64,000 nucleotides of DNA, taken from the IMG/VR virus record IMGVR_UViG_3300032288_005579; one strand, given 5' to 3'. The notes beneath the pieces were generated by a model, which saw only the letters and a list, made by a program, of their open reading frames with translations, had not been told where the DNA came from and made no database searches. This document shows positions 1-64,000 of this stretch, piece after piece. The stretch comes from a virus. Made by a program: the position numbers and the translations under genes. Every line of letters begins with the position of its first letter. Position 1 is the first letter of the stretch.

Positions 1-97
1 ACCTATACTATCTACCGTTCAAGACGCTTTTACAATTCTAGAGAAGACACAGTTGGACGCATTAGTAATAGAAAATACCTACATCAAAAAATTATGA
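1..97 (+). CDS. C-terminal fragment of a NodU/CmcH-family carbamoyltransferase (gene starts before the window)
   Basis: Frame starting at nt 2 reads PILSTVQDAFTILEKTQLDALVIENTYIKKL*, resembling the Carbam_trans_C terminus (PIVxTPxDAxxxFxxTxLDxLVIxN); its stop overlaps the next ATG (ATGA, 94-97). Not in the ORF track. Confidence 0.65.
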   Translation, partial: PILSTVQDAFTILEKTQLDALVIENTYIKKL

Positions 98-1902
98 ACC
101 TACCAGAAAATTTAAAAGATATATTCAATAAAGTCAGAAGCTTATCAAATGAAGAGTTTAGTACGCTTGTTTCCGCTTTACAAGAAGCTCCTAAAAAAAT
201 GGAAATATTGAATAAAGAACTCACAGTTGTCACTGGTTTATGGAACATAAATAGACCCGGTAGAGATTTCTCCCACTACATAGAGCACTTTGAGAAGTTT
301 CTACAAATCCCAGTCAACATGTTTATATACATACCTCAAGAATACGAATACTTGGTATGGAAACACAGAGATCGAGAGAATACATACGTAAAGATATATG
401 AATTAGACGATGTAAAACGTCTGTATGAACCTTTTTGGGAAAATACCCAAAACATTCGAAATAATCCCGAGTGGTTGAATCAAACCGGCGAAAACGGTTG
501 GTTGAAAGGTTCGCCGCAAGCGTCTATAGAGTTTTACAATCCTATAGTACAATCAAAGATGTTCATGTTGAGCGATGCGACTATATGGGATCCTTTCCAA
601 TCCGAGTATTTTATGTGGCTAGACGCGGGCATAACAAATACTGTATGGGAAAATTATATGATAAACGATCGAGTTCTCGATAAAATCAATAAACATCTTG
701 ACGCGTTTTTATTTCTTTCATATCCATACGAAACGCAAGAAGAAATTCACGGATTTAGAAAGAACGAGATGGATAAAATGGCAGGAAAATCTGTCAAATA
801 TGTTTGCCGAGGGGGATTATTCGGAGGAAGAAAAGAATTAATAAGATCAGCGAATGCAGAATACTATACGTTGCTTGATTCCTCATTATCTCGAGGTTTT
901 ATGGGAACCGAAGAGAGTATTTTTACAATAATGTCCTATCTAAATCCATATAATTATAGACGATACGAACTTGACTCAAATGGGTTGATAGTAAAGTACA
1001 TACAGAATTTGGCGCAGGATACAGCCGAACTAGCTTCCACCCCCGAAAGGAATGTCAGTATAAAGAACAACAATCCAGCGATAAATCATTTAAAAACTTC
1101 GCTGTACATGTTGACTTTCAATTTCCCTGAACAGGTCGAACACACTCTTAAAACATTTGAAGACAATTCGCCTGATTGGTTAAAGAAAACTAGAAAAATT
1201 CTTATAGATAATTCTACTAACGATGAGGCTAGAATAAAAAATAGAGAGATCTCAGATAAATGGGGATTTGAACACATAATTAGGAATGAAAATACGGGCA
1301 TCAACGGAGGTCGTCAATTTGCCGCTGAACATTTTGATGCTTCTGATAGCGACTACTACTTCTTTTTTGAAGACGATATGGGACTTCACCCTTCCACAGA
1401 AACAGGATACTGTAGAAACGGATTCAGAAAATATGTTCCTAATCTGTATAACAGTCTTCACAAGATCATGGTGAGAGAGAACTTCGATTTTTTGAAATTC
1501 TCATTCACAGAGGTTTATATGGACAATCACATACAGGTTTCTTGGTATAATGTACCACAAATAGTGAGAACACGGGATTTCCCAGACTACGATCAACTGC
1601 CTATAACGGGTTTCGATCCCAATGCACCAAGAACTAAATTTGAAAACATAGACGTTTTTGATGGATTAGCGTACATATCAGGAAACATTTATTACGCCAA
1701 TTGGCCTATGATAATGAGTAGAGAGGGCAATAAGAAAGTGTTTTTGACCACAACTTGGGGTAGACCTTACGAACAAACTTGGATGTCTTATGTATATCAA
1801 GAGTGTCTAGAGGGCCGAATAAAACCCGGAATCTTGTTAGCTTCACCAGTAAATCACAATAGAATATCGCATTATAAGCCTGAAGATCGGCGAGAAAACT
1901 AA
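94..1902 (+). CDS. HtrL/YibB-like domain fused to a GT-A (GT2-like) glycosyltransferase domain
   Basis: N-half: TVVTGLWNI, NPIVQSKMFM, WLDAG, CRGGLFGG, MGTEESIF (HtrL-like). C-half: LIDNS, RNENTGINGGRQ, FFEDD (DxD-type). Confidence 0.65.
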   Translation: MNLPENLKDIFNKVRSLSNEEFSTLVSALQEAPKKMEILNKELTVVTGLWNINRPGRDFSHYIEHFEKFLQIPVNMFIYIPQEYEYLVWKHRDRENTYVKIYELDDVKRLYEPFWENTQNIRNNPEWLNQTGENGWLKGSPQASIEFYNPIVQSKMFMLSDATIWDPFQSEYFMWLDAGITNTVWENYMINDRVLDKINKHLDAFLFLSYPYETQEEIHGFRKNEMDKMAGKSVKYVCRGGLFGGRKELIRSANAEYYTLLDSSLSRGFMGTEESIFTIMSYLNPYNYRRYELDSNGLIVKYIQNLAQDTAELASTPERNVSIKNNNPAINHLKTSLYMLTFNFPEQVEHTLKTFEDNSPDWLKKTRKILIDNSTNDEARIKNREISDKWGFEHIIRNENTGINGGRQFAAEHFDASDSDYYFFFEDDMGLHPSTETGYCRNGFRKYVPNLYNSLHKIMVRENFDFLKFSFTEVYMDNHIQVSWYNVPQIVRTRDFPDYDQLPITGFDPNAPRTKFENIDVFDGLAYISGNIYYANWPMIMSREGNKKVFLTTTWGRPYEQTWMSYVYQECLEGRIKPGILLASPVNHNRISHYKPEDRREN

Positions 1903-1920
1903 TTTTTCAACAATAGTCTA

Positions 1921-1928
1921 TATTTATA
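1921..1928 (+). promoter_or_regulatory. TATTTATA phage promoter-like motif (first of at least 12 intergenic copies)
   Basis: ATATTTAT(A/T) recurs 12-46 nt before starts at 1921, 2553, 4543, 5136, 6129, 7279, 20512, 25333, 31847, 32147, 41647 and 63938. Confidence 0.7.
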
Positions 1929-1945
1929 AATAAAATCTACAAACC

Positions 1946-2275
1946 GTGGGAATCCTATTTTTTACTGTATTGGCGATCATCATTGGAATAGTAGTAATAT
2001 CTTACTTTGCCTATTTTATACAGAAGAAGGACGAGATGCAAGAAGCGGCGATAATAAATGCTGTGGACGAATCCAAAGAAGAAGAGAAGCTGGTAGAACA
2101 ACCTCTTCCCGTAGTAATTGAAAATCCTGCAGTAGATCCTATAGTAGAAGTCAAAACGCCTCTTGAGGGTTTATTAAATCAAGCTCAAGTCAACGAATTA
2201 AAAAAGAAGCGTAAACCCGCAGTTAAAAAAACCGTAAAAAAGACCTCCAAAACTAGGTCTAAAAAGATAAAATAA
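1946..2275 (+). CDS. Hypothetical membrane protein with a Lys-rich C-terminal tail
   Basis: GTG start, N-terminal hydrophobic helix, KKKRKPAVKKTVKK tail; preceded by TATTTATA. Confidence 0.7.
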   Translation: MGILFFTVLAIIIGIVVISYFAYFIQKKDEMQEAAIINAVDESKEEEKLVEQPLPVVIENPAVDPIVEVKTPLEGLLNQAQVNELKKKRKPAVKKTVKKTSKTRSKKIK

Positions 2276-2530
2276 ATGTTTCAAAATCAAGAGAAAACCA
2301 AGTTATCCGACAACGAACTGCAACTAATAAAACTTATTAGGCAGGATAGTTTTGAAGCTGCATCAGCTCTTGGAGAGCTTATGTACCAAAGCACGTTACT
2401 CGAACACCAGATAAAGGGCGTAAAAACCCGGGTTATTGAGATAAAGGATAGGGAAAATTCCTTGCTTGAAGAACTTAAAGAAAAGTATGGAAACGTTACG
2501 ATAAATATAGAGACTGGTGAAATTGAGTAG
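2276..2530 (+). CDS. Hypothetical coiled-coil protein
   Basis: 84 aa, abuts the upstream stop; ends LKEKYGNVTINIETGEI. Confidence 0.7.
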   Translation: MFQNQEKTKLSDNELQLIKLIRQDSFEAASALGELMYQSTLLEHQIKGVKTRVIEIKDRENSLLEELKEKYGNVTINIETGEIE

Positions 2531-2583
2531 TTTGTTTTGACCGAGAACAACATATTTATTGCTAGAACAAACTAAAAAAACAA

Positions 2584-4359
2584 ATGGCATCAGAAACCTT
2601 GATTTCACCGGGTGTTTTCCTACAAGAAAACGACTTATCGCAGATAACCCAGGGTCCCGTACAAGTGGGTGCGGCCTTAATAGGTCCCACAGTCTCAGGA
2701 GAAGTTAATATCCCCACAGTAGTAACTACCTATTCACAGTACAAATCTAAATTTGGATCTACCTTCGTTTCAGGAGGAAGCGTATTGGAATACTTAACAA
2801 GCATCGCTGCTCTAAACTATTTTGAACAGGGCGGTGATTCACTTCTTGTTACTAGAGTGGCATCAGGATCTTACACCCCTGCCACCGCTTCAATTTACAC
2901 TCAGGATCCTTCAGTAGTTGCCTTTGTGTTAGAAACACTTACGCCTGGGGTTGTAATGAACAACCAATCTCCGGCTTCCTCAGTTGTCAGCGGATCCCTA
3001 CCTAGTGGATCTAACGTCAACGTACGTTGGGAAGTAGTAAGCTCTAATTCAGGATCTGGATTATTCTCTTTGGTAATTCGCAGAGGAGACGATAGCGAAA
3101 CCAACAAAACCATATTGGAAACTTGGACTAACTTGTCCTTGGATCCTAACGAACCTAACTACGTTGCTTTCGTGATCGGCGATCAAACAAAGAACGTACA
3201 ACTCGACGAGAACGGTAACTACTACGTACAGACTTCCGGATCCTACTCCAACAAGAGTAGCTACGTCAGAGTCAAATCTGTAGCTTCTAGTACGCCTAAC
3301 TACTTCAACAACAACGGCATAGCAAGAACTGAATTCACCGGTTCAATGCCTAAAATAGGTTCAGGCTCCACTCACGGATCCTTTGGAACCGCTGAAGGCG
3401 CGCTTTACGGAGGTCAAATAGTAAACAATACCCCGAACAATCCACTGAACATGTACGAGTCCATACCGAACACTACTTCGGACACAGTGGCCGAGAACAT
3501 TCAGGGCATACAAGCAGCTCAATACAATACTGCTATCAACATGTTAGCAAACAAGGACGCTTATAGATTTAACGTCATATACGCTCCTGGTATAAATTCT
3601 CAAAACGCGCCTTCTCAAATCTCTAACATACTTGCTCTCGCTTCCGATAGAGGCGATGCAATCGCAGTCGTTGACATGGTGTCTTACGCTCAAAGCAAGA
3701 CACAAGTCATCACGCAAGCCGCTAACTACGACAACTCATACGGAGCGACCTACTGGCCTTGGGTACAAATCAGAAGCCGCGAAACAGGTAAACTGAACTT
3801 CGTACCTGCTTCCACACTGATCCCTGCCATCTACGAGTACAATGATAAGGTTGCAGCAGAATGGTTCGCGCCTGCCGGTTTGAATCGTGGTGGTATGGCA
3901 ACGGTAATCCAGCCTGAGCGCAGAGTGAGCGTAGAAGACAGGAACTTCCTGTATCAAGGCAAAGTGAACCCGATCGCGGTGTTCCCTGGAGTTGGTACGG
4001 TTGTTTACGGTCAAAAGACTCTCCAGTCCAAGGCATCCGCCCTCGACAGAGTTAACGTACGCAGATTGCTCATCTCTTTGAAGAGCTACATCGGTCAAGT
4101 CGGTGAGAGCCTAGTATTCGAACCCAATACCCAGGTAACTCGTAATAGATTCTTGAACCAGGTTAACCCTTATCTAGAGTACGTACAACAGCGTCAGGGT
4201 CTCTATGCGTTCCAAGTGACTATGGACGAGAGCAACAACACGCCTGATGTAATCGATCGCAACCAACTCGTTGGTACAATCTACCTGCAGCCTACAAGAG
4301 CGGCCGAATTCATCTACCTGAACTTCAACGTGCTGCCGACTGGAACAAGCTTTTCTTAA
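2584..4359 (+). CDS. Tail sheath protein (T4 gp18-like)
   Basis: SPGVFLQENDLS start, WFAPAGLNRG, GQKTLQ...ALDRVNVRRLL, FEPNTQVTR, IYLQPTRAAEFIYLNF. Confidence 0.95.
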   Translation: MASETLISPGVFLQENDLSQITQGPVQVGAALIGPTVSGEVNIPTVVTTYSQYKSKFGSTFVSGGSVLEYLTSIAALNYFEQGGDSLLVTRVASGSYTPATASIYTQDPSVVAFVLETLTPGVVMNNQSPASSVVSGSLPSGSNVNVRWEVVSSNSGSGLFSLVIRRGDDSETNKTILETWTNLSLDPNEPNYVAFVIGDQTKNVQLDENGNYYVQTSGSYSNKSSYVRVKSVASSTPNYFNNNGIARTEFTGSMPKIGSGSTHGSFGTAEGALYGGQIVNNTPNNPLNMYESIPNTTSDTVAENIQGIQAAQYNTAINMLANKDAYRFNVIYAPGINSQNAPSQISNILALASDRGDAIAVVDMVSYAQSKTQVITQAANYDNSYGATYWPWVQIRSRETGKLNFVPASTLIPAIYEYNDKVAAEWFAPAGLNRGGMATVIQPERRVSVEDRNFLYQGKVNPIAVFPGVGTVVYGQKTLQSKASALDRVNVRRLLISLKSYIGQVGESLVFEPNTQVTRNRFLNQVNPYLEYVQQRQGLYAFQVTMDESNNTPDVIDRNQLVGTIYLQPTRAAEFIYLNFNVLPTGTSFS

Positions 4360-4376
4360 TTGATTAAATATAACAA

Positions 4377-4535
4377 ATGATGAAAAATTTAAGTGGCCTT
4401 TCCGACGACACCCGATTGAGAGTTAGAGTTCCCAAAGCCCTCTACGAGAGCATCAAGAAGCAACTCGATAAGAAGAGACTGTTCGAAGCAAAGGAAAAAA
4501 AGAAGGTTTCTGAAAACAAGAAAAAGAAAAAGTAG
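4377..4535 (+). CDS. Small basic protein, possible ribbon-helix-helix DNA-binding protein
   Basis: MMKNLSGLSDDTRLRVRVPKALYESIKKQLDKKRLFEAKEKKKVSENKKKKK* fills the sheath-tube gap; below the ORF-track cutoff. Confidence 0.55.
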   Translation: MMKNLSGLSDDTRLRVRVPKALYESIKKQLDKKRLFEAKEKKKVSENKKKKK

Positions 4536-4576
4536 TTTTCGATATTTATAGACAGAAAACGTAAACACACAATAAG

Positions 4577-5062
4577 ATGCCTGTATTAGATCCTTCAGAA
4601 ATAATGTTTACCGCGTTCGAACCCATAGTTCAGAACAGGTTCGTATTTTACATCGACGGTATTCCGTCCTTCATCATAAAGAAGGCCGATGCCCCGGGCG
4701 TAGACCAGGGCGAAATCAAGATCGACCACATCAACGTATACCGTAAGATCAAAGGTAAGGCGATGTGGAGGGATCTCGTACTGCAACTCTACAACCCCGT
4801 AACCCCTTCCGGCCAACAGGCTGTGATGGAATGGGTTCGCCTGCATCACGAATCCGTAACCGGTCGCGATGGCTACTCCGACTTCTACAAAAAGGACTGC
4901 AGCATGAATATTCTGGGTCCCGTCGGTGACATCGTTTCCGAGTGGATCGTTAAAGGCGCTTTCATTAAAGCTACGAACTTCGGATCCTACGACTGGTCAA
5001 ACACCGAGACATCCATCTTGGAATTAACTCTCGGCATGGATTACTGCATACTCAACTTCTAA
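4577..5062 (+). CDS. Tail tube protein (T4 gp19-like)
   Basis: 161 aa directly after the sheath; FEPIVQNRF, IDHINVYRKIKGK, EWIVKGAFI; follows a TATTTATA motif. Confidence 0.9.
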   Translation: MPVLDPSEIMFTAFEPIVQNRFVFYIDGIPSFIIKKADAPGVDQGEIKIDHINVYRKIKGKAMWRDLVLQLYNPVTPSGQQAVMEWVRLHHESVTGRDGYSDFYKKDCSMNILGPVGDIVSEWIVKGAFIKATNFGSYDWSNTETSILELTLGMDYCILNF

Positions 5063-5085
5063 AAGGGCGAGTTCGATTTTGCAAG

Positions 5086-5110
5086 AAACCCCTCTTTTGA
5101 GGGGTTTTTT
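5086..5110 (+). terminator. Rho-independent terminator after the tail tube gene
   Basis: AAACCCCTC-TTTT-GAGGGGTTT followed by a T run. Confidence 0.85.
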
Positions 5111-5155
5111 ATTGCGTAAAAGTGAAGTACGCATATATTTATAATTAAATAAGTC

Positions 5156-6112
5156 ATGACAGTCTATCATCTGGAAAACGTAAGTTATCTCAAAAAGACT
5201 TGGGATGTCGTATTTGCAGAGCTTGTTAAACACCTAAAAAACAAACACAGCGCAAAAGTAGTATACGATGGAAACACTCCAGATATAGAGCGTACTTTGT
5301 ACATTCCTGAATTGAATTACCAAATGAAGGACTGTGAATTGGTTATATACGACGAACACAAGGACTCCTTCAAAGCCATAAGTTTCAGCGAACACAAGAC
5401 AAACATTTGGAACGCTTTCGAAAAACGCAACAACAAGAACGATCTACTGCTAATAACCCAGTTCTACGATTGGTTTAATAAAGAGTGCGAAACTGGTGAA
5501 TTCAAACACGATTTGTCTCACTGTAAATTCTCGGTAGGTTCTACAGTATTTTATCCTCTCTGGACAAATATAGACTACGAAGAAATATACAGTAGAAGAA
5601 AGGCCAAGAAACCAGAGGAGTTTGTGGATAAAATGTTCATGTTATTTGGTACCCACAGATCTGATCCTTTTGAATTGTCAAAGCGGGGATATCTAAACGA
5701 AATGGTGGGGTTTTTAGAACAACCGGAATACTTCGATGCTCTAATAAATCACAAAGTTGGTCTATCCATAGCCACAGTAGCAGATTTTTGTTATCGTGAC
5801 ATAGAATACATGGCAATAGGAATGCCTTACATACGAGTGGAATACATAAATGAGTTCGATCCCCCGTTGATTCCGAATTTTCACTACGTTTCTATAGACA
5901 GAGAGAAGAACGGATTACCCCATAATTCGGGTTTAGATAGGGAAGGCAGCGAAAAGCACGTAGAAGCCTATATAAAAAGATTTTTAGAGGTGAAAGAAGA
6001 CACCGCGTTTTTAGAATTTGTGGCTAATAACGCTAGGGAATACTACGTTAAGTACTGCAGTCCAAAAAATAGGATACCGCACTTGCTAAATCTTCTTAGA
6101 ATCAGAGATTGA
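5156..6112 (+). CDS. GT-B-like (CgeB/Glyco_trans_1_2-like) putative glycosyltransferase
   Basis: C-terminal YFDALINHKVGLSIATVADFCYRDIEYMAIGMP resembles the GT-B nucleotide-sugar-binding segment. Confidence 0.5.
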   Translation: MTVYHLENVSYLKKTWDVVFAELVKHLKNKHSAKVVYDGNTPDIERTLYIPELNYQMKDCELVIYDEHKDSFKAISFSEHKTNIWNAFEKRNNKNDLLLITQFYDWFNKECETGEFKHDLSHCKFSVGSTVFYPLWTNIDYEEIYSRRKAKKPEEFVDKMFMLFGTHRSDPFELSKRGYLNEMVGFLEQPEYFDALINHKVGLSIATVADFCYRDIEYMAIGMPYIRVEYINEFDPPLIPNFHYVSIDREKNGLPHNSGLDREGSEKHVEAYIKRFLEVKEDTAFLEFVANNAREYYVKYCSPKNRIPHLLNLLRIRD

Positions 6113-6152
6113 AAATTTCACATACATATATTTATAATAAACAAAACCATTT

Positions 6153-6917
6153 ATGTCAGACAAAAAATACGCAGTTCCAACAGAAATTATTGACCTACCT
6201 TCAAAGGGTGTGTTGTATTCGCCTTTAAATCCGTTGTGTTCGGGTTCGGTCGAAATGAAATACATGACCGCCAAAGAGGAAGACATCCTAACGAACGTTA
6301 ACCTACTTAGACAGGGGTTAGCCATAGAAACGGTGTTGAAATCGCTCATAGTCACAAAGATAAACTACGACGAATTGATCATTGGCGACAGAAACGCGCT
6401 GTTAGTCGCGGCACGCATCCTCGCTTACGGTAAGGACTACGCTTTCGAATACGTAAATCCCAATACTAACGAAAAAGAGTTGGTTACGGTGGATCTGTCA
6501 GAACTAAAATACAAAGAGATCGACTTTGACAAACTCAACGACAAGAACGAGTTCACATTCAAGTTGCCAAAAACGGACAATGTGGTTACCTATAAGATTT
6601 TGACCGTGGCCGACGATAAGGCGATAGAACGTGAAGCAAAGAGCATGAAGAAAGCCCTCAACACAGACGTGGGTATGATGAGTTTAAGGCTCAAGAAGCA
6701 GATAACTTCCGTAAACGGTGACAGCTCAGAGAAAGCCATTCGTGAATTCGTTGACGGTGGGCACCTTCTAGCTATGGATTCCAGAGCCTTAAGAACTGAC
6801 ATGACAAGAAACACACCGGACATCGATATGACATCGCTGGTGACTCTCAGGGACGGTTCTGACCTAAACGTCGATATTCCTATTACTGCAGAATTCTTCT
6901 TCCCAGGTACTGAATAA
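6153..6917 (+). CDS. Baseplate hub assembly protein / tail assembly chaperone (T4 gp26-like)
   Basis: PTEIIDLPSKG, MKYMTAKEEDILT, GDRNALLVAARILAYG, DSRALR; lies between tube and tape measure. Confidence 0.8.
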   Translation: MSDKKYAVPTEIIDLPSKGVLYSPLNPLCSGSVEMKYMTAKEEDILTNVNLLRQGLAIETVLKSLIVTKINYDELIIGDRNALLVAARILAYGKDYAFEYVNPNTNEKELVTVDLSELKYKEIDFDKLNDKNEFTFKLPKTDNVVTYKILTVADDKAIEREAKSMKKALNTDVGMMSLRLKKQITSVNGDSSEKAIREFVDGGHLLAMDSRALRTDMTRNTPDIDMTSLVTLRDGSDLNVDIPITAEFFFPGTE

Positions 6918-6926
6918 ACAGCACCC

Positions 6927-7271
6927 ATGAAGGGCTTTTCCTATTATACCAGTCCACTGTTTCCTGGACCGGAATACAGAGCCGTGTTCATGAACGAGTG
7001 TTTTGAACTTGTTTACCACGGTCAGGGAGGTTTCACTTGGTACGATGTATGGAATATGCCGGTGAAGCACAGGAAGTTCAATCTAAAGAAGATACAGGAA
7101 TTCTTAGACAAGGTACAAGAGGAACGAGACGGAAAGAACCAGAAGCTCACTGAAAGGAGCGATTTTTCAAAATTGATTCCCCAAGAGGTTGCTAAAGCTG
7201 CGCAAAAGAGGCAACAAGACCGGGAATATATAGCTAAAGCGGGATCAAAAACCTCAACCAAAAAGCCTTAA
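6927..7271 (+). CDS. Second tail assembly chaperone segment (gp51-like / 'T' part of a G-GT pair)
   Basis: PEYRAVF...ELVYHGQGGFTWYDVWNMP...RKFNLKKI; same frame as the upstream gene and immediately before the tape measure. Confidence 0.7.
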   Translation: MKGFSYYTSPLFPGPEYRAVFMNECFELVYHGQGGFTWYDVWNMPVKHRKFNLKKIQEFLDKVQEERDGKNQKLTERSDFSKLIPQEVAKAAQKRQQDREYIAKAGSKTSTKKP

Positions 7272-7305
7272 AGCGTCATATTTATTTGTATAACGCAAAT
7301 TTTCC

Positions 7306-10300
7306 GTGGCAGTAGACAACGAAAAACCCGAACAACCGAAATCAGCGGCGGCACCTTCCCAAAAGGAGGATGCTCAAGATTTTTTAAAAGTTTTCAAGGA
7401 ACGATTAGGAATCGAACGCTCAATTCGTGACGAGGCCAAGTACAGTATACAAAACCTAGAAAAACAACTCCAAACAATACAGAAACAAAATGCCAAGTTA
7501 GAAAGTCAGAATCGTGATACGATAAACATAAAGACTATAAATTCCGAGATTCTAAGGAATAAACAGGATTTATACGTTACTACTGCAAAGATAGCTGATA
7601 AAGAGAAAGAGGTACTTAAAGGCGATCCTAAAAAGATTGAGGCATTTAAACAGCAAATGCAGGAACATGAAAAGCTAAAAAAAGCGGAAAAAAAGGCAGA
7701 AGACGAACTTAGAGAATCCGCAATAAAAGTAGAATCAGAAAAAAAGAAGTTAGGTGCAGCAGGCGCTGCTCAAGCAGAAAAAACGTTCTCTAAACAAAAA
7801 CAATTAACACAGGATCTAGCTTTTGCTGAGAGCGAAGCCAAAAGAAAGATAGAACTCGCAGATCAAAATCGAACGAAGGATATAGAGGCCACTGAAAAAG
7901 AGATGGCCTCGAAAAAAACAGATCTGCAAAAGAAAGTGCACCAAGATGGAGTAAAATTAGCGTCACTAGATAGATTACTAGATAATAAGAACCTGTCAGA
8001 GCAAAAAAGAGAAAAATTAGAAAGACAGAAATACGAGATAGAGAGTAACAAAAAACAAAGCGAAAACGAACTATCCCTAATAGACGAAACAAAGAAAAAG
8101 CGTCTAGACGCGTTTGAAGCAATACGAGCAAGAGAAGTAGAAGACGCACAATCCACCCTACAAACAACACAGAAGAACATAGCCGAAGAACAAAAGTTAC
8201 TTCAAGAAAATTTAACTGACGGAGAAAAAGCATACCAACAATCGTTAGAAACGATGGATGCGAAGCAGCAACAGCTTGATATCGCGAAGGACCAGTCACA
8301 GTTGAATTTAGATTCCATGGATGAAGAGGCTTTGACTCTTGCTGCGCTACAAAAACAAAAAGACGTAGAAGAAGCTCAGTTAGCAATTAACGAGAAGAGA
8401 AAACAACAAGAAGTTGAAGTCAGTGATACACTGGGTCTTACGGGAACATTAGCTCAAAAATTCACTGAAAAACTTGGAGTCGGAGAAGGCGTTTACAACG
8501 CAATGACCGAAAAGGCCCGTCAACTTGTAGAAGAGCAAGAAAAGAGCGGTAAAAAAATGGGACTCCTATCCAGCAGGTGGGAGGTTCTTAAAGCTGGTAT
8601 CAAGGCCGCGGGTCAAAATCTTAGAGACATGTGGAACGATCCCGTAGCAAGAGCTGCTATATTGGCAGGGATATTGAAGACCGCGTGGAACGGACTGCGC
8701 GCAGGATTCGATAAAGTCGGAGCTGCGGCTGCCGGCGCAGGAAACATGTTGAAGAAGATGTCTTCGGACTCAGCTTCAGTGTTCTCAGACCTAGCGAAAC
8801 CCGCTTTGGACATAGTAAGTAAGATACCGATGGTGGGTGGATTGATATCGGGAGTTTTAAGCGGTATCATAGCGGTAGTCGACATGGTCACGGGCATGAA
8901 CGATGCCCTGATAAAGACGGGAAGGACTCTCGGAATGACCTACGAACAGACTAAAGCGTTAAACCATCAATTCCAAAACTTTTCGGCTTCCTCTGGGGAC
9001 ATATTCAATAACTCCAAAAAACTTTTAGAGAGCTACGGAGAAATTTCTAAAGAGTTGGGAGTTATAACAACTCTGTCTAACCAAGATCTCACTACAAACA
9101 TAAAACTAAGAGATCTAGCGGGATTGGACGTCCAGACCCGTACGAAGTTGATGACCATCGCAAAGACGTCTGGAAAGGATGTACAAACGCTGACTTCCAA
9201 CATACTTGCTCAAACAACGGCTCTTCAAAAACAGACGGGAATACAACTGAACAATCAAAAAGTTCTAGCTGAAGTGACAAAACTGTCAGGCGTTCTAGGG
9301 TTACAGTTCTCAAAGTTCCCAGAGAAGATAACCGCTGCATACGTACAGATGAAGGCTTTGGGAATGGAACTCACTTCTCTTGATCAAAAAGCCGACGGAT
9401 TCTTAAATTTCCAAGACAGTATACAAAAAGAATTCGAAGCACAGTTGTTGACAGGAAAGGATCTCAATCTCATGAAGGTTCGTGAGTTGATGTTGAACAA
9501 CAAGATAGCGGATGCAGGACTTTTAATTGCCAAACAAGTGGGAAGCTCGAAAGACTTCCTAAAGATGAATAGGTTGGAAGCGCAGTCGTACGCCGCAGCC
9601 ATGGAAATGACTAGAGACGAAGTCGCTAACATGCTTAGAGATCAAGAGGCCATGGCGGCTTTTGGAGCTAATAGTACTAAGGAAGTGCAAAAACAGGTCG
9701 AATTGTTAAGACAACAGGGTAAAGAACACGAAGCTATTGCCAAATTAGGAAGTAGAGAGGCTTACGATGCTATGACTAAGGCCACTTTACAAGAAAAGAT
9801 CGCTGCATTCATAGAGAAGATAAAACAGTCTCTTGCCGATTTCGTAGAGAGAACGGGATTGATCGAAAAAATCGAAAAGATGTTCAAGTGGTTGGAAGAT
9901 CCTTCGAAGATAAGAGGTGTGATATTCGCTGTTAGAGACGCGTTCGCTGGCATAGTAGATATCATGATGTCCGTAGTAGGCGGAATAATGACTGCTCTTA
10001 GTAAGTGGCCATTTAACGCAGTTAGTTCTGACGAACTTTTTAAGTTCAGAGATATGCAAAAATCCATATCTAAAAACATTCGTAGCGTTGGAACTGAAGC
10101 TTTACAAGACGCAGGACAAGAACAAAAAGGAAAAGACCCAAATAAAAAAGAATTTGCTTTAGGCGGATACACTGGAGACGGACCTAAAAATAAGATAGCT
10201 GGTTTGGTTCACGCTCAAGAGTACGTTGTAAACGCTGATCAGTTAGAAAAATTGGGAGGAGTGGTGAACTTCCAAAAAACTCTTAGTGAATTGTTAATGT

Positions 10301-10713
10301 TAAAAGGAAAACAAGAGTTTGAAAAATCTGAAAAATTAACTCAAACAAGCATCATACCGCAAGGAGATAAAGCGGCAGATAGATCAGTTCAACCAACAAC
10401 CCAAAGCATTCAAAGGGTGCCACAACAGACGCCCGTTCAAATGCCGGCTGATGCTACACTGAAAATAGGCGAAATACTGGCCAAAGCAACCAACCAAAAC
10501 AATCAACCCAAAGTAGATGTAAGTTCAATAGGGGAGATTGTAAAAACTGCGCTTGAAGGAGTTAAGACCGCAATAGCGAACAACAACGGCAGAATGCCAG
10601 AGGTTGTCATCAACTTGGATGGAGCGCCTTTGGCCAAAGCCACCGGTGATAATTTCCAAAAAAGAGGTTTCTCATCTACTAGTACAAGCCCCTTATTTTT
10701 ACAGGGCGTATAA
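7306..10713 (+). CDS. Tape measure protein
   Basis: 1135 aa, helical and A/K/Q/E-rich; position after the chaperones; C-terminal FALGGYTGDG...AGLVHAQEYVVNA motif. Confidence 0.85.
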   Translation: MAVDNEKPEQPKSAAAPSQKEDAQDFLKVFKERLGIERSIRDEAKYSIQNLEKQLQTIQKQNAKLESQNRDTINIKTINSEILRNKQDLYVTTAKIADKEKEVLKGDPKKIEAFKQQMQEHEKLKKAEKKAEDELRESAIKVESEKKKLGAAGAAQAEKTFSKQKQLTQDLAFAESEAKRKIELADQNRTKDIEATEKEMASKKTDLQKKVHQDGVKLASLDRLLDNKNLSEQKREKLERQKYEIESNKKQSENELSLIDETKKKRLDAFEAIRAREVEDAQSTLQTTQKNIAEEQKLLQENLTDGEKAYQQSLETMDAKQQQLDIAKDQSQLNLDSMDEEALTLAALQKQKDVEEAQLAINEKRKQQEVEVSDTLGLTGTLAQKFTEKLGVGEGVYNAMTEKARQLVEEQEKSGKKMGLLSSRWEVLKAGIKAAGQNLRDMWNDPVARAAILAGILKTAWNGLRAGFDKVGAAAAGAGNMLKKMSSDSASVFSDLAKPALDIVSKIPMVGGLISGVLSGIIAVVDMVTGMNDALIKTGRTLGMTYEQTKALNHQFQNFSASSGDIFNNSKKLLESYGEISKELGVITTLSNQDLTTNIKLRDLAGLDVQTRTKLMTIAKTSGKDVQTLTSNILAQTTALQKQTGIQLNNQKVLAEVTKLSGVLGLQFSKFPEKITAAYVQMKALGMELTSLDQKADGFLNFQDSIQKEFEAQLLTGKDLNLMKVRELMLNNKIADAGLLIAKQVGSSKDFLKMNRLEAQSYAAAMEMTRDEVANMLRDQEAMAAFGANSTKEVQKQVELLRQQGKEHEAIAKLGSREAYDAMTKATLQEKIAAFIEKIKQSLADFVERTGLIEKIEKMFKWLEDPSKIRGVIFAVRDAFAGIVDIMMSVVGGIMTALSKWPFNAVSSDELFKFRDMQKSISKNIRSVGTEALQDAGQEQKGKDPNKKEFALGGYTGDGPKNKIAGLVHAQEYVVNADQLEKLGGVVNFQKTLSELLMLKGKQEFEKSEKLTQTSIIPQGDKAADRSVQPTTQSIQRVPQQTPVQMPADATLKIGEILAKATNQNNQPKVDVSSIGEIVKTALEGVKTAIANNNGRMPEVVINLDGAPLAKATGDNFQKRGFSSTSTSPLFLQGV

Positions 10714-10723
10714 AAATTAAAGC

Positions 10724-13102
10724 ATGGGAATATTTCAAAAATACATACAGGGAGATAAAACAAAATTAGGTGTACCGCCGAGTACGACTTCCCCGTCGTA
10801 CGAACCCAAAGAGCTCAAAGATTGGAAAACCGATCTTAGGTATTTAAGGTTCGAACTAGACAGAAAAGACGGGGCGTCTTCCAACCAACCGTACGCCCAG
10901 TTCCCTGTACCTGGACCCTATCCGACTAAACTCAATAAAATTCCCACGATCAGTTTGACTGGGGCTACCACATATCTTGATCAAGTCAATCAAAACACTT
11001 TTTTAAGCGGATACAGGTCCAATTTTAACTTAAGAAAAACTTTCATAGACCTATACAACGCCAACGCTGGTCCTGACTTTCCGATTAGGGGAGGGGGAAG
11101 TTACGACGTAGGCGCTCAATTTACGACGCTGTCGGGTCAAATAGACAGACAAAGAATATCTAGCTTCCTCTATGATTTGAATTCTCCAAAGGGAAAGTTA
11201 TTCATAGACAAGCAGAAGAAACTACAGTTCTCAAACCCGAACATAGAGACAGGCGAGGGCATAGTCATACCCCCGTCAAGTCAGGACAAGACTAGTTTAA
11301 AAAGCCGTTTAGGCGCTCTATTGAACAACGGAGATTTTCCAGCTTTCCAAAAAAACACTAGAGTTTACAACGAAAATAACACGCTGCTTCAAGTCGCGGG
11401 AATGGGAACCGGGCAACACGCTCTTAGAGCGGGATTTTCTCCATTCGATTTGGGACAGGACTTCTACGAGAAGACCGTGGGAATGCAACTTTTCATGGAT
11501 CTTAAAACGGCTGTGTCATCGAATAGACTGACAGTGTTGTACCAATACAAACTCGCTAACGGTAATCCGATAGTAAGCACATCGAGTCAAGACGGATTAA
11601 AATCCTCCTCAAAATCGTTATCTACAGTAAATAAACTGGGAATATCGATGAACAATCTGATACTCTTCGATTATCCAGGAGGTCCCAATTCCGCTTACGG
11701 CATAGGTTTTACTACCATTAGACGTTTTACGAATACGAGTCCCGTGTTTGATAAACCTAACGGAGAAACCACATTCGTAGGAACACCAGTTACTAGAGTT
11801 AGAACGGGTTTGGCCATGAGTTACGAAGCGATATCAAAACAAACTATAAACTCTACAAATTCTCCGGGTCTTCCTAGAGTCACTGATATACAAGATTTTA
11901 AGGAAGCTCAAGATCCTATTTATAAAATCAGGGATAGGGAAACTCTGTATTACGGGCCTGGTCAAACGGACAATATCGGAGAAAACGAAGCCGTAGAATT
12001 AAAGTCAGGAGATAATCCATGGGTAAATACGGAAGATGCAGCCAGCGGCACAGTTACTCGTAAGAAAGCTGCAAACGATCAAATAAAGTTCGGATTTGAA
12101 TGCATAAATTACGATGGAAAGAATAATATATTTTTACAATTCAGAGCATTTTTAACAAACGGATTACAAGACAACCATCAAGCTTCATGGAGCAATTTCA
12201 AATACTCGGGTAGGGGCGAAGATTTTTATACGTACAACGGTTTTAGTAGGAACGTAACTTTCGGTTTTAAAGTTTTAGTAGAAAACCCAGAATACCTATT
12301 GACTACCTACAGAAAATTAAACTACCTTGTTTCGCAGGTGTATCCAGACTACTCGCCTACTACGAACATTATGAGAGCTCCAATAGTTAGATTGACCGTA
12401 GGAGATTACCTATACAGAGTACCTGGAATAATGACTAACGTGAACATAACGGTGGATCAAGCCGCAAGTTGGACAAACCCAGGAATAGATCCAGGCATAA
12501 TTGATAGGTGGGAAAATGAAGAGGGCAATAAAACATACCAATACGAATCAGCTGCTCAGATGCCCCAATACGTGAGCGTTCAGATCACATTCAATCCTAT
12601 ACTCGATGTAATTCCTCAAAGATCTAAACCTGGTCAATTGACGCCTTTATTTATGAATATAGGTGAAGGTTACGATAAAAAGGAATTGACTCCTAAAAGT
12701 TCTAATAGTTCTGAGGAGACTGTAAATTGGCAAGATCGCAAGGGAGATTTGACAGGTCAAGAGCAATTGGATATATTGCAGGGCGTTAAAAGGGATAGAA
12801 GACGAGCTAAACGCGTAGAAAATCGCGCTGATGCCCAAGCAAATAGACAACAAAGAAGATCTGAGAGAGCTGGTAGAAGAGACAATAGAGAAGATGATCG
12901 TCTAATGGGAAATAGCGTACTTAGTCAAGAGGATGCTGACAAGCGAATAAAGCTAGGAGAAAGACTACTAAATGCTCAGATTAGAAAAACAAAGAAATTC
13001 CAAGATCGACAAGATAAAAAATTGTTCAAAAGTCTAAAATCAGACGACAAAATAATTACTCCCGATCAAGGATACAAACCTTGGATGTATCAAAATTATT
13101 AA
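10724..13102 (+). CDS. Baseplate / tail-tube initiator-like virion protein
   Basis: Central QFRAFL...SWSNFKYSGRGEDFYTYNGFSRNVTFGFKV...RLTVGDYL segment typical of contractile-tail tube-initiator proteins; R/D-rich low-complexity C-terminus. Confidence 0.6.
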   Translation: MGIFQKYIQGDKTKLGVPPSTTSPSYEPKELKDWKTDLRYLRFELDRKDGASSNQPYAQFPVPGPYPTKLNKIPTISLTGATTYLDQVNQNTFLSGYRSNFNLRKTFIDLYNANAGPDFPIRGGGSYDVGAQFTTLSGQIDRQRISSFLYDLNSPKGKLFIDKQKKLQFSNPNIETGEGIVIPPSSQDKTSLKSRLGALLNNGDFPAFQKNTRVYNENNTLLQVAGMGTGQHALRAGFSPFDLGQDFYEKTVGMQLFMDLKTAVSSNRLTVLYQYKLANGNPIVSTSSQDGLKSSSKSLSTVNKLGISMNNLILFDYPGGPNSAYGIGFTTIRRFTNTSPVFDKPNGETTFVGTPVTRVRTGLAMSYEAISKQTINSTNSPGLPRVTDIQDFKEAQDPIYKIRDRETLYYGPGQTDNIGENEAVELKSGDNPWVNTEDAASGTVTRKKAANDQIKFGFECINYDGKNNIFLQFRAFLTNGLQDNHQASWSNFKYSGRGEDFYTYNGFSRNVTFGFKVLVENPEYLLTTYRKLNYLVSQVYPDYSPTTNIMRAPIVRLTVGDYLYRVPGIMTNVNITVDQAASWTNPGIDPGIIDRWENEEGNKTYQYESAAQMPQYVSVQITFNPILDVIPQRSKPGQLTPLFMNIGEGYDKKELTPKSSNSSEETVNWQDRKGDLTGQEQLDILQGVKRDRRRAKRVENRADAQANRQQRRSERAGRRDNREDDRLMGNSVLSQEDADKRIKLGERLLNAQIRKTKKFQDRQDKKLFKSLKSDDKIITPDQGYKPWMYQNY

Positions 13103-13114
13103 CAAATCATACAG

Positions 13115-13438
13115 ATGCCGTATAGATACGATATATCACCTATAAAAAAGATAACCGATTCCACGTCTAAGAATTTTGGGGAGAGGTACTACGCGAACAA
13201 CGTGTACCCCGACATACCGCTTAGCGACGGAGATGTGTACGTCGTGACGACTTACGGAGATCGTTTGGATCTCCTTGCTCACGACTACTACGGAGATTCT
13301 TCGATGTGGTGGATAATAGCTTCGGCGAATTCCCTCCCCGGGGATTCTATGTATCCCCCGATGGGAGAACAGATAAGGATACCTGCGAGTCCTATGCAAG
13401 ATTACATGTCGTACAAAGAGTTCAACATAAGAAGGTAA
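13115..13438 (+). CDS. LysM-like baseplate wedge protein (gp53/tail-X-like)
   Basis: YVVTTYGDRLDLLAHDYYGDSSMWWIIASAN...GEQIRIP. Confidence 0.85.
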   Translation: MPYRYDISPIKKITDSTSKNFGERYYANNVYPDIPLSDGDVYVVTTYGDRLDLLAHDYYGDSSMWWIIASANSLPGDSMYPPMGEQIRIPASPMQDYMSYKEFNIRR

Positions 13439-13442
13439 AACT

Positions 13443-16400
13443 GTGGCGTACATACAATTAGAAAACATACTTGGGGTACCTATAGAAATTTTCGTAAGGA
13501 ACCAAATTAGGAATAGGAGCAGCAGGATCTCATCAACTAATTCTAATTGGAACGAAGACGATACCATAAAATATAAGGCCAACCGAACCGGATGGGTGAG
13601 GCTAGTTTCTGGGGTCGACGTCAACGAAGAGAATCTCATGAAAACGTATGGTCTCTCAGATCCAAGCGATTTAGCCAAGAGTTTCGTTCTCATGGGAGGA
13701 ACTTCTAAATATAAGACAAGGACAGTTAAACCATATAAATACGATCCCGATAGTTCAGAAGAATACAATCTTAAGTGGCAAGCAGAAGCTCCTGAGATAA
13801 CTGAGTTTGACGGGTATTCCCTAAGATCGGGTTTTCAAGACACATACAACCTTTTCGGAGCAGACGAACTCAACAGTTTCGGTTACAGACCCATGCCCGG
13901 TATAAAGTCTGTGAAGATAACTACAGCTGGTAAATTGGGATCCATAAAAACTGCGAACATCTCATTCACTGTCAACAGTAAGTCCCAGCTCGACGTCATA
14001 GACATATTGTATTTCAAATTGGGATACATGATGTTCTTGGAGTGGGGAAACACAATGTACGTGGACACTAAAGGTGTTGTAAAATCCTCTGAAGAGTACA
14101 GCATAGATCCGTTCGAAGTCGGAATGGACAAAGACAGGTTGAGAGCGAAGATACTAAAATCCATTAAAGAGTCTGACGGAAATTACGACGCCATGATAGG
14201 CATAGTCACGAACTTCAACTTCTCTTTCAAGGACGGATCCTACAGCTGCGAATTGTCCCTCATGGGACTCGGTGTTTTGGCGGAGTCCATGAGGATGAAC
14301 AACACCGCTACGCAGTACCCCGAATTGCTTCGAAACACGATAAAAGATTTAGTGAATCTCAGAAACGCAGAAATAGAAGAGACAAAAAGGAAAGCTAGAG
14401 AGAAAGCCTTAAAACAATTGAACGCGCAATTCGCGGTTGAAGGAACTCCTATAAAAGCGAGTCAATTAGCCCAACCTGAAAATGCTTCGAAGTTCGGATT
14501 CACGGTCTTGTACACTTTCAATAATTCGAATGAAAATCGGCTCCTAGCTAAGGATTACTATTTTAAAGATGCAGGTGGAAATGATTTTTTGATAATAAAT
14601 CAATTTCAAACAGGAGACGATTCAAAAGCCATATCAGGAAAAGCTCAAATGAGACTTAACACGATAACAAACACGTACGAATACTCTGATGCGGCTGAAA
14701 ACTATAAAGTACAAATATCTTCTGATAAAATAGATAAAGTATTTAAAATATATGACTCTTCGTACAACGCAGCAGATATAAAAGCTGTCGCAGCCGAATC
14801 TTTAGATTACACAAATATAGAAATTAGCGTCAAAGAGGGAGGTTTACAATTTCCAATTTGGTATGGAAAAGACAATCCAAACTATTCAGCAATTCCAAAA
14901 AAATACGATGGAAGTTCTGCGCGCATAAAAAACGATTACACGGAAAAGTTTGAATTTTTTGCAGCTGGAAATGGTGATAAGTGGTGGTACTATCATTATT
15001 TAACCAAGGCGAATATACGATTTACTTTGGGAAGTATAGACATCAAAGTATCAAATTTTCCTATAAGACTCACAGAAACCTCAGAAGGCATAGTTGAAGC
15101 AGGAATTAATCGAAGAGTTAGATTCGAGGAAGGAAAATTGTATGACTTCACGTCAGATTTTAATAAATTACGAGACTTGATGCTCATAATATTTAGTAGA
15201 GTAAAATATACAGAATCGACAAAATTTGGATTTGAAATAAGCCGAGGAAGTGCAAGCGATATCATACAATATTCCTGTCAATTCTCCGTAAACATATCTG
15301 ATTTCCAAGACATTCTTAATACTGGGATAGAAGGTCCTATATACACAAATTCTAGTTTAAACAGTCCTGAAGATAATTCTCCTCTTTATAGAAGAGATAA
15401 AGCACCGGAAGCTTATGGACAAATAAAATTAGAAATACAAAATTTACTATTAAATGAAACTTTCAATTTTTCAATAACAGCATCTACTACTGACAGCGCT
15501 TTCTTGCAAAATCTAAATATTGTAAACGGTATTACTTTATCTCCATCAAAAAAAATAAGGATATTCTCTGATGCAGGTACATTTACAACTGATTCTGATG
15601 CGGCAAGACAGGCAGAAGAAGAAGCCATAGACGAATTGGGAGACAAAGGTAAAAAATTGGATGCTAATGAAGTCCAGAGTTACGAAGCTTCCCGTTATTC
15701 TTCTTATCTACAATTGATGTTAAGGGGAGTACAACTCTACAGTTACGCTAAAGTAAGTAAAAAAGGACAAAGGTCGACGCTTAAACAAACTGCAAATCTA
15801 GCAGAGTACATAACCAACTTTATAAATCCTTCACCTACTCAAGGCAACAAATCCTCATCTGAGGATAAAAACTTCATAGACAATTTATTTGAGAACGGCG
15901 CTTTGAAAGTGTTAAAAAATGAAAATTACAATATAGGAAAATTCGTAAACGATACGTTACCTGAGAAAATCGATTTCGAAAACAACAGATATTACACAGA
16001 ATTGTCCTACGGTTTTGCAAGAATGATCATGAGATCCGAGGATCCATTGCTTTTGATTACTAAAGGCAAGCCAAAAGAAGAGGACGCAACAAACACGAAT
16101 AACGAGAATAAAAAAACAGAGCAATCTGAAGAAAACAAAGAGACCAAATTTATTCAGGGTCCCGTAAAGTTTGAAGATCTTATGGTCTCTTATGTCGTCC
16201 CTTACAACCAAGTTTCTCAAGACGCTTCAGCTACAGCAGAATTAAATTATCCCTGTTACATACCGCTCGGGTTTCTATTCATGATGTTCAACCACGTTAG
16301 TTTGCTGTACGAAAACGATAGTAAGAAAGGAGAAAAAGATAAAAATAGGCCTTTAGTTTACATAGATTTCAATCCCGACAGCAATCTTTGTTTAAGAAGC

Positions 16401-18323
16401 GGACAAACGCTAACGATAGATCCCTACAAATTTCTAGTGCCGTATCATGGAACATCTGAGCAATTTCAACAACTTTTTGACGACAACGTAAAGAAAGACG
16501 CAAAGACTTTAAAATCTCCTAAAGATACAAGCGCAAGAATTAAAGGAGCGGAAAACATTTGGGATCCCTCAAAACAAGACGGAATTTCTAAGTATTTACC
16601 GTCTTTTATAACTGACGATGCCGGTTACGGAGTGTACAAAGGGAAGTTAATGAACGTGCTTGTAAACGTATCGTACGTGCTTAGCATGATAGAAAACAAA
16701 ATACAAGCCGACGAATCCAATAGCTTGCTTCTGAAACCGACTTTGGAAGATTTGGTCATAGATCTCAATAGGTGTTTGGGAAGTTTTAACTATTTACGGG
16801 TAGGATACGATCAAGAAGCCAACGTATTTTACATAACAGACGATCAAAGCGTTCCTAGCGTGAATATGGTAGATAGACAAAAGTCAAACGGAGGGAAATA
16901 CGATTTGCCGCTTTACGGAAAAAATAGCATAGCGGAATCTTTCGATTTTAAAACAGAGTACGGTACTAAGTTAGCTAACCTACTCGCTATAGCGGCGAAT
17001 TCTGATACGGGAGGAGAAGAAGGATCTTCGACAGCGGGAAAAGAAGTCAGCACAATAGCCAAAGCAAACAAGGGACTTGTAAATAGGTACGCGCCTGTCA
17101 TAGGAGCCGTTAACGAACCAAAACCCAAAGAAAATAAAGATCAAAAAGACGCTGCTGAATCCACGTCTAAATCTCAAGAACCAAACGATACAACGAAATT
17201 GGCGGCTCTGCAATTCAACAACGCGATAAAAAGTTTTTACTCTGAGTTAAATAACAGTTCCCAAGACAAAGTCAATCTTTGTACGAACTACTATTTAGAC
17301 AGATTGACTAAAACAAAAACAAAAGATCCGTCTACGAACTCTTCGGCGATGATTCCGTTGACTCTAAACTTTACCACAGACGGAATTTCAGGATTATACA
17401 TGGGCAACGCTTTCACCGTTAGCGAAGATATTTTGCCTTACAGTTTCAATAGAACAATAAAATCAACCGATGCAAACGGAGACGGAGAAGTCACTACTAG
17501 AACTCTCGGATTCATTATCACCGGATTGGATCACAGCATAGAGAACAATCGATGGAAGACGAGCGTCAAAGCGAACATGTACTATTTAAAATCTTTGACA
17601 GATTACAGCGCTGAAACTAGGAATTTATCACAGGATACGGGTGGTATAACTGTAGATCAAAAAGCTCTGGCTGAGGCTAAAAAAGCGCAAATACCCGAGG
17701 GTGAAACTCCAATGAGTACAGATAATTTTGGAATAGGTAAAAAGTATCACTCAAATTATGAGTTTAAACGTGGTACTTCAAACATCGATTTGTCTAAGAT
17801 GGGTCTTAGTGCTTTATCAGATAGCGAAATAAACGATGTTACAAACGAAAATAGATTTAATTTCGGGACAATACCCAGTCCAGTACAATACTTTGTTGTT
17901 CACCACACAGCCGGATGTCAAGCTTGCGGATATCAAGGAACAGTAAAAACGTTCTACGATAGAGGGTTACCAGTTCAATACATAATAGATAGAGACGGAT
18001 CGATATACAGATTCTTGCCGGATGGAGCTAAGGGACAGCACACGTACCCAGGTAAAGTTAACGGAAAAACCATAAGTAATTCAAATTCTATAGGAGCTGA
18101 ATTGGTGTCTGCACTTGATAATGCAGATGCTAGCATAACAGACGCTCAAGTAAACTCTGCTATTAAGCTTATACACTGGTTGGGTATATCAAAAGAAAAC
18201 GTGTTTGGTCACGGAGAGGTGCAAACTACAGAGAATCTAAGAGCCGGCGGTTTCGACACTTCGTTCACTAAAGAGCCAAATGAAGGCGGTAAAGTGTGTA
18301 CAAAAATAAGAACGCAGGGATAA
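13443..18323 (+). CDS. Baseplate hub protein with C-terminal N-acetylmuramoyl-L-alanine amidase (Amidase_2)
   Basis: N-terminal RPMPGIKSV...LEWG...GNYDAMIG hub motifs; C-terminal VVHHTAG, HTY, NSNSIGAEL, GHGEV zinc-amidase motifs. Confidence 0.75.
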   Translation: MAYIQLENILGVPIEIFVRNQIRNRSSRISSTNSNWNEDDTIKYKANRTGWVRLVSGVDVNEENLMKTYGLSDPSDLAKSFVLMGGTSKYKTRTVKPYKYDPDSSEEYNLKWQAEAPEITEFDGYSLRSGFQDTYNLFGADELNSFGYRPMPGIKSVKITTAGKLGSIKTANISFTVNSKSQLDVIDILYFKLGYMMFLEWGNTMYVDTKGVVKSSEEYSIDPFEVGMDKDRLRAKILKSIKESDGNYDAMIGIVTNFNFSFKDGSYSCELSLMGLGVLAESMRMNNTATQYPELLRNTIKDLVNLRNAEIEETKRKAREKALKQLNAQFAVEGTPIKASQLAQPENASKFGFTVLYTFNNSNENRLLAKDYYFKDAGGNDFLIINQFQTGDDSKAISGKAQMRLNTITNTYEYSDAAENYKVQISSDKIDKVFKIYDSSYNAADIKAVAAESLDYTNIEISVKEGGLQFPIWYGKDNPNYSAIPKKYDGSSARIKNDYTEKFEFFAAGNGDKWWYYHYLTKANIRFTLGSIDIKVSNFPIRLTETSEGIVEAGINRRVRFEEGKLYDFTSDFNKLRDLMLIIFSRVKYTESTKFGFEISRGSASDIIQYSCQFSVNISDFQDILNTGIEGPIYTNSSLNSPEDNSPLYRRDKAPEAYGQIKLEIQNLLLNETFNFSITASTTDSAFLQNLNIVNGITLSPSKKIRIFSDAGTFTTDSDAARQAEEEAIDELGDKGKKLDANEVQSYEASRYSSYLQLMLRGVQLYSYAKVSKKGQRSTLKQTANLAEYITNFINPSPTQGNKSSSEDKNFIDNLFENGALKVLKNENYNIGKFVNDTLPEKIDFENNRYYTELSYGFARMIMRSEDPLLLITKGKPKEEDATNTNNENKKTEQSEENKETKFIQGPVKFEDLMVSYVVPYNQVSQDASATAELNYPCYIPLGFLFMMFNHVSLLYENDSKKGEKDKNRPLVYIDFNPDSNLCLRSGQTLTIDPYKFLVPYHGTSEQFQQLFDDNVKKDAKTLKSPKDTSARIKGAENIWDPSKQDGISKYLPSFITDDAGYGVYKGKLMNVLVNVSYVLSMIENKIQADESNSLLLKPTLEDLVIDLNRCLGSFNYLRVGYDQEANVFYITDDQSVPSVNMVDRQKSNGGKYDLPLYGKNSIAESFDFKTEYGTKLANLLAIAANSDTGGEEGSSTAGKEVSTIAKANKGLVNRYAPVIGAVNEPKPKENKDQKDAAESTSKSQEPNDTTKLAALQFNNAIKSFYSELNNSSQDKVNLCTNYYLDRLTKTKTKDPSTNSSAMIPLTLNFTTDGISGLYMGNAFTVSEDILPYSFNRTIKSTDANGDGEVTTRTLGFIITGLDHSIENNRWKTSVKANMYYLKSLTDYSAETRNLSQDTGGITVDQKALAEAKKAQIPEGETPMSTDNFGIGKKYHSNYEFKRGTSNIDLSKMGLSALSDSEINDVTNENRFNFGTIPSPVQYFVVHHTAGCQACGYQGTVKTFYDRGLPVQYIIDRDGSIYRFLPDGAKGQHTYPGKVNGKTISNSNSIGAELVSALDNADASITDAQVNSAIKLIHWLGISKENVFGHGEVQTTENLRAGGFDTSFTKEPNEGGKVCTKIRTQG

Positions 18324-19154
18324 ATGAGATACTATCCATCATTCGCGGTAAAAATCAATTTAGTAGCAAACGGAGATTTGCAACTAGACGGAAAACCTTA
18401 TTCTGGATACTACTACGAAACATTCGACGGGGAAGTATTCTCAGGTCCAAATCCAGTCATAGGACCGGGAGAAAAATTGTCAAGATCTCAAATCGTAGAA
18501 GGACCAGACCACAGCTCCACACTATCTTATTTTAATCCGTTTACATATAGCACTACCGGAAAAGATTTTACCCTTGACGGAAAACCTTACAGTGGTCCGT
18601 ATTTCATAGATTCCGCTGGAGATTACAGAACTCCTCCAGACGCACAACCTCCTCAAAATGCGAATAGACGCCTTGAATCCACGGGAGAGGGTATAAAAGT
18701 AAATAAAAGCGCAGCGCCAGGAATAAGGAGCACTAACCAAAATTTATTCGAACCCACGCCCTACTATCCTTTTCCACTGGAATCTGATTACAGTGTGGGA
18801 TACATAACGAGGTATTTTGTGAAGCGAGTGAACGATCGAGGATACGTGGTAGAGATATCCCCCGATGAATACGCTGCCATACAAAACGGATCAGTGAGAT
18901 ACGACGTTTCATTCTACACATCAGCAAAAATACTGTGGAGAATAAGAGGCGCAGAGAAGAGCGAGAGATTGTCGCAATACGACTTCAGAGAAAGCGTAGA
19001 GGACACGAACAAAAGATTGGTCGAGAAATTAGACACGACTTTCCTCGGTATAAAAGCGTTCATAGGAGGAGATTACAAGAAGTTCTACAGACCTGACACA
19101 GTTGTAAATTTCCCGACTGGAAGTTCCGCTTCTACGAAATTTATTTATACATAA
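18324..19154 (+). CDS. Hypothetical virion-associated protein
   Basis: Abuts the hub gene; two LDGKPYSG repeats; YYPFPLESDY..G.ITRYFVKR. Confidence 0.7.
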   Translation: MRYYPSFAVKINLVANGDLQLDGKPYSGYYYETFDGEVFSGPNPVIGPGEKLSRSQIVEGPDHSSTLSYFNPFTYSTTGKDFTLDGKPYSGPYFIDSAGDYRTPPDAQPPQNANRRLESTGEGIKVNKSAAPGIRSTNQNLFEPTPYYPFPLESDYSVGYITRYFVKRVNDRGYVVEISPDEYAAIQNGSVRYDVSFYTSAKILWRIRGAEKSERLSQYDFRESVEDTNKRLVEKLDTTFLGIKAFIGGDYKKFYRPDTVVNFPTGSSASTKFIYT

Positions 19155-19167
19155 CCCAACAGATAGA

Positions 19168-19197
19168 TTTACATTTAGAGAACGAATTGGTTATGTT
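19168..19197 (+). promoter_or_regulatory. Putative sigma70-type promoter
   Basis: TTTACA-N18-TATGTT upstream of 19216; similar TTTACA-N17-TATATT at 20963-20991 and TTTACA-N17-TACATT at 28372-28400. Confidence 0.4.
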
Positions 19198-19215
19198 GCA
19201 ACAAAGGTTTTGACA

Positions 19216-20502
19216 ATGCACTTCTTAGTAGAAAACAAACAACAGTTCGACAGGCTCTCTCCGCAGAGCGAATGCTTTGTACAAGTAGTTCCAAGCAGTT
19301 ACTCTTACCACCCAAAATTGGTGGATGTGTGTTTAGTGTACTATCGCAACATAGAAAAGGGTTACATATTCGCTATAAAGCACAGCGAAACAGCCGGCGT
19401 AGACACTGATCTCGTAGTTCAGTTTTTGAAGAAACACGACCGGGTTTTTGTGCTCGATAGAAAATTTCACTCTTACTTCTTGGATCCAAAAAATTTGGTG
19501 GACATTAAGTTCGAAACTCCTGAATCTGACTCTAAATCCCAGCTTAGAACATCCATACAGTTAGACTACGAGAAAAGATTTTCTGATAAAGAGAATTGCA
19601 ACGAACTCATACCTGTCACCAAGCATTACGAGCACTTAGAAAACGTTTACGATTATTACAAGAATTATTTCTTTAATTGCGGAGATCATTCGTCAATAAA
19701 TAAAGTAGTCGATGCTTACTTTTACGTGGAGAACAGTAGGGTTGGTGTTAAGGACTGTTTCTTTGATGAATTTACTGTGCACAATAAAAAACACTCGTAC
19801 GAAGACGGTGGAGTGTACACGCACTACAACATGTATAACCAAACAGGTCGACCGACGAATACGTTCAACGGAGTAAATTTTTTGGCTATACCCAAAGAAG
19901 ACCATTATAGGACATGTATAATTCCTAAAGCTGATTATTTAGTAGAATACGATTTTGACGGTTATCACATAAGACTCATAGCTAATGAACTTGGCGTTGA
20001 GCTACCAAAGACCTCCATTCACGAGCATCTAGGAAAGCAATACTTCCAAAAGCAAGAGCTCACAGAGGAGGAATACAAACAATCCAAAACCATAACCTTC
20101 AGACAACTTTACGGTGGAGTCATGGAGGAATATAGGCACATAGAGTTGTTTTCTAAGATGGAAAGCATGATAGATTCGCTCTGGAAACAATACAATTCGA
20201 ACAAAGTATTACGTCTTCCTACAGGAATTTATCTGTTCTACGACGTTACCATGACTCCTTACAAGGTCTTCAACTATTACGTACAGAACCTAGAAACTAA
20301 AAACAATTCTGAGAAGATCCTTGCCGTTAAAGAGCTTTTAAAGGGAAAAGGCACAGAATTGGTACTAATAACGTACGATGCATTCCTGTTTGACTTCTCA
20401 GTGTCAGACGGTAAGGAGCTTCTGTGTTCCATAAAGGAAACCCTAGAGTCCGGGGGCTTCCCAGTTAAACACAAATACGGTAAGGACTATATTTTACAGT
20501 GA
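19216..20502 (+). CDS. Short, divergent family A DNA polymerase-like protein
   Basis: Motif A EYDFDGYHIRL, motif B SKTITFRQLYGG, motif C ITYDAFLFD; only about 430 aa. TTG alternative start at 19210. Confidence 0.7.
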   Translation: MHFLVENKQQFDRLSPQSECFVQVVPSSYSYHPKLVDVCLVYYRNIEKGYIFAIKHSETAGVDTDLVVQFLKKHDRVFVLDRKFHSYFLDPKNLVDIKFETPESDSKSQLRTSIQLDYEKRFSDKENCNELIPVTKHYEHLENVYDYYKNYFFNCGDHSSINKVVDAYFYVENSRVGVKDCFFDEFTVHNKKHSYEDGGVYTHYNMYNQTGRPTNTFNGVNFLAIPKEDHYRTCIIPKADYLVEYDFDGYHIRLIANELGVELPKTSIHEHLGKQYFQKQELTEEEYKQSKTITFRQLYGGVMEEYRHIELFSKMESMIDSLWKQYNSNKVLRLPTGIYLFYDVTMTPYKVFNYYVQNLETKNNSEKILAVKELLKGKGTELVLITYDAFLFDFSVSDGKELLCSIKETLESGGFPVKHKYGKDYILQ

Positions 20503-20523
20503 AAACAAACATATTTATAGCTA

Positions 20524-20955
20524 ATGGTTGCAGAATTTGAAAACATAGAACTTACAAAAGAAATGCTAAAAAATAAGCTACTCTGTACTTTTACTACAGA
20601 AGACAATCTAGAGGAGCTACTAGAGAACATAAGTAGAGAGTACAAAATACTCTACAACAAGATATTTGTGCTCTCCTCCCCGGATTCAAAGGAATTGATC
20701 TGTACCTACAACATAGATACAGAAGAGACACTTCCTAGAATAATGAAAAACACCATACTGGTTCACAGAAAAAAGGACACTAATACGCTGTACACCATAA
20801 ATTCTTTAAACGCGCTTATACTCGAGCTGAACAACGGCGTATTGGACACTAAATTCCCCATCACGTGGGAAAACTACAGAAACTCCATCTTATTGGTACA
20901 AGACACAAAATTCAGGAAGCTAAATACAGAAGTAAAGAAAATCGTGAACTTGTAA
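20524..20955 (+). CDS. Conserved hypothetical phage protein
   Basis: 143 aa, NKLLCTF...LVHRKKDTNTLYTINSLN; preceded by TATTTATA. Confidence 0.75.
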   Translation: MVAEFENIELTKEMLKNKLLCTFTTEDNLEELLENISREYKILYNKIFVLSSPDSKELICTYNIDTEETLPRIMKNTILVHRKKDTNTLYTINSLNALILELNNGVLDTKFPITWENYRNSILLVQDTKFRKLNTEVKKIVNL

Positions 20956-20962
20956 AATAAAC

Positions 20963-20991
20963 TTTACAAATCTCGCTTAATCAGTTATATT
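20963..20991 (+). promoter_or_regulatory. Putative sigma70-type promoter for the SSB gene
   Basis: TTTACA-N17-TATATT, ending 26 nt before the ATG at 21017. Confidence 0.5.
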
Positions 20992-21016
20992 CACTAAAAT
21001 AAAACACGTTACAACT

Positions 21017-21799
21017 ATGGACATTTCGCAATTGAGAAATCGACTCGCGTCCCTGCAAAACCCGAAAGCTTCGGGCAGAGGTGAGTTGAAAAAGACGCTT
21101 TGGTCCCCTACAGTAGGTAAACATTCCGTTAGGATCGTTCCTTCGCTGTTCGACAAAGCAAATCCCTTCAAAGAACTTTACTTTCACTACGAATTCGGTA
21201 AGACGATGATTTCGCTTACCAACTTCGGAGAAAAGGATCCCATCGTGGAGTTTGCACAGGGATTGAGAAAATCATCTAACAAAGAGGATTGGCAACTTGC
21301 CAAAAAGCTGGAGCCGAAACTCCGCATCTTCGCTCCCGTAATCGTACGTGGAGAAGAGGATAAAGGCGTTCTGCTTTGGGGATTCGGCAAGCAGATCTAC
21401 ATGGATTTGCTTTCCATCGCTGAAGACGAGGACGTTGGCGATTACACCGATCCTGTACAGGGACGAGACATCACCATCGAAACTCTGGACAAGGCAAGCA
21501 CAGGTTTGACTTACGACAAATCCACAGTTCGCATTCGCACAAAGGTAACGCCTCTGTCTGCGAAAGCAGAAGAAGCGAAGAAGTGGTTATCAGAACAACC
21601 TGATCCGATGACGCAATTCAAACGCTACTCTTACGACGAGATGAAAGCGGCTTTGTTGGGATATTTGAATCCTGAAAGCGAAGCTGAACAATCAGTCGCT
21701 TCTCCTAATCCTCCTGAAGAACCAAAAGCACAAGCTTACACCTTGAGCACAACTAAGGCGGACACCAAATCAAAAATCGACGATCTGTTTGAATTCTAA
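21017..21799 (+). CDS. Single-stranded DNA-binding protein (T4 gp32-like)
   Basis: LWSPTVGKHSVRIVP, NPFKELYFHY, DPIVEFA, LWGFGK, DYTDPVQGRDI; acidic C-terminus IDDLFEF. Confidence 0.85.
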   Translation: MDISQLRNRLASLQNPKASGRGELKKTLWSPTVGKHSVRIVPSLFDKANPFKELYFHYEFGKTMISLTNFGEKDPIVEFAQGLRKSSNKEDWQLAKKLEPKLRIFAPVIVRGEEDKGVLLWGFGKQIYMDLLSIAEDEDVGDYTDPVQGRDITIETLDKASTGLTYDKSTVRIRTKVTPLSAKAEEAKKWLSEQPDPMTQFKRYSYDEMKAALLGYLNPESEAEQSVASPNPPEEPKAQAYTLSTTKADTKSKIDDLFEF

Positions 21800-21801
21800 T
21801 T

Positions 21802-21824
21802 AAAGCCCCGAAAGGGGCTTTTTT
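21802..21824 (+). terminator. Rho-independent terminator
   Basis: AAAGCCCC-GAAA-GGGGCTTT plus T run (GNRA loop). Confidence 0.85.
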
Positions 21825-21831
21825 AACCACT

Positions 21832-22917
21832 ATGGCGAAAAAAGCAAGCTTAAACGACGCGGTCGCTGCGGTCGTAAAGGACAAGTCTCAGTTCAATCTT
21901 GAAAGTTTCAAGAAAGGAAAGAACCTGAGCACAACATCAGTAAAGTTCAAGGACCAGAAATGGATTCCACTGTCTAAGGCGTTTCAAGACACGCTTCAGA
22001 TCCCTGGAATTCCTATGGGCCACATCACACTTTTAAGGGGTCACTCAGACACCGGCAAAACAACAGCGATGTTGGAAGCCGCTATCCAGTGTCAAAAGAT
22101 GGGCATATTGCCTGTCCTTCTTATAACCGAAATGAAGTGGTCGTGGGAGCACGCCAGAGAGATGGGGTTGCAGTTCGATGAAGTACCAGATACCGATACG
22201 GGCGAGATATTGGACTACAAGGGGTTCTTCCTGTACATCGACAGGGAAAAGCTGAATTGTATAGAGGACGTTAGTGCTTTCATCATGGATATCCTTGACG
22301 AACAGAAGCGAGGAAACCTTCCTTACGATCTGTGTTTCTTCTGGGATTCCGTGGGTTCCATTCCTTGCAGATTATCCATTGAATCGAACAAGAACAACAA
22401 CGAATGGAACGCTGGTGCCATGTCTCAACAGTTCGGTAATTTTGTAAACCAGAAGATCGTTATGTCAAGGAAAGAAAGCTCTCCTTACACAAACACCTTC
22501 GTAGCAGTCAACAAAGTTTGGGTCGCAAAGCCCGAAACGATCATGAGCCAACCTAAGATGAAAAACAAGGGTGGAGATACTATGTTCTTCGACTCATCGA
22601 TGGTCATTACTTTCGGTAACGTCACAAGTTCGGGCACAAGCAAACTCAAAGCCACCAAAGGCGGCAAAGAGATTGAGTTCGCTAAGCGTACTAAAATATC
22701 TTGCGATAAGAACCACGTTACTGGCGTAACCGGGGTTGGACGCGTCATTGTCACAGTTCACGGTTTCATCTCAGAAGAAAAGCGAGAGCTCGACGATTAC
22801 AAGAAGCAGTATTCCCACCAGTGGTTAAAGGTTCTTGGTTCCAAGGATTTTGATGTCATCGAAGAGGAAGACAATTCACAGGCGGCCGATATATTCGACC
22901 AATCAGAAAACGATTAA
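21832..22917 (+). CDS. recA: RecA/UvsX-like recombinase
   Basis: Walker A GHSDTGKT, Walker B FFWDSVGS, VAVNKVW, KGGDTMFF. Confidence 0.85.
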   Translation: MAKKASLNDAVAAVVKDKSQFNLESFKKGKNLSTTSVKFKDQKWIPLSKAFQDTLQIPGIPMGHITLLRGHSDTGKTTAMLEAAIQCQKMGILPVLLITEMKWSWEHAREMGLQFDEVPDTDTGEILDYKGFFLYIDREKLNCIEDVSAFIMDILDEQKRGNLPYDLCFFWDSVGSIPCRLSIESNKNNNEWNAGAMSQQFGNFVNQKIVMSRKESSPYTNTFVAVNKVWVAKPETIMSQPKMKNKGGDTMFFDSSMVITFGNVTSSGTSKLKATKGGKEIEFAKRTKISCDKNHVTGVTGVGRVIVTVHGFISEEKRELDDYKKQYSHQWLKVLGSKDFDVIEEEDNSQAADIFDQSEND

Positions 22918-23943
22918 ATGACTCCTGAACAAAAGAAGATCTTCGACTCTCTTTCACAGAAGCAAGAGCCGGAAGAACAGCTAACGCTCGATAGTCGTGT
23001 GTTGGTTGTAGACGCACTTAACACATTCATGAGGGCGTTTGCTGTCATACGGCACGTCAATCACAATCTGACACCGATAGGTGGTCTCACCGGTTTTTTG
23101 CGGTCCGTAGGATACGCAATCAATGTGGTGAGACCCACACGGGTCATAGTGGTTTTCGACGGTCAAGGATCTTCGACTAACAAGCGTTACATCTACCCAG
23201 AGTATAAAGCGAACAGACATCTCAGACGCATAACAAATTGGGACCACTTCGAAACTCAAGAAGCGGAATCAGAAGCGATCATCAATCAAGTCGTAAGGCT
23301 CGTTCATTACCTGAAGTGTTTACCGGTCGACGTATTGACGATCGATAAGATAGAAGCGGACGATGTGATAGGATACTTAGCACAGAGGGTAGGAAAACAG
23401 ACAACGATAATGTCTAGCGATAGAGACTATCTACAATTGGTCAGCGATCGCATAACCGTGTTTTCCCCAACCAAGAAAAAGTTCTACACACCAGATCTTG
23501 TGTTGAAAGAATACGGAGTAACTCCCGAAAATTTCCTAATACAAAAGATGTTGTTAGGTGATTCTGGTGACAACGTACCTGGTGTAGTGGGCTTGGGACC
23601 AAAGACTCTGATAAAAGAGTTTCCTGAACTAGGAAAAATCGATAAAGTTACGCTTAACGAAATACTGGAGAAGTGTGAATCTGGAAAAAAGAAGGTTCAC
23701 GGATCGATAAGAAATTTTAAGAGTCAATTGGAGATCAACAAACTATTGATGGACTTGGAAAATCCTAACATACCAGAGGAATCGATAAAAGATATAGAAA
23801 ATTGCATACTCGAGCCCTATAAGCAGTTTAATTCCCAGGAATTTGTTAAGTTGTATAATGAAGACGATTTAGGAAACAGCATACCCAACTTACAGGCATG
23901 GTTGTTCAATCACTTCCACATACTATCTAAATATAAAGCATGA
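22918..23943 (+). CDS. 5'-3' exonuclease / flap endonuclease (T4 RNase H / PolI N-domain-like)
   Basis: VVDALN, VVFDG, YPEYKANR, EADDVIG, SSDRDYLQL, LGDSGDNVPGVVGLGPKT. Confidence 0.92.
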   Translation: MTPEQKKIFDSLSQKQEPEEQLTLDSRVLVVDALNTFMRAFAVIRHVNHNLTPIGGLTGFLRSVGYAINVVRPTRVIVVFDGQGSSTNKRYIYPEYKANRHLRRITNWDHFETQEAESEAIINQVVRLVHYLKCLPVDVLTIDKIEADDVIGYLAQRVGKQTTIMSSDRDYLQLVSDRITVFSPTKKKFYTPDLVLKEYGVTPENFLIQKMLLGDSGDNVPGVVGLGPKTLIKEFPELGKIDKVTLNEILEKCESGKKKVHGSIRNFKSQLEINKLLMDLENPNIPEESIKDIENCILEPYKQFNSQEFVKLYNEDDLGNSIPNLQAWLFNHFHILSKYKA

Positions 23944-25316
23944 GCACACTAAATACGTTACAACAGTACGGAGTTTCATTTCAAATCAAGGTTCTGTCGT
24001 CCTTGTTAAAACACAAAGAGTTCTTACACAACATTTACGACATCCTAAATCCAGACGAGTTCGATAATCCCTCTCACAAGTGGATCATCAAAGAGACTCT
24101 GAAATACTATTCGAAGTATCATACGAATCCCACTCCTGAGTATCTCTCTGTCGAAGTTAAGAAGATCGATAACGACGTTCTTAAGATCAGCGTAGCGGAA
24201 CAAATCAAAGAAGCTCTTAAAGCCATCAACGAAGATCGCGAATACGTAGAGACAGAGTTCAGTAACTTCTGCAGAAATCAACAACTAAAGAAGGCTTTGA
24301 TGTCTTCAGTAGAACTGCTCACTAAGGGACAGTACGATGACATCAGATCGATGATCGATACTGCGTTAAAAGCTGGTCAAAGCCGGGACATCGGACACGA
24401 GTACGAAAAAGATGTAGAAACAAGATACAGATCTGAAGAGAGAAAAGCAGTTCCCACAGTTTGGCCTCACGTAAATAATTTATTGATGGGAGGTCTAGGA
24501 GCAGGAGATCTTGGCATAGTACTAGGATCACCAGGTGGTGGAAAATCTTGGTTTCTAATAAACTTAGGCGCTGCTGCAGTCAAAGCTGGTTACAACGTGT
24601 GTCACTACACTTTGGAACTTTCACAAGACTACGTTGGTAAAAGATACGATTCTACCTTTACGGGTATTGAATTCCAAAGGATACACCTTCATAGAGAAGA
24701 AATCGAAAAGGTGGTCAATGCTCTACCAGGAAAGTTGATCATCAAAGAGTATCCGATGGGAAAAACTACACCATCTACCATAGAAACTCACATACAAAAG
24801 TGTGAGACCATAGGATTCAAACCCGATCTTGTCATTATAGACTACGTGGATCTCTTAAGATCTAAGATGAAATCCACTGAGAGGAAGGACGAGATAGACG
24901 ATGTTTACACTTCCATAAAAGGCTTGGCCAGGCAGATAAAAACGCCGATCTGGACAGTCTCTCAAGTGAATAGGATGGGATCTAAAGATGACATCATCGA
25001 AGCCGATAAAATCGCTGGATCTTACGATAAGATCATGATCGCAGACTTCGCAATGTCGCTTTCCAGAAAGCGCTCTGATAAACTGAATGGAACTGGTAGG
25101 ATACACATAATCAAAAACAGATTCGGTGCCGACGGTATGACATTTTCTGCAGTTATAAACACTTCAAATGGACATATTGACATAAGTAACACAGAAATTG
25201 ACGATTCAGAGCTCCAGGTAGAAGACAATCCGGTCAGAACAATGCAGAATAGAATACAGTTAGCTGGGGAAGAGAAAAAATACTTAGCAAACAAATTTTA
25301 TGAGTTAGGCTTATAA
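23940..25316 (+). CDS. dnaB: Replicative DNA helicase (DnaB / T4 gp41-like)
   Basis: GSPGGGKS Walker A, YTLELS, IIDYVDLL, TVSQVNR, IIKNRFG. Confidence 0.9.
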   Translation: MSTLNTLQQYGVSFQIKVLSSLLKHKEFLHNIYDILNPDEFDNPSHKWIIKETLKYYSKYHTNPTPEYLSVEVKKIDNDVLKISVAEQIKEALKAINEDREYVETEFSNFCRNQQLKKALMSSVELLTKGQYDDIRSMIDTALKAGQSRDIGHEYEKDVETRYRSEERKAVPTVWPHVNNLLMGGLGAGDLGIVLGSPGGGKSWFLINLGAAAVKAGYNVCHYTLELSQDYVGKRYDSTFTGIEFQRIHLHREEIEKVVNALPGKLIIKEYPMGKTTPSTIETHIQKCETIGFKPDLVIIDYVDLLRSKMKSTERKDEIDDVYTSIKGLARQIKTPIWTVSQVNRMGSKDDIIEADKIAGSYDKIMIADFAMSLSRKRSDKLNGTGRIHIIKNRFGADGMTFSAVINTSNGHIDISNTEIDDSELQVEDNPVRTMQNRIQLAGEEKKYLANKFYELGL

Positions 25317-25359
25317 GAAAGAAAATATCAGATATTTATAACTACAAAAACAACTGATT

Positions 25360-25581
25360 ATGCCGAGCATCTGGAATCTATATCAAAGAGCCCCCAAAGG
25401 TGACAACTTCAGGAGACCTGAAGGATACACGGAGTCTTACATCGATCGTTCGTTCCAAGAAGCCGCTGAGGCAGCTTCTTCCAATTTGATCGTGGATCTG
25501 AAGAATTTCTTCCAATCTACGAATAAGAAGACTTGGTACGAAAGTAAGAACGAGAACGCGGGAAGCGTCCCCCAAGGTTAA
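25360..25581 (+). CDS. Hypothetical protein
   Basis: 73 aa, preceded by TATTTATA at 25333. Confidence 0.6.
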   Translation: MPSIWNLYQRAPKGDNFRRPEGYTESYIDRSFQEAAEAASSNLIVDLKNFFQSTNKKTWYESKNENAGSVPQG

Positions 25582-25697
25582 TCAGTCCAATCTAAACTTT
25601 TGGATGTTTTAAATTAGACGAATAGTCTAAAGGTCAAAAGATCTGTTTAAAAATTAAAAAACGTAAGAAATTACGAAGGCTATTATAGGCTATATAT

Positions 25698-26675
25698 ATG
25701 AGCAAATTATTTACGAAACGGGTTAACATTCTACCATACGACTATCCGTCGTTACTTAAATACAAAGACGCAATACGACACTCCTACTGGATAGATACGG
25801 AGTACAATTTCACTACAGACATAAACGACTTCATGGTCAATATCACCGAAAACGAAAGGGAGGTGATCAAACGTACCATGCTTGCCATAGCTCAAATAGA
25901 AGTCAACGTTAAAACCTTTTGGGCAGACATGTACAAGCGTATGCCGATCACAGAGATCGGTGACGTAGGCATGACATTCGCAGAGTCAGAGGTTAGGCAC
26001 AAGGACGCATACGCTCGCCTCCTAAGGATCCTTGGTTTGGAGGATGAGTTCAAGACTGTTGTGGAAATCCCAGCCATTAAAGATAGGATCAAGTATCTAA
26101 GCAAATACTTAGACGGTACTCGCAGCACAGACAACAAGATGTACACTAAGTCCGTACTGCTGTTCTCTCTGTTCATCGAGCATGTGTCACTATTCTCCCA
26201 GTTTCTCATCATGATGTCCTTTAATAAAGACCGTAACGTCTTTAAAGGGATATCTAACGTGGTTGAAGCCACATCGAAGGAAGAAGACATACACGGTAAC
26301 TTCGGTGCAGAGATCATTAACATCATCAAGCAAGAGAATCCCGAGTGGTTCGATTCTGAGTTCGAAGCTCTAATAGACACCGCATGTAATAAAGCATATA
26401 AAGCCGAGTGTAAGATCCTTGACTGGATCTTTGAACACGGCGAATTAGACTTCCTACCAAAGACAACTATCCAGCATTTCATTAAGAATCGCTTCAATAA
26501 CTCTTTGAAAAAGATCGGTATGGAACCCATATTCGAAGTAGATTCCGATGAGATAAAGAAAACCAAGTGGTTTGAGATAGAGACCACATCCACAAAAGAA
26601 GGAGACTTCTTCTACAAGAAACAGATCGACTACTCGAAGAAACAAAAAGCCATAACAGAAGACGATTTGTTCTAA
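25698..26675 (+). CDS. nrdB: Ribonucleotide reductase class Ia beta subunit
   Basis: YW..TEYNF..D, ESEVRHKDAY, IEHVSLFSQF, EEDIHG di-iron ligands; C-terminal DFF.K...DY...DDLF. Confidence 0.92.
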   Translation: MSKLFTKRVNILPYDYPSLLKYKDAIRHSYWIDTEYNFTTDINDFMVNITENEREVIKRTMLAIAQIEVNVKTFWADMYKRMPITEIGDVGMTFAESEVRHKDAYARLLRILGLEDEFKTVVEIPAIKDRIKYLSKYLDGTRSTDNKMYTKSVLLFSLFIEHVSLFSQFLIMMSFNKDRNVFKGISNVVEATSKEEDIHGNFGAEIINIIKQENPEWFDSEFEALIDTACNKAYKAECKILDWIFEHGELDFLPKTTIQHFIKNRFNNSLKKIGMEPIFEVDSDEIKKTKWFEIETTSTKEGDFFYKKQIDYSKKQKAITEDDLF

Positions 26676-26717
26676 TAATGAATTAAATACTATACATTAA
26701 TTGATAACCACTACTTA

Positions 26718-28355
26718 GTGAATTATATGCTATACAAAGATTACTACTGGTTGAATGATGAGGCGAGAACATTTCTCTCTCGTGGATACATAACTGAGAC
26801 TGCAGAAGATAGGATCAAAGAGATAGCTACCGTTGCAGAGAAATACCTTGAGATAAAGGGATTCGCTGAGAAGTTCGAGCGTTATATGGCTAAGGGCTAC
26901 TATAGTCTAGCCACCCCAGTATGGATAAACTTCGGTAAAGACAAAGGCCTTCCCATCTCATGTTACGGTTCTTGGATAGACGACTCTCTTGAGAGCATGC
27001 TAACAACAGCAAGAGAAATAGGCATGATGTCGAAATACGGTGGTGGAACATCAGCGTACCTCGGCAACATCCGCCCTAGAGGATCAGATATCAGTACTGG
27101 AGGCAAAGCAGACGGACCTATACACTACGCTCGATTGTACGATACTGTAGTAGATGTTTGTAAACAATCAGAGGCTCGTCGCGGAGCTTGCGCAGTGTAT
27201 CTGCCTATAGAGCACAGCGACATAATGGAATTTCTTGACATTGGCAGCGAAGGCAACCCCATACAGAACCTACAGTACGGAGTTACAATCGGTGATCAAT
27301 GGCTTTCTGAAATGAAAGCTGGTGACCCTGTTAAAAGAAAAGTTTGGGCTAAGGTTATCCAACGCCGCTCGGAGTTCGGGTATCCTTACCTACTTTTCAG
27401 GGACAATGCAAATAAAAACACGCCGTACAAGGAACTAGGTTATAAAATCACCGCAAGCAACCTGTGTTCGGAGATCATGTTACCCACAGACTCTGATAAC
27501 TCTTTCGTTTGTTGCATAGGTTCAATAAACCTATTGCACTGGGAAGAGATAGAGAAAACGGATGCTATTGAGGTGTATACACAATTCCTCAATGCTGTGA
27601 TGGACGAATTTATAATGAAGTCTCACAAACCCGGATTACAGCGCGCTTGGAATTTTGCGCTGAGTCACAGAGCCATCGGAGTGGGAGTATTAGGATACCA
27701 TTCATTCCTACAGTCTAAACTAATTCCTTTCGAATCTATACAAGCAAAACAGTGGAATGATAGGATATTCAAAGTGCTGAAGCAGAGAACAGAGGCCGCT
27801 TCCAAAGATCTCTATTTAAACGATCAAGAGAGATACGAGTGCATGAGACCGGGATTTGCTAACACCACACTGATAGCTATTGCACCAACAAAGTCCTCTT
27901 CTTTTATCTTGGGTCAAGTAAGCATGGGTATCGAACCCATCAAATCTAATTACTTCGTGAAAGATCTTTCTAAGATCAAGACGGTGTACAAAAACCCGCA
28001 CTTGCTAGAAGAACTGAAGAAGTATAATATGGATACTGAGGAAGTGTGGGATAGTATCATGAAGAAGGACGGATCCGTACAGCACTTGGATTTCCCCACC
28101 AAAGAGGTTTTCAAAACCTTCCTTGAGATATCACCAAAAGAGATAATTATTCAAACTGCTCAGCGTCAAAAATACATAGACCAATCCCAGTCTGTGAACC
28201 TGATGATTCACCCTACGATACCTGCAAAGGACATCAATCAACTTTATTTGTATGCTCATGAAGAGGGTGTAAAAACCCTTTATTATCAGTATTCACAGAA
28301 TTCTGCCCAAGCATTTGCTAGAAACATATTAGAATGCGTAAACTGCGAGGCTTAA
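26718..28355 (+). CDS. nrdA: Ribonucleotide reductase class Ia alpha subunit (short, no ATP cone)
   Basis: PISC, SNLCSEI, CCIGSIN, AIAPT.SSS, IDQSQSVNL, KTLYY, C-terminal CVNC. ATG alternative at 26727. Confidence 0.92.
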   Translation: MNYMLYKDYYWLNDEARTFLSRGYITETAEDRIKEIATVAEKYLEIKGFAEKFERYMAKGYYSLATPVWINFGKDKGLPISCYGSWIDDSLESMLTTAREIGMMSKYGGGTSAYLGNIRPRGSDISTGGKADGPIHYARLYDTVVDVCKQSEARRGACAVYLPIEHSDIMEFLDIGSEGNPIQNLQYGVTIGDQWLSEMKAGDPVKRKVWAKVIQRRSEFGYPYLLFRDNANKNTPYKELGYKITASNLCSEIMLPTDSDNSFVCCIGSINLLHWEEIEKTDAIEVYTQFLNAVMDEFIMKSHKPGLQRAWNFALSHRAIGVGVLGYHSFLQSKLIPFESIQAKQWNDRIFKVLKQRTEAASKDLYLNDQERYECMRPGFANTTLIAIAPTKSSSFILGQVSMGIEPIKSNYFVKDLSKIKTVYKNPHLLEELKKYNMDTEEVWDSIMKKDGSVQHLDFPTKEVFKTFLEISPKEIIIQTAQRQKYIDQSQSVNLMIHPTIPAKDINQLYLYAHEEGVKTLYYQYSQNSAQAFARNILECVNCEA

Positions 28356-28416
28356 CACAAAAAACTAAATCTTTACAATTATAAGGGCAACGATTACATT
28401 CATCTAAACAAGCGTT

Positions 28417-29439
28417 ATGAAATTAGAAAAATACGAAAAACTAAAACAGCGGTTAGAGGTTCTCAAACTAGAGAAAAACTTTTTCCCGCTTAACACAACC
28501 CTGTATTGGTTTTCCTTTCTTGGAAACATCTTCTTGATTTACTTTGGTTACTTCTTCATAAGAACGATTACAGACACACTGCCTGACTTATTCCCATACC
28601 AGGATGAATTTTTTATGGTGTTTATTGCTCTATTCCTTTCTGGATACGAGCTCACTAAAAGATTTGTAATAGATCAGACCGCGAATTCTTTAGTGGGTCC
28701 TAAAAAATCTTTGAGTTTTGGAGTTGTATTCGGCGTATTAGCCTCATTGTTTCTAATAGGAGGATCTTTTTACATGTCCATAAAGGGCGCTCATAGACTT
28801 GTGGACAACAAGGATGTCATAACAGCGCAAATAGATTCAGTATCCACTAAAAAAATAGAAGACATCTCGGCTTATTACGATAAAGAAATAGCTTTCTATA
28901 GATCTCAACCTGCGCGCACACGCACTGATCGAATGTATAGAGATTCTATAGTCTCAAGTCTTCAGGTTCAAAAGGACACAAAAATAACCGAAGAAGAAAA
29001 TAAACAGGAGTTTAAAGCTGGTGATTCTTTGGCAGAGAACGAAGAGAACGATTTTGCTTTCATGATCATAACGGTGTTTTTAGAGGCGATAGTCATACTC
29101 GGTGTTGGATTTAATTCCTTCTATACGGTATCGACATACGAAGAGACGGGTAAGCTACTACAAACACCAAAGTACCGTCAATACATGAACAACCTCCAAC
29201 TCTTGAAGATGTATTACGCCAATGGTAAAAAAGAACCTGGGGAATTGACGCTATCATTCACAAAACTTGCATCTCTCGTTAAGAATCAAAAGCTGGGAAT
29301 ATCAAATTCAGAGGTAAAAGATTTTATATCGATGTGCACAGAACTTGGAATATGCAAAGAAATGCAGAACAAGCGTAAGCAACTTGTGATGACCTACGAA
29401 GACGCGAAAAAAGCTCTTCAAAAGGACGACATATTTTAG
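28417..29439 (+). CDS. Hypothetical multi-pass membrane protein
   Basis: About four hydrophobic segments separated by a charged loop. Confidence 0.7.
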   Translation: MKLEKYEKLKQRLEVLKLEKNFFPLNTTLYWFSFLGNIFLIYFGYFFIRTITDTLPDLFPYQDEFFMVFIALFLSGYELTKRFVIDQTANSLVGPKKSLSFGVVFGVLASLFLIGGSFYMSIKGAHRLVDNKDVITAQIDSVSTKKIEDISAYYDKEIAFYRSQPARTRTDRMYRDSIVSSLQVQKDTKITEEENKQEFKAGDSLAENEENDFAFMIITVFLEAIVILGVGFNSFYTVSTYEETGKLLQTPKYRQYMNNLQLLKMYYANGKKEPGELTLSFTKLASLVKNQKLGISNSEVKDFISMCTELGICKEMQNKRKQLVMTYEDAKKALQKDDIF

Positions 29440-29451
29440 TAGATTACTCCC

Positions 29452-31761
29452 ATGATACAAAAAAGTTACGTAATGGTGGACACCATGGACAAGTTCCGTG
29501 CCATGGCAGACCACGTTAAAAATAACGACATAGTCGCTTTCGATACGGAAACAACGTCTCTCAATCCACGAAAAGGTAAGATCATCGGTTTCTCAGTCAC
29601 TCCGGAAATAGGTTACGGTTATTACGTACCTACGATGGTTTTTAAGGATGGAAACTTACAGGATACTTACATCGACGGCAAATTGACTCATGATCTCGCT
29701 AAGAAGTTCATGACTGCATTGACAACCAAGAAACTTGTGATGCACAACGGTTCATTCGACTGCCGCTTTGTCAAGTGCTTCTACGATGTTGATCTAATTC
29801 CCAGCTTATACGCGGATACTATACTGTTAGTTCATACTCTGATGGAAGAGGGCGCTGGATTCGGTTCAAAGTCTCCATTCGCTCTGAAGGAAATCGCTAA
29901 GACGATTCAGAACGAGATAGGACTTGACGTTGAGAAAGAAGCTAACGAGGAGCAAGTCGAACTTAAGAATTCTATTAAGAACAACGGAGGTTCAATAACT
30001 AAAGAGAATTACGAGATCTTTAAAGCAGACATTGAGATTCTCTCTAAGTATGCTGCGGCCGATACAGACTTAACACTTAGAGTGTTCAATTACTTCGAAC
30101 CGCAACTAGAGTCTCAAGGTCTAAGAAAGTTTTATTACGAAGACGAAGTCATGCCTCTTTACAGGGAAGTTACGATTCCCATGGAAAGTCGAGGCGTCAG
30201 ACTGAATATGCCGCTGATAACAGAGGCAAAGAACAGAATTAGTGAAGATCTAAAGAAGTACCAAGAACTGGTAATAAAAGAGCTTCTTGCTCACATAGAA
30301 GTCAGAACGTGGGTCATATATAAAGCTACTGAAGCTTATCCTCCTAACCACAAGGGAGCTTACGCTCAAGAACTGGTTTCCATGTACAACATAGATATAC
30401 CTAAGTCTGAAAAGACTGGAAAGTATAGCATAACTAACGCCAATGTATCTCAACTGCCAGATAACGAGATAAAAGAATTCTTGGTTACAGGCAACGCAGA
30501 GTCTCTACCTGAGGATGTAAGATTGAAGGTGAGCATGAAACTCTGGAAAGAGGATAACGCGGGTCAATACTTCAACATACAGTCTAAGGATCACTTAGGA
30601 GAAATAGCATTTGGTGCCTTAGGCATCCAACCCATTTCAGAGACAAAAACAGGTAAACCTCAATTCGATGAAGACATGATACAAATCATCGCTGAGGATC
30701 ACGATTGGGCCAAGAATTTGCGCATCTACAATAAGTTGATGAAGATCAGTTCTACTTACATGGATCGGTTCTTGGAAAGTCACGAAGATGGTAAGTACTA
30801 TTTTTCCTATAAGCAACACGGTACAGTTTCAGGTAGATACGGCTCAGACGCTCAACAGTTGCCAAGGCCAAAAGAGGAGGGTGAAGACGAACAAGTCATC
30901 GTTGAATACAACAACCTTGTTAGGGCGTTCTTCATACCTTACGATGGGAACATATTCATAGATAATGACTACGAATCTCTTGAACCCAAGACGTTCTCTC
31001 ACGTGTCAGGAGATGAGGGACTTATGGACATCTTCAGAAACAATTGGGATTTCTATTCTACGATCGCTATAAAAACCGAGAAACTTAATCAGTATTCTCC
31101 TGACAAAAAAGCCCCTAACTACTTAAGAAAGCTTGCTCCACAATTGCGCAACAAGGCCAAAGCGTATTCGTTGGGTATACCTTACGGTATGGGTGCATAT
31201 GCATTGGGTAAAAATATTGGAGTAAAGACTAAAGAAGCTGAAGAACTTGTAAATGGATATCTGAATGGATTTCCTAATCTTAAGAAGTGGATGGAGGAAT
31301 CTAAAGCGTTCGCCAAAGAAAACGGTTTCATAAAAACGCAAGTAGGTCGAATAAGACACTTACCAAAAGTTCAAATACTGTATAGCAAGTACGGAGACAG
31401 GCTATTCGATTACAAGTTCAAACTGCAGTTGGAGAAACAAAAGGGAAAAGAATACGTAACGAACATGTTCAGAGACTATAAGAACGGTCTGAACAACAGT
31501 CTAAACGTCCAGATACAGGGCTTAGCTGCATCAATCGTGAATAGGGCGGCGATCGCAATCAATCGTGAGTTCAAGAAACTTGGCATATCAGGTCAGGTCG
31601 TCGCCCAAATTCACGACCAGCTGATCATGGAGGTCGAAGAATCAAGATCTAAAGAAGCAGCAGAAGTCGTTCAGGATATGATGGAAAATACGACCAAGCT
31701 TAAGATACCTTTAGTAGCAATTCCTTCGATTGCCCATAATTGGAGAGATGGACATGGCTAA
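29452..31761 (+). CDS. polA: DNA polymerase family A with 3'-5' exonuclease domain
   Basis: Exo I FDTET, Exo II HNGSFD, Exo III YAAAD; GTVSGRY, motif A DNDYESLEP, motif B AKAYSLGIPYG, motif C QIHDQ. Confidence 0.92.
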   Translation: MIQKSYVMVDTMDKFRAMADHVKNNDIVAFDTETTSLNPRKGKIIGFSVTPEIGYGYYVPTMVFKDGNLQDTYIDGKLTHDLAKKFMTALTTKKLVMHNGSFDCRFVKCFYDVDLIPSLYADTILLVHTLMEEGAGFGSKSPFALKEIAKTIQNEIGLDVEKEANEEQVELKNSIKNNGGSITKENYEIFKADIEILSKYAAADTDLTLRVFNYFEPQLESQGLRKFYYEDEVMPLYREVTIPMESRGVRLNMPLITEAKNRISEDLKKYQELVIKELLAHIEVRTWVIYKATEAYPPNHKGAYAQELVSMYNIDIPKSEKTGKYSITNANVSQLPDNEIKEFLVTGNAESLPEDVRLKVSMKLWKEDNAGQYFNIQSKDHLGEIAFGALGIQPISETKTGKPQFDEDMIQIIAEDHDWAKNLRIYNKLMKISSTYMDRFLESHEDGKYYFSYKQHGTVSGRYGSDAQQLPRPKEEGEDEQVIVEYNNLVRAFFIPYDGNIFIDNDYESLEPKTFSHVSGDEGLMDIFRNNWDFYSTIAIKTEKLNQYSPDKKAPNYLRKLAPQLRNKAKAYSLGIPYGMGAYALGKNIGVKTKEAEELVNGYLNGFPNLKKWMEESKAFAKENGFIKTQVGRIRHLPKVQILYSKYGDRLFDYKFKLQLEKQKGKEYVTNMFRDYKNGLNNSLNVQIQGLAASIVNRAAIAINREFKKLGISGQVVAQIHDQLIMEVEESRSKEAAEVVQDMMENTTKLKIPLVAIPSIAHNWRDGHG

Positions 31762-31880
31762 ATGCTACATAAAATATCAGTAATTCTTGTAGGGGCTTAT
31801 ATAAACAAACTGGTGGATACACGTGGAAATACTCTAAGTAATTGCATATTTATAGAAAAACAAACACAAACACAATAACT

Positions 31881-32057
31881 ATGATAGCGAACATCTTATT
31901 TTGGGTATTAGCAGCCGGAGTAATCGGATTCATCGGCTACAAATTCGTTCAAATGCAAAAAGACTCTAAAGGAGGAAACACTGGAAATACTTCTGGTGGT
32001 GGAGGCGGAACTGTTGGAGGCGGAGAAGGCGAACTGCCTAAGGATAACATTAAGTGA
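31881..32057 (+). CDS. Small membrane protein with Gly-rich tail
   Basis: MIANILFWVLAAGVIGFIGYKF...GGGGGTVGGG; ATG at 31881 lies 34 nt after TATTTATA (ORF track starts at 31842). Confidence 0.6.
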   Translation: MIANILFWVLAAGVIGFIGYKFVQMQKDSKGGNTGNTSGGGGGTVGGGEGELPKDNIK

Positions 32058-32065
32058 TCCTACTC

Positions 32066-32102
32066 AAAAAAAAAATAGCCCCATTATTTGGGGCTTTTTT
32101 TT
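32066..32102 (+). terminator. Rho-independent terminator (possibly bidirectional)
   Basis: A run, AGCCCCA-TTATT-TGGGGCT, T run. Confidence 0.8.
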
Positions 32103-32248
32103 GCTCACTGAAAATGAAAATTTTTATAAGAACTCAAGAATGTCTATATTTATAGACAAATAAACGATAGAGGTACGACAGGCCTTTAAGTTATGACAGA
32201 GTTAAATTATTCATTAACCAAAAAAACGTCACAGGAGGACGTAACATT

Positions 32249-32686
32249 ATGACACAGTTAACTAAATTCGCAGGTTTTGATCTTGATCCATTCGATCTGT
32301 TGTGGAGGAATTTCATAGACCACGACTCAAGATTCAACACACTACTAGAAAAAGTAAACTATCCCACGGATATTTACGAAACCGAAGAAGGTATCACCTT
32401 CGAACTGGCCGTTGTAGGCTTGGATTCCAAAGACATCTCTGTAGAAACACAAGGAGAAGTGCTGAGGATCAAATACACAAAAGAAAAACACGAGGACGAG
32501 GCAAAGTATATCTACAAGGGTATTGCTAAGCGTTCGTTCGATTTGGCTTGGAAGGTTTCTTCTAAGTTCGACCTCACCAAACTTGAGGCTCAACTTGAAA
32601 GGGGACTTTTGACCATCCGTGTTCCTTTCGCTGAGACCGCGAAAGCAAAAGCAATCCAAATCAAAGAAGTAAAACAAGTAGGATAA
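32249..32686 (+). CDS. hsp20: Small heat shock protein (Hsp20 / alpha-crystallin)
   Basis: YPTDIYE, FELAVVG, YIYKGIAKRSF, AQLERGLLTIRVP. Confidence 0.92.
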   Translation: MTQLTKFAGFDLDPFDLLWRNFIDHDSRFNTLLEKVNYPTDIYETEEGITFELAVVGLDSKDISVETQGEVLRIKYTKEKHEDEAKYIYKGIAKRSFDLAWKVSSKFDLTKLEAQLERGLLTIRVPFAETAKAKAIQIKEVKQVG

Positions 32687-32718
32687 GATAAAGGCCTGTC
32701 GACCTTTATCGTTTAGTT

Positions 32719-32910
32719 ATGTTTTCCCTATGTACACAATTCATCACCGTCCAGGAAAGTCTCTATAAAATAGAGAGAATATTTGATGAGCACAGAGTCC
32801 CTGACGTTGAGCTTTTTAAATACTGGCTCCGTGCTGAAACAGTGTTCAGAAAGGATGGAAAATTGTACTTTTGTAACAAAATAGAAGAAGCAGAAATTGT
32901 AAACGAATAA
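32719..32910 (+). CDS. Hypothetical protein
   Basis: 63 aa between hsp20 and groES; FRKDGKLYFCNKIEEAE. Confidence 0.65.
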   Translation: MFSLCTQFITVQESLYKIERIFDEHRVPDVELFKYWLRAETVFRKDGKLYFCNKIEEAEIVNE

Positions 32911-32916
32911 ACAACT

Positions 32917-33210
32917 ATGAGCAAATTAAAACCATTGAATGGAAATGTGATCCTTAAAAAGGTCGAAGAGTCCGAACAAACTTACGGACAGATAGTCATA
33001 CCCGACATGGGTAAAGAAAAACCGGAACTTGGCGAAGTAGTCGCGGTCAGCGATACGTACAATTGGCACAAAGGTTCGGATGTTGCGTCTAATCTCAAAC
33101 CCGGTCAACTGGTGTTGATTCCAAAAATGGGAGCTATGTCATTCTCTATAGACACTGAGGATTATATCATCATTAAGGAAACTGAGGTACTATCAATCAT
33201 CGAAAAATAA
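32917..33210 (+). CDS. groES: Co-chaperonin GroES
   Basis: LKPLNGNVILK, GQIVIPD..KEKP..GEVVAV, YIIIKETEVL. Confidence 0.92.
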   Translation: MSKLKPLNGNVILKKVEESEQTYGQIVIPDMGKEKPELGEVVAVSDTYNWHKGSDVASNLKPGQLVLIPKMGAMSFSIDTEDYIIIKETEVLSIIEK

Positions 33211-34826
33211 TGAGCACAACTAAAAACGTATTCGGCACAGAACTCAAGGAGAAGCTGTACGCCGGCATATCAAAGCTTAACGAGTCCGTATCTTCTACGC
33301 TTGGACCGGGAGGTCGCACCGTACTGATTCGCGAACAGAACGGAGAGGTTAAAGTTACCAAAGACGGTGTATCAGTAGCAAAAGCATTTCACAAGTTGGA
33401 GGACGACATCGAGGACCTTGGCGCACAACTCGTCAAGCAAGTGGCGATCAAGTCCGCTAACGAAGCTGGTGATGGTACTACGACTTCTACGCTTCTCGCC
33501 GCCGAGATTGTAAATCAAGGCATCAAAGAGGTCCGTGGAGGTCGTAATGCTGTCGCTATCAAGCGTGAGCTAGATAAATTGACCGCTGAAGTGATCGAAG
33601 ACATCAAGAAGATCGCCATTCCCGTAAATTCAGAAGATCAGATTAGGCAAGTAGCGACCATTTCAGGTAACAACGACGAAGAGGTCGGAAACCTTATTGC
33701 TACTGCTATTGAAAAAGTGGGTCGCGAAGGCGTTGTGACCATCGAAGAGTCCAAGACGGGTGAGACCAGCTTAGAAGTTGTGGAAGGCATGCAGTTCGAT
33801 CGCGGCTACAAGTCGCCTTACTTCGTGACCAACAACACCTCCATGCAGGCTGTTTTAGAAGACTGCTATGTGATGCTCTTCGATGGAAGAATATCTACGG
33901 CGCAAGAACTTCTCCAAGCATTGACCAAGTGTAACTCAGAAAACAAACCTCTCTTGGTGATCGCAGAAGATTTTGGAGATGAAGCTCTTGCTACTCTTAT
34001 CGTAAATAAGATGAGAGGCATTGTACAAGTGTGCGCAGTAAAAGCGCCAGAGTTCGGAGAGAGAAAAACACTAGTGCTTGAGGACATCGCAATCCTCACA
34101 GGCGGTCAAGTACTGTCTAAGGACAAGGGTCACAAACTCGATAAGATTCCTTCAGCACAACTGTCTCAATACCTCGGTAAAGCTAGACTCGTAACCGTTT
34201 CCAAAGAGGATACGACAATCGTAGACGGAAAGGGTTCCTCAGAATCCATCGAAGCGCGCGCTAATGAGATCAAAGAGCAGATCGAAAAATCGCAATCGTT
34301 CTTCGAAAAAGAAAAACTACAAGAGCGACTGGGTAAAATGGTAGGCGGTGTGGCCATCATCAACGTAGGCGGTAACTCTGAGATCGAGATCAAGGAGAAG
34401 AAGGACCGATTGGAAGATGCGCTATACGCCACTAAAGCGGCACTCGCAGACGGTATCGTAGCAGGTGGTGGAGCCACCCTGTACAGGCTTTCGATAGCTC
34501 ACAGAGGAACCACTACGGCGGAAGGCGACATCGCGTACATGATCCTTCAGGACGCTTTGCAAGCACCGTTCGAAAAGATCCTCAGTAACGCTGGAATCGA
34601 GAACTGGTGGGACAACCTTCCAAGGGGCGAGAATGAAGTGTTTGACGCTAAGAATCGTAAGATCGTGGACGCGTTCGAAGCCGGCATCATCGATCCTGCA
34701 AAGGTTGTGATCACTGCCCTTAAGAACGCAGTCTCGGTCGCTGGTACAATTCTCACCACAGAAAGCGTGGTATTCGAGAAGAAGGACAAAGACGAGAAGG
34801 CGGATCCTATGGCGGGAATGATGTAA
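33210..34826 (+). CDS. groEL: Chaperonin GroEL
   Basis: [46 protein letters not shown]. Confidence 0.96.
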
Positions 34827-34835
34827 ATAAAGGTT

Positions 34836-34934
34836 AGTCAGGTAGCGGAATGTAGACGCAGGTCGTAGGTAGCACCGTTCACAAACAGCCTTATAACGTG
34901 GTGAACATTACAGGTTCGAATCCTGTCCTGACTA
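34836..34934 (+). ncRNA. tRNA-like RNA 1 (acceptor, D-like and T arms; no canonical anticodon arm)
   Basis: AGTCAGG/CCTGACT-A acceptor, GCG/CGC D stem, ACAGG-TTCGAAT-CCTGT T arm, long GTTCAC/GTGAAC extra arm. Confidence 0.75.
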
Positions 34935-35011
34935 CGATGTTGAGTAGCGCTCAAATGAACTTAGGGCGGTTTCGGGCTAGCCTAAGAGAGATCGACAAAA
35001 AGCCCGTACAT

Positions 35012-35135
35012 AGTCAGGTGGCAGAAAGTAATGCAGGTTACAGTACTCCACGGGGCAACACGGTCTAGAACGTGGGAAGTCTAAGACAAGCCAGCCCGTC
35101 TGAAAGTGGTGCAGGTTCGAATCCTGTCCTGACTA
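35012..35135 (+). ncRNA. tRNA-like RNA 2 (same scaffold as RNA 1, different 73-nt insert)
   Basis: AGTCAGG/CCTGACT-A acceptor, GCA/TGC D stem, GCAGG-TTCGAAT-CCTGT T arm; shares a 25-nt 3' segment with RNA 1. Confidence 0.75.
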
Positions 35136-35141
35136 CAAAAT

Positions 35142-35230
35142 AGTCGTGTGGCGCAAGTGTGAAGAATAAGCACCTAGGGCAGCGAGCTGCGGAAACGCGG
35201 AGGTTGTGGGTTCGAATCCCATCACGACTA
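35142..35230 (+). ncRNA. tRNA-like RNA 3
   Basis: AGTCGTG/CACGACT-A acceptor, GTGGG-TTCGAAT-CCCAT T arm, CTGCG-GAAA-CGCGG extra arm; no recognisable anticodon stem-loop. Confidence 0.7.
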
Positions 35231-35286
35231 CAAAGTGGAGCAACATGTGCAGTAGCCACAGGGTCCTAGGTCCCACTGCACTCTAT

Positions 35287-35359
35287 CGCGGGTTATGGAA
35301 GTGGTCATCCGCCAGGTCTCATAAGCCAGGAATCGGGGGTTCGAATCCCTCACCCGCTA
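35287..35359 (+). tRNA. tRNA with CAT anticodon (Met, or Ile2 if lysidinylated)
   Basis: 73 nt; GCGGGT/ACCCGC acceptor with unpaired 1:72, CTCATAA loop (CAT at 35320-35322), GGGGG-TTCGAAT-CCCTC T arm; CCA not encoded. Confidence 0.85.
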
Positions 35360-35363
35360 CTAA

Positions 35364-35450
35364 AGGGTTGATCGGGGAAGTGAGGTTCGTTAACCTGTCG
35401 GTGGAGGTGGAACCTTGTGAGTTGTAACCGACCGAGTAAAGCCGATCTTA
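35364..35450 (+). ncRNA. Unidentified structured RNA downstream of the tRNA
   Basis: Nested helices GATCGG/CCGATC, AGGTT/AACCT and GTCGGT/ACCGAC in a GC-rich non-coding stretch. Confidence 0.5.
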
Positions 35451-35490
35451 AAAGCGGGTGTCCACGCAACCATCTCCCGCTTTCCTTTTT
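35451..35490 (+). terminator. Terminator-like hairpin ending the chaperone/RNA transcript
   Basis: AAAGCGGG...CCCGCTTT (17-nt loop) followed by CCTTTTT. Confidence 0.6.
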
Positions 35491-35552
35491 ATTGTTACAC
35501 GTAAAATGAATTTTTTTATGTTCTTAAAATATTGTTATATTACCAAAAAAGC

Positions 35553-36599
35553 ATGCAAAAATTCATAATCAACAAAGACTTATTGGCTGCGCTTGACGAT
35601 TACGATCGCAAGAGCAACCTCATGGAGAAACACTCCAACGTGGGGCTTCCCTACGAAGGAGACCTCAAAGCAGACGTCAACGACGATCTGATCTACCACG
35701 TACCAATCTACGATACATGTCAGCGGAGATTCGCGGCCTTCTGTTCTTTCACTGAGGCCATATGGCACAAGCACGAGGATCCGCGCAAGATGGGAAAACA
35801 CTTCGCAGATCACCATATACCCGAAGAGTTCGATTGGTTCATGCTGTGGTATTTGTTTCGACTGTGCGGCAGCGGCATCAACTATGTGCCTCGCTACTCT
35901 AAAGAAACCATTAAAGACATACTCGGTACCCACGGTTATGGCAACTTCTGGATCATCGACTCTATATTGAAGGGTCGTTACACTTGGCAAGAGTGGAGAG
36001 AAGATCTGAGAAACCGCATCAGACCCTTCACAGACAATAAAGGATATCTGCTACCTCAATTCACGTTCGAAGGAGAGCGCAGCGGAAACCATCTGCGTAG
36101 GTTCATACTCGAACACTCAGAGAGATTGGTGAGACACATCTTCGATAAAGTAACTAAAGAGAGGATGGACATCTATCAAGTAACCGATTACGGCAACGAG
36201 TACCTCAAAGAACAGGGATTCAAGAAGCAGAACTTCGTGCTCACAGCTTTTGCGGCAGACATAGCAGAATACATGCCACAGTACGTGAACCCTAAGGGAT
36301 ACGTGTACTGCGGAACCAACGCTGTGCGGTGCATCAACGCAATATTCCCAAAGGTGTCTAAGAAAGTAAAAGACTTCGAGTACCTCAACGAGGTGCTACA
36401 GTTTCTATCAGACAGATACAACTTGAACCCTATCGACTGCGAAGACGCGAGAGCGTGCGACGTTGTACGATACTTCCAAGAATACCAGTCTCCAGATCAT
36501 GTCATTAAGAATGATGGACGAAAGATGCTCAACAACTCTGTATTGAAGCAGATTTGGGGAGAAGAGAAGTATTACGACTTCGCAAACAAAATAAAGTAA
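35553..36599 (+). CDS. aGPT-Pplase-like (alpha-glutamyl/putrescinyl-thymine pyrophosphorylase; amino acid:DNA transferase superfamily) base-modification enzyme
   Basis: HVPIYDTCQRR, WYLFRL, FVLTAFAADIAEY..VYCGTNAVRCI and IDCEDARACDVVRY parallel the family pattern (F.NV.R..DR; FRLFN; F.AYQ..TDL...GPGA..GL; DIEN.LCE..KY). ATG at 35553. Confidence 0.6.
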   Translation: MQKFIINKDLLAALDDYDRKSNLMEKHSNVGLPYEGDLKADVNDDLIYHVPIYDTCQRRFAAFCSFTEAIWHKHEDPRKMGKHFADHHIPEEFDWFMLWYLFRLCGSGINYVPRYSKETIKDILGTHGYGNFWIIDSILKGRYTWQEWREDLRNRIRPFTDNKGYLLPQFTFEGERSGNHLRRFILEHSERLVRHIFDKVTKERMDIYQVTDYGNEYLKEQGFKKQNFVLTAFAADIAEYMPQYVNPKGYVYCGTNAVRCINAIFPKVSKKVKDFEYLNEVLQFLSDRYNLNPIDCEDARACDVVRYFQEYQSPDHVIKNDGRKMLNNSVLKQIWGEEKYYDFANKIK

Positions 36600-36600
36600 C

Positions 36601-37482
36601 ATGTTCGAAAACAAGGCAACGGACCAATCCAACTTGGATTTGGAGGGAGGCAGGGATCTTAACTACTACCTCGACATGACCAAAGACTACAAGTCGGATG
36701 CGGAGTTCAAGATAAAACAGCTTGAAGGTTTCAACGTCATCGACGATGGAGAATTCCAGTACGGAACCAAAGCCAGAATGGGCGACTTCATGATCAGTCG
36801 AGTGAAGGAGGACACTTTAGTATACGTGGCACCTAGAACAGGCTACGCTCCTTACTCTCTCACGTACCTAGCAAAGAAGTACAACAAGAAACTGGTGCTC
36901 TTCATGCCCGCTTCCAAAGAGGCATCCGAACACCAGCTCAGAGTGATAGAGGAAGGCGCCACACCCATATTCCTTAGGACAGCAGCAATGCCGACTCTCA
37001 ACGCTTGGGCCAAACAGTTCGCTCAAAAGACTGGCGCAAAGTACTTGCCATTCGGACTCAAGCACGAGGAGGTCGTGGCAGGTGGAGTGCGCATATTCCA
37101 CGACGCACTCAAAGACCTGAACATACCCGAAATGTGGACAGTATTCTCAACCGGTGTGCTGTCCAGAACCCTTCAGATCGCTCTTCCCAATACGACGTTC
37201 AATGCTGTAGCTGTCGCAAGGAACGTGCAACCAGGCGAACTAGGCAGAGCCAGATTCTATACCTACGATAAGGCATTCACAAGAGAATCAAAGGTCCATG
37301 TACCGTTCGATTGCATCAAGACCTACGACGCAAAGGGTTGGGAGTATATGAAGAAGTACGGTAAGGAGGGCGACTGGTTCTGGAACGTGGCAAGGAACAT
37401 GCCGAAACCGACCATAAAACCAAGCGATGTTGACTCAGAACGGGCTTGGGGAGATAAGTCAGATATGGACAAGTACCTATAA
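36601..37482 (+). CDS. PLP-dependent enzyme, fold type II (TrpB / cysteine synthase-like)
   Basis: GTKAR (Schiff-base Lys), VYVAPRTGYAPYSL, LVLFMP, STGVLSR phosphate loop, YDAKGW. Confidence 0.8.
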   Translation: MFENKATDQSNLDLEGGRDLNYYLDMTKDYKSDAEFKIKQLEGFNVIDDGEFQYGTKARMGDFMISRVKEDTLVYVAPRTGYAPYSLTYLAKKYNKKLVLFMPASKEASEHQLRVIEEGATPIFLRTAAMPTLNAWAKQFAQKTGAKYLPFGLKHEEVVAGGVRIFHDALKDLNIPEMWTVFSTGVLSRTLQIALPNTTFNAVAVARNVQPGELGRARFYTYDKAFTRESKVHVPFDCIKTYDAKGWEYMKKYGKEGDWFWNVARNMPKPTIKPSDVDSERAWGDKSDMDKYL

Positions 37483-37524
37483 AATTTATTAGATTAGCTG
37501 AACAAATTAGTGTATATTAAAACT

Positions 37525-37809
37525 ATGAAAAACAAAAACATACTTGAAGAAGCAAATGAAATTGTCAACAGACGATCTCAAGAAAAGGAACGAATGTACG
37601 GTCCATTTTCTGAGGGAATGGAACGCGCTGCTATGATCATGCGTGGAATGACAGGCAAGAATTTTACAGCCGAAGACGTATACGTTGCATTGGTTGCATT
37701 AAAACTTTCTAGGCATTCTTACAATTATCGCAGAGATAATCTACTTGATGCCACTGCATACTTAGGAGCTTTAGATAATTACATCTCAGATAAACAAAGC
37801 AAAAAATAA
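37525..37809 (+). CDS. DUF6378-like small all-alpha protein (possible nucleotide pyrophosphohydrolase)
   Basis: ILEEANEIV...YG...DV...LKLSR...RDNLLDATAY pattern. Confidence 0.7.
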   Translation: MKNKNILEEANEIVNRRSQEKERMYGPFSEGMERAAMIMRGMTGKNFTAEDVYVALVALKLSRHSYNYRRDNLLDATAYLGALDNYISDKQSKK

Positions 37810-37810
37810 T

Positions 37811-37975
37811 ATGAGTACTAAATCGCAGATCAATAGAATTAGGGATAAAATCAAAGAAGTAGTCACTTCTCCGGCAAAAGATTGGTTTGATAGAACTGTA
37901 AACAAGTCAGCAAAACTTAGGATACTGAGAAGAAAGTTGCACAATTTAGAGGTCGCTAGAACAAAGGGACGATGA
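37811..37975 (+). CDS. Small basic hypothetical protein
   Basis: 54 aa MSTKSQINRIRDKIKE...TKGR*, fills the gap with an ATGA overlap to the next gene; not in the ORF track. Confidence 0.55.
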   Translation: MSTKSQINRIRDKIKEVVTSPAKDWFDRTVNKSAKLRILRRKLHNLEVARTKGR

Positions 37976-38310
37976 ATTTATTTTATGGGATATTGACGGG
38001 CATTATAGCACAAGCTATAACATTTTGTCAATTACAGGGAAGCGCTAAGTGGGGATGGTATGAAAAATATCCTATACTCATACTTCTTTTGGGAATCCCA
38101 TCGTCTTATTTTTTTATAAAGTCTACTCACAGTATCATAGAGGTTTATAACGGAGAAATATGGCCTAGTAGATTGTTAGGATTTGGAACAGGTATCATAA
38201 CTTTTTACGTAATGAGTTACCTATTATTTCACGAATCCATAACTCTGAAAACTATTATTTGTTTAATACTGTCTTTCGCTATCGTAGCTATTCAATTGTA
38301 TTGGAGATGA
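37972..38310 (+). CDS. Small 4-TM membrane protein (SMR/DMT-like)
   Basis: 112 aa, four hydrophobic helices, IWPSRLLGFG. Confidence 0.6.
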   Translation: MNLFYGILTGIIAQAITFCQLQGSAKWGWYEKYPILILLLGIPSSYFFIKSTHSIIEVYNGEIWPSRLLGFGTGIITFYVMSYLLFHESITLKTIICLILSFAIVAIQLYWR

Positions 38311-38519
38311 TGCTAGAATTTCAAAGTCCTATACCGGTTATAGTAGAGAACGACAAAGAAGGTTACGCTATATACGTTACAAACGGAGGGTCCTTTGAAA
38401 ACGATATTTGGTGTGTTGTGCATTGCGATGGAGGGCATGTTAGACACTATACAAGCGATCAAATAAAAATACATGCGAATGCTACTTTAGGAATACAAAA
38501 AATCAATACACCAAAATGA
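38307..38519 (+). CDS. Conserved hypothetical phage protein
   Basis: MMLEFQSPIPV...GYAIYV..GG.FENDIWCVV..DGG.VRHY; ATG at 38307 overlaps the upstream stop. Confidence 0.65.
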   Translation: MMLEFQSPIPVIVENDKEGYAIYVTNGGSFENDIWCVVHCDGGHVRHYTSDQIKIHANATLGIQKINTPK

Positions 38520-38677
38520 AGAGTTTTTTACTTGGCACAATAGGTGTTATAGTAGCTGCTATAATACCATTTGGAATACTAAAATTAGCAGCGACCATGA
38601 TGGATAGAAAAGAACGACTACAAAAACAAAAACAATATGAAGATCAAGAAAATAAGACAGGTAAAGACACCAACTAG
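38516..38677 (+). CDS. Small membrane-anchored hypothetical protein
   Basis: 53 aa with hydrophobic N-terminus and ATGA overlap; overlaps the dUTPase start by 41 nt. Confidence 0.4.
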   Translation: MKSFLLGTIGVIVAAIIPFGILKLAATMMDRKERLQKQKQYEDQENKTGKDTN

Positions 38678-39074
38678 AGGCACACCTGATAGCGCAGGAA
38701 TCGATCTGTACATTCCTAAGGACTACACTAATAAGCCAATAACCATCGAACCGGGAGAGTCACTATTCATTCCCAGCGGCATAAAAGCACATGTTCCAAA
38801 AGGACACGCATGGGTCGCTATGAATAAGAGCGGAGTAGCTGTGAAACAGGGTCTATCGGTAGGAGCGCAAGTTGTGGATGCCGATTACGATGGAGAAATA
38901 CATATTCACGTGTTCAATTTCTCCGATATACCCCAAGAGATTCAGCCCGAACAAAAGATAATTCAAATGTTACTTTTGCCCGTAAACTTCGAAAACATTG
39001 AAGAGGTGGAAGAACTTCCTGATAGGAAGACAGAGCGGGGTAGCGGAGGATTCGGAAGCACAGGATTACAATAG
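38637..39074 (+). CDS. dut: dUTPase (trimeric)
   Basis: SAGIDL, NKSG, VVDADYDGEI, RGSGGFGSTG. Confidence 0.93.
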   Translation: MKIKKIRQVKTPTRGTPDSAGIDLYIPKDYTNKPITIEPGESLFIPSGIKAHVPKGHAWVAMNKSGVAVKQGLSVGAQVVDADYDGEIHIHVFNFSDIPQEIQPEQKIIQMLLLPVNFENIEEVEELPDRKTERGSGGFGSTGLQ

Positions 39075-39076
39075 TC

Positions 39077-39556
39077 ATGGGAAGAGAAGAGACCATACAC
39101 ATCTTAGAGGAAAGAACTAGGCAAAAATTGTCTAAGCTTGATGCTGTATACGTTAACATAGCAAAAGAAGTGGGATCTCTTTCTAATTGTGAAAGAAGTA
39201 AAGTCGGCGCCATACTTGTAAAAGACGGTAACATAATATCCATGGGGTATAATGGAACTCCCAAGGGTTTTGATAATTGCTGTGAAGACGTCGTAGTAGT
39301 CGATGGAGAGAGTAAACTTGTTACTAAAAAGGAAGTGCTGCATGCGGAAATGAATGCAGTTTTAAAAGCAGCGAGAACCGGAAATTCAGTCGAAGGATCT
39401 ACGCTGTACATAACTCTTGCGCCTTGCATAGATTGCTCGAAATATCTATTGCAATCGGGAATACGAAGAGTTGTATATTTGGAAGAGTATAGGGACAATA
39501 GCGGAGTTACGCTGTTGGGTAATTACATAAAAGTAGAAAAGTATGATGTTAAGTAA
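39077..39556 (+). CDS. dCMP deaminase
   Basis: KVGAILVKD, GYNGTP, LHAEMNA, APCIDC zinc motifs. Confidence 0.92.
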   Translation: MGREETIHILEERTRQKLSKLDAVYVNIAKEVGSLSNCERSKVGAILVKDGNIISMGYNGTPKGFDNCCEDVVVVDGESKLVTKKEVLHAEMNAVLKAARTGNSVEGSTLYITLAPCIDCSKYLLQSGIRRVVYLEEYRDNSGVTLLGNYIKVEKYDVK

Positions 39557-40178
39557 TGCAACAGAGGCGTTTGAATATTTGTACCACGATTTGAATACTC
39601 GAGGGGAGGATTTTGCTGGAACGAAGGCAAGATTCAATGCTTCATTCACCGTGTCAAACGTAGAAGATAACATCATTGAAACTCCACAACGAGCTTTCAA
39701 AAAGAGTTACGCTGAATACGAATGGAACTGGTATCTTACGGGGAATAGAGACGCGAAAGAAATAGCTGAGCGTGCCAAAATATGGCAAAACATGATGGTT
39801 CCTGGTACTACAGAGGTTAATTCCAACTACGGGTATTTTTGGAAGTACAATGATCAGTTAGATAGAGTCATAAACGAGTTAAAGAACAATCCAAATACCC
39901 GCCGCGCCATAGTGGTTCATTATGATATCAATGAACTCGATAGGTACAAATACGATACACCGTGTAATGATGTATTGAACTTCTACGTTAAGGACGGAAA
40001 GTTAGAACTCACAGTCTTCGCTAGAAGCATAGATCTGTGGTTCGGATTCTGCAACGATTTCTATATATTTTCCAGACTCATGAAGATGGTATCTAAAGAA
40101 ACAGGTTATGAGTTGGGAAACATGCATTGGTTCATTACGAATTTACATATATACGAAAGACACTACAACAAACTATAA
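39543..40178 (+). CDS. Thymidylate synthase homologue with a dCMP-type specificity residue (dCMP hydroxymethylase/methylase-like)
   Basis: Catalytic PCN, NSNYG, RSIDLWFGFCND (Asp at the E. coli TS N177 position, as in T4 gp42 FGFRND), NLHIY. Confidence 0.8.
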   Translation: MMLSNATEAFEYLYHDLNTRGEDFAGTKARFNASFTVSNVEDNIIETPQRAFKKSYAEYEWNWYLTGNRDAKEIAERAKIWQNMMVPGTTEVNSNYGYFWKYNDQLDRVINELKNNPNTRRAIVVHYDINELDRYKYDTPCNDVLNFYVKDGKLELTVFARSIDLWFGFCNDFYIFSRLMKMVSKETGYELGNMHWFITNLHIYERHYNKL

Positions 40179-40179
40179 C

Positions 40180-40506
40180 ATGCAATTTACAGAAGTTAAG
40201 TGCGTCATGGGCGCAGAAGATTACAACTTAAAATTGGGGCATCTATACTTGGCCGAGGTTACCAAAAACGGACACTATAAACTTTTAGAAACTTCACCAC
40301 CGGAACCGTACAATTGTTTTCACAAGGAACGATTTGAACCCACTGGAAAGGTATATAGTTACGAAGAGATCTTCGGTACGTATGAAGAATATTATTATGA
40401 TCACTCGAAAGGATTTTGCGAAGAATGCGAGGATTATTTCGTATATTTAAATAGTTTAAAAGCAAAACACAAAGACAATGGAGACACCAATGAAAGCCAA
40501 TCTTAA
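40180..40506 (+). CDS. Hypothetical protein
   Basis: ATG at 40180 just after the TS stop; CxxC near the C-terminus. Confidence 0.6.
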   Translation: MQFTEVKCVMGAEDYNLKLGHLYLAEVTKNGHYKLLETSPPEPYNCFHKERFEPTGKVYSYEEIFGTYEEYYYDHSKGFCEECEDYFVYLNSLKAKHKDNGDTNESQS

Positions 40507-40717
40507 TATCACTCTGGACAAGACTACACCCATGTCTTGTGACGAGTGCGGCTCAAACGTATTTCACGAGGTGGTTATGATTAGGAAAGCATCAAAGTTC
40601 CTTATCGGTTCTGCCCAAGATGCCCTTATCCCGATACCTATTTTCGCATGCGCTAAGTGTAACCACGTAAACAACGATCTGTACCCTCCTGACATGAAGA
40701 AGGAGATGGAGGGTTGA
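40478..40717 (+). CDS. Zinc-ribbon protein
   Basis: CDEC...CAKCNH. Confidence 0.7.
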   Translation: METPMKANLNITLDKTTPMSCDECGSNVFHEVVMIRKASKFLIGSAQDALIPIPIFACAKCNHVNNDLYPPDMKKEMEG

Positions 40718-40720
40718 GTT

Positions 40721-41626
40721 GTGGAAAAGAAGCCTATAGAGATTAATCACGCTTACCAAAAAAGCGTATCGTACAGTCAATTGTCCATGTATACGAATTG
40801 TCAGTATTCGTGGTACCTGGCTTACGTCAAGAAGAAAAAGGTATTCAAACCAGGAATTCACCTTCTTTACGGTACATCGTTACACGAGACTCTGCAAAAT
40901 TACTTGCATGTCATGTACAACGAATCTATCAAGGCGGCCGACGAAATCGATTTAAGCGCATATTTAGAAGATAGGATGATAGCCAATTATAAGGCTGATC
41001 TGGAAAATAACGACAAACAACACTATTGTACCAAAGAGGAATTCAAGGAGTTTTTAGAGGACGGAGTTGCCTCTTTAGAGTGGTTCAAAAAGAATCGTGG
41101 CAAATACTTCTCTAGAAAAGACACAGAGCTCGTAGGCATAGAAATACCCATCTTACAATCCGTAACCGACTATTCTCCCAATGTTCTCATTCAGGGTTAT
41201 ATCGACTTTATACTTTATCACAAGGATACCGATAGTTATACTATTTTTGATATCAAAACGTCTACGCGAGGCTGGAAGGACAAAGAGAAGAAGGACGCTA
41301 CGAAGCTCAGTCAGATCCTCATCTACAAACACTTTTACTCTAAGGCCCTCAACATCCCAGAGGAAAAGATCGATGTCAAGTTTTTCATAGTCAAGAGAAA
41401 GATCTTCGAATCCACGGAGTTCAAGGTTTCAAGGATCCAAGAGTTTGTTCCTGCTAACAAGACTAAAAAAGTAAAGGAAGCTTACACGAGTTTGGAGAAC
41501 TTTATCAAGGAGTGCTTCACTCCAGACGCTAAATACAACGAAGAGCGGGTGTATCCTAAAAATACAGACGCCTGTAAGTACTGCCCTTACAAAGATAAAC
41601 CTGAGCTTTGCGATAGAAAGAACTAG
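40721..41626 (+). CDS. PD-(D/E)XK exonuclease, Cas4/AddB-like with a probable Fe-S cluster
   Basis: SYSQLSMYTNC, GTSLH, GYIDF, DIKTS, QILIY, CKYCPY...C. Confidence 0.85.
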   Translation: MEKKPIEINHAYQKSVSYSQLSMYTNCQYSWYLAYVKKKKVFKPGIHLLYGTSLHETLQNYLHVMYNESIKAADEIDLSAYLEDRMIANYKADLENNDKQHYCTKEEFKEFLEDGVASLEWFKKNRGKYFSRKDTELVGIEIPILQSVTDYSPNVLIQGYIDFILYHKDTDSYTIFDIKTSTRGWKDKEKKDATKLSQILIYKHFYSKALNIPEEKIDVKFFIVKRKIFESTEFKVSRIQEFVPANKTKKVKEAYTSLENFIKECFTPDAKYNEERVYPKNTDACKYCPYKDKPELCDRKN

Positions 41627-41671
41627 TGTATTTCCACATTTACATATATTTATAATAAAGATAATGTAAAT

Positions 41672-41893
41672 ATGGAAAAGAAGTTCTCTACAACGACGGT
41701 TAAGATACCTGAAAAAATGTATCAAGACTACAAGATCATGAACGTGAGAGCGGACATGAATTTACAAGATCTAGTTCATAGATCTATGTATCTATACTTG
41801 ACTGATGCAGATTTTAGGTATAAAATACACCAAACCTATTCAACTTATTATACAGGAAGCGATATAATGAATGCGATAACAAACTTCAAATAG
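41672..41893 (+). CDS. Ribbon-helix-helix-like regulator
   Basis: TTVKIPEKMYQDYK...LQDLVHRSMYLYL; after TATTTATA, heading the glycan operon. Confidence 0.6.
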   Translation: MEKKFSTTTVKIPEKMYQDYKIMNVRADMNLQDLVHRSMYLYLTDADFRYKIHQTYSTYYTGSDIMNAITNFK

Positions 41894-41895
41894 TT

Positions 41896-43341
41896 ATGGA
41901 AAATATCAAAGAGGGTTATATTCCAAAAACCGACAGAAAGAAAATACTGTTGATGTGCGACGATATTAGAATGCACTCAGGCATAGCCACAATGGCAAGA
42001 GAAATAGTTTTAGGTACTTCTCACAGATTCAATTGGGTAAATTTAGGCGCCGCAATAAATCATCCAGAGATGGGTAAGAAATTAGACCTTTGTGATGACA
42101 CAAGCAAACACGCTGGAATACCCGATTCAAGTGTATACGTGTATCCCTCCAATGGATACGGAACTATTGAGATCGTTAGGCAGCTTATCAACGATGAAAA
42201 GCCGGATGCAATAATGATATTCACCGATCCCAGGTATTGGGTGTGGTTTTTTCAGATGGAGAACGAAGTACGAAAACACATTCCAGTTTTTTACTTATCT
42301 ATTTGGGACGATTATCCTGCTCCTAATTATAATAAATCATATTATGATTCTTGCGATCTTTTAATGTCCATTTCAAAACAAACAGAGAATATTCACAAGC
42401 TTGTTTTGGGGGATAGAGCTAAGGATAAGATTATAACTTATGTTCCTCACGGAATAAATCATAGGAGTTTTTACCCGATAACCGAAGACTCTCACGAAAC
42501 ACTGGCACTTCAAGAATTTAAGAAAAATGTTTTTGGTAAAGACACGCCAGAATTCGTGGTATTCTATAACTCAAGAAATATCAGGCGGAAGTGTACTTCT
42601 GATTTGATATTTGCATACTCTGTGTTCTGTGATATGATAGGAAAAGAGAAAGCATCAAAATGCGCGCTTCTTCTACACACACAAAAAGCTGACGAAAACG
42701 GCACCAATCTTCAAGCCGTAGTAGATCTCGTATGCGATCCAGAGTATCAAAAAGTGTATTTCTCAGAGAGCGCTATAGGCGTAAATCTAATGAATATGCT
42801 TTACAACTTAGCAGATGTGACTGCGCTTATATCTTCTAACGAAGGTTGGGGGCTTTCTTTGACAGAGTCAATGATGGCCGGAAGAATGATCATCGCTAAC
42901 GTAACTGGTGGTATGCAGGATCAAATGAGATTCGAAGATGAAAACGGGGATTGGATAAAGTTCGATGACAACTTCCCCTCTAACCACACTGGAAAGTACA
43001 AGAATTGCGGAGAATGGGCTGTACCCGTATTCCCCTCCAACATCAGTGTAGTAGGATCTATACCCACGCCGTATATATACGACGATCGCTGCGACTTTAG
43101 AGATGTTGCAAAAGCAATAAAAGAGGTTTATGACATGCCTAAAGAAGAGAGACTAGCAAGGGGAGAAAAGGGCAGGGAATGGGTTTTATCTGATGAGTCT
43201 ATGATGAGCGCTGACAATATGTCTAAGAACGTAATAAACTCAATTGAAGAGTGCTTTAATAAGTTCGAACCTAAATCCTATGAACTTATAAAAATAGAAA
43301 AATTGCCTCGTAAGAAAATCACACATAAACTAATTTACTGA
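41896..43341 (+). CDS. Glycosyltransferase, GT4 (GT-B)
   Basis: KILLMCDD...SG, YVPHG, RNIRRK, SSNEGWGLSLTESM, TGGMQDQ. Confidence 0.85.
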   Translation: MENIKEGYIPKTDRKKILLMCDDIRMHSGIATMAREIVLGTSHRFNWVNLGAAINHPEMGKKLDLCDDTSKHAGIPDSSVYVYPSNGYGTIEIVRQLINDEKPDAIMIFTDPRYWVWFFQMENEVRKHIPVFYLSIWDDYPAPNYNKSYYDSCDLLMSISKQTENIHKLVLGDRAKDKIITYVPHGINHRSFYPITEDSHETLALQEFKKNVFGKDTPEFVVFYNSRNIRRKCTSDLIFAYSVFCDMIGKEKASKCALLLHTQKADENGTNLQAVVDLVCDPEYQKVYFSESAIGVNLMNMLYNLADVTALISSNEGWGLSLTESMMAGRMIIANVTGGMQDQMRFEDENGDWIKFDDNFPSNHTGKYKNCGEWAVPVFPSNISVVGSIPTPYIYDDRCDFRDVAKAIKEVYDMPKEERLARGEKGREWVLSDESMMSADNMSKNVINSIEECFNKFEPKSYELIKIEKLPRKKITHKLIY

Positions 43342-43345
43342 TAAT

Positions 43346-44656
43346 ATGAAACCGTTGTGCGTTATATCGTGTCCAATAGACACATACTCAGGATACGGAA
43401 GCAGAAGCCGAGATTTCGTAAAAGCGCTTTACGAACTTAAGAAAGACGAATGGAACATTAAAGTCCTTTCACAGAGGTGGGGAAACACCCCATGGAATTA
43501 CATAAAGAACGAACTAAAGAACGATCAATATTGGGCTTTCTTAAAAGATGTTATCATACCCGGAAATCAATTGAATCAACAGCCTGATTATTGGTTTCAA
43601 ATAACAGTGCCTAACGAATTTCAACCAATAGGCAAGTTATACAACGTCGGAGTTACTGCAGGAATAGAGTCAACCATGTGCCATCCTACTTGGATAGATG
43701 GTATAAATAAAATGCCTCTGACCTTAGTGTCCTCCAATCACGCTAAGAACGTCATAAAGAATTCTGTCTTCCAAGAAAAGGATACAAATAATCCTGACAT
43801 TGTGAAACGTGAAGTACGATGCGAAAAACCCGTAGAAGTTTTATTCGAAGGTTTGGATACAAACAAGTATTTTTACATAGAGCCTAAAGACTATCCCAAA
43901 ACAAAACTAACCGAATCTTTAAATTCTATAGAAGAGAGTTTCAATTATCTGTTTGTTGGACATTGGTTGCAAGGGGCTCATGGCCACGATAGAAAGAATG
44001 TGGCAAGCATGATAAGAATGTTCTTAGAGACGTTTAAGAACCAGAAAAAGAAACCTGGTTTGATTTTGAAAACTACTCGAGTATCTAATAGCGTAATGGA
44101 CAGAGAAGACATATTGGAAAATATAGATCTTATAAGAAACTCTATAGACTCTAAAGATTTACCCAATATATATCTTTTACACGGTGAGTTGAATGATGAA
44201 GACATGAATCTCATATACAACCACAATAAAGTAAAAGCCATGTTGTGTCTAACTCACGGAGAAGGCTACTGTCGTCCACTGTTAGAGTTCAGTATCACGA
44301 AGAAACCTATCATAGCCAGCGGATGGTCAGGTCATCTAGATTTCTTAAAACCCGAATTTAACTCTTTAATTCCCGGACAATTACAGAATTTGCATCCGAG
44401 TGTATTAGTGGATAACATTCTGATAAAGGAGTCGTCGTGGTTTTATCCAGATGAAACAGCAAGTAAAGCAGTTATGGAAGTTATGTTTGAGAAGTACGAT
44501 AGATACCTAGAGAACGCTAAGAGACAGGCTTTTAGAAGTAAGACAGAATTTTCTATGGAAAATATGAAAGACAAACTTAGACAATTCGTAGATGCTTTTC
44601 CTAAACCTATACCTTTACAGTTACCTAAACTTAAAAAGATCAATGTATCAAATTAA
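43346..44656 (+). CDS. Glycosyltransferase, GT4 (GT-B)
   Basis: SGYG, YLFVG, RKNV, THGEGYCRPLLE, SGWSGHLDF. Confidence 0.85.
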   Translation: MKPLCVISCPIDTYSGYGSRSRDFVKALYELKKDEWNIKVLSQRWGNTPWNYIKNELKNDQYWAFLKDVIIPGNQLNQQPDYWFQITVPNEFQPIGKLYNVGVTAGIESTMCHPTWIDGINKMPLTLVSSNHAKNVIKNSVFQEKDTNNPDIVKREVRCEKPVEVLFEGLDTNKYFYIEPKDYPKTKLTESLNSIEESFNYLFVGHWLQGAHGHDRKNVASMIRMFLETFKNQKKKPGLILKTTRVSNSVMDREDILENIDLIRNSIDSKDLPNIYLLHGELNDEDMNLIYNHNKVKAMLCLTHGEGYCRPLLEFSITKKPIIASGWSGHLDFLKPEFNSLIPGQLQNLHPSVLVDNILIKESSWFYPDETASKAVMEVMFEKYDRYLENAKRQAFRSKTEFSMENMKDKLRQFVDAFPKPIPLQLPKLKKINVSN

Positions 44657-44662
44657 TCGTTT

Positions 44663-44887
44663 ATGTTAGATAAGATAAAAGAAATAGTACAAGCTTACGC
44701 TATCGCAATAAATCCCACAGAGGAGCAAAAGCGAATAGCCGAAGAAAGATTAAAGATTTGCATGACATGTGAAAATTGGGAAGAATCTCCCATAGCTAGA
44801 TGCAAACTTTGCGGATGTTTAACTAAGGGAAAAGTGTTTTCTCCTAATGGACCTGATGCTTGCCCCATAAAAAAATGGACAGTATGA
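44663..44887 (+). CDS. Small Cys-rich hypothetical protein
   Basis: ERLKICMTC...CKLCGC...CPIKKW. Confidence 0.7.
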   Translation: MLDKIKEIVQAYAIAINPTEEQKRIAEERLKICMTCENWEESPIARCKLCGCLTKGKVFSPNGPDACPIKKWTV

Positions 44888-45096
44888 ATAAAGAAACTTT
44901 AGAGAATTGGTTATTGGGATTCGTTGCAGCATGCGGAGAAAATCCCCCCACAAAAGAACAGTGGATGACCCTTGTAGAAGCAGTAAAGTCATTACATAAA
45001 AGGGACTCAGTGATCCATCCACCTTCGTGGACTTACACAGGAACTCACACGGTAAATCACGCGTCAAAAGAAGAAAAAAAAATATTGAATGACTAA
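44884..45096 (+). CDS. Hypothetical protein
   Basis: ATG at 44884 overlaps the upstream stop. Confidence 0.55.
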   Translation: MNKETLENWLLGFVAACGENPPTKEQWMTLVEAVKSLHKRDSVIHPPSWTYTGTHTVNHASKEEKKILND

Positions 45097-45541
45097 GGAT
45101 AACTTAATAGATTGCCCGCTTTGCTTAGAACAAGGTTCTTGTTATACTACAGCTATTAACGAGTTCAAAAATTCGTATATGTGTTTGGGATGCGGATTTC
45201 AAACCAATGATTTTTTACAGGAGGAAGATAGTGAAACTGTCAACATGTACGAATCTGAATTGCCAAATCTGTATAAAGATTTAAAGAGGCAAGATAACAT
45301 TGGTAGAGTTTGGTTTCCAAGCGCAGTCAACATAGAAGATAAAGGAACGGTGTTTGCAAACGGAAAGACTGCTGATGAATGGCAATGGAGTGCTATAAAA
45401 AACATTCCATTAACTGAAGAAGATAGGAAAAAAGTAATCTTTAGAAATTCTAATAAGAATTACAAATCTGATTCTACTTCAATGAAACACTTCGGAAAAG
45501 ATTTTTTGTCTGCGTTAGAATATATTGGAGTAGAATTTTAG
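45089..45541 (+). CDS. Zn-finger hypothetical protein
   Basis: CPLC...CLGCG. Confidence 0.65.
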   Translation: MTKDNLIDCPLCLEQGSCYTTAINEFKNSYMCLGCGFQTNDFLQEEDSETVNMYESELPNLYKDLKRQDNIGRVWFPSAVNIEDKGTVFANGKTADEWQWSAIKNIPLTEEDRKKVIFRNSNKNYKSDSTSMKHFGKDFLSALEYIGVEF

Positions 45542-45545
45542 TAGC

Positions 45546-46163
45546 ATGAAAATAAGTTACGCCATTCCTGTATGTAACGAATTCGCGGAGTTAGATAGAC
45601 TTTTGAATGGGATTATTTCTCACGCTGAAGGTCCCTACGAAATAGTGGTTCAATGCGATCAAGGCAATACAACAGACGAAGTGCGTAACGTATTACAAAA
45701 ATACGAAAATAAAATTAAGGTTGTTGAATTTCCTCTAAATCAAGACTTTGCCTCTTTTAAAAATAACTTAAAGAAGAACTGTTCTGGGGATTGGATAATC
45801 CAAATTGATGCTGACGAGGAACTCACGCAAATGTTTCTAGAGAACGTGCACAACATATTAGACTCCAATCCAGAAGTAGAAGTGTTCTTTTTACCTAGAA
45901 TAAATACAGTGGAAGGATTAACAGATCATCACATAGCTAAGTGGAGATGGCGTGTTGATGAATTGGGCAGAATAAATTTCCCTGATTGGCAAACCAGAAT
46001 ACTTAAGAACCTTCCCAAAATTCAATGGAAAAACAAGGTTCACGAAGTTTTAAGCGGTTATACCAATTACACGCACTTCCCTACCGATGATGAGTTGTGC
46101 ATCATACATCGAAAAACTATAGATAGACAGGAAAAACAAAATGAATCCTATTCAAAGATATGA
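45546..46163 (+). CDS. Glycosyltransferase, GT2 (WaaE/KdtX-like)
   Basis: ISYAIPVCNE, DFASFKN, QIDADE, PDWQTRI, WKNKVHE. Confidence 0.85.
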   Translation: MKISYAIPVCNEFAELDRLLNGIISHAEGPYEIVVQCDQGNTTDEVRNVLQKYENKIKVVEFPLNQDFASFKNNLKKNCSGDWIIQIDADEELTQMFLENVHNILDSNPEVEVFFLPRINTVEGLTDHHIAKWRWRVDELGRINFPDWQTRILKNLPKIQWKNKVHEVLSGYTNYTHFPTDDELCIIHRKTIDRQEKQNESYSKI

Positions 46164-47125
46164 AAACCGCTCTTATAACAGGAATAAACGGTCAGGACGG
46201 ATCATATCTAGCTGAACATCTATTGGATTTGGGGTACGAAGTTCATGGTATACTCAAAAGAAATTCTGTAGCTGAGAATCAAACCGCAAGATTGGATTCT
46301 ATTTACGATAGACTTAAACTCCAATACGCAGATCTAACTGACATATCTTCCCTTTATCGAGTAATCAATAAGGTTAAACCTCACGAAATATATAATCTAG
46401 CAGCCCAATCTCACGTGAGGATATCATTCGATCAACCCCTATATACGGCACATTCTACAGGATTGGGAGCTTTGAATCTTTTAGAGGCCGTAAAAGAGGC
46501 AGACACAAACATAAAAGTTTATCAAGCCTCTTCGTCAGAGATGTTTGGAAATAGCATAGATCCTGACGGATACCAAAGAGAAACCACTGCCATGAACCCA
46601 GTGTCTCCTTACGGTTGCGCTAAGGTATTCGCTTACAACATATCTAGAAACTACAGGAACTCTTACGGTATGTTTGTGTCTAACGGCATACTGTTCAATC
46701 ACGAGTCTCCAAGAAGGGGAACTAACTTCGTTACAAACAAGATCTGCAAAGAGGCAGTAAAAATAAAATTACGCATTTCGGATAAACTTTCATTGGGTAA
46801 TCTAGACGCATCCAGAGACTGGGGTCACGCCAAGGATTATGTCAAAGCAATGCATTTGATCCTGCAATTGGATAAACCAGACGATTTTGTATGCGCAACA
46901 GGACAGTCCCACACAGTTAGAGATTTGTGCGAATTTGCCTTCTCTGAATTGGGATTGGACTATAGAAACTACGTTGTGCAGGAAGAGAAGTACCTTAGAC
47001 CAGAAGAATTGAATTTCTTAAAGGGGGATTCCTCAAAATTAAAAGCTGCAACCGGTTGGACACTCGAGTATTCTTTTGAACAAATGATACGAGAAATGTT
47101 AAATTATTGGCTACGTAAAGTATGA
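46160..47125 (+). CDS. gmd: GDP-mannose 4,6-dehydratase
   Basis: ALITGINGQDGSYLAE, NLAAQSHV, QASSSEMFG, SPYGCAK, NHESPRRG, RDWGHAKDY. Confidence 0.95.
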   Translation: MKTALITGINGQDGSYLAEHLLDLGYEVHGILKRNSVAENQTARLDSIYDRLKLQYADLTDISSLYRVINKVKPHEIYNLAAQSHVRISFDQPLYTAHSTGLGALNLLEAVKEADTNIKVYQASSSEMFGNSIDPDGYQRETTAMNPVSPYGCAKVFAYNISRNYRNSYGMFVSNGILFNHESPRRGTNFVTNKICKEAVKIKLRISDKLSLGNLDASRDWGHAKDYVKAMHLILQLDKPDDFVCATGQSHTVRDLCEFAFSELGLDYRNYVVQEEKYLRPEELNFLKGDSSKLKAATGWTLEYSFEQMIREMLNYWLRKV

Positions 47126-48030
47126 ATAAAGTTGTTATTACAGGAGGAAACGGATTAGTCGGAAAGTACCTTCAGCGTCATATGGATGGTGTGTTCTTGG
47201 GCTCAAAAGACTTTGATCTCACTATTGAGAGCGAAGTATCTAAAATGTATCAAGTGCACCGACCTGATGTTGTTATACATCTAGCAGCTAGAGTCGGTGG
47301 TATAATGGATAACATAAATAAACCATTTCCATACTATGAAGATAACGTGTTAATGAACAGTTATGTAATGAAGTACGCGAGATTGAACGATGTAAAAAAG
47401 TTCATCGGCGTGTTATCCACTTGCGCTTATCCAGATATAGCACCATCTACTTATCCTATGGTAGAAGAGGATTTGCATCACGGAATACCTAACGAAAATA
47501 ATTACGGATACGGATATTCAAAGAGAATGTTGGCGGTTCATATAGACATCGCTAGAAAACAGGGTTTGAATTATTCATACATATTGCCCTCAAATTTATA
47601 TGGAGAATTTGAACACGGAGATTCTAATAGGCGTCACTTTGTTGGTGCGCTTTTAGAAAAAATACGAGAAGCAAAGAAGAACAACCATAATAAGATCACG
47701 TTGTTCGGAGATGGATCTCCATTAAGGCAGTTTACTTTTGCAGAAGATGTTGCTAAAATACTGAAACTAATAGTAGAAAAGGACGTCAAAGAAAATATAA
47801 ATGTGAGCACGGAAGAGAACATGACGATAGATGAAATGGCGAGAAAAGCTTTGATAGCGACAGATTCTAGGAACTTAAGTATAGAATACGATACAACTAA
47901 ACCAAATGGACAGTATAGAAAAGATGTTTCCATAAAAAAGTTGAAACGCATTTTTCCAGAGTACGAATTTACTTCGTATATTGATGGTATTAGAAAAACA
48001 TACAAAGCAATAAATAAAAATCATGAATGA
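47122..48030 (+). CDS. fcl: GDP-L-fucose synthase
   Basis: HLAARVGGI, STCAYP, YGYSKR, PSNLYG, GDGSPLRQF, KPNGQYRK. Confidence 0.88.
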   Translation: MNKVVITGGNGLVGKYLQRHMDGVFLGSKDFDLTIESEVSKMYQVHRPDVVIHLAARVGGIMDNINKPFPYYEDNVLMNSYVMKYARLNDVKKFIGVLSTCAYPDIAPSTYPMVEEDLHHGIPNENNYGYGYSKRMLAVHIDIARKQGLNYSYILPSNLYGEFEHGDSNRRHFVGALLEKIREAKKNNHNKITLFGDGSPLRQFTFAEDVAKILKLIVEKDVKENINVSTEENMTIDEMARKALIATDSRNLSIEYDTTKPNGQYRKDVSIKKLKRIFPEYEFTSYIDGIRKTYKAINKNHE

Positions 48031-49372
48031 CAAAAAACAACAAATTCTCGATCTAATAAGCGAGTACGTAAAGGAAAAGAAAACCAATAAAACATGGAAA
48101 CCTGGAGAGGATTGGGTACAGTATTCGGGTCCCTACTTTGACGATAAGGAATTCACCAATGCAGTAGACGCTCTTTTGAAAGAGTGGTTTATATTAGGAG
48201 AAAAAGGTCGTGAATTTGAAAAACGCTTTGCTCCCCATTTGGGCAAGAAAGATGGCGTACTAGTTAACTCAGGTAGCTCCGCGAACTTGTTGATGGTGTC
48301 TGTATTGAAGACAAAGCGAGGAGGAAAATTACCGGTAGGATCCAAGTTCATAACTCCTGTGGTTTGTTTCCCCACAACAATCAACCCTCTAATCCAAAAC
48401 GGTTATAAACCCGTGTTTGTGGATGTTACTCTTCCAAACCTCAATCTAAATTTAGATAAGGTAGAAGACATTTTGGAGAAGGACACGAACAGAGAAATCA
48501 AGGGCATTATATTTGCCCACGTATTGGGAAATCCTCCTGATATGGATAGACTTATTTCCATAATCAAAAAGTACGAGCTCATCTACTTAGAAGACTGCTG
48601 CGATGCGCTAGGTTCTACATGGGAAGGTAAACCTCTAGGTTCATTCGGAGACATAGCTACATGCTCGTTCTTCCCAGCCCACCACATGACCATGGGAGAG
48701 GGAGGATTCGTAGCCATAAACAGTGCAAAAATGAGAATGGCATTGGCTTCTTTACGAGATTGGGGTCGTGCGTGCTATTGTAACACCGTGAAACCTGGAA
48801 ATGTAATGGATGGTACAGGTTGTGGATGTAGATTCAACACGTGGTTTAAGGGACATGACGATATCGTTTTCGATCACAGATACGTGTTCGACGAAATTGG
48901 ATACAATGTAAAGCCCACTGAAATGCAAGCGGCTATGGGATTGGCACAATTGGATAAACTGGAATTGATGCACAGCAGAAGAAAACATAACTTCAACAGA
49001 CTCAAATCCATATTTAGTAAGTATGAAAACTACTTCTATATCCCGTATGCATCAGATAAGGCCGACGTATCTTGGTTTGGATACTTAGTAACTTTAAAGG
49101 ATAATGTACCCTTCAAAAAATCCGATCTTGTGGATTTTATGGAAGCTGCTAAAATACAAACCAGATCTTATTTTACGGGTAATGCACTACTGCATCCCGC
49201 TTACGAAGAGCAAGCTAAAGAGTACGAAGATCCGAGAAATCAATTTCCAGTTGCTACTAAAACTACCATCGATACCTTCTTTTTAGGTGTTTATCCAGGA
49301 ATAACTGATGAACAGCTGGATTACATAGAAAATACATTGGATAATTTCATGAAGGATCACAATAAAAAGTAA
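48023..49372 (+). CDS. rfbH: CDP-4-keto-6-deoxyglucose 3-dehydrase E1 (PMP, Fe-S)
   Basis: VNSGSSANL, EDCCDALG, FFPAHHMTMGEGG (His instead of Lys), WGRACYC...CGCRF Fe-S motif, SWFG. Confidence 0.9.
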   Translation: MNDKKQQILDLISEYVKEKKTNKTWKPGEDWVQYSGPYFDDKEFTNAVDALLKEWFILGEKGREFEKRFAPHLGKKDGVLVNSGSSANLLMVSVLKTKRGGKLPVGSKFITPVVCFPTTINPLIQNGYKPVFVDVTLPNLNLNLDKVEDILEKDTNREIKGIIFAHVLGNPPDMDRLISIIKKYELIYLEDCCDALGSTWEGKPLGSFGDIATCSFFPAHHMTMGEGGFVAINSAKMRMALASLRDWGRACYCNTVKPGNVMDGTGCGCRFNTWFKGHDDIVFDHRYVFDEIGYNVKPTEMQAAMGLAQLDKLELMHSRRKHNFNRLKSIFSKYENYFYIPYASDKADVSWFGYLVTLKDNVPFKKSDLVDFMEAAKIQTRSYFTGNALLHPAYEEQAKEYEDPRNQFPVATKTTIDTFFLGVYPGITDEQLDYIENTLDNFMKDHNKK

Positions 49373-49378
49373 AATAGT

Positions 49379-50371
49379 GTGGGATACATATCATTTCCTC
49401 GAATAGGTTACTCAGGTAATTTAGGATCCCAGTTATCCCAATACTCTGCTCTTTATGCTGTGGCCAAGAATAATGGTTTAGATGTGGTATTTCCTGAGTC
49501 TAGCGTATACGATGGATGGGGACATAAGTTTGCTGCCGTATTCAATATGGAAACAAATTATATATCTGACAAGTGTTTCTCTAGTCTATCTCTTCCTTAT
49601 TTAGGATTGGCCGAGTACAATAGACGGGCGAACGGTATACCTCAGTCACAAAACTTTTCTGAATCCGTTACCCTTAATTGGGAATTGTTGCCTGTCAATA
49701 GTAGACATGTGACTAAAGATAGATTATTGAACTTAGATAAAAATAAAAACTACTGGGTGGATGAGTTATTCCACATGTTTGAGGATTACCATCCCAATTA
49801 CAGAGAGGAAATTCTATCTTGGAGATGGAATAAGGACAAGTACGCGGCTGCGAAAAAAGATTACGATAAGATAAAAGTAGAAGGAAAAGAGTTGGTTTCT
49901 ATCCATGTTAGAAGAGGCGATTATTTATCTCATGATCACTTCTGTAAATTGGATCAAGATTATTATAATGAAGCGCTATCGTATTTTACTGAAGACATGG
50001 ACAAATACCACTTTGTCGTATTCTCTAATGATATACCGTGGTGCAAAGAGAACCTTATAGAGGGCAACAAAGTTACTTTCGTAGATCCGCCCGGACAGGA
50101 TATAGTTCAAATAAAGAGATCAGATTACCCCATAGAAATGTCTGATGACGCTAGTGATCTTATCCTCATGAGTATGTGTGATCACAACATAATAGCTAAT
50201 AGTAGTTTTAGTTGGTGGGCTGCGTATACAAACTCCAATCCCAATAAAAAAGTAATCTATCCGCAAAATTACGTCAAATGGAATAGTCCAGTCGCCATAG
50301 ATTTAAATGACGGTAAATATGCTGTACAAGATTTGGGTTGGATACCTGTAAAAAACACTGATAAAGTATGA
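49379..50371 (+). CDS. alpha-1,2-fucosyltransferase-like (GT11)
   Basis: GNLGSQL, SIHVRRGDY, VFSNDI.WCK, IIANSSFSWWAAY. Confidence 0.88.
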   Translation: MGYISFPRIGYSGNLGSQLSQYSALYAVAKNNGLDVVFPESSVYDGWGHKFAAVFNMETNYISDKCFSSLSLPYLGLAEYNRRANGIPQSQNFSESVTLNWELLPVNSRHVTKDRLLNLDKNKNYWVDELFHMFEDYHPNYREEILSWRWNKDKYAAAKKDYDKIKVEGKELVSIHVRRGDYLSHDHFCKLDQDYYNEALSYFTEDMDKYHFVVFSNDIPWCKENLIEGNKVTFVDPPGQDIVQIKRSDYPIEMSDDASDLILMSMCDHNIIANSSFSWWAAYTNSNPNKKVIYPQNYVKWNSPVAIDLNDGKYAVQDLGWIPVKNTDKV

Positions 50372-51351
50372 GAATAGCGTTTCTAACTGAGATGAATTTT
50401 AAGGGAAAGGTTCCCGATACTCATACTAATATGAGAACAGAGTTTGCTTGGATGCATGCTCTAGACGCTGATCACTATCACATAAGATCTTACGAAGGCG
50501 TTGTAAACTACGATCACGTATTCATCATATTCCCAAAAGGAATGGTCTATTTGAATGCTATTGCAGTTAAAATGTCAGAAGACAGGAATCCAGTGTCCGA
50601 TTTATTAGATTCAAACCTCATAAATTCTTTAAAGTCTAACAACGGCAAAGTCCATTTCGTTCAAGAGGGTCCTCACTGGTTGTGGAACGATTACGAAATG
50701 ATTGATCAAATAAATTTCTACAATCTTCTTGTACAGTGCGATTCTATCTTCTGTCACAACGAGTACGATAGAGCTTACTACTTAGGATTTTTTCCTGAAA
50801 AGGAGGTTAATGTTATTCCGTCTCTGATGATAGAGACCCTATTGAAACCTATAGTTCCTAAAGCTGATAATAAGACCATAATTGGAGGAAATTTTGCAAG
50901 ATGGTATGGAGGGTTCGAATCGTACACAATAGCCAGTATTTTTGAAATTCCTATATGGGTTCAAGATTCTCATGCCAAAAGATACCAAGAACCGATGATG
51001 GAAAATTTATTCCACTTGAATAGGGTGGTTTGGATAGATTGGATGAGAACTCTTTCTTCGTTTAAATACGCAGTGCATCTTATGCCAACAGTCGCAGCTG
51101 GAACTTTCTCTTTGAACTGTGCCTACTTTGGAATTCCATGCATAGGTAACGAAAAGGTGGATACCCAAAGATTGTGCCACCCTGAATTATCGGTAGATGT
51201 CGCTGATTTGAATAAAGCGAGAACTTTGGCCAAACAACTCAAAGACGATATACATTTTTACGAAGAGTGTTCAAAGAGGTCGAAAGAGAATTACGAACGT
51301 TACTATTCTGTAAAAATATGGAATGAGACACTAACTAAAGCTTTGCAATGA
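50368..51351 (+). CDS. Putative GT-B glycosyltransferase
   Basis: C-terminal LMPTVAAGTFSLNCAYFGIPCIG resembles a degenerate GT-B motif; operon context. Confidence 0.55.
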   Translation: MRIAFLTEMNFKGKVPDTHTNMRTEFAWMHALDADHYHIRSYEGVVNYDHVFIIFPKGMVYLNAIAVKMSEDRNPVSDLLDSNLINSLKSNNGKVHFVQEGPHWLWNDYEMIDQINFYNLLVQCDSIFCHNEYDRAYYLGFFPEKEVNVIPSLMIETLLKPIVPKADNKTIIGGNFARWYGGFESYTIASIFEIPIWVQDSHAKRYQEPMMENLFHLNRVVWIDWMRTLSSFKYAVHLMPTVAAGTFSLNCAYFGIPCIGNEKVDTQRLCHPELSVDVADLNKARTLAKQLKDDIHFYEECSKRSKENYERYYSVKIWNETLTKALQ

Positions 51352-53069
51352 AGAACAACAAATTCATAATAATGGTCGCGTCTTATAACAATGAAGATTG
51401 GGTCGAATACAACATAGTCAGCATACTAAACCAAACATATGATAACTATCACGTGTATTACGTGGACGATTGCTCTACCGACAAAACTAATCAGATCGTT
51501 ACAGATCTAACTAAAGGAAATGATAAATTCACCATCATCAGAAACGATAAGAATTTAGGAGCAGATGGCGGTGCGATATACAACCACATCAGGATGTTCG
51601 ATTCACTAGAAGACGATGAGATTTGCGTGCAAATGTCAGGTGACGATTGGTTATTCGATGAAAACGTGTTGGAGAAATTGAACAACTTCTATAACGAAAA
51701 GGATGTATGGATGACATACGGCCAGTTTTATGTCTATAACGGAAGTTGGCAATTAGAAAAAGCAAATCCACAGAATACGCGCTACGATGATTTTATTCAT
51801 AGGCATAAACTGTATAGAAAAGATCTTTGGAGAGCGGGACATCTATTAACTACACGGGGATTTTTGGCTAAGAAGATAGATGTGAGGGACATTCAAACTT
51901 TGGAAGATGGAAAGTGGTACTATCATGCGCCTGATCTTGCTTTGACCTATCCATTCTTGGAGATGTGTCCTAAAGACAAGATAGGCGTAGTAGATTTTCC
52001 AACCTATGTGTGGAACGGCAGCGAGAAATGTCACGAAAGAACAGTCAAAAGACAAACAGCAGAAAATCATAAATACGAAGTAGAGATACGCAATAGAAAA
52101 CACTACAAAGAGGGTCTATCCGGGGAAAAACTCCCTCAGATAAACGTGTATTACGATTACATGGAATTGACCAACATCCCAAAAGAGTTCACTTACTGCT
52201 ATAAAGTAGAAGAACTTGGAGAGTACGATATGGTGTTGATCATGGATTGGGAGATTCCAAATTGGATAGACGGAAAGATAAAAGTAAAAGAGGGCGTACC
52301 GATAGTAGCAAGATTGGCGGAACACAGCAGTTATTGGAAGTACGAGATATACGAAAAGGTATTAAATAACTACGATAAGTTTGATGTCATATTCACCCAC
52401 GACAAACGATTACTAGAACAACTGCCTAATGCGAGATTCATGCCAGCCGCAGATTGCATAGTGTTCAATAGGATCCCAAACCCAGTCAAAGGATACGAGC
52501 CCTTTAAGTGCGATCCTAAAAATGAGAACTACGAACTTCCCGATGACGTGTTCCAAATATACCAAAAATCAAAGCTCGTATCTGTTATGGCATCAGATAA
52601 AGCGTGGTTGCCTGGACACGTACAGAGATTGAAGTTTCTAGATAAGGTCAAGCACCGTGTTGACGTTTACGGAACCTGTCAAAAGGTTCTATTTGGTAAA
52701 GAGACTAGAAGGGAAACCAAGTTCCTCAGCCTAAGAGACTACGCCTTCAGCATAGCTATAGAAAACCTCAGCCATGAAGTCGATGACTATTATTTCACAG
52801 AAAAGATCGTGGATTGCTTTACTACAGGAACAGTTCCCATTTATTACGGGTGTCCTAATATAGGAAAATTCTTTGATACCAAAGGCATATTGATATTTGA
52901 GAACGATCAACAGTTAAGTGACATCTTAGATAACTTGAGTATGGATCTGTACTATTCGATGATGGATTCTATAAAGCACAACTACGAAGTGAGTATGAAG
53001 ATGAACTTGACAAATGATTTGGCATACAAGCATTACTTTAAAGACGTAATAGACAATTATAAAAAATGA
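51348..53069 (+). CDS. GT2 domain fused to an alpha-1,3-fucosyltransferase-like (GT10) domain
   Basis: N: ASYNNE, VDDCSTD, SGDDWL. C: YAFSIAIEN...YFTEKIVDCF.TGTVPIYYG. Confidence 0.8.
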   Translation: MKNNKFIIMVASYNNEDWVEYNIVSILNQTYDNYHVYYVDDCSTDKTNQIVTDLTKGNDKFTIIRNDKNLGADGGAIYNHIRMFDSLEDDEICVQMSGDDWLFDENVLEKLNNFYNEKDVWMTYGQFYVYNGSWQLEKANPQNTRYDDFIHRHKLYRKDLWRAGHLLTTRGFLAKKIDVRDIQTLEDGKWYYHAPDLALTYPFLEMCPKDKIGVVDFPTYVWNGSEKCHERTVKRQTAENHKYEVEIRNRKHYKEGLSGEKLPQINVYYDYMELTNIPKEFTYCYKVEELGEYDMVLIMDWEIPNWIDGKIKVKEGVPIVARLAEHSSYWKYEIYEKVLNNYDKFDVIFTHDKRLLEQLPNARFMPAADCIVFNRIPNPVKGYEPFKCDPKNENYELPDDVFQIYQKSKLVSVMASDKAWLPGHVQRLKFLDKVKHRVDVYGTCQKVLFGKETRRETKFLSLRDYAFSIAIENLSHEVDDYYFTEKIVDCFTTGTVPIYYGCPNIGKFFDTKGILIFENDQQLSDILDNLSMDLYYSMMDSIKHNYEVSMKMNLTNDLAYKHYFKDVIDNYKK

Positions 53070-54112
53070 AAACAATTATTGTAACAGGATCTGGCGGCCT
53101 AATAGGCAGAGAGACAACAGAATTCTTTCTGAAGAAGGGATTCAGGGTCATAGGTATTGACAACAATATGAGACGATACTTTTTTGGAGAAGACGGATCA
53201 GTATCATCGAACATAGAGTCTATTTCAAAGATGTCTAACTATGTGCATAAAGCCATAGACATAAGAAATTACGAAGATTTGGAAAACCTGTTCTCTGAAT
53301 ATAATTCAGACATAGATTGCATAATACACGCAGCAGCTCAACCATCGCACGATTGGGCAGCTAAAGAGCCATTCACTGATTTTCATGTGAATGCAACTTC
53401 TACTATAAACTTGTTAGAACTGACTAGAAAGTATTGCGGCAATGCGACATTCATATTCATGTCAACCAATAAAGTCTACGGTGATAATCCTAATTACTTA
53501 TCCCTGTTAGAGACAGAGACACGATACGAACTTCCAGAAATTCACCCGTATTACGATGGTTTGAACGAATCATTCTCTATAGATAATACTAAGCACAGTC
53601 TTTTTGGCTGTTCTAAACTATCTGCTGATGTATATGTGCAAGAATACGGTCGTTATTTTGGTATAAAGACTACAATTTTTAGAGGCGGGTGTTTAACAGG
53701 ATCTAAACACAAAGGCGCAGAACTTCACGGATTCTTAAATTATCTAGTTAAGTGCAATCTAGAAGGTCGCACGTACAATCTATTCGGATACAAAGGAAAG
53801 CAAGTAAGGGATAATATCCACTCCTCGGATCTAGTGAACGCTTTTTGGCACGTATACAATAATCCCAAAGTCGGAGAGGTTTATAACATTGGAGGTTCTA
53901 GGCATTCAAACTGTTCTATATTAGAAGCGATTGAAAAGATAGAAGGCATGACTAGTAAAAAAATGTCTTTGAATTACGTTGATCAAAACAGATCAGGAGA
54001 TCATATATGGTGGATATCAGACATAAGTAAATTTAAGAAGGATTACCCCGAATGGCATTTGACATATACTATAGACGATATCATACAAGAGATAATCAAA
54101 AACATAGGCTGA
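53066..54112 (+). CDS. rfbE: CDP-paratose 2-epimerase (tyvelose epimerase)-like SDR
   Basis: GSGGLIG, AAQPSHD, STNKVYG, FGCSKLSAD, RGGCLTG, GKQVRD. Confidence 0.8.
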   Translation: MKTIIVTGSGGLIGRETTEFFLKKGFRVIGIDNNMRRYFFGEDGSVSSNIESISKMSNYVHKAIDIRNYEDLENLFSEYNSDIDCIIHAAAQPSHDWAAKEPFTDFHVNATSTINLLELTRKYCGNATFIFMSTNKVYGDNPNYLSLLETETRYELPEIHPYYDGLNESFSIDNTKHSLFGCSKLSADVYVQEYGRYFGIKTTIFRGGCLTGSKHKGAELHGFLNYLVKCNLEGRTYNLFGYKGKQVRDNIHSSDLVNAFWHVYNNPKVGEVYNIGGSRHSNCSILEAIEKIEGMTSKKMSLNYVDQNRSGDHIWWISDISKFKKDYPEWHLTYTIDDIIQEIIKNIG

Positions 54113-54113
54113 T

Positions 54114-54740
54114 ATGTACTATTCTCAATTTCAACAGGATCAATTTCTAAATGAAAATGTGTTTCAAAATTTCTCAAATGGATTTTTTGTTGACATAGGC
54201 GCATATGACGGAATTACGCAAGGCAGCAACTCTCTCTTCTTTGAAGAATTGGGTTGGAGTGGAGTATGCATAGAGCCCAATCCAACACTATTCAAGAGAC
54301 TGAAGGAGAATAGAAAATGCGCTTGTCTAAACTATGCTGTGTCAGATGTTGTGGGAGAAGAGGAATTTATGCTTATAAACGGGCCTAATACTTTAGGAGG
54401 TCTTACTAAAAATTACGACTCTTCGAATCTCAAAGCTTTTGAGAATGATTTGAAACATAATAATTACACTTACGAATACATAAAAGTAAAGACCGAAAAG
54501 TTCAATAACATAATAAATCAAAAAAGGATAGATTATCTTTCTATAGACGTGGAAGGAAACGAATTGAACATTCTGAAAACTATAGACTTTGATAGTTATG
54601 ATATTAGAGTTATGACTATAGAAAGCAATAATTTTGGTGATAGAATACTAGAATTCTTTTCTGATAAGCCGTATACACTAATTAATAGACTAGGATGCGA
54701 TGATGTTTACGTAAAGAACACTATAATACTCACTGTGTAA
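54114..54740 (+). CDS. FkbM-family methyltransferase
   Basis: FVDIGAYDG, CIEPNP, SIDVEGNE. Confidence 0.88.
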   Translation: MYYSQFQQDQFLNENVFQNFSNGFFVDIGAYDGITQGSNSLFFEELGWSGVCIEPNPTLFKRLKENRKCACLNYAVSDVVGEEEFMLINGPNTLGGLTKNYDSSNLKAFENDLKHNNYTYEYIKVKTEKFNNIINQKRIDYLSIDVEGNELNILKTIDFDSYDIRVMTIESNNFGDRILEFFSDKPYTLINRLGCDDVYVKNTIILTV

Positions 54741-54760
54741 CAATTAAATAAAAGAAAGAT

Positions 54761-55735
54761 ATGAAAAAAGTAGTATATGTAACAGGTTGTTTTGGTTTCA
54801 TAGGATCCTATGTTACTAGAGCGTGTTTAGAAAAAGGATGGTACGTTATAGGTGTAGATAAATGCACTTATGCCTCCAACGAAGAATTGGCTTGGGAGTG
54901 GGCATCAAAATACACTGACAACTTCATGTTTCTGAGAGAAGACATCAACGATTTAAAGTTCTTGTACGAATGTGACTACGTCATAAATACCGCAGCTGAA
55001 ACCCATGTTGGCAATTCTATTGTTAAGAGTGAAGAGTTTGTGAAATCAAACATACAAGGCGTTCACAACTTACTAGAGCTAATTAGGAATTATAGAGCCG
55101 AATCCAACCATGTTCCTACATTACTTCACTTTTCAACTGATGAAGTGTATGGAGATATAGATGAAGGTTCACACACAGAAAAAGATCTGTTAAAACCCTC
55201 CAATCCCTACTCAGCTACAAAAGCCGCAGCTGACATGTTGATATTGGCTTGGGCAAGAACGTATGAATTACCCTACGTGATAGTTAGGCCCACAAATAAC
55301 TACGGTGCTGGACAGTACGTGGAGAAGTTAATACCAAAAACTTGTAAACATTTGGGTTTAGAAAGAAGAATACCTCTTCACAATGGAGGAAAACCTGTCA
55401 GAACTTGGTTGAATGTTAAAGACACTGCTAGCGCAATAATAAAAATAATAGAGAGCAAAGCAGTTAACCAGATATACAACATATCTGGAGGATTTGAACA
55501 AACCAATCTGGAAACAGTTAGACAGGTAATAAAAGCATATAACGGGGACGATCTAAAATCCAGTACGTCTAATGTAGAAAAGTATTTAGACCTATCTTAT
55601 AAGAGACCCGGTATGGATGTTAGATATTCCTTGGATGACTCTAAAATCAGATCACTAGGTTGGGAACCCAAAGCCATTTTCGAGGAAGAACTTAAAGAGA
55701 TCGTCGCTTATTATAAGGGTAAATTCATATGGTAA
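54761..55735 (+). CDS. rfbB: dTDP-glucose 4,6-dehydratase-like
   Basis: AAETHV..S, HFSTDEVYG, PSNPYSATKAA, TNNYG..QYVEKLIP, RPG.DVRYSLD. Confidence 0.88.
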   Translation: MKKVVYVTGCFGFIGSYVTRACLEKGWYVIGVDKCTYASNEELAWEWASKYTDNFMFLREDINDLKFLYECDYVINTAAETHVGNSIVKSEEFVKSNIQGVHNLLELIRNYRAESNHVPTLLHFSTDEVYGDIDEGSHTEKDLLKPSNPYSATKAAADMLILAWARTYELPYVIVRPTNNYGAGQYVEKLIPKTCKHLGLERRIPLHNGGKPVRTWLNVKDTASAIIKIIESKAVNQIYNISGGFEQTNLETVRQVIKAYNGDDLKSSTSNVEKYLDLSYKRPGMDVRYSLDDSKIRSLGWEPKAIFEEELKEIVAYYKGKFIW

Positions 55736-56688
55736 AACCCAAATTAGTCATATCGAACATGTATAGAGCGAAGAACAAATACGCCTTCTTCGCCATGCAC
55801 CAAGCCATAACGAAACTACCAGAGTTGGATATTGAATTCCACATTTTGTGGGATGATTACGCGTATGAAGATTCTTGGACCAAAAAGATAAATGAACTTG
55901 GATGTAAGATAGTTCCTTATACTAAAAAACAATTAGACGAATACTGTATAGGTCTTGGAGTGCCTCAATCTAAAATAGATCAATTCAAGAATTTTGGAGC
56001 CATCTATTTCATAATACATGCCCACTATTTGTACAGCCATAAAATCACAGATTACTATTTGATCTATGACGATGACATATACTTCAAAGACGATTTGCAA
56101 GAACTGAAGCACTGCCTAATCAATAAAATACCCTGCTTAATCGCAGAACCCATGAACAGTTATTGCGACAAAGTAATGGCGAACACGCTTTTTGATTTGT
56201 ATCCGGGAGCCAAAGATTATTATATTGCAATAAATCCCCAGATTCTGGGATTCAATGCTGGTTTTCAAGGAATAAGCTTAGATATGTACGAAGACTTCCT
56301 TGATCCTCAGTATTTTAATTACTTACTGGGAATTTTTAACTATAACGGCATATACGACGAAAATGGAAAAGAGATAACGGGTCCGAAAAGAACAATGATA
56401 GATACTCAGCAACAGTCTTTTTTCGGGATTATGAATATCATAAGGTCTAAAACCACTCCCCACATATTGAATCCCAGTGAATACTTTGTGTGTCCTAATT
56501 GGGGCACTCATCCAATTTATGGACAATTGGATCCCACAAATGAATACGAGGGCTGGGATATAAATATGAAATCAAAGGTGGTTCACTTCATAGGGCACAC
56601 CAAATTTAACGGAGTGTATTACGGTAAACCGAAAGTCTTTTATAAATTAGTTGACGAATACTTAAACGCCCATGGAATATACGAATAA
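55729..56688 (+). CDS. Putative GT-A (GT8-like) glycosyltransferase
   Basis: YDDDI, FNAGF, QQS, HFIG motifs. Confidence 0.55.
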   Translation: MVKPKLVISNMYRAKNKYAFFAMHQAITKLPELDIEFHILWDDYAYEDSWTKKINELGCKIVPYTKKQLDEYCIGLGVPQSKIDQFKNFGAIYFIIHAHYLYSHKITDYYLIYDDDIYFKDDLQELKHCLINKIPCLIAEPMNSYCDKVMANTLFDLYPGAKDYYIAINPQILGFNAGFQGISLDMYEDFLDPQYFNYLLGIFNYNGIYDENGKEITGPKRTMIDTQQQSFFGIMNIIRSKTTPHILNPSEYFVCPNWGTHPIYGQLDPTNEYEGWDINMKSKVVHFIGHTKFNGVYYGKPKVFYKLVDEYLNAHGIYE

Positions 56689-58465
56689 GAAGCTTAGCGA
56701 TATTATAGCAGAATTTCTAAAACATTTGGAGATTGATACGGTTTTTGGAATCATAGGATCAGCTAATTCCCACATATTTGACTCTATACAAAAACTTGGT
56801 TATACAAGAATCATAAACACGCACCACGAACAATCAGCAGTGATGGCGATGGGTGCATACTATAGAGCATCAGGAAAATTATCTGCGGCTATAGTAACAG
56901 CTGGCGGAGGATCTACTAACGCCGTAACAGGAGTCGTAAGTAACTGGGCCGATTCCATACCAGGATTGATCATATCAGGTCAAGAAGCAAGTAATTACGT
57001 AAGAGATTATAGTAAGCTTAGAATGTATGGAACCCAAGGCCTGAACATGGTTAAAATGGTTTCAGACGTTACTAAGTACGCGGTTCAAATAGACGAACAC
57101 AGTTCTATCCAAGACGAGCTTGAAAAGGCTTTAAAAATATCTGTATCAGATAGACCTGGACCCTGTTGGATAGACGTACCCTTTAACATGCAATCCAAGA
57201 TCGTACAAACTAGAGATTGGAAGAATGATATCTCCAGAAGAAAGCTGGTTTTCGTGCAAGATATATTAGACGAAATAAGAAAGAGCGAAAGACCCGTTGT
57301 ATTAGGGGGAAACGGAGTCAGGTTGTCCAACTCAAAAGGCATATTCAATAGGTTTGTAAAGGCGGCAAAAATCCCCACCTTCCTATCATGGTCAGGCATC
57401 GATCTATTGAGTCACGATAATCCCTACTTTTACGGAAGATTCGGTCTATACGGTCAACGAGCTGCTAACTTCATAGTTCAGAACGCGGACTTAGTTCTTG
57501 TGTTAGGTAGTCGATTGGCTCTTCCCCACGTGGGATACGACTTCTCTCAGTTCGCAAGAGGTGCTAAGATCATCGTAGTAGACATTGACGAATTGGAGGC
57601 TAAGAAACATGACAGAGTGTACCACGTTTACGAAGATTGCAAAGATGTTTTGCAGACTTTGATGGAAGAACCGTGGAAAATTTTTGGAGAAAAACCCAAC
57701 TGGATTCAGTACTGTAATTCCATTAGATCGAAATACCCACTAGTTGATGATTATCACAAAGATAACGGATATATAAATTCCTATAAGTTCATAGACAGAA
57801 TGTCCGATTATTTGAAGGACGATCACATCGTTGTTACAGATATGGGTACAGCTCTGCTAAGCGGACACCAAACTATAAAACTTAAAGAGAACCAAACAAT
57901 GTTCACTTCTTTGGGACTCGGAGAAATGGGATACGGATTACCTGGTGCATTAGGCGCCGCACTAGCTTGTCCAAACAAACCAGTTCTTTGTATGAATTGT
58001 GATGGAGGTATGATGATGAATTTACAAGAGGCTCATACAATCATAGAGAACAATCTACCGGTGAAGATCATTATCTTCAACAATGACGGGTATCTCATGA
58101 TCAAGCATACGCAAAAGATGTTGTTCAAGAACAATTACGTTAGCGTAGATAAGAGAACGGGTTTGGGATTACCGGACTTTAGTAAAGTCATGCCGGCTTT
58201 CGGATATGAATACGCAGACTTAAGGTCGTGGGAAGATTTTGATGATAAGATGAAATGGTTCATAGACAATCCCAATGCGGCCGTCCTAGAAGTGTTCATG
58301 GACCCAGAACAGGATTTTATACCCAAAGTAAAAGGAGTATTGAAAGAGGATTTGACCATACTTGCTCCACCGATAGAAGAGATGTCTCCGCTTCTGTCTA
58401 TCGAACAAGTGAAGGACAGCATGATTGTACCTCTAAGTGAAAAGTCAAAACAGATAAAGAGATGA
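56672..58465 (+). CDS. Thiamine-diphosphate-dependent carboligase (acetolactate synthase / YerE-like)
   Basis: HHEQSAVMA, TAGGGSTN, GLGEMGYGLP, CDGGMMMNLQE...NN ThDP motif. Confidence 0.88.
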   Translation: MEYTNKKLSDIIAEFLKHLEIDTVFGIIGSANSHIFDSIQKLGYTRIINTHHEQSAVMAMGAYYRASGKLSAAIVTAGGGSTNAVTGVVSNWADSIPGLIISGQEASNYVRDYSKLRMYGTQGLNMVKMVSDVTKYAVQIDEHSSIQDELEKALKISVSDRPGPCWIDVPFNMQSKIVQTRDWKNDISRRKLVFVQDILDEIRKSERPVVLGGNGVRLSNSKGIFNRFVKAAKIPTFLSWSGIDLLSHDNPYFYGRFGLYGQRAANFIVQNADLVLVLGSRLALPHVGYDFSQFARGAKIIVVDIDELEAKKHDRVYHVYEDCKDVLQTLMEEPWKIFGEKPNWIQYCNSIRSKYPLVDDYHKDNGYINSYKFIDRMSDYLKDDHIVVTDMGTALLSGHQTIKLKENQTMFTSLGLGEMGYGLPGALGAALACPNKPVLCMNCDGGMMMNLQEAHTIIENNLPVKIIIFNNDGYLMIKHTQKMLFKNNYVSVDKRTGLGLPDFSKVMPAFGYEYADLRSWEDFDDKMKWFIDNPNAAVLEVFMDPEQDFIPKVKGVLKEDLTILAPPIEEMSPLLSIEQVKDSMIVPLSEKSKQIKR

Positions 58466-59328
58466 TCAGAGTAGGAATAATAGGGACTGGAAATATAGGA
58501 GCGGATCTTTTGTTGAAGGTACTAAAGACTGACTACATAAAGCCTGTCATATTTGCAGGAAGGCGCTTAGACTCCGATGGTATGAGAATAGCCAAAGAGC
58601 GCGGAGTTCCAGTAACTGATAAGGGCATACAGTACTTCATAGACAACCCAAAGTGTTGCGATGTCGTGTATGATTGTACGAACGCTGATGACGCAAGAGA
58701 ACACGCTAATGTATTCTCAGAACAGGGGATAAAAGTCATAGACCTTACGCCTTCTAAGGTAGGAGTCATGTGTTCGCCAAGCATAAATCCCAGTGCAGTA
58801 CAGTTGAACGAGAATGTCAACATGATAACTTGCGGAGGACAGTCTGCAGTGCCCATGTTGAATCTGATTTCTAAGTATTGTAAAGATTTAAGATATGTGG
58901 AGATGGTATCCCAGATCTCATCCAATAGTGCAGGGATGGCGACAAGGATAAACATTGATTCTTACATACACACAACAGAGAGCGCGATCAGGCAGTTTAC
59001 AGGATGCGAAAACTGCAAGGTCATATTGAACCTGAACCCAGCAGAACCCTGCGTGGACATGCAAACCACCATGTTTCTACAGTTTAAAGATATTGATTTC
59101 AACAAACTGGTGGAGGAGATCTATAAGAAAGTTAAGGAGTTGCAGCGATACATTCCGCATTACGAATTAGTACTTCCTCCAGTTATAAACGACGACGTAT
59201 TAGTGTTGAGCATAAAAGTTAGGGGATCAGGTGACTATTTGCCAGAATACGCAGGAAACCTTGACGTTATAAATTGCGCAGCTATAGAATTAACTAGAAT
59301 ACTAAATGAAACAGATAATCATAACTGA
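58462..59328 (+). CDS. mhpF: Acetaldehyde dehydrogenase (acylating)
   Basis: IIGTGNIG, DCTNA, IDLTP, NMITCGGQ, ATRINID, LPEYAGNLDVINCAA. Confidence 0.92.
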   Translation: MIRVGIIGTGNIGADLLLKVLKTDYIKPVIFAGRRLDSDGMRIAKERGVPVTDKGIQYFIDNPKCCDVVYDCTNADDAREHANVFSEQGIKVIDLTPSKVGVMCSPSINPSAVQLNENVNMITCGGQSAVPMLNLISKYCKDLRYVEMVSQISSNSAGMATRINIDSYIHTTESAIRQFTGCENCKVILNLNPAEPCVDMQTTMFLQFKDIDFNKLVEEIYKKVKELQRYIPHYELVLPPVINDDVLVLSIKVRGSGDYLPEYAGNLDVINCAAIELTRILNETDNHN

Positions 59329-60304
59329 CTCGTCTTTGAGGGACGGTAATCACGCCGTTAAACACAGTCTAGACTTCCACAGCGTAAAAAGATACTGTAA
59401 AGCCGCAGAGGAGTGCGGTATACCCATTGTAGAAGTCGGTCATGGAAACGGATTAGGAGCATCTTCCTTACTAATAGGAAAATCAAAGTATGCAGATAGA
59501 GAACTCCTAAGTTCTGCAAGAGAGATTTTAGTGAATAGTAAATTGGGAATACACATCATTCCCGGTATTGCTACTATAAAGAAAGACATAGAACCCGCCA
59601 TAGAGATAGGAGTAGATGTGTACAGAGTCGCCACTCATTGCACTGAAGCCACGTTGTCGAAGTCTCACATAGAATATCTCAAGTCAAAAAATAAAACTGT
59701 TTTTGGTGTTCTCATGATGTCTGCATTAGCAGACACTAAGACTCTATTAGATAACGCGAAGATCATGGAAGAATACGGAGCCGAAGCCGTCATAATCATG
59801 GATTCTACTGGAACTTATTTACCGCACGATGTGAAGGAGAGGATTTCGGCTCTCAAGAATGGATTGAATATTGATATTGGATTTCATGCGCATGATAACT
59901 TGGGATTGGCAACAGCAAATTCCCTTGTAGCGGCAGAAGAAGGAGCTAAATACATAGACGCCTGCATAAGAGGATTCGGTGCGGGAGCGGGCAATGCTCA
60001 TCTTGAAATGATAGTACCGGTATTGGAAAAGAGCGGATTCAAACTCAACGTGGATTTTAAGAGGATCATAATAGAAGCAGACAGCGTTATGGAATATCTG
60101 ATACCCTCAGCTCCCGTATCCACTCCTGTGAATGTATTGACCGGCTTAAATCGATTGTTCTCAGGTTTCGAAAAACCCATAATCAAAGCATCTAAACTTT
60201 ATGGAGTTGAATACTCTTCGTTGATATTTGAATTGGGAAATAGAAAGCTGGTTGCAGGACAAGAGGATCTGATATTAGAGGTTGCGCAAAAATTAAAGAA
60301 ATGA
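59306..60304 (+). CDS. mhpE: 4-hydroxy-2-oxovalerate aldolase
   Basis: DSSLRDGNH, EVGHGNGLG, RVATHCTE, MDSTG, FHAHDNLG, GAGAGN, LVAGQEDLI. Confidence 0.92.
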   Translation: MKQIIITDSSLRDGNHAVKHSLDFHSVKRYCKAAEECGIPIVEVGHGNGLGASSLLIGKSKYADRELLSSAREILVNSKLGIHIIPGIATIKKDIEPAIEIGVDVYRVATHCTEATLSKSHIEYLKSKNKTVFGVLMMSALADTKTLLDNAKIMEEYGAEAVIIMDSTGTYLPHDVKERISALKNGLNIDIGFHAHDNLGLATANSLVAAEEGAKYIDACIRGFGAGAGNAHLEMIVPVLEKSGFKLNVDFKRIIIEADSVMEYLIPSAPVSTPVNVLTGLNRLFSGFEKPIIKASKLYGVEYSSLIFELGNRKLVAGQEDLILEVAQKLKK

Positions 60305-61215
60305 ACATACTCATTACAGGCGGCAACGGATTTCTTGGATCTAATTTAGTTAGAAGATTTTTGTTTGAGAATCACAGTGTATACGTTGTATCGAACAATA
60401 CCAATAACATAACTGATGTATTAGATCGTGTTAAGTATAGTAAAGGTCACACCAAAGATTTACCCGATCTTAAAGACGAGATAAGAGAATTCTCGCCTGA
60501 CGCAGTGCTCCACCTCGGTTGGTCAGGAGGCAATAGGCATATAGACGTAAACGATCTAAAACAATTTCAAGAGAATATCGAACCGGGAATTCATTTTCTA
60601 AAGATACTAGGAGATCTTCCTATTCCTCCAAATTTCTATGGATTCGGAAGCTTTTCTGAATACGGTAATTACAATCGTAAAATATCAGAGACGGATCAAG
60701 AGGATCCGATAAATCTATATGGATTGTCCAAGTACACGTTCAAAAACTATAGTAAGTTGATATGTAGCATGTATGATATGGACTGGTCTTGGATCAGACC
60801 ATGTTACACCTATGGTCCTTATGATGTGGATACAAGATTGATTCCTTTACTTATCAAAAAGTTTTCTAATCACGAACACGTAATCTTAGACGATTGCGAA
60901 AAGAGACTAGACTATTTGTATGTAGACGATTTTGTAAACTACGTGTATACACTAGTGGTCAAAAAGAAGGTAGGAACATTCAACGTGTGTTCTGGAAAAG
61001 AATACTCTCTAAAAGATGTTATACTCAAAATCAAGAAGCTTACTAATTCCAAAAGCGAAATTACATTTGATCCTAGTTTGAATAGAACATACGTCTCTAA
61101 ATATATCTGTGGAAACAATAGTAAGATAGTAAAAGCAACTAGCACTTCACCTAAAGTAAGTATAGAAGAAGGACTCATGAATACCATAAATCACTATAAA
61201 CAAAAAATAAAATGA
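60301..61215 (+). CDS. NAD-dependent epimerase/reductase (SDR)
   Basis: TGGNGFLG, YGLSK, RPCYTYGP, DYLYVDD. Confidence 0.85.
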   Translation: MNILITGGNGFLGSNLVRRFLFENHSVYVVSNNTNNITDVLDRVKYSKGHTKDLPDLKDEIREFSPDAVLHLGWSGGNRHIDVNDLKQFQENIEPGIHFLKILGDLPIPPNFYGFGSFSEYGNYNRKISETDQEDPINLYGLSKYTFKNYSKLICSMYDMDWSWIRPCYTYGPYDVDTRLIPLLIKKFSNHEHVILDDCEKRLDYLYVDDFVNYVYTLVVKKKVGTFNVCSGKEYSLKDVILKIKKLTNSKSEITFDPSLNRTYVSKYICGNNSKIVKATSTSPKVSIEEGLMNTINHYKQKIK

Positions 61216-61850
61216 AAAACTTAGTAGTTGAAAAAGAGGGCGGTTGGATATGGCCGGCTTTGGATCAAATTAGTTGGGAATACCAGAACGAATTTCAAGA
61301 TTTGGCTCAACATGTTTTGCCTCACGTAAAAGACAGAAGAGTGATGATTCAAGCGGGAGGAAACTGCGGATTCATGCTAAGTAAGTTTGTTGGAGAGTTT
61401 GAGCACGTGTATACGTTTGAACCAGATCCTGTCAATTTCTACTGTCTGAATCAAAATTTGCAAAACGAGAATGTTATAAAATTACAAGCGTGCTTAGGAA
61501 AAGACAGAAATCCTGTGAGAACTCAACAACTATTTAGAGAAGGAAAACCGAATGATACGGGGGGAGTGCACGTATCAGGAGCAGGATATGTTCCATCTAT
61601 TCTAATAGACGATTTGAATTTACCTTACTGCGATTTGATACAGTTAGACGTTGAGGGATACGAATACAACGCTATTCTAGGCGGTCTTCATACCATTAAA
61701 ACCCATAAACCAGTTTTGTGCGTAGAGTTCTGTGAAAAGTGGTTAAATAAATACGATTCAGACTCAAACAAACTCCTTGATTTGCTTAATTCGATGGGAT
61801 ACTCTATGGTAGAAGAACACGGAGTCGATAAGATCTTTACTTATAAATAG
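61212..61850 (+). CDS. FkbM-family methyltransferase
   Basis: IQAGGNCG, YTFEPDP, QLDVEGYE. Confidence 0.85.
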   Translation: MKNLVVEKEGGWIWPALDQISWEYQNEFQDLAQHVLPHVKDRRVMIQAGGNCGFMLSKFVGEFEHVYTFEPDPVNFYCLNQNLQNENVIKLQACLGKDRNPVRTQQLFREGKPNDTGGVHVSGAGYVPSILIDDLNLPYCDLIQLDVEGYEYNAILGGLHTIKTHKPVLCVEFCEKWLNKYDSDSNKLLDLLNSMGYSMVEEHGVDKIFTYK

Positions 61851-61858
61851 TCCAATCT

Positions 61859-62647
61859 ATGAAAGTACTTGTGACTGGAGCTAATGGATACATAGGGAAA
61901 AGCCTGTGTATAAATTTGTCTTCGAAATATGAGATAACTGCTATAACCAGAAAAGAGGTAGATCTTACGGATTTTCAAGCTGTGAGTGAATACTTCAAAG
62001 ACAAGTATTTTGATGTGGTTATTCACTGTGCTATAAGCGGTGGACGTAGATTGCAAGAAGACGGAATATCGGTTTTAGATGATAACATAAAGATGTTCTA
62101 CAATCTAGAACACAACAAAAATCACTTCGGAAGGTTCATAAACTTCGGATCGGGCGCAGAGATATATCATAAGAACAAGTATTATGGCCTTAGTAAGAGT
62201 GTTATAAACCAATCAATAAGAACAAAGGAAAAATTCTACAACGTTAGGATATTCGCGGTGTTCGATCAAAACGAATTAGACACCAGATTCATAAAGACTT
62301 GCATAACGAATTATCTTAATAGACAGGCCATAGTCATACACGCAGATAAGCACATGGATTTTTTCTATATGAAAGATCTAATAACTGTTGTAGATTACTA
62401 CATAAGCAATGAAGATCCTCCATTTAAAGAGTTCAACTGCAGTTATGGAAAACCTATAACCCTTAAACAAATTGCGTATCTCATAAATCACCTAGAAAAT
62501 CATAAAGTACCAGTGATAGTAGAGTCCCAATCCATGGAAGTAGATTACATATCGCTGACAACCCAAAGAATTCTTGGATTAGATTACATAGGATTAGAGA
62601 GCGGCATAATAGAGACATATAACAATCTTACAAATGAAAAAAATTAG
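61859..62647 (+). CDS. NAD-dependent epimerase/reductase (SDR)
   Basis: TGANGYIG, GSGAE, YGLSK, DFFYMKD. Confidence 0.82.
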   Translation: MKVLVTGANGYIGKSLCINLSSKYEITAITRKEVDLTDFQAVSEYFKDKYFDVVIHCAISGGRRLQEDGISVLDDNIKMFYNLEHNKNHFGRFINFGSGAEIYHKNKYYGLSKSVINQSIRTKEKFYNVRIFAVFDQNELDTRFIKTCITNYLNRQAIVIHADKHMDFFYMKDLITVVDYYISNEDPPFKEFNCSYGKPITLKQIAYLINHLENHKVPVIVESQSMEVDYISLTTQRILGLDYIGLESGIIETYNNLTNEKN

Positions 62648-63920
62648 TTTCATAATAAACGCATCAGTCAATACACTGAGTTATCTCAAGCTACTTCTGA
62701 ATTCTCTTAAGACCAATCTGAGGTATTACGAACACGAGATCATAGTATTTGTCGATTCTGATAATGAGGGCACAACAGAGTATTTGAAATCTATAAAATC
62801 TGATTATTACGATTTGAAGGTTATAACCCACTCATTAAAACCCTGCGTAGGATACTCTAGAAATAGCAATCTATTGGTAGAACTAGCATCACACGATATA
62901 GTGAGTTATCTTCAATCAGACATGGTCGTCTGCAAAGATTACGATGTGGGTATATTAGAGGACATAGAAGACAATTGCATACTTAGTTCTACTAGAATAG
63001 AACCTCCGTTACACGGACCCTCCGAAGTAACATTTACAGCAAACTTTGGGTTATATCCTAATACATTCAAAAACGAAGAGTTTCTTCAGTACTCAGAATC
63101 TGTAAAGAGTACTAAGATAGTATCTCATTTCTTTGCGCCCTTTACTTTCTATAAAAAGGTGTGGTTGGATTGTGGAGGTTACGATACACTATTTAGAAAA
63201 TCAAGAGAAGACTCAGATCTTTTACAGAGATTTGTACATAGCGGTGTTAAGATAAAGCAAACATACAAATCGAATGTTTATCATTTCACGTGTGTTGCAT
63301 CAAGAGGTTTGAACTGGTTCGATAGATCTAATAAAGAAGCACAAGAAAAGCTGCAAATGCAGAACATAGCAGACACTATTGAAATGAAGAAATTCATAAG
63401 AAAGTGGGGAGGATTCTCACACGGGGAGGAACAACTGTACAAATACGATATAGATCTTGTATTGTTAAATTCAAATGAACACAATACGGATATGTCTATA
63501 ATACCAAACATCGAGCCATACTTCTCTAGAGTTTGGCTACAGTCTGAAGAGATAGTACAAAAGATAACATCATTCTCTCAAAATGGAGAACACCTATACG
63601 CGAACACGCTTCTTAAGTTTACCGAAGAAGATTGGCAAAAATTCAGCAAGTACTACAATAGTACAGACTATTCAAAGATTTATAAATTCGGTGCACCAGA
63701 AGAGTGGAACATAAAGATAGAAGTGCCTGTTGAAGGGTTGGTCAGAGACAATTTCATAGTCTCCAATCCAGCGATCCTCAAGAGCATGATAAATGTTGAA
63801 CCTGGTAGATACGAAACGGATTTTAATACAGTAATAGACATAAGGAACCATAAGCTTATTGATACCCCTGTAAAAGTGGAAAACCCCGTGTTTGATATGG
63901 AGCTCATACAAATACATTGA
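62634..63920 (+). CDS. Glycosyltransferase, GT2
   Basis: IIVFVD, YLQSDMV, GGYDTLF...EDSD, YHF. Confidence 0.8.
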   Translation: MKKISFIINASVNTLSYLKLLLNSLKTNLRYYEHEIIVFVDSDNEGTTEYLKSIKSDYYDLKVITHSLKPCVGYSRNSNLLVELASHDIVSYLQSDMVVCKDYDVGILEDIEDNCILSSTRIEPPLHGPSEVTFTANFGLYPNTFKNEEFLQYSESVKSTKIVSHFFAPFTFYKKVWLDCGGYDTLFRKSREDSDLLQRFVHSGVKIKQTYKSNVYHFTCVASRGLNWFDRSNKEAQEKLQMQNIADTIEMKKFIRKWGGFSHGEEQLYKYDIDLVLLNSNEHNTDMSIIPNIEPYFSRVWLQSEEIVQKITSFSQNGEHLYANTLLKFTEEDWQKFSKYYNSTDYSKIYKFGAPEEWNIKIEVPVEGLVRDNFIVSNPAILKSMINVEPGRYETDFNTVIDIRNHKLIDTPVKVENPVFDMELIQIH

Positions 63921-63955
63921 TATTGCACCCAAATCCATATTTATAATAAAGAACA

Positions 63956-64000
63956 ATGGAACCAGCTACCCATCCCAGATACACCATTACCCTAGAGGGG
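63956..64000 (+). CDS. Start of a gene running off the window
   Basis: ATG 18 nt after TATTTATA (63938); open to the window end. Confidence 0.5.
   Translation, partial: MEPATHPRYTITLEG

Follow-up and report, generated by a model that had tools for sequence, protein, structure and literature searches.

A tail assembly chaperone gene pair that has probably exchanged a programmed +1 frameshift for two separately translated genes

In this work we analysed the junction between two adjacent reading frames, ORF1 and ORF2, in a window of 64,000 nucleotides (nt) of viral DNA (IMG/VR record IMGVR_UViG_3300032288_005579), for which a sequence-only reading had proposed that ribosomes hop over 60 nt and thereby fuse the two products. 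The arrangement is most likely the outcome of a gene fission accompanied by duplication of the junction, ORF1 and ORF2 being translated separately and without recoding. The framing of the two genes as a chaperone pair of the G/GT type was borne out, since most relatives join the two frames by recoding, but the result is deflationary for the proposed bypass, of which we found no evidence. The features used below are, all on the plus strand:

6153–6917, plus strand: ORF1, 254 amino acids (aa), T4 gp26/gp51 family (PF12322), in the 'G' position
6894–6917, plus strand: ORF1 tail FFFPGTE and the stop TAA, junction copy 1
6897–6934, plus strand: candidate hairpin UUCUUC (6897–6902) / GAAGGG (6929–6934), enclosing the ORF1 stop and the ORF2 AUG
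6918–6926, plus strand: spacer ACA GCA CCC, 9 nt, from the ORF1 stop to the ORF2 ATG
6927–7271, plus strand: ORF2, 114 aa, a 'T'-like module as a gene of its own
6927–6959, plus strand: ATG and 11-codon N-terminal extension MKGFSYYTSPL, previously taken for the 'gap' of the bypass
6960–6980, plus strand: FPGPEYR, junction copy 2, assigned from the relatives' junctions and an alignment of 45 homologues
7306–10713, plus strand: tape-measure gene, 1135 aa, matching phrog_24 and phrog_1506

As in lambda G/GT, ORF1 and ORF2 lie between the tube and the tape-measure genes, the order being sheath (2584–4359), tube (4577–5062), an ORF of 318 aa, ORF1, ORF2 and tape measure. ORF1 matches PF12322 (T4_baseplate) over residues 30–201 with 37.9 bits (cut-off 24.5), a model that T4 gp26 and gp51 both match, as well as phrog_150, and its homologues are 251–256 aa long. 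A Foldseek search of the PDB with the AF2 model of ORF1 (pLDDT 89.9) gave no match at E <= 0.001. In a structural comparison with 48,161 chains the best three matches were B. subtilis YqbN (3klu, Z 6.2), 3fgx (Z 5.7) and the HK97 tail assembly chaperone gp10 (2ob9, Z 4.8), all three on ORF1 residues 1–96 and with Z scores in the range of chance arrangements. This modest resemblance of the modelled N-terminal domain to the HK97 and YqbN chaperones, together with the gene position, supports the designation of ORF1 as a putative chaperone.

ORF2 has a conserved helical core, EYR...GGF..W.MP..R.F..KI in the alignment of 45 homologues, and is modelled by AF2 as a small helical domain (pLDDT ~90 over residues 20–70) in which residues 1–14 and a basic tail are disordered. 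Pfam- and PHROG-type profile searches with the window protein and the 45 members assigned ORF2 to no family; DUF6760 was weakly matched by 8/45 members of the ORF2 family (best E 7e-4), and phrog_32580, a 'tail assembly chaperone' family, by three (E 0.021). A profile search collected 940 relatives, the best 150 of which are all 50–159 aa long, and no long fused form is found among these 150. Searching the BFVD with the ORF2 model by Foldseek returned nothing significant, a cyanophage 'Gp51' ranking 16th with an E of 1.1. The idea that ORF2 is gp51-like was rejected: hhalign against T4 gp51 gave a probability of 0.2, hmmsearch gave 0.4 bits, a score at least equalled by 454/1985 shuffles, and no A2 member matched phrog_634 or phrog_150. 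At the nucleotide level, blastn of 5100–8100 against a phage collection yielded no match.

The letters and coordinates originally given for 6891–6980 proved correct on re-reading. Frame 0 of 6891–6917 is GAA TTC TTC TTC CCA GGT ACT GAA TAA (EFFFPGTE*), and 60 nt past the first FPG, in the same frame, TTT CCT GGA CCG GAA TAC (FPGPEY) occupies 6960–6977. The two ORFs are in frame and separated solely by TAA and ACA GCA CCC, the predicted N-terminal peptide of ORF2 being (M)KGFSYYTSPLFPGPEYR, and the codons GAA 6912–6914 and GAA 6972–6974 match. The junction has no slippery run (TTC TTC TTC CCA GGT), in agreement with the initial statement that a slippery heptamer is missing, and the -1 and +1 frames are indeed closed, by TGA 6911–6913 and TGA 6928–6930, respectively. 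The in-frame repeat is real as well: FPGxE is kept in all four nearest relatives, which indicates that the repeat exceeds chance. A second direct repeat, the 9-nt TTCCTATTA at 6877–6885 and 6938–6946, occurs in the window only and not in the related loci L082, L083 and L085, and was set aside as a chance occurrence. We also considered selection against slippery runs as the origin of TTC TTC TTC, an idea that was dropped, TTC being the preferred Phe codon (62%).

Relatives were fetched with ORF1 (80 viral and 80 metagenomic loci, plus the contigs of the closest proteins). The metagenome scan found no relatives closer than those otherwise obtained, and a viral scan with ORF2 as query found one locus only. 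In 133/139 distinct junctions (~95%) the ORF2 homologue is in the +1 frame relative to ORF1, whose end it overlaps. Every overlap coincides with a slippery run in which synonymous positions do not vary and which reads FF or FFPG in both frames. About 100 junctions carry TTT TTT TGG/TAC CCT (a T7 run) and about 20 carry TTC TTT TTT CCC GGG A; TTT CTT TGG, CCC TAG and CCC AGG are rarer. The unsplit junction sequence is TTCTTTTTTCCCGGGAGCGGA, and the stops of the frameshifting relatives are mostly TAG or TGA. No ATG, GTG or TTG precedes EYR...GG...MP in the ORF2 frame in 77/128 of the +1 junctions, where the median open stretch upstream in that frame is 7 codons only; because a usable start is thus absent and the upstream stretch is short, ORF2 of these relatives must be reached from ORF1. 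We conclude that the relatives' junctions are predicted programmed +1 frameshift sites of the G/GT type and that the ancestral product would have been a fusion. The CUU_U, CCC_stop and CCC_AGG variants would favour +1 slippage in the P site over transcriptional slippage. The same layout is found in Flavobacterium phage vB_FspM_immuto, in Microcystis phage Mel-JY01 and in a 484-kb uncultured phage; the records of the first two were checked, and the frameshift is annotated in neither. A literature search for a frameshift in gp26/PF12322 found nothing relevant. Aligning the homologous G/T junctions, the check suggested together with the bypass, therefore revealed recoding in most relatives, but in the form of a +1 frameshift and not of a hop.

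The junctions without a slippery run (TTC TTC TTC) comprise five distinct sequences, those of the window, L082, L083/84, L085–87 and L020, whose ORF1 proteins are, for the four relatives in this order, 79%, 67%, 69% and 54% identical to that of the window. The window, L082, L083, L085 and L020 form a single clade (support 97/93) with L020 basal, and its sister group consists of T6C3G3A frameshifters. Frameshifting occurs on either side of the tree and also in the Microcystis phage, a distant relative, so that the frameshift would be ancestral and the split derived. All five clade members (5/5) have an ORF2 ATG of their own 3–9 nt past a TAA, behind a spacer of variable sequence and length; FFFP and ATG are equally far apart in L020, L083 and L085. 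ORF2 shares the frame of ORF1 in 5/5 members despite spacers of 9, 9, 6, 6 and 3 nt, an observation that goes against fission and that one inherited state, one 3-nt indel and a stop shift would explain (chance ~0.1).

In the sister group a single stretch of nucleotides yields FFFPG-SG(L/I)* in frame 0 and FFPG-A(E/D)YR in frame +1, while in the window two copies of the junction stand 60 nt apart. Copy 1 is the counterpart of the frame-0 tail FFFPGSG(L/I)* of the frameshifting relatives and copy 2 that of their +1-frame FFPGA(E/D)YR or FFGLTPEYR. Throughout the window clade, ORF2 carries an extension of 11 residues before FPG(P/V)EY(R/K). MKGF is invariant in the four nearest sequences, the Gly codon being GGC, GGA, GGT or GGG, and over the 10 codons past the ATG pS is 0.36–0.90 compared with a pN of 0.17–0.25. 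Because MKGF is invariant over synonymous Gly variation and pN is lower than pS, the supposed gap at 6927–6959 is, as far as codon usage can tell, translated in the ORF2 frame and under purifying selection.

These properties weigh directly on the bypass. In that reading peptidyl-tRNA-Glu would leave GAA 6912–6914 while TAA occupies the A site, and pair again with GAA 6972–6974, giving ...EFFFPGTE-YRAVF..., a product colinear with the relatives' frameshift product and aligning without a gap to their ...EFFFPGAEYRHTF... The Glu codons do match, the stop TAA 6915–6917 lies directly past the take-off codon, and one tRNA can read both codons of the pair, which are GAA/GAA in three of the four nearest sequences (the window, L082 and L085) and GAA/GAG in L083; the phage moreover has its own tRNA-Glu(UUC). 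Junction duplication alone suffices to produce both the repeat and the colinearity of the hypothetical hop product, as well as the matched Glu, and TAA 6915–6917 is also simply the terminator of ORF1. The codon match requires only that ORF1 end in Glu, because GAA makes up 63% of the Glu codons in the window and the EYR motif, family-wide in the 45-homologue alignment, supplies the landing Glu. Conservation of the matched codon, which had been put forward as a check, is seen in the four nearest sequences but fails in L020, where GAC precedes the stop and GAA is at the landing site, and in L172, a locus described below. A cognate GAA is also found only 15 nt past the take-off codon, at 6929–6931 (within ATGAAG), and landing there would be out of frame. 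Finally, a conserved ATG and codons under selection lie within the gap itself.

RNA structure gives the bypass little help. In the window a weak local hairpin holds the take-off codon in its stem (AAUAAA loop, -9.8 kcal/mol, z -1.78), but the relatives fold differently (z -0.71 to +0.80) and a consensus fold drops it. The long helix originally drawn (CCAGG/CCTGG and AAACAG/CUGUUU) can be formed on paper, but the MFE fold of 6891–6980 (z = -1.33, with 19/200 shuffles folding as well) does not use it, and among the five clade members full pairing is possible in the window only, with no compensatory change. Neither structure is conserved, z ranging from -1.9 to +0.8 across relatives without covariation. 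Among the defining features of gene-60 bypass (10.1101/2022.08.31.505936), a stable tetraloop of that type is absent here. A further feature is a triplet like a Shine-Dalgarno (SD) motif, 5–7 nt upstream of the landing codon and in an AU-rich context; the one candidate, GGA at 6966–6968, begins 6 nt ahead of the landing GAA but is a conserved Gly codon in a GC-rich context, and use of SD motifs is rare in these genes. For the nascent-peptide signal in the exit tunnel, gene 60 provides no sequence rule that carries over. With a coding gap, no conserved take-off structure and no matched codon in L020, we regard the 60-nt bypass as highly improbable.

Other relatives have a free-standing ORF2, and they show what can occupy such a junction. 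In L023 and the near-identical L178 a homing endonuclease of 191 aa (phrog_314, E 5.5e-8) is inserted exactly between the ORF1 stop and ORF2, as a 576-nt gene with its own stops. The slippery run is broken in these two loci (TTT TTC TTC CCA GGA), and ORF2 has its own ATG (MDDTYRKILPM-FPGPE(F/Y)R). In L172, the ORF1 tail FFFPGTEV* is followed by a spacer of 161 nt that is an internally deleted relic of an endonuclease of the L023 type: its N-terminal piece is identical at 12/19 positions (E 2e-7) and its C-terminal piece, CPHCN...HFxNCK, at 12/28. ORF2 of L172 is out of frame with ORF1 and starts with MPKEGFEYIHCP-FFPSLEYR, where MPKEGFEYIHCP is homologous to the extension of the window clade (MKGFEYTTCPL-FPGPEYR). 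On the ORF1 tree L023 is nested among frameshifters, and the position of L172 is unresolved, outside the five-member clade. This distribution of the endonuclease fits a cassette that would have spread by homing, or repeated events. On another branch, L175 and L176 have a free-standing ORF2 with a different N-terminus of 25 residues, at frame offsets of 1 and 0. An ORF1–ORF2 fusion is impossible in L023, L178, L172 and L175. A free-standing ORF2 thus probably works, because the relatives with an endonuclease or its relic cannot fuse the two ORFs or have them out of frame, and a free T-like protein would evidently suffice in several lineages; the endonuclease-bearing relatives manage with a free ORF2, which is a further point against the hop. 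The comparison indicates that the frameshift has been replaced by split genes repeatedly, once with the endonuclease still in place.

The same loci bear on a different recoding event, in which TAA 6915–6917 would be read through at a low level, yielding an ORF1–linker–ORF2 fusion of 372 residues besides the two free proteins and replacing the ancestral frameshift as what sets the G:GT ratio. The five clade members (5/5) are all in frame, with spacers that vary by multiples of 3, and all five stops are TAA, compared with mostly TAG or TGA in the frameshifters. But read-through is impossible in L172, L023 and L178, in which ORF2 is out of frame or a 576-nt gene with stops intervenes, and the in-frame state of the clade needs only one ancestral event and one 3-nt indel. 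TAA is in addition the commonest stop in the window (26/50), the base past the stop varies among the clade members (A, A, T, C, A) and so do the spacer residues (TAP, TVP, FS, LH, N); a suppressor was sought among the eight tRNAs encoded by the 183-kb genome, and none was found. Read-through is therefore improbable. In a broader form, a few ribosomes would cross TAA either by a hop or by read-through, besides free ORF1 and ORF2, and restore a GT-like fusion; we consider this unlikely too. If it were true, a second recoding mechanism would have taken over from the +1 frameshift at the same junction in the course of evolution.

Fission by junction duplication, with ORF2 starting at ATG 6927, had been listed last among the original alternatives and is the one that best fits the conserved ATG, the clade tree and the relatives. 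The ancestor would have had a G/GT-type chaperone pair expressed through a programmed +1 frameshift, in which ~25 nt at the end of ORF1 were read in two frames, as FFFPG-SGI* in frame 0 and as FFPG-AEYR... in frame +1. This overlap would then have been duplicated in the window lineage, one copy being kept as the ORF1 tail FFFPGTE* and the other becoming the ORF2 head FPGPEYR, behind a new ATG and an extension of 11 residues. No endonuclease homologue is found anywhere in the genome of the window, where the spacer is 9 nt, but from the relatives we infer that an endonuclease was once present in this lineage. Most likely, the split would have been accompanied by a free-standing homing endonuclease gene at the junction that was later deleted. 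The order of events suggested by the different loci starts from the frameshift, passes through endonuclease insertion along with junction duplication and through decay of the endonuclease, and ends, in the window, with its complete loss.

With regard to expression, a CATAT(A)TTTAT motif is found before ORF1 and before the tape-measure gene, where the promoter-like motif is CATATTTAT at 7277–7285, and is absent before ORF2; with no such promoter-like motif in front of it, ORF2 probably shares the transcript of ORF1. Genes of the window mostly have no SD motif and have A-rich leaders, so that a missing SD motif before ATG 6927 is normal. These leaders would suit a host of Bacteroidota type, and the nearest isolate infects Flavobacterium. 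ORF2 would therefore be translated from the ORF1 transcript, presumably by termination–reinitiation at the ATG 9 nt past TAA, and its product may take part in tail assembly as a free T-like protein. The UUCUUC/GAAGGG hairpin is the only pairing kept in a consensus fold of the five clade members; it shows no covariation, both of its sides being coding and invariant. It could couple initiation of ORF2 to termination of ORF1.

Xu, Hendrix and Duda reportedly described in 2004 the programmed frameshift of the lambda G/GT type in tail assembly chaperone genes. The relatives resemble that system in having a short and a C-terminally extended predicted product, overlapping frames and a conserved slippery site. 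Unlike lambda, they would shift +1 (or -2), on U-runs, CUU_U or CCC_N, whereas the shift is -1 in lambda and P2 E/E' and probably +1 in HSTV-2 (PMC5009743), and their G part is a PF12322 (T4 gp26/gp51) protein of 250 aa. The window departs further from lambda G/GT: it lacks the frameshift, and T is a separate gene with its own ATG, in frame with ORF1. The covalent G–T link of lambda is held to be functionally important (PMC5009743), an observation that goes against fission.

In T4 gene 60, bypassing is associated with a MobA homing endonuclease cassette (10.1101/2022.08.31.505936; PMC5462505; PMC5009743). The window is like gene 60 in that matched codons flank a stop, and the relatives are like gene 60/MobA in that an endonuclease has split a phage gene whose downstream piece gained an N-terminal extension; some lineages lost the endonuclease later, as in the 'hit and run' of gene 60/MobA. 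Unlike in gene 60, the window has no conserved take-off stem-loop or tetraloop, its 'gap' is coding and carries the ORF2 start, and in the best reading its two pieces would be separate proteins. Free-standing homing endonucleases also create 'genes in pieces', such as nrdA of Aeromonas phage Aeh1, which is split by mobE. As in nrdA/mobE, an endonuclease gene lies between the halves in L023 and L178, each of the halves is provided with a stop or start, and function may, by analogy, be kept by non-covalent assembly. Unlike in nrdA, the ancestral unit consisted here of two overlapping frames joined by recoding, and the endonuclease is wholly gone from the window. ORF1 shares PF12322 with T4 gp26 (208 aa) and gp51 (249 aa, with ~45 extra C-terminal residues), which are paralogues encoded by separate genes without a frameshift. 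The window differs from T4 in gene order, and the C-terminus of gp51 is not detected by the ORF2 profile (0.4 bits).

In conclusion, a 2016 review of recoding regards G–T frameshifting as conserved 'except T4' (PMC5009743). The present observations would nevertheless add the large PF12322 (T4 gp26/gp51) family to the tail chaperones that frameshift, and they point to a +1 frameshift that is widespread in this family yet missing from the annotation of both isolate records checked. Loss of the covalent G–T link appears to have happened more than once, a homing endonuclease being visible in one case. The window would thus represent a natural experiment on G/GT, in which the covalent link has been abandoned in favour of a free 'T' module, and the split opens two questions to direct testing, namely the need for a covalent G–T link and the determinant of the G:T ratio.

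Among the related loci compared at the junction between the PF12322 chaperone gene (ORF1) and the T-like gene (ORF2), drawn from L001-L168, L169 and L170, PF12322 chaperone genes share a conserved site of programmed +1 (or -2) frameshifting at their ends. This site reads TTT TTT TGG/TAC or TTC TTT TTT CCC GGG A, with CTT TGG, CCC TAG and CCC AGG as variants.

L025:3700-3760 and L001:3550-3580, frameshift site, as examples among L001-L168
L169:4190-4240, frameshift site
L170:4230-4280, frameshift site

Neither Flavobacterium phage vB_FspM_immuto (GenBank MW353176) nor Microcystis phage Mel-JY01 (GenBank PP395634) has the frameshift annotated in its record, and the ORF downstream of it is either uncalled or called in truncated form. 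In a branch near phage immuto, represented by two loci, the frameshift has been lost independently and ORF2 is a gene of its own.

L175:1756-2842, free-standing ORF2 region
L176:1700-2836, free-standing ORF2 region

There ORF2 lacks the FFGL motif and begins with some 25 residues of a different N-terminal extension, which is helical; the spacers at the two junctions measure 7 and 60 nt, the 60-nt one resembling a terminator hairpin.

In two contigs (L023 and L178) a homing-endonuclease gene precisely separates ORF1 from ORF2, and a third contig retains an internally deleted relic of it, which has lost its start codon and has the N-terminal 19 amino acids joined directly to the Zn-finger piece of the C-terminus.

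L023:3772-4347, homing-endonuclease gene (phrog_314)
L178:1501-2073, homing-endonuclease gene (phrog_314)
L172:2340-2500, relic of the phrog_314 endonuclease

A second endonuclease (phrog_655) lies in L023 at 2154-2927, directly 5' of ORF1.

In T4, gp26 and gp51 are paralogues that each match PF12322 end to end.

L171:3803-4429, (-) strand, T4 gene 26 (gp26, 208 aa)
L171:4480-5229, (+) strand, T4 gene 51 (gp51, 249 aa)

The gp51 protein carries about 45 additional residues at its C-terminus. This invites the idea that T4 has separate genes for its equivalents of 'G' and 'GT'; the gp51 extension was not detected by the ORF2 profile.

Within the window, a 318-aa ORF, ORF1 and the tape-measure gene are each preceded, at a distance of 18-25 nt, by a shared CATAT(A)TTTAT motif, probably a late promoter; ORF2 lacks it.

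Window 5156-6112, 318-aa ORF, flanked by the tube gene and ORF1
Window, upstream of 5156, CATAT(A)TTTAT motif
Window 6125-6135, CATAT(A)TTTAT motif
Window 7277-7285, CATAT(A)TTTAT motif

The 318-aa ORF has no Pfam or PHROG match, and is missing from L083 and L085, where ORF1 directly follows the tube gene. An exact 9-nt direct repeat, TTCCTATTA (window 6877-6885 and 6938-6946, spacing 61), is probably due to chance, since it occurs in the window only and not in its closest relatives.

In the 183-kb phage genome, ARAGORN predicted eight tRNAs (Met twice, Leu-UAA, Leu-UAG, Ile-UAU, Arg-UCU, Thr-UGU and Glu-UUC) and a candidate tmRNA-like gene with the tag AEEISAFTFEDAMAFVGAEEYALAA, all outside the window.

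G000:C1 39915-39988, 78411-78806, 82414-82490 and 102482-106665, tRNA and predicted tmRNA-like genes

Stop codons in the window are TAA (26), TGA (19) and TAG (5). Only about 5 of its 50 long ORFs are preceded by an SD-like motif and leaders are A-rich, which suggests a Bacteroidota-type host for this phage.

Follow-up and report, generated by a model that had tools for sequence, protein, structure and literature searches.

The window analysed here is a 64,000-nucleotide stretch of a complete uncultured virus of 183,411 bp (IMG/VR record IMGVR_UViG_3300032288_005579). It contains, in this order, a gene for a family A DNA polymerase (PolA), a small membrane ORF, a terminator, a promoter-like box and the genes hsp20, orf63, groES and groEL, and the parts of the hsp20 operon region described below lie on the plus strand. 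The strong intrinsic terminator (32077..32103), a 7-pair stem with five G-C pairs followed by a T run, closes the upstream unit of PolA and the small membrane ORF, and the hsp20 operon therefore has its own transcript start. The hsp20 coding sequence (32249..32686, with the stop codon at 32684-32686) specifies 145 aa and matches the Pfam HSP20 family (8.6e-15) and PHROG 432 (8.4e-18). It is followed by the small gene orf63 (32719..32910), which was taken from the ORF list and is conserved in relatives, and by the downstream cistrons groES (32917-33210) and groEL (33210-34826). Searches of Pfam and PHROG gave no match to orf63. By tblastn, most related loci carry this gene between hsp20 and groES (30-57% identity); one subfamily and Flavobacterium phage immuto lack it. 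It may be a chaperone accessory.

The promoter box (32145..32153) is a copy of a 9-nt motif that recurs in this phage and resembles the -7 box of Bacteroidetes sigma-A. Matches to it number 11 in the window against 2.3 expected, and positions include 1919, 4541, 5134, 6127, 20510, 25331, 31845, 32145, 41645 and 63936; genome-wide there are 39 on the plus strand and 12 on the minus strand, often 4-12 nt before a start codon. The motif is absent between 32145 and 41645, that is, from the hsp20 promoter through the end of groEL. In Flavobacterium the sigma-A -7 box occupies -12 to -5 (PMC9723704). Because the 9-nt box fits this spacing, transcription is predicted to start at about 32156-32158, in the first bases of the 5′ arm of an inverted repeat that encloses hsp20. 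As a separate point, many genes of this phage begin just 4-12 nt past such a box, and leaderless or near-leaderless mRNAs may thus be a common mode of its expression.

The two arms of the repeat lie at 32158..32188 (core 32161-32188) and 32689..32718 (core 32689-32715), and the helix between them is part of the minimum free energy (MFE) fold of the whole transcript. The first-pass annotation of this DNA had described a complementarity of about 27 bp between 32161-32188 and 32689-32715, with one bulge and one G-T mismatch, and this is exactly how the letters read: 26 Watson-Crick pairs, one G-T pair (32170/32706) and a bulged A at 32175, bounded by T32161-A32715 at the outer end and A32188-T32689 at the inner end. 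Beyond one mismatch, two further A-T pairs (32158/32159 with 32718/32717) bring the extended helix directly up to the start codon of orf63 (32719). The placement given in that annotation, 7 nt after the motif and 3 nt after the stop, likewise agrees with the coordinates; the promoter-like motif ends at 32154, the 5′ arm begins with the seventh base past it, and the 3′ arm begins with the third base past the hsp20 stop codon.

Each arm half is single-copy within the 64-kb window, and a repeat search of the window recovered the arm pair as two ungapped pieces. When 49 promoter-proximal 40-nt segments from the whole 183,411-bp genome were surveyed for downstream partners, the hsp20 promoter segment reached -46.2 kcal/mol, compared with -28.3 for the runner-up and -30.2 for the best control partner in untranscribed upstream DNA. 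The inverted repeat flanking hsp20 is far beyond chance, and it is the sole strong promoter-proximal long-range match in the 183-kb genome. The predicted transcript of the window, taken whole, has an MFE of -157.7 kcal/mol (z = -4.5), with the helix included. No other gene-enclosing helices were found in this phage genome, and an approximate arm-motif pattern, which was one N longer than the true arm and does not match it, was not enriched genome-wide relative to its control. Elsewhere in the window there is another inverted repeat, of 31 nt (9952-9982 with 12354-12384), which is 81% complementary and has a 12-bp perfect core, its arms standing 2.4 kb apart.

A protein-seeded scan of IMG/VR yielded 80 loci from uncultured phages, with hsp20 products 46-99% identical. 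The flanking helix occurs at the same two places in all 79 loci with usable flanks (79/79), with perfect or near-perfect arm cores of 11-39 matched bases. The arm sequences themselves diverge widely among lineages, and within each locus the two arms match one another; the duplex formed by a locus's own pair averages -34.1 kcal/mol, compared with -25.1 for upstream and downstream regions drawn from different loci. A MAFFT alignment (A2) covers 51 distinct loci; with its 12 consistently aligned inner pairs taken as the structure, 88.7% of cells form standard pairs and both sides have changed in 10 of the 12 pairs (81 cells). The covariation score is 0.331 compared with 0.173 in shuffles, and none of 500 shuffles reached 0.331, although the loci are related by descent and this control therefore overstates significance. 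The argument is carried by the number of distinct arm variants and by a slide control, in which shifting the partner by 1-3 columns lowers pairing to 26-48%. The outer part of the helix shows compensated variation too, although MAFFT aligns it inconsistently. Covariation across homologous hsp20 loci had been put forward as a check on the helix, and compensatory changes are indeed present in about 60 distinct homologous loci. Judged on these alignments, the arm pairing is almost certainly a working RNA structure, kept by matching two-sided changes in about 60 distinct phages.

The helix belongs to the MFE structure of the complete transcript in each of 20 diverse loci, and a bulge of 1-2 nt sits at a constant position in the 5′ arm throughout the family. 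The first paired base falls at +1 to +11 from the predicted transcription start (median +3), and in typical loci 54-60 nt separate the end of the 5′ arm from the hsp20 start. In all loci but one the 3′ arm begins 0-17 nt past the hsp20 stop, and in most it adjoins the next start codon; where orf63 is missing, in one subfamily, several loci have 15-30 nt between the helix and the next start codon. The helix has 27-29 pairs in the window and 11-31, commonly 14-20, in relatives, a borderline length for an RNase III stem, which takes about two helical turns.

Outside this family, the upstream-downstream duplex energies of hsp20 from T4-like cyanophages and from the Methylophilales phage Melnitz (30-34% identity) are no better than those of shuffles; thus, the helix is not general to phage hsp20. 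A scan of cellular-genome contigs for hsp20 gave one match, 25% identical, and a search for contigs encoding the gene returned long metagenome contigs only, none of them transcript-like. In Rfam no family was matched, the sub-threshold hits all being on the opposite strand over the upstream terminator.

A nucleotide search among isolated phages gave no match, and the closest isolated phage is Flavobacterium phage immuto, with a PolA 54% identical to that of the window. In immuto, PolA, groES and groEL follow in the same order, without hsp20, orf63 and both arms. The host is probably a member of the Flavobacteriia, to judge from this phage relative. The PolA-groES spacer of immuto (L092, 7329-7391) keeps the promoter box and has no arm and no hairpin; about 18 nt past the box it carries the first six letters of a 7-nt word described below and the subsequent leader word. 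This spacer hints at the insertion of a cassette, hsp20 together with its two arms, into such a leader, or at its loss from one.

The two arms differ in how they fold alone. In the window, 32168-32188 of the 5′ arm forms a 7-pair local hairpin, and this local stem covaries in four of its five pairs among the aligned loci. Local folding averages -5.3 kcal/mol for the 5′ arm compared with -1.8 for the 3′ arm, with the 5′ arm ahead in 57 of 64 distinct loci and, counted by sequence cluster, in 27 of 32. The 3′ arm of the window can form a terminator-like local hairpin of 8 pairs (32687-32710); a decent 3′ hairpin is restricted to this phage, and across the family it is weak. The inter-arm duplex, at -28.4 ± 3.3 kcal/mol, far exceeds both local hairpins combined. 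As the 5′ arm folds locally while the 3′ arm folds poorly, these predicted energies suggest an order of events in which the 5′-terminal hairpin forms first and the open 3′ arm invades it later.

Several further features occupy the leader between the 5′ arm and hsp20. A hairpin about 6 nt before the hsp20 start (32226..32242; columns 96-114 of A2) covaries in relatives, where it carries GNRA or UNCG-type loops and lies about 20 nt before the start; 96.7% of its cells are paired and both sides have changed in five of six pairs. It is too stable for a thermometer. Immediately after the 5′ arm stands a semi-conserved 7-nt word (32189..32195), a direct repeat of the word at 32715-32721 that contains the orf63 start codon. 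This first copy is semi-conserved family-wide and in many loci has no start codon; it may pair with a conserved word before the leader hairpin, or lengthen the helix on its loop side. In the window, the ATG of the first copy opens a 19-codon uORF (32193-32252) whose stop overlaps the hsp20 start, and a 15-nt duplication of the hsp20 start context accompanies it. The uORF and the duplication occur in this phage and its closest relative only, other loci having mini-ORFs of 2-5 codons or no ATG at that position, and we dropped them as a family-wide mechanism because they are not conserved. In the subfamily that lacks orf63, a conserved word right after the hsp20 stop is complementary to an A-rich word just before the hsp20 start (first 12 nt after the stop in L010, L012, L029, L034-L036, L040, L046, L048-L050, L056 and L062). 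Pairing of these words could form a second long-range contact that closes the hsp20 cistron more tightly.

How should the helix be interpreted? Because each arm is partly self-complementary, the arms could be two independent local hairpins, a 5′ and an intercistronic 3′ stabilizer of one palindromic origin, with the long-range complementarity a functionless by-product. The compensatory changes in the 5′ hairpin and the 8-pair hairpin open to the window's 3′ arm fit this reading. However, loop and near-loop positions that local hairpins would not need covary between the arms (columns 45-48 with 655-658), the 3′ hairpin is weak in most loci, and the inter-arm duplex beats both hairpins together in every fold tested, all of which makes two separate hairpins an unlikely account. 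The duplex might instead be a split intrinsic terminator or attenuator, in which the 5′ arm supplies the upstream half of the stem from 500 nt away and the 3′ arm the downstream half. Capture of the 5′ hairpin by the 3′ arm would then stop transcription after hsp20 and leave a blunt panhandle RNA protected at both ends, so that terminator and stability device would be one, and transcription would read through into orf63-groES-groEL whenever the 5′ arm stayed in its own hairpin. If this were true, a single RNA contact over 500 nt would set the ratio of the small heat-shock protein to GroES/GroEL. The hsp20-groEL interval has no promoter motif, so that differential expression within it needs a device that works after the initiation of transcription; the 3′ arm region of the window is flagged as terminator-like, and the 8 nt past the helix average 3.66 U compared with 2.21 in the background, with at least 5 U in 23% of loci compared with 4.5%; some loci without orf63 have a clear U run past the arm. 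Against this, the tails are mostly 3-4 U of 8 and come partly from the conserved start-codon word, the 3′ arm does not offer family-wide the stable local G+C-rich hairpin and U run of a classical intrinsic terminator, and the helix would have to form quickly enough during a polymerase pause. Furthermore, the chaperonin genes have no other promoter, and termination could thus only be partial. A natural terminator whose stem closes across about 500 nt is not known to us, and we doubt that this is one.

Inverted repeats of about 27 bp around a discrete gene also bring to mind protein-binding sites in DNA, such as looping operators, the invertase sites of an invertible hsp20 switch or the inverted repeats at the ends of a cargo element. 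If both copies of a recognition site changed in concert, the result would look like covariation, and the strand-specific RNA signals are weak. The first-pass annotation had read the G-U wobble as a sign of RNA, an argument that carries little weight: the closest divergent relative has A-U there, and the counts are not decisive (13 G-U vs 10 A-C in the aligned inner helix and 4 vs 0 in its central seven pairs, many apparent A-C cells being register artefacts of bulges). Similarly, the mean advantage of the sense over the antisense duplex is 1.1 kcal/mol, and by cluster the sense duplex is the more stable in 16 and the less stable in 15. Other observations argue against DNA sites. The hsp20 gene is on the same strand as PolA, groES and groEL in 80 of 80 loci and inverted in none, although a count from assemblies records only the majority orientation and a rare inversion would escape it. 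None of the six adjacent genes encodes a recombinase or transposase, so that both marks of an invertible switch, two orientations and a nearby recombinase, are missing. No direct repeat that would represent a target-site duplication flanks the arms, and the element is single-copy in the genome and holds the same operon position in all loci, in place of the several copies or variable insertion sites of a cargo element. The bulge distinguishes the two copies family-wide, which argues against gene conversion between DNA repeats, since frequent conversion would erase it. Finally, the arm stems vary freely with compensation around a conserved centre, as an RNA helix does and contacts to half-sites do not. 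It is this variation pattern and the position of the arms at the predicted transcript start, the stop and the start codon, and not the wobbles, that favour RNA, and we regard a DNA-level element as very improbable. The earlier proposal of an RNA duplex that loops out hsp20, as opposed to inversion sites, is thus upheld by the compensatory changes, the constant orientation (80/80) and the location of one arm at the predicted 5′ end. Less can be said for an RNA thermometer, in which heat shock would melt the helix and so uncouple or activate hsp20. Small heat-shock genes are classic clients of RNA thermometers, and the helix contains one wobble and one bulge. However, the temperature-melting switch that had been suggested is contradicted in silico by a pairing probability that is predicted, for six diverse loci, to stay at 0.88 or above between 15 and 65 °C. 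In addition, the hsp20 start region is left uncovered, 54-60 nt downstream of the 5′ arm, and so does not lie in the weak start-region helix, melting in the physiological range, of ROSE, fourU and Hsp17-type elements; the leader hairpin has stable loops, and no thermometer family of Rfam was matched. A thermometer is therefore hardly credible here.

This leaves the reading that we prefer, to which we would give about an even chance: the arms form a cis-acting RNA panhandle of the hsp20-(orf63)-groES-groEL mRNA, likely to act as a processing and stability element and as a gate on the next start. The sequences show the complementarity of the arms, its compensatory conservation, its placement and its thermodynamic dominance; the roles in processing, stability and gating are inferred. 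The first 30 nt or so of the mRNA would fold immediately into a modest 5′-terminal hairpin. About 500 nt later, polymerase would make the poorly self-folding 3′ arm past the hsp20 stop, which would pair with the 5′ arm to give a duplex of 14-30 bp with its conserved 1-2 nt bulge and the whole hsp20 cistron looped out. Such a duplex would hide the mRNA's 5′ end, and in most of the phages it would also cover the bases just before the next start codon.

Acting as a double-strand-specific processing and stability element, the 14-30 bp duplex would be a candidate site most likely for host RNase III; a search for a phage-encoded RNase III (PF14622) found none in the genome, and a control search detected the family in Bacteroides thetaiotaomicron. 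Cleavage would part hsp20 from the chaperonin cistrons, which lack a promoter of their own, and leave the hsp20 mRNA with both ends clamped, and from established RNA biology a base-paired 5′ end would be expected to resist end-dependent decay. On this model, processing by RNase III and a stability clamp are both plausible, although the duplex of many relatives has just 14-18 pairs, which is short for RNase III. Nothing was found in favour of the circularization of the mRNA that had also been suggested.

In the phylum to which Flavobacterium belongs, initiation depends on an unstructured start region (PMC6847099), and a helix that ends at the orf63 start should therefore block free initiation there. 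The panhandle would in this way gate orf63 translation, and only cleavage, or ribosomes that finish hsp20 2-17 nt upstream, could lift the block. In several loci without orf63 the next start lies 15-30 nt past the helix, and start-codon gating is therefore not a universal role.

Long-range pairing between the 5′ and 3′ regions of a bacterial mRNA is, to our knowledge, confined to a few examples in single genes, such as icaR, hbs and hok, and comparative evidence led to none of them. That about 60 distinct phage genomes keep the pairing through compensatory change is unusually strong evidence for a structure that encloses an entire protein-coding cistron. The panhandle is also a candidate for a new family of cis-regulatory RNAs. 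The operon in which it lies encodes chaperones of the phage, and the nearest cultured relative of these phages infects Flavobacterium. The phylum of that host does without Shine-Dalgarno-guided initiation, and RNA-level control in it has been little explored. The panhandle would thus be a natural and well-defined test case for communication between mRNA ends, for the segmental expression of operons and for structural start-codon gating in the Bacteroidota.

Two mRNAs, icaR and hbs, are precedents for 5′-3′ pairing that controls RNase access, and we count them for the panhandle reading. In icaR mRNA of Staphylococcus aureus, pairing of the 5′-UTR with the 3′-UTR leads to RNase III cleavage and a translational block (PMC3868564). 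As in icaR, the 5′ UTR of the hsp20 transcript is complementary to a region past the stop codon of the same transcript, and the icaR duplex is an RNase III substrate that affects translation, as is proposed for the panhandle. However, in icaR it is the Shine-Dalgarno region of the enclosed gene that is covered, through a short motif, whereas the hsp20 helix leaves the ribosome-binding region of hsp20 free: the 5′ arm of the panhandle occupies the extreme 5′ end and stops 54-60 nt short of the hsp20 start, and the 3′ arm is an intercistronic operon spacer whose adjoining start belongs to the next gene (orf63). The panhandle is also longer (14-30 bp) and covaries across a large phage family. The hbs mRNA of Bacillus subtilis has a 14-bp interaction between its 5′- and 3′-UTRs that modulates the access of RNase Y (PMC5737220). 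Here, too, a long-range 5′-3′ helix is present, and in the small, highly expressed hbs it modulates ribonuclease access and so links stability to translation; hbs, on which RNase Y and RNase J1 act, is monocistronic, unlike the panhandle mRNA, and host phylum and operon context differ as well.

The panhandle also has likenesses among RNAs that are processed from longer transcripts, although its own cleavage is hypothetical. In the RNase III stems of 16S and 23S rRNA, complementary flanks loop out a functional RNA, and cleavage of the duplex frees it from the polycistronic transcript. Complementary flanks likewise form the long duplex of the panhandle and loop out a whole RNA; in the rRNA stems the enclosed RNA is non-coding. 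Asymmetric bulges are typical of phage RNase III sites, although those of T7 differ in being local intergenic hairpins that enclose no gene. Fold-back inhibition in hok makes an RNA compact and stable and gates its translation until processing; hok, however, is the toxin mRNA of a toxin-antitoxin system that relies on 3′ exonucleolytic activation and includes an antisense RNA, and none of these parts is seen here. Compared with all these systems, the predicted panhandle is distinctive in its anchor at the extreme 5′ end, in its use of an intercistronic spacer in place of a 3′ UTR, in leaving the start of the enclosed gene uncovered and in the breadth of its comparative support.

What the first reader, a model, noticed from the sequence alone, without database searches (positions are those of the whole stretch)
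35553..40178. Probable new DNA base hypermodification pathway: amino-acid transferase + PLP enzyme paired with a cytosine-type hydroxymethylase
Seen: an aGPT-Pplase-like gene abutting a fold-II PLP enzyme, then DUF6378, dUTPase, dCMP deaminase and a TS homologue. Known: in phages ViI, M6, SP10 and PhiW-14, hmdU made by a dUMP hydroxymethylase is pyrophosphorylated by a 5-hmU DNA kinase, substituted by an aGPT-Pplase with an amino acid or amine, and can be decarboxylated by a PLP enzyme. Differences here: the TS homologue has the dCMP-type Asp, and I see no P-loop 5-hmU DNA kinase in the cluster. Inference: either an amino-substituted cytosine made by machinery known only for thymine, or hmdU reached via hm-dCMP deamination, possibly with a different activation step. 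DUF6378 and dUTPase would shape the dNTP pool.
Basis: partly seen in the sequence, partly recalled or inferred. Interest (0 to 1): 0.85.

Follow-up and report, generated by a model that had tools for sequence, protein, structure and literature searches.

The report
Kinase-free hydroxymethylcytosine DNA hypermodification cassette
An uncultured 183-kb aquatic phage carries a widely conserved gene set that very probably makes T4-type hydroxymethylcytosine and then decorates it with relatives of the enzymes that attach and trim amino acids on thymine in other phages. An esterase-fold (SGNH) enzyme stands where the usual DNA kinase would be, so its DNA may hold a base nobody has described chemically.

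Summary
Genes 35553-40178 are, in order:
- an all-helical protein, X, with no Pfam or PHROG match;
- a fold-II PLP enzyme that abuts it;
- DUF6378, dUTPase and dCMP deaminase;
- the genome's only thymidylate-synthase homologue.

That homologue has the full 5hm-dCMP-synthase signature (D143, C146, D169, D177 in E. coli numbering).

The PLP enzyme is a homologue of M6 gp52, a proven decarboxylase of amino acids bound to DNA.

In 83 loci from other uncultured phages, X lies next to this PLP enzyme (82/83). It also lies next to a two-domain SGNH-fold protein (76/83, and fused to X in 8 clusters). All 66 complete TS homologues at those loci share the window enzyme's D/C/D/D signature. In this genome the SGNH partner sits about 70 kb away, beside a distant X paralogue. 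No 5-hmU DNA kinase is present.

Most likely (about 0.6) this is post-replicative, amino-acid-type hypermodification of 5hmC with acyl rather than phosphoryl activation. The product is unknown. This scan has flagged the same cassette in other genomes, and I found no paper that describes it.

The parts
35553..36599 (+). X: 348-aa all-helical protein with an HhH-glycosylase / amino-acid:DNA-transferase-like fold. Proposed to be the group-transfer enzyme acting on activated 5hmC in DNA.
36601..37482 (+). Fold-type II PLP enzyme. Proposed decarboxylase (or other C-alpha chemistry) acting on an amino acid linked to the base.
   Evidence: phrog_7093 E 9.5e-30. M6 gp52, a proven decarboxylase of DNA-bound amino acids, is in the same PHROG at E 3.6e-159. 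hhalign against M6 gp52 gives prob 92%, E 5e-7 over 200 columns. K57 aligns with the PLP lysine of cysteine synthase. The gene is next to X in 82 of 83 loci.
37510..37809 (+). DUF6378 protein, function unknown. It is a frequent member of the cassette and could act on the nucleotide pool.
   Evidence: PF19905 E 3e-11. Present in 74 of 83 loci and in 5 of 8 lineages. No similarity to T4 gp56 or to any PDB chain.
37811..38677 (+). Four small ORFs (54, 112, 86 and 53 aa) inserted between DUF6378 and dUTPase. Probably not part of the pathway.
   Evidence: In most related loci DUF6378 abuts dUTPase. There are no significant family hits. Bases 38308-38472 are 74% identical to an uncultured phage next to its thyX gene.
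38637..39074 (+). Trimeric-type dUTPase. A dCTPase side activity is possible but untested.
   Evidence: PF00692 E 5e-25, phrog_135 E 5.5e-38.
39077..39556 (+). dCMP deaminase.
   Evidence: PF00383 E 6e-25, phrog_174 E 3.7e-52. Found within 10 kb of X in 50 of 83 loci and in 4 of 8 lineages.
39543..40178 (+). dCMP hydroxymethylase-type thymidylate synthase homologue (211 aa). Proposed to make 5hm-dCMP before replication.
   Evidence: PF00303 E 4.5e-31. 30% identical to T4 gp42, E 1e-21. Signature D138/C141/D164/D172, equal to E. coli 143/146/169/177, read by the criteria of PMC13326640. It is the only TS homologue in the genome, and there is no ThyX.
40180..40506 (+). 108-aa ORF of unknown function directly after the hydroxymethylase.
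   Evidence: No family hit. A homologue sits at the same place in locus L053.

Best explanation
The window holds most of a conserved DNA hypermodification cassette that lacks the usual kinase and is aimed at cytosine.

Step 1 (strongly supported). The TS homologue at 39543 is a T4-type dCMP hydroxymethylase. It makes 5hm-dCMP, which is phosphorylated and built into phage DNA as 5hmC. dUTPase, dCMP deaminase and perhaps DUF6378 adjust the nucleotide pool.

Step 2 (inferred). After replication, a two-domain SGNH-fold acyl-enzyme activates the 5-CH2OH group as an ester. This protein is P0125, at genome 111150-112253, outside the window. It is adjacent or fused to X in relatives. It would do the job that 5-hmU DNA kinase does with phosphate in thymidine pathways.

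Step 3 (inferred from fold and motif). X flips the base out. Its conserved Cys302 attacks C6 and expels the leaving group, which gives an exocyclic methylene. X then adds an amino acid or amine, as the amino-acid:DNA transferases M6 gp51, ViI gp247 and PaMx11 gp46 do on thymine.

Step 4 (inferred from homology). The PLP enzyme at 36601 is a homologue of M6 gp52 and ViI gp226. It decarboxylates or otherwise trims the attached amino acid.

The end product would be an amine-bearing 5-substituted cytosine that protects the DNA from host nucleases.
For: TS homologue:
- It has the D/C/D/D signature, and so do all 66 complete TS homologues at the 83 related X loci (67 of 67 with the window's own).
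- By PMC13326640, N177D means a dCMP substrate, L143D/E means hydroxymethylation, and a retained D169 rules out a 5-hydroxy-dCMP synthase.
- It is 30% identical to T4 gp42.

X:
- It has the fold of HhH glycosylases and of PUGT.
- The nearest Atlas structure clusters carry HMUDK_hel or ADDT.
- One family member hits PF18723 at E 0.031.
- The E-D-x-x-C motif is conserved across 63 diverse members. It has the spacing of PUGT's E243-T244-x-x-C247, and like that motif it lies near the C-terminus. In PUGT those residues are the metal ligands and the nucleophile.

PLP enzyme:
- It is in the same PHROG as M6 gp52 and aligns to it at hhalign prob 92%.
- M6 gp52 and ViI gp226 are proven decarboxylases acting on DNA.

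Cassette:
- Across 83 loci: PLP 82, SGNH 76, DUF6378 74, TS 68. Most of the misses are at contig ends.
- All 8 lineages at 70% identity have SGNH, PLP and TS.
- Eight cluster representatives are natural SGNH-X fusions.

SGNH partner:
- Invariant G-D-S184-H, N229 and H346.

Module swap:
- The closest cultured backbone relative is Flavobacterium phage immuto. It carries a DpdA/Que 7-deazaguanine module instead and has none of X, PLP or SGNH.
- This genome has no DpdA.
Against: - X has no significant sequence or profile similarity to ADDT or HMUDK_hel (hhalign prob 6% or less).
- Its best structural match is tied between PUGT and Qng1, which acts on a mononucleotide.
- I could not check in 3D that Cys302 corresponds to PUGT Cys247. 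That rests on the ends of the alignment ranges and on motif spacing.
- No SGNH enzyme is known to act on DNA. No acyl donor is identified. The N-terminal domain of the SGNH protein is uncharacterised.
- In this genome the SGNH gene is not in the cluster.
- No cultured phage carries the full cassette, and no chemical data exist.
- A dCMP deaminase is present here, so an hmU route is not excluded for this particular phage.
Confidence: 0.6

Rival explanations
1. X is not the transferase. It is the DNA-binding, base-flipping helper of the SGNH enzyme, as the HMUDK_hel domain is for the 5-hmU DNA kinase. The SGNH serine moves an acyl or aminoacyl group (for example from an aminoacyl-tRNA or a thioester) onto the 5hmC hydroxyl. 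The PLP enzyme then works on that ester-linked amino acid. The product would be an O-acyl or O-aminoacyl 5hmC, not a C5-methylene substitution.
For: The nearest Atlas structure clusters carry HMUDK_hel more often than ADDT. One family member hits PF18723. The N-terminal-enzyme plus C-terminal-X fusions have the same layout as kinase plus HMUDK_hel. Aeromonas phage 31 ORF233c is an SGNH protein fused to a weak HMUDK_hel-like domain, E 0.0036.
Against: X keeps a nearly invariant Cys with acidic neighbours in the AADT spacing, which a pure binding domain would not need. Ester-linked bases would be chemically labile.
Confidence: 0.15
2. The substrate is 5-hydroxymethyluracil. The phage dCMP deaminase converts 5hm-dCMP to 5hm-dUMP, which is incorporated into DNA and hypermodified as in ViI or M6. 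The target would be thymine-type after all.
For: A dCMP deaminase lies directly upstream of the hydroxymethylase here and overlaps it. It is within 10 kb of X in 50 of 83 loci. All known AADT and PLP pathways act on hmU. The genome has no TS of its own.
Against: The deaminase is in the neighbourhood in only 4 of 8 lineages, while the Asp-type hydroxymethylase is in all 8. T4 also pairs a dCMP deaminase with gp42 and does not make hmU (textbook knowledge). In X the residue next to the conserved Glu is Asp, where the AADTs have the O4-metal ligand Thr. An Asp there would suit a cytosine N4/N3.
Confidence: 0.1
3. The three enzymes work on free nucleotides before replication, building a modified dCMP or dCTP. 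They do not work on DNA.
Against: The homologous PLP enzymes and the AADTs act on polymeric DNA. All other top structural matches are DNA glycosylases.
Confidence: 0.08
4. There is no hypermodification. X is a repair-type glycosylase and the PLP and SGNH proteins are unrelated auxiliary metabolic genes. The phage DNA carries plain 5hmC.
For: There is no chemical evidence for a hypermodified base. X has no sequence membership in any modification family.
Against: The adjacency is near-perfect, and SGNH-X fusions occur across lineages with 50-60% identity. The PLP enzyme is homologous to DNA-modifying decarboxylases. X lacks the Asp/Lys pattern that Pfam's HhH-GPD model detects (no PF00730 hit).
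Confidence: 0.05

Closest known systems
Thymidine hypermodification pathways of phages M6, ViI, PaMx11, PhiW-14 and SP10: dUMP hydroxymethylase, 5-HMUDK, AADT/aGPT-Pplase2, PLP decarboxylase (PMC8989533, PMC5889632, PMC11472151)
   Same: - Same logic: a TS-family hydroxymethylase makes a 5-hydroxymethylpyrimidine, which is then worked on in DNA.
- The PLP enzyme is homologous: same PHROG as M6 gp52, hhalign prob 92%.
- X has the fold of PaMx11 gp46 and a Cys motif with the same spacing.
   Different: - The hydroxymethylase is cytosine-type, D177.
- There is no P-loop 5-HMUDK. An SGNH-fold protein is the conserved third partner instead.
- X does not match Pfam ADDT or HMUDK_hel.
- The product is unknown.
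T4 hydroxymethylcytosine pathway: gp42 dCMP hydroxymethylase, gp56 dCTPase, cd deaminase, alpha- and beta-glucosyltransferases
   Same: - The TS homologue is 30% identical to gp42, with the same D143/C146/D169/D177 signature.
- A dCMP deaminase and a dUTPase-family enzyme accompany it.
   Different: - No homologue of gp56 was detected in DUF6378.
- The later enzymes are of the AADT-like, PLP and SGNH kind, not glucosyltransferases.
- The two GT-B genes downstream belong to the phage backbone. They are shared with phage immuto, which lacks the cassette.
5-hydroxy-dCMP synthases of RB69, DLP3 and RL38JI, followed by arabinosylation or hexosylation (PMC13326640)
   Same: - A TS homologue with N177D and an acidic residue at position 143 supplies a modified dCMP for later decoration.
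   Different: - The diagnostic D169N change is absent. All 66 complete TS homologues at the related loci, and the window's own, keep Asp.
- So the predicted product is 5hm-dCMP, not 5ho-dCMP, and the decoration is not a sugar.
Aeromonas T4-like phages 31, 44RR2.8t and 25: ORF233c-type proteins of 795 aa
   Same: - Their N-terminal half belongs to the same SGNH family, E 4e-89.
- They also encode a gp42-like enzyme with the D/C/D/D signature.
   Different: - The C-terminal half shows only a weak HMUDK_hel-like match, E 0.0036.
- No X-family or PLP homologue is in the genome.
- They are therefore only a partial, cultured handle on the system.

Membership tests
Amino acid:DNA transferase (Pfam ADDT PF18724, aGPT-Pplase clade 2) | Sequence match to the family HMM or profile | tested here: not met
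   No PF18724 hit for X, for 25 homologues at E up to 10, or in the six-frame genome. hhalign of A1, or of a 63-sequence alignment, against an ADDT alignment gives prob 0.2-0.6%. An ADDT profile against 112 X-family representatives gives E of 0.98 or worse.
Amino acid:DNA transferase (Pfam ADDT PF18724, aGPT-Pplase clade 2) | Two-helical-bundle, DNA-glycosylase-like fold as in PaMx11 gp46 (8z2m, 8z2n) | tested here: met
Amino acid:DNA transferase (Pfam ADDT PF18724, aGPT-Pplase clade 2) | Catalytic Cys with a Glu four residues upstream (E243-T244-x-x-C247 in PUGT) | tested here: inconclusive
   The X family keeps E297 (98%), D298 (90%) and C302 (96%) as E-D-x-x-C (E-D-x-x-x-C in this subgroup), near the C-terminus as in PUGT. 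I could not check that the residues coincide in 3D.
Amino acid:DNA transferase (Pfam ADDT PF18724, aGPT-Pplase clade 2) | Works with a 5-hmU DNA kinase (P-loop plus HMUDK_hel) | tested here: not met
   No PF18723 match in the 183-kb genome. No kinase-like Walker-A protein.
PLP-dependent decarboxylases of DNA-bound amino acids (M6 gp52 / ViI gp226, phrog_7093) | Homology to the family | tested here: met
   phrog_7093 E 9.5e-30 for the window protein and 3.6e-159 for M6 gp52. hhalign prob 92%, E 5e-7 over 200 columns.
PLP-dependent decarboxylases of DNA-bound amino acids (M6 gp52 / ViI gp226, phrog_7093) | Lysine that binds PLP | tested here: met
   The invariant K57 (motif G-T-K-A-R) aligns with the PLP lysine region of cysteine synthases.
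PLP-dependent decarboxylases of DNA-bound amino acids (M6 gp52 / ViI gp226, phrog_7093) | Decarboxylation of an amino acid attached to a base in DNA | not testable with these tools
   Needs biochemistry.
dCMP hydroxymethylase (T4 gp42 type, 5hm-dCMP synthase) | TS fold with a catalytic Cys (E. coli C146) | tested here: met
   PF00303 E 4.5e-31. C141 sits in the motif D-T-P-C.
dCMP hydroxymethylase (T4 gp42 type, 5hm-dCMP synthase) | Asp at E. coli N177 (selects dCMP) and Asp/Glu at L143 (lets water in, so hydroxymethylation) | tested here: met
   D172 and D138 in the window enzyme. The same in all 66 complete TS homologues at the related loci. Criteria from PMC13326640.
5-hydroxy-dCMP synthase (RB69 gp48 type) | Asn at E. 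coli D169 | tested here: not met
   D164 is retained here, and the same Asp in all 66 complete TS homologues at the related loci. Criterion.
SGNH/GDSL hydrolase-acyltransferase superfamily (partner protein P0125, outside the window) | SGNH fold with block I Ser, block III Asn and block V His | tested here: met
T4 beta-glucosyltransferase-like N-terminal domain (a lead from earlier notes, for P0125 residues 20-170) | Similarity to the BGT N-domain | tested here: inconclusive
   hhalign aligns residues 78-131 with BGT 53-100 (a shared N-x-F-G-G stretch), but prob is only 5-11%. The domain was not folded or searched on its own.

The most novel reading that the evidence does not exclude
Many uncultured aquatic phages replace cytosine with a base not yet described: 5hmC carrying an amino-acid-derived side chain. 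It would be made by a pathway that activates the hydroxymethyl group as an ester, through a DNA-directed SGNH acyl-enzyme, instead of by phosphorylation. That would be a new way of activating a nucleobase in DNA and the first amino-acid-type hypermodification of cytosine made from the hydroxymethylase route.
Probability: 0.45. Interest if true: 0.9.

Novelty: new variant of a known kind. Interest (0 to 1): 0.8.

Why it matters
All known amino-acid or polyamine hypermodifications built on a TS-family hydroxymethylase are on thymine, and all start with a DNA kinase. A cytosine version with a different activation chemistry would matter in four ways.
- It would add a new natural DNA base.
- It would add a new class of DNA-modifying enzyme: an SGNH fold acting on DNA.
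- It would add a new branch of the AADT-fold superfamily.
- It would explain how a large group of environmental phages resists restriction and CRISPR.

The X family has at least 337 clusters at 90% identity and the SGNH family at least 535.

Such enzymes are also sought as tools for selective chemical labelling of 5hmC. A related backbone (phage immuto) carries a 7-deazaguanine module instead, which shows these modules being exchanged as anti-defence cassettes.

Tried and rejected
Searches on X that found nothing:
- Pfam, PHROGs and a PDB profile search.
- tblastn against 50,697 phage records.
- hhalign against an ADDT alignment, the M6 gp54 helical domain and the C-terminus of Aeromonas phage 31 ORF233c.

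DUF6378:
- No PDB sequence hit, no usable Atlas hit, and no similarity to T4 gp56 dCTPase. Its role stays open.

Ideas considered and rejected:
- The TS homologue as a 5-hydroxy-dCMP synthase: rejected, because D169 is kept.
- A split or frameshifted TS: the next ORF (40180-40506) has no TS similarity. The Pfam match runs only a few residues past the stop.
- The two GT-B genes (41896, 43346) and the 20-kb glycan cluster as hmC-DNA glycosylation genes: rejected as part of the cassette. The same PD-(D/E)XK-GT-GT-GT2 block is in phage immuto, which lacks the cassette. The best PDB relative is the chlorovirus glycosyltransferase B736L.

Cultured phages with the full cassette: none found.
- Aeromonas T4-like phages have only the SGNH fusion and a gp42-like enzyme.
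- Homologues of the PLP enzyme occur in Erythrobacter and Microcystis phages, in another context.

Other:
- The BGT-like N-domain got only a weak hhalign signal. The protein comparison for it failed.
- The promoter and terminator scan gave nothing above chance.

Full report
**Context.** The window is bases 4629-68628 of a 183,411-bp IMG/VR virus record that CheckV rates complete. All genes in the region are on the + strand. Upstream lie ribonucleotide reductase, a family-A DNA polymerase, Hsp20, GroES and GroEL and a tRNA-Met at 35287-35360. By DNA polymerase, the closest cultured relative is Flavobacterium phage vB_FspM_immuto (54% identity). It shares the backbone order PolA-GroES-GroEL ... 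PD-(D/E)XK-GT-GT-GT2-aminotransferase.

**The observation.**
- X, 35553-36599
- a PALP-like PLP enzyme, 36601-37482
- DUF6378, 37510-37809
- four small ORFs
- dUTPase, 38637-39074
- dCMP deaminase, 39077-39556
- a 211-aa thymidylate-synthase homologue, 39543-40178

The genes abut or overlap. The TS homologue is the only one in the genome, and there is no ThyX.

**The TS homologue.** Alignments to B. subtilis ThyA and T4 gp42 place its residues as follows, in E. coli numbering.

| Window residue | E. coli position |
|---|---|
| D138 | L143 |
| C141 | C146 |
| D164 | D169 |
| D172 | N177 |

Lee et al. 2026 (PMC13326640) read these positions this way. N177D selects dCMP. An acidic residue at 143 goes with hydroxymethylation. 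D169N marks 5-hydroxy-dCMP synthases. The window enzyme therefore has the 5hm-dCMP-synthase signature. It is 30% identical to T4 gp42 (E 1e-21).

**X.** X has no Pfam, PHROG or PDB sequence match and no tblastn match in 50,697 phage records. It does have at least 337 metagenomic homologues, all unannotated.
- An AlphaFold model built on 25 homologues is confident (pLDDT 92) and all-helical.
- Foldseek gives only weak E-values. Its top hits are Qng1/DUF2419, OGG1, AGOG and PaMx11 gp46.
- In the ESM Atlas, the nearest structure clusters are viral. They carry PF18723 (HMUDK_hel) or PF18724 (ADDT), or are named 'putative amino acid:DNA transferase', with TM 0.51-0.73.
- One of the 25 homologues hits PF18723 at E 0.031.
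- Profile-profile comparison with an ADDT alignment, or with the helical domain of the M6 kinase, is not significant.

So X shares the fold of the aGPT-Pplase superfamily but is not a member by sequence.

Across 63 diverse cluster representatives, the most conserved residues include R58, R103, G106-S107-G108, G128, N131, D236, G254 and the motif E297-D298-x-x(-x)-C302-D303-x-x-R306. PUGT uses E243 and T244 as ligands of the metal on O4, and C247 as the nucleophile at C6. The spacing is the same. The position near the C-terminus agrees with the structural alignment ranges (12-313 of X to 8-258 of PUGT). This correspondence is my inference. It was not checked with coordinates.

**The PLP enzyme.** M6 gp52 is a proven PLP-dependent decarboxylase of amino acids attached to DNA. 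It matches phrog_7093 at E 3.6e-159. The window protein matches the same PHROG at E 9.5e-30. A profile of four orthologues aligns to gp52 with prob 92% over 200 columns. K57 aligns with the PLP lysine of cysteine synthases.

**The missing partner.** In three unrelated contigs, X is preceded by an unannotated protein of 295-342 aa and followed by the PLP enzyme. In this genome, that upstream protein (P0125, 367 aa) lies at genome 111150-112253, outside the window.
- It is followed by a distant paralogue of X (P0126; hhalign prob 72%, E 3e-5; it carries E-D-K-T-C).
- It is preceded by an HhH-GPD protein.
- G-D-S184-H, N229 and H346 are invariant.

**Conservation.** A scan of IMG/VR gave 80 more loci. 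The table counts genes found within 10 kb of X in the 83 loci.

| Partner | Loci (of 83) |
|---|---|
| PLP enzyme | 82 |
| SGNH protein | 76 |
| DUF6378 | 74 |
| TS homologue | 68 |
| dCMP deaminase | 50 |
| dUTPase | 48 |

Most misses are at contig ends. The usual order is SGNH-X-PLP-(DUF6378)-(dUTPase)-(deaminase)-TS.
- All 66 complete TS homologues at these loci carry the same D/C/D/D signature as the window enzyme (67 of 67 with it).
- Clustering X at 70% identity gives 8 lineages. All 8 have SGNH, PLP and TS. DUF6378 is in 5, the deaminase in 4 and dUTPase in 3.
- An exhaustive profile search found 114 cluster representatives. Eight of them are natural fusions with SGNH at the N-terminus and X at the C-terminus.

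**Kinase.** There is no HMUDK_hel match in the genome. The only Walker-A proteins are recombinase, helicase and SbcC-like.

**Module swap.** Phage immuto has a DpdA/QueD/QueE/FolE/QueF 7-deazaguanine module and none of X, PLP or SGNH. This genome has no TGT/DpdA. Two related backbones thus carry alternative DNA-modification modules. The two GT-B genes after the cassette are backbone genes, not cassette genes.

**Mechanism.**
- Supported by several lines: a T4-type hydroxymethylase supplies 5hmC.
- Supported by homology and fold: an AADT-fold protein with a Cys motif, and a decarboxylase-family PLP enzyme, act together with an SGNH protein. The adjacency and the fusions back this.
- Inferred: the SGNH serine esterifies the hydroxymethyl group as the activating step. 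X then substitutes it with an amino acid through a C6-thiol adduct. The PLP enzyme trims the product.

The main rival makes X the base-flipping helper of the SGNH enzyme, as HMUDK_hel is for the kinase. Other rivals are an hmU route through the deaminase, action on free nucleotides, and no hypermodification at all.

**Prior knowledge.** Four literature searches found no description of this cassette. Earlier notes of this scan record the same cassette in other genomes, with the same reading. My conclusions rest on my own tests. From those notes I took the lead that the N-domain of the SGNH protein resembles T4 beta-glucosyltransferase. I could test that only weakly (hhalign prob 5-11%).

**Cultured handles.** Aeromonas T4-like phages (31, 44RR2.8t, 25 and others) encode a 795-aa protein. 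Its N-half is this SGNH family (E 4e-89) and its C-half weakly matches HMUDK_hel (E 0.0036). They also encode a gp42-like enzyme with the D/C/D/D signature, but no X or PLP homologue.

Noticed in passing
genome 110384-114800 (outside the window; locus L007:6385-10787): A second locus holds an HhH-GPD glycosylase-like gene (PF00730, E 3e-10), the SGNH partner P0125, a distant paralogue of X (P0126, with an E-D-K-T-C motif), a 172-aa ORF and a weakly ParB-like 320-aa protein. It may be a second half, or a variant, of the modification system.
   Followed up: partly
window 45546-63920: A glycan-biosynthesis cluster of about 18 kb: GT2, GDP-mannose 4,6-dehydratase, several epimerases/SDRs, a DegT aminotransferase, GT11 and GT10 fucosyltransferase-like genes and an FkbM methyltransferase. 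Its start is shared with Flavobacterium phage immuto. It is therefore a backbone feature, and more likely serves virion or host glycans than DNA.
   Followed up: partly
window 40721-44656: A PD-(D/E)XK nuclease followed by two GT-B glycosyltransferases (481 and 436 aa). The best PDB relative is chlorovirus B736L. The same block is in phage immuto and in locus L053.
   Followed up: partly
window 32249-34826: The phage encodes Hsp20, GroES and GroEL in a row.
   Followed up: no
window 37811-38677: Four small ORFs are inserted between DUF6378 and dUTPase. Most relatives lack them. Bases 38308-38472 are 74% identical to an uncultured Caudoviricetes contig next to its thyX, which suggests a small mobile gene.
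   Followed up: no
L089:5414-9394 (Aeromonas phage 31): A phage-encoded sodium:solute symporter (PF00474, E 7e-53) lies directly upstream of the 795-aa SGNH-helical fusion protein. It may import the group that is transferred.
   Followed up: no
phage records KY006853 (528-1232), PV416405 and PP438422: Homologues of the PLP enzyme (28-30% identity) occur in Erythrobacter phages vB_EliS_R6L and ZS04 and in Microcystis phage Mae-JY30. They sit under features annotated as 'DNA modification methylase' or ParB. This may be another hypermodification context.
   Followed up: no
L005:2965-4894: In one contig that carries the cassette, the Asp-type TS homologue (323 aa) follows a 330-aa protein with UDG and faint thymidylate-kinase hits.
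   Followed up: no

Follow-up and report, generated by a model that had tools for sequence, protein, structure and literature searches.

With modified bases, phages can evade restriction enzymes as well as CRISPR nucleases, and such bases have been a source of epigenetic sequencing tools. To our knowledge, amino-acid-derived hypermodifications are known on thymine alone, where hydroxymethyluracil is the starting base and a dedicated DNA kinase takes part. Phages M6, ViI and PaMx11 have clusters for thymidine hypermodification that encode a dUMP hydroxymethylase, a 5-hmU DNA kinase, an amino-acid:DNA transferase (AADT) and a PLP decarboxylase (PMC8989533). On the cytosine side, contigs from phages with modified cytosine are enriched for thymidylate synthase (TS) homologues with Asp at position 177 in E. 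coli numbering (PMC8670742). Residue rules have been described for these enzymes, in that an acidic residue at position 143 admits water, and replacement of Asp169 by Asn is diagnostic for the 5-hydroxy-dCMP synthases RB69 gp48 and DLP3 gp80 (PMC13326640).

The window analysed here, a stretch of 64,000 nucleotides (IMG/VR record IMGVR_UViG_3300032288_005579), belongs to a 183-kb genome. The source is a large uncultured water phage with a TS look-alike that matches cytosine-nucleotide hydroxymethylating enzymes in its active site. The open reading frame (positions 39543..40178, + strand) encodes a TS-fold enzyme of 211 aa, a predicted dCMP 5-hydroxymethylase; database entry P0001 is a 210-aa version that starts from the second ATG at 39546. 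The product matches Pfam family PF00303 (4.5e-31) and the PHROG thymidylate synthase family (7e-44), and given these values the match is not due to chance. It is encoded by the sole TS-family gene of the 183-kb genome, in which no ThyX was found. The AF2 model (pLDDT 84) adopts the TS fold, and a Foldseek comparison with the PDB is non-discriminating, with TS, MilA, gp42 and a flavin enzyme all at about E 1e-13 to 1e-14. The PF00303 match stops at profile position 217 of 266, where the protein also ends, and positions 218-266 are missing. The chain terminates 7 residues past the HxY motif, without the C-terminal folate-closing segment of ThyA. A megablast search with 20 kb of the window gave no match in a phage collection.

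Five residues correspond to key positions of the E. coli enzyme: Asp138 (codon 39954-39956) to 143, the catalytic Cys141 (39963-39965) to 146, Asn142 (39966-39968) to 147, Asp164 (40032-40034) to 169, and Asp172 (40056-40058; GAT, read directly from the sequence) to 177. Asp172 is the last residue of the segment RSIDLWFGFCND (residues 161-172), and in a MAFFT alignment it shares a column, with no gaps, with Asn177 of E. coli ThyA and Asp179 of T4 gp42. An earlier note on this DNA had reported the reading frame, the Asp codon and a 14-nt overlap with the upstream deaminase gene, all of which we confirmed; its E. coli Asn177 position was confirmed by alignment. The product has the signature of gp42 (equivalents of Asp143/Cys146/Asp169/Asp177), together with equivalents of Glu58, Trp80, Tyr94, Arg126-127, Arg166, His207 and Tyr209. 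Cys141, Asp172 and Glu60 align gaplessly to T4 gp42 (C148, D179 and the Glu58/Glu60 equivalent) and do not vary among family members. Asp138, Asp164 and Trp81 are likewise invariant, which means that the acidic residue at 143 and, in the folate site, Asp169 and Trp80 are kept. The family is large, with at least 884 database proteins at E <= 1e-10 and 193 contigs in IMG/VR; identity is 66-83% for most of those listed. Asp172 is present in 120 of 120 relatives in this identity range, and the combination Asp-Asp-Asp (143/169/177) is kept in the same 120; of the 140 nearest representatives of 50% clusters, 133 have it too.

The database name of these proteins is thymidylate synthase, and dUTPase, dCMP deaminase and TS form the usual dUMP-supply trio, as would suit a dUMP enzyme, either an ordinary thymidylate synthase or a hydroxymethylase, that tolerates the Asp. 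We consider such an enzyme highly improbable here. Asp172, Asp138 and Asn142 stand for the Asn177, bulky hydrophobic Leu143 and His147 of ThyA; the best NCBIfam ThyA equivalog score is 96 bits against a cut-off of 327, and all ThyA cut-offs are missed. Some relatives also carry a canonical Asn177 ThyA alongside. The dUMP hydroxymethylases of SPO1 (gp29), M6 and ViI read D..N at positions 143..177, whereas our protein reads D..D. In a phylogeny computed with FastTree alone, with the reference enzymes on long branches, it falls together with gp42 in a 60-row clade in which all members have Asp177 (support 94), apart from ThyA and from the Asn177 hydroxymethylases, SPO1, M6 and ViI forming a separate clade. 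Because of Asp177, the ThyA score far under the equivalog cut-offs and the grouping with gp42, the product is very probably dCMP-specific. The conservation of the signature in the relatives and the placement with gp42 also indicate that the label "thymidylate synthase" or thyA is probably wrong. The earlier note had proposed both dCMP as substrate and a misleading thyA label, and the scores, residues and tree support it on either point.

For the product, the same note had offered 5-hydroxymethyl-, 5-methyl- or 5-hydroxy-dCMP. Hydroxymethyl is the best fit among the three, since Asp143 is common to all reference hydroxymethylases and Asp169 and Trp80 are kept; Asn would be expected at 143 for a methyl product and at 169 for a hydroxy product. 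An Xp12-like 5-methyl-dCMP synthase, with the deaminase turning part of the 5mC nucleotide pool into thymidine nucleotides and so replacing TS, would be in line with the Asp177 shared with Xp12 and PaMx74, with the absence of another TS or ThyX, and with the adjacent deaminase, an arrangement seen in Xp12-type phages. We nevertheless regard a methyltransferase as very unlikely. The Xp12 and PaMx74 synthases have Asn143 and Pro147, a rule (non-acidic 143, Pro147) drawn from these two reference sequences, whereas the window's enzyme has Asp138, as every reference hydroxymethylase does at this position, and Asn142, within a motif FCND instead of LPYD. Furthermore, linkage and fusion to group-transfer-type and PLP enzymes (see below) would be hard to understand if the group added were methyl, which is inert.

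A flavin-dependent 5-hydroxy-dCMP synthase of the RB69 gp48 / DLP3 gp80 type, feeding downstream glycosyltransferases, is the least probable of the alternatives. The protein is short like RB69 gp48 and has no ThyA C-terminus, its model aligns to the flavin enzyme 9iqc with a TM of 0.82, and the downstream genes include two GT-B glycosyltransferases and a sugar cluster of 20 kb. However, RB69 gp48 has Asn in the 169 column, while our protein and all its relatives keep Asp164, and Trp80 is retained as well, contrary to the published diagnostic (PMC13326640). The glycosyltransferase/sugar cluster also occurs in Flavobacterium phage immuto, a phage with a canonical ThyA alone, and therefore the sugar genes are not tied to the Asp177 TS. 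Glycosylated hmC made by the downstream glycosyltransferases was rejected as a default assumption on similar grounds: immuto shares the PolA-GroES-GroEL ... PD-(D/E)XK-GT-GT-sugar backbone, with canonical ThyA only and no Asp177 module. Since the RB69-type flavin enzymes are similarly short, the cofactor of the TS homologue is uncertain.

We propose, with a probability of about 0.7, that the open reading frame encodes a folate-dependent dCMP 5-hydroxymethylase of the T4 gp42 type, which would provide the entry to base modification rather than to dTMP synthesis. Cys141 would attack C6 of dCMP while Asp172 reads the N3/N4 face of the cytosine, and methylene-tetrahydrofolate would supply the one-carbon unit. 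Asp138, where ThyA has the bulky Leu143, would let water in, and the exocyclic methylene intermediate would be converted to 5-hydroxymethyl-dCMP. This nucleotide would feed a base-modification module instead of dTMP synthesis.

The gene is part of a mobile module that is newly recognised here. Linkage was found at 72 loci in unrelated backbones, where the partners of the Asp177 TS are an AADT-like protein, a PLP enzyme resembling M6 gp52, a DUF6378 protein and an SGNH-like protein; ten protein clusters join the Asp177 TS to the AADT-like domain, and P0391 is an example of such a natural fusion. The transferase-like and PLP genes and the fusions are the strongest context for the enzyme, and the earlier note on this gene made no use of them. 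The AADT-like protein of the window (35532..36599, + strand; about 348-355 aa) is all-alpha with a predicted helix-hairpin-helix (HhH) glycosylase-like fold, modelled by AF2 with a pLDDT of 92.8; AADT was formerly named aGPT-Pplase. A Foldseek search of BFVD matched it to an AADT-domain protein (E 4e-13, TM 0.72). Z scores for the protein (VIA) are 8.5 with PaMx11 gp46, an AADT of solved structure (8z2m), 9.2 with the queuine-salvage DUF2419 and 5-7.5 with HhH glycosylases, values that are not decisive for helical proteins. Neither the protein nor its 33 relatives (34 members) match the Pfam AADT/HMUDK models, PF18724 found nothing in the genome even at E 10, and HMM and hhalign comparisons with the M6 (including gp51 and gp55) and ViI ORFs gave no profile match. 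We describe the protein as resembling AADT, an assignment based on the fold model, synteny and fusions.

The gene for a PLP enzyme of fold type II (Trp-synthase-beta-like; 36601..37482, + strand; 293 aa; phrog_7093, 9.5e-30) begins 1 nt after the end of the AADT-like gene, with the same spacing as M6 gp51-gp52. Its product is homologous to M6 gp52, a decarboxylase acting on amino-acid-modified thymine in DNA, with an hhalign probability of 95.6% (E 1e-8, 186 columns). The small helical DUF6378 protein (37510..37809, + strand; PF19905, 3e-11) accompanies the TS module in all phage backbones examined. Its identification as a gp56/MazG-type dCTPase was rejected, with an hhalign probability of 0.2% against T4 gp56 and nothing found in a PDB profile search. 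The SGNH-like c0 family, whose homologue in this phage lies at 111150-112253 in genome coordinates, has no Pfam or PDB sequence match. BLAST of the ORFs against T4, ViI and M6 and Walker-A scans revealed no gp1-type dNMP kinase, gp56-type dCTPase or P-loop kinase of the 5-hmU-DNA-kinase type in the genome, in which the one P-loop candidate is a RecA/KaiC-like ATPase.

Immediately upstream of the TS gene lie genes for a trimeric dUTPase (38637..39074, + strand; 145 aa; PF00692 5e-25, TIGR00576 above cut-off) and a zinc deaminase of the dCMP deaminase family (39077..39556, + strand; 159 aa; HAE ... PCxxC; PF00383 6e-25). The TAA stop codon of the deaminase (39554-39556) overlaps the TS start at 39543 by 14 nt, or by 11 nt counted from the second ATG at 39546, and related contigs keep an overlap of 8-17 nt. 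This arrangement raises the possibility, put forward in the earlier note as a cytosine-first route, that the TS homologue makes 5hm-dCMP, that the coupled deaminase converts this nucleotide or its triphosphate to the 5hm-dU form, and that hmU in DNA is then modified by the AADT- and gp52-like enzymes as in M6 and ViI. The idea is not new, since deaminase-dependent conversion of C5-modified cytosine nucleotides into T or hmU has been described both in 5mC phages and for metavirome enzymes (bioRxiv 10.1101/2024.12.05.627091). In that study, enzymes of the dCMP deaminase family found beside an Asp177 TS deaminated 5mdCTP as well as 5hmdCTP, and with seven of them 5hmdU was formed in vivo. The deaminase is always immediately upstream of the TS in this phage lineage, and the downstream enzymes resemble those of thymidine hypermodification. 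Against this stand two complete genomes, one of 38 kb and one of 31.9 kb that has terminal repeats, which carry the module and the Asp177 TS and lack a PF00383 deaminase, so the module can do without this enzyme. Other backbones have a MazG protein where the deaminase would be, adjoining the TS, which fits the association published for MazG pyrophosphatases in cytosine-modified contigs (PMC8670742; bioRxiv 10.1101/2024.12.05.627091). An Asn177 enzyme acting on dUMP from the dUTPase and deaminase would be simpler, yet Asp177 is invariant. With 38.7% identity, the window's deaminase also resembles T4 cd more than it does the deaminases of Xp12 and PaMx74 (30%). We consider a route through deamination of the hydroxymethylated nucleotide unlikely here, a minority possibility. 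Most simply, dUTPase and deaminase would provide the dUMP that the host thymidylate synthase uses and keep C-type and T-type pools in balance, by analogy with cd in T4.

Returning to the dCMP hydroxymethylase as entry to base modification, the TS is always found with, and sometimes fused to, the AADT-like protein, and the gp52-type PLP enzyme, DUF6378 and the SGNH-like protein make up the rest of the set, so that hydroxymethyl-cytosine is probably built up further. This constant company of DNA-base-decorating enzymes suggests a modified cytosine in phage DNA that has yet to be described. We speculate, at somewhat less than even odds, that the Asp177 hydroxymethylase opens a cytosine counterpart of thymidine hypermodification that has not been described. 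5-hmC, in DNA or as a nucleotide, would receive an amino-acid-derived group, attached by the AADT-like protein and trimmed by the gp52-like PLP enzyme. Activation of the 5-hmU-DNA-kinase type would be absent, with the SGNH-like protein or DUF6378 as possible stand-ins, and the fusions might mark channelling or chemistry at the nucleotide level. A cytosine-type hydroxymethylase would then be paired with transferase and PLP enzymes of the kind that act on thymine, in some cases within a single polypeptide, and with no kinase involved. If true, both the class of cytosine modification and the manner of activating the hydroxymethyl group would be new, and a systematic mis-annotation as "thymidylate synthase" in metagenome databases would be corrected.

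Compared with known systems, the nearest isolate homologues are from Bacteroides phages (about 45% identity) and are dCMP hydroxymethylases by annotation only. The closest cultured-phage homologue is WAX07047.1 of the Bacteroides phage BF503P2 family, annotated as deoxycytidylate 5-hydroxymethyltransferase (45.5% identity over 97% of the protein), which has the same short form and Asp-Asp-Asp combination and falls in the same 21-member tree clade. BF503P2 itself is a different type of phage (53 kb), with a second, divergent Asp177 TS homologue and annotated neighbours that are mostly hypothetical. T4 gp42 (PDB 1B5E, 6A9A) shares the TS fold, the catalytic Cys, Asp at 177/143/169, the Glu58/Trp80 equivalents, the motif RSxDxxFGFxND and the tree clade, and this phage, like T4 with its cd, encodes a cd-like deaminase in the same genome. 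However, identity to gp42 is 30%, and gp42 has 246 aa against 211 aa without the C-terminal extension. The gp1 kinase, gp56 dCTPase and glucosyltransferases of T4 were not found in this phage, and T4 in turn is without the AADT-like protein and PLP enzyme that link or fuse to our TS.

The cytosine-modified metavirome contigs and Xp12 likewise have an Asp177 TS no more than 3 kb from a PF00383 deaminase, MazG/PRA-PH being the alternative neighbour (PMC8670742; bioRxiv 10.1101/2024.12.05.627091), and the contigs bear the same automatic label, thymidylate synthase. The tested pairs made 5-methyl-dCMP, whereas the enzyme studied here has the hydroxymethylase residue at 143 and its deaminase is nearer to T4 cd than to that of Xp12. 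The M6, ViI and PaMx11 clusters likewise place a TS-family hydroxymethylase near an AADT, which in our phage is the AADT-like protein, with a gp52-type PLP enzyme directly after it at the 1-nt spacing of M6 gp51-gp52, but have Asn177 where our enzyme has Asp177 (the cytosine type). In contrast to these clusters, no P-loop DNA kinase was found in this phage, its AADT-like gene lies outside Pfam AADT/HMUDK, DUF6378 and the SGNH-like protein are additional, and fusions exist.

The 211-residue protein encoded at 39543-40178 on the + strand, which contains RSIDLWFGFCND, is a genuine member of the thymidylate synthase (TS) family. It matches Pfam PF00303 (4.5e-31) and a PHROG (7e-44), its matches among PDB sequences include ThyA (~1e-19) and T4 dCMP hydroxymethylase (5e-18), and its AlphaFold model has the TS fold (pLDDT 84). 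With the ORF and codon read directly, these results bear out the earlier note's description of a TS homologue with Asp at the pyrimidine-specificity site (Asp172, codon GAT, 40056-40058) and a 14-nt overlap with the upstream dCMP deaminase gene (39077-39556, +). The protein lacks the last ~50 residues of ThyA and falls below every NCBIfam ThyA equivalog threshold (96 bits versus 327). "Thymidylate synthase" is the JGI name for many of the best 120 of at least 884 database proteins that match it at E <= 1e-10.

We aligned the protein with enzymes that make dTMP (E. coli ThyA, RB69 td), 5-hydroxymethyl-dCMP (5hm-dCMP; T4 gp42), 5hm-dUMP (SPO1 gp29, the M6 and ViI enzymes), 5-hydroxy-dCMP (RB69 gp48) and 5-methyl-dCMP (the Xp12 and PaMx74 enzymes). 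In E. coli numbering, Asn at residue 177 selects uracil and Asp selects cytosine; at residue 143, a bulky Leu keeps water out and leads to a methyl group, while Asp or Glu leads to hydroxymethyl; and replacement of Asp169 by Asn marks flavin-dependent 5-hydroxy-dCMP synthases (PMC13326640; PMC8670742). At positions 143, 147, 169 and 177 the query has Asp, Asn, Asp and Asp, compared with Asp, Thr, Asp, Asp in T4 gp42, Asp, Asn, Asp, Asn in the dUMP hydroxymethylases, Glu, Thr, Asn, Asp in RB69 gp48, Asn, Pro, Asp, Asp in the Xp12 and PaMx74 enzymes, and Leu, His, Asp, Asn in ThyA. The query also retains the catalytic Cys and residues equivalent to Glu58, Trp80, Tyr94, Arg126/127, Arg166, His207 and Tyr209, all of them invariant in the family. 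Taken together, the signature and the conserved active-site set fit the pattern of a dCMP hydroxymethylase and none of the others, and the sequence points to 5hm-dCMP as the most likely product. Of the three products proposed earlier, the hydroxymethyl one fits best; the signatures for 5-methyl- and 5-hydroxy-dCMP differ from that of the query (Asn143/Pro147 and Asn169, respectively). The core of that proposal, that the enzyme is dCMP-specific and a thyA label wrong, appears right, judging from the signature and the failed ThyA thresholds. Use of a folate cofactor would follow from Asp169 and Trp80 only.

Asp138, Cys141, Asp164 and Asp172 are kept in all 120 retrieved relatives (66-83% identity; the best 120 of at least 884). 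When 1.84 billion cluster representatives were searched exhaustively, only 18 matched at E <= 1e-30, and 133 of the 140 nearest representatives (counting those of at least 170 residues) carry Asp-Asp-Asp; the signature is a property of the family. In a FastTree phylogeny the query falls in a 21-member clade (support 97) nested in a 60-member, all-Asp177 clade that includes T4 gp42, with the Asn177 hydroxymethylases as a separate clade and ThyA as outgroup. Because the reference branches are long and a single tree method was used, the tree is supporting rather than decisive. In some related contigs (L128, L131) the Asp177 gene is followed, a few kb downstream, by a gene for a canonical Asn177 ThyA; as with td and gene 42 in T4, neither makes the other redundant. 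In the canonical Asn177 ThyA genes of L128 (~15703), L131 (~15344) and Flavobacterium phage immuto (L098), a large insertion separates the catalytic Cys from the RSxD motif (ORFs of 311-423 residues). The 53-kb Bacteroides phage BF503P2 (L001) has two TS homologues with Asp at 177, both annotated as dCMP hydroxymethylase (6115-6921 and 8995-9675): a short form nearest to the window enzyme, and a very divergent 268-residue protein with Leu replacing Gly173.

The TS belongs to a conserved module. In the phage lineage the gene order is fixed (GroEL, a transferase-like or SGNH-like gene, PLP enzyme, DUF6378, dUTPase, dCMP deaminase, TS), with deaminase-TS overlaps of 8-17 nt. No sequence-family match was found for the 355-residue transferase-like protein (35532-36599, +), which is assigned by predicted fold, gene order and fusions. 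Its model (pLDDT 92.8) has a helix-hairpin-helix (HhH) glycosylase-like fold, and among its top matches in BFVD are an "amino acid:DNA transferase domain" protein (E 4e-13, TM 0.72), aGPT-Pplase proteins and helical domains of 5-hmdU DNA kinases. Its PDB matches include queuine-salvage DUF2419 (Z 9.2), PaMx11 gp46, a 5-PmdU glycinyltransferase (Z 8.5), and many HhH DNA glycosylases. The fold-II PLP enzyme (36601-37482, +) is a homologue of M6 gp52 (hhalign probability 95.6%, E 1e-8), which serves as PLP decarboxylase in thymidine hypermodification and in M6 follows the amino-acid:DNA transferase (AADT) gp51 (PMC8989533); exactly alike, the window PLP gene starts 1 nt past the end of the transferase-like gene. 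Among isolates, the PLP-fold enzyme has homologues (28-30% identity) only in Erythrobacter phage vB_EliS_R6L (gp1) and Microcystis phage Mae-JY30 (5046-5756), both annotated as 'DNA modification methylase'. Their location in or next to ParB/sulfiredoxin and PAPS-reductase-like genes suggests that this PLP-fold family works in further DNA modification systems and carries a wrong annotation in those phages.

Across 72 IMG/VR loci that encode a protein related to the transferase-like one (49-86% identity), small unrelated phage backbones among them, DUF6378, the SGNH-like c0 protein, the transferase-like protein, the PLP enzyme and the Asp-Asp-Asp TS travel together, usually accompanied by a MazG pyrophosphatase. 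Searches gave no assignable function for DUF6378 and c0. In other phages c0 lies between DUF6378 and the transferase-like gene; in the window genome its homologue (GDSH ... GNID motifs, no Pfam match) lies away from the module, directly after a 254-residue HhH-GPD superfamily protein (PF00730, 3e-10) outside the window (G000:C1:110384-112253; L199:5385-7254). The two may form a second combination of c0 and a base-flipping enzyme. Natural fusions of TS with the transferase-like protein occur in ten 90%-identity clusters (ENA, Logan, JGI; 578-607 residues) and likewise in two IMG/VR contigs. Their TS part is 64-70% identical to the query over its whole length with the signature intact, and their other part matches the transferase-like protein (HMM E 1e-9 to 1e-11; hhalign probability 97.1%, 275 columns). 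These fusions are strong evidence that the two proteins act in one pathway.

The earlier note also envisaged that the coupled deaminase processes the TS product to hm-dUMP or dTMP. A precedent has been published: of the dCMP-deaminase genes on metavirome contigs with modified cytosine, 70% have a TS gene, mostly of the Asp177 type, no more than 3 kb away; some such deaminases convert 5mdCTP to dTTP and 5hmdCTP to 5hmdUTP, and Xp12 thymine comes from 5-methylcytosine nucleotides (bioRxiv 10.1101/2024.12.05.627091). Such a route is possible but less likely here, since two complete module-bearing genomes, each with one Asp177 TS, have no PF00383 deaminase, a MazG protein fills the deaminase slot in other backbones, the window deaminase is nearer to T4 cd (38.7% identity) than to the Xp12/PaMx74 deaminases (30%), and Asp177 is invariant even though dUMP, which an Asn177 enzyme could use, is already supplied. 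In small unrelated backbones (L164-L179, L190-L196; e.g. L164:4032-4361) the MazG-type pyrophosphatase (PF03819, 7e-7) adjoins the Asp177 TS where the window phage has dUTPase and deaminase; these may be alternative ways to shape the dCTP/dCMP pool.

The window spans bases 4629-68628 of a 183,411-bp record rated complete by CheckV, with all window genes on the + strand. The phage is a myovirus (tail sheath, tape-measure protein) that also encodes DnaB helicase, class I ribonucleotide reductase, family A polymerase (PolA), Hsp20, GroES and GroEL; its nearest cultured relative is immuto (PolA 54% identity, shared backbone gene order). The query is the sole TS-family gene in the genome, where no ThyX, dNMP kinase, dCTPase or DNA kinase was found. 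A 340-residue ORF between ribonucleotide reductase and PolA (28417-29439) has no Pfam or NCBIfam match and is 47-81% identical in relatives. Downstream of the TS, ~22 kb of glycosylation genes (41896-64000, +, continuing beyond 64 kb), including ~20 kb with sugar-nucleotide genes, encode two GT-B, GT2, GT11 and GT2+GT10 transferases, a GDP-mannose dehydratase, several SDR epimerases, a DegT aminotransferase, two FkbM methyltransferases, a ThDP enzyme, and an acetaldehyde dehydrogenase with an HMGL-like aldolase. The first part of this cluster is syntenic with immuto, which has only a canonical ThyA; the cluster is therefore independent of the TS module, and we ruled it out as evidence for glycosylated hydroxymethylcytosine.

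By itself, the query enzyme adds one member to a known class. Its partnership with AADT-like and PLP enzymes is obligatory, and fusion to the AADT-like protein is occasional. A literature search found no description of amino-acid-type hypermodification of cytosine. The association of the TS with AADT-like and gp52-like PLP partners, without a kinase, is a new variation on the known hypermodification pathways and merits experimental work.
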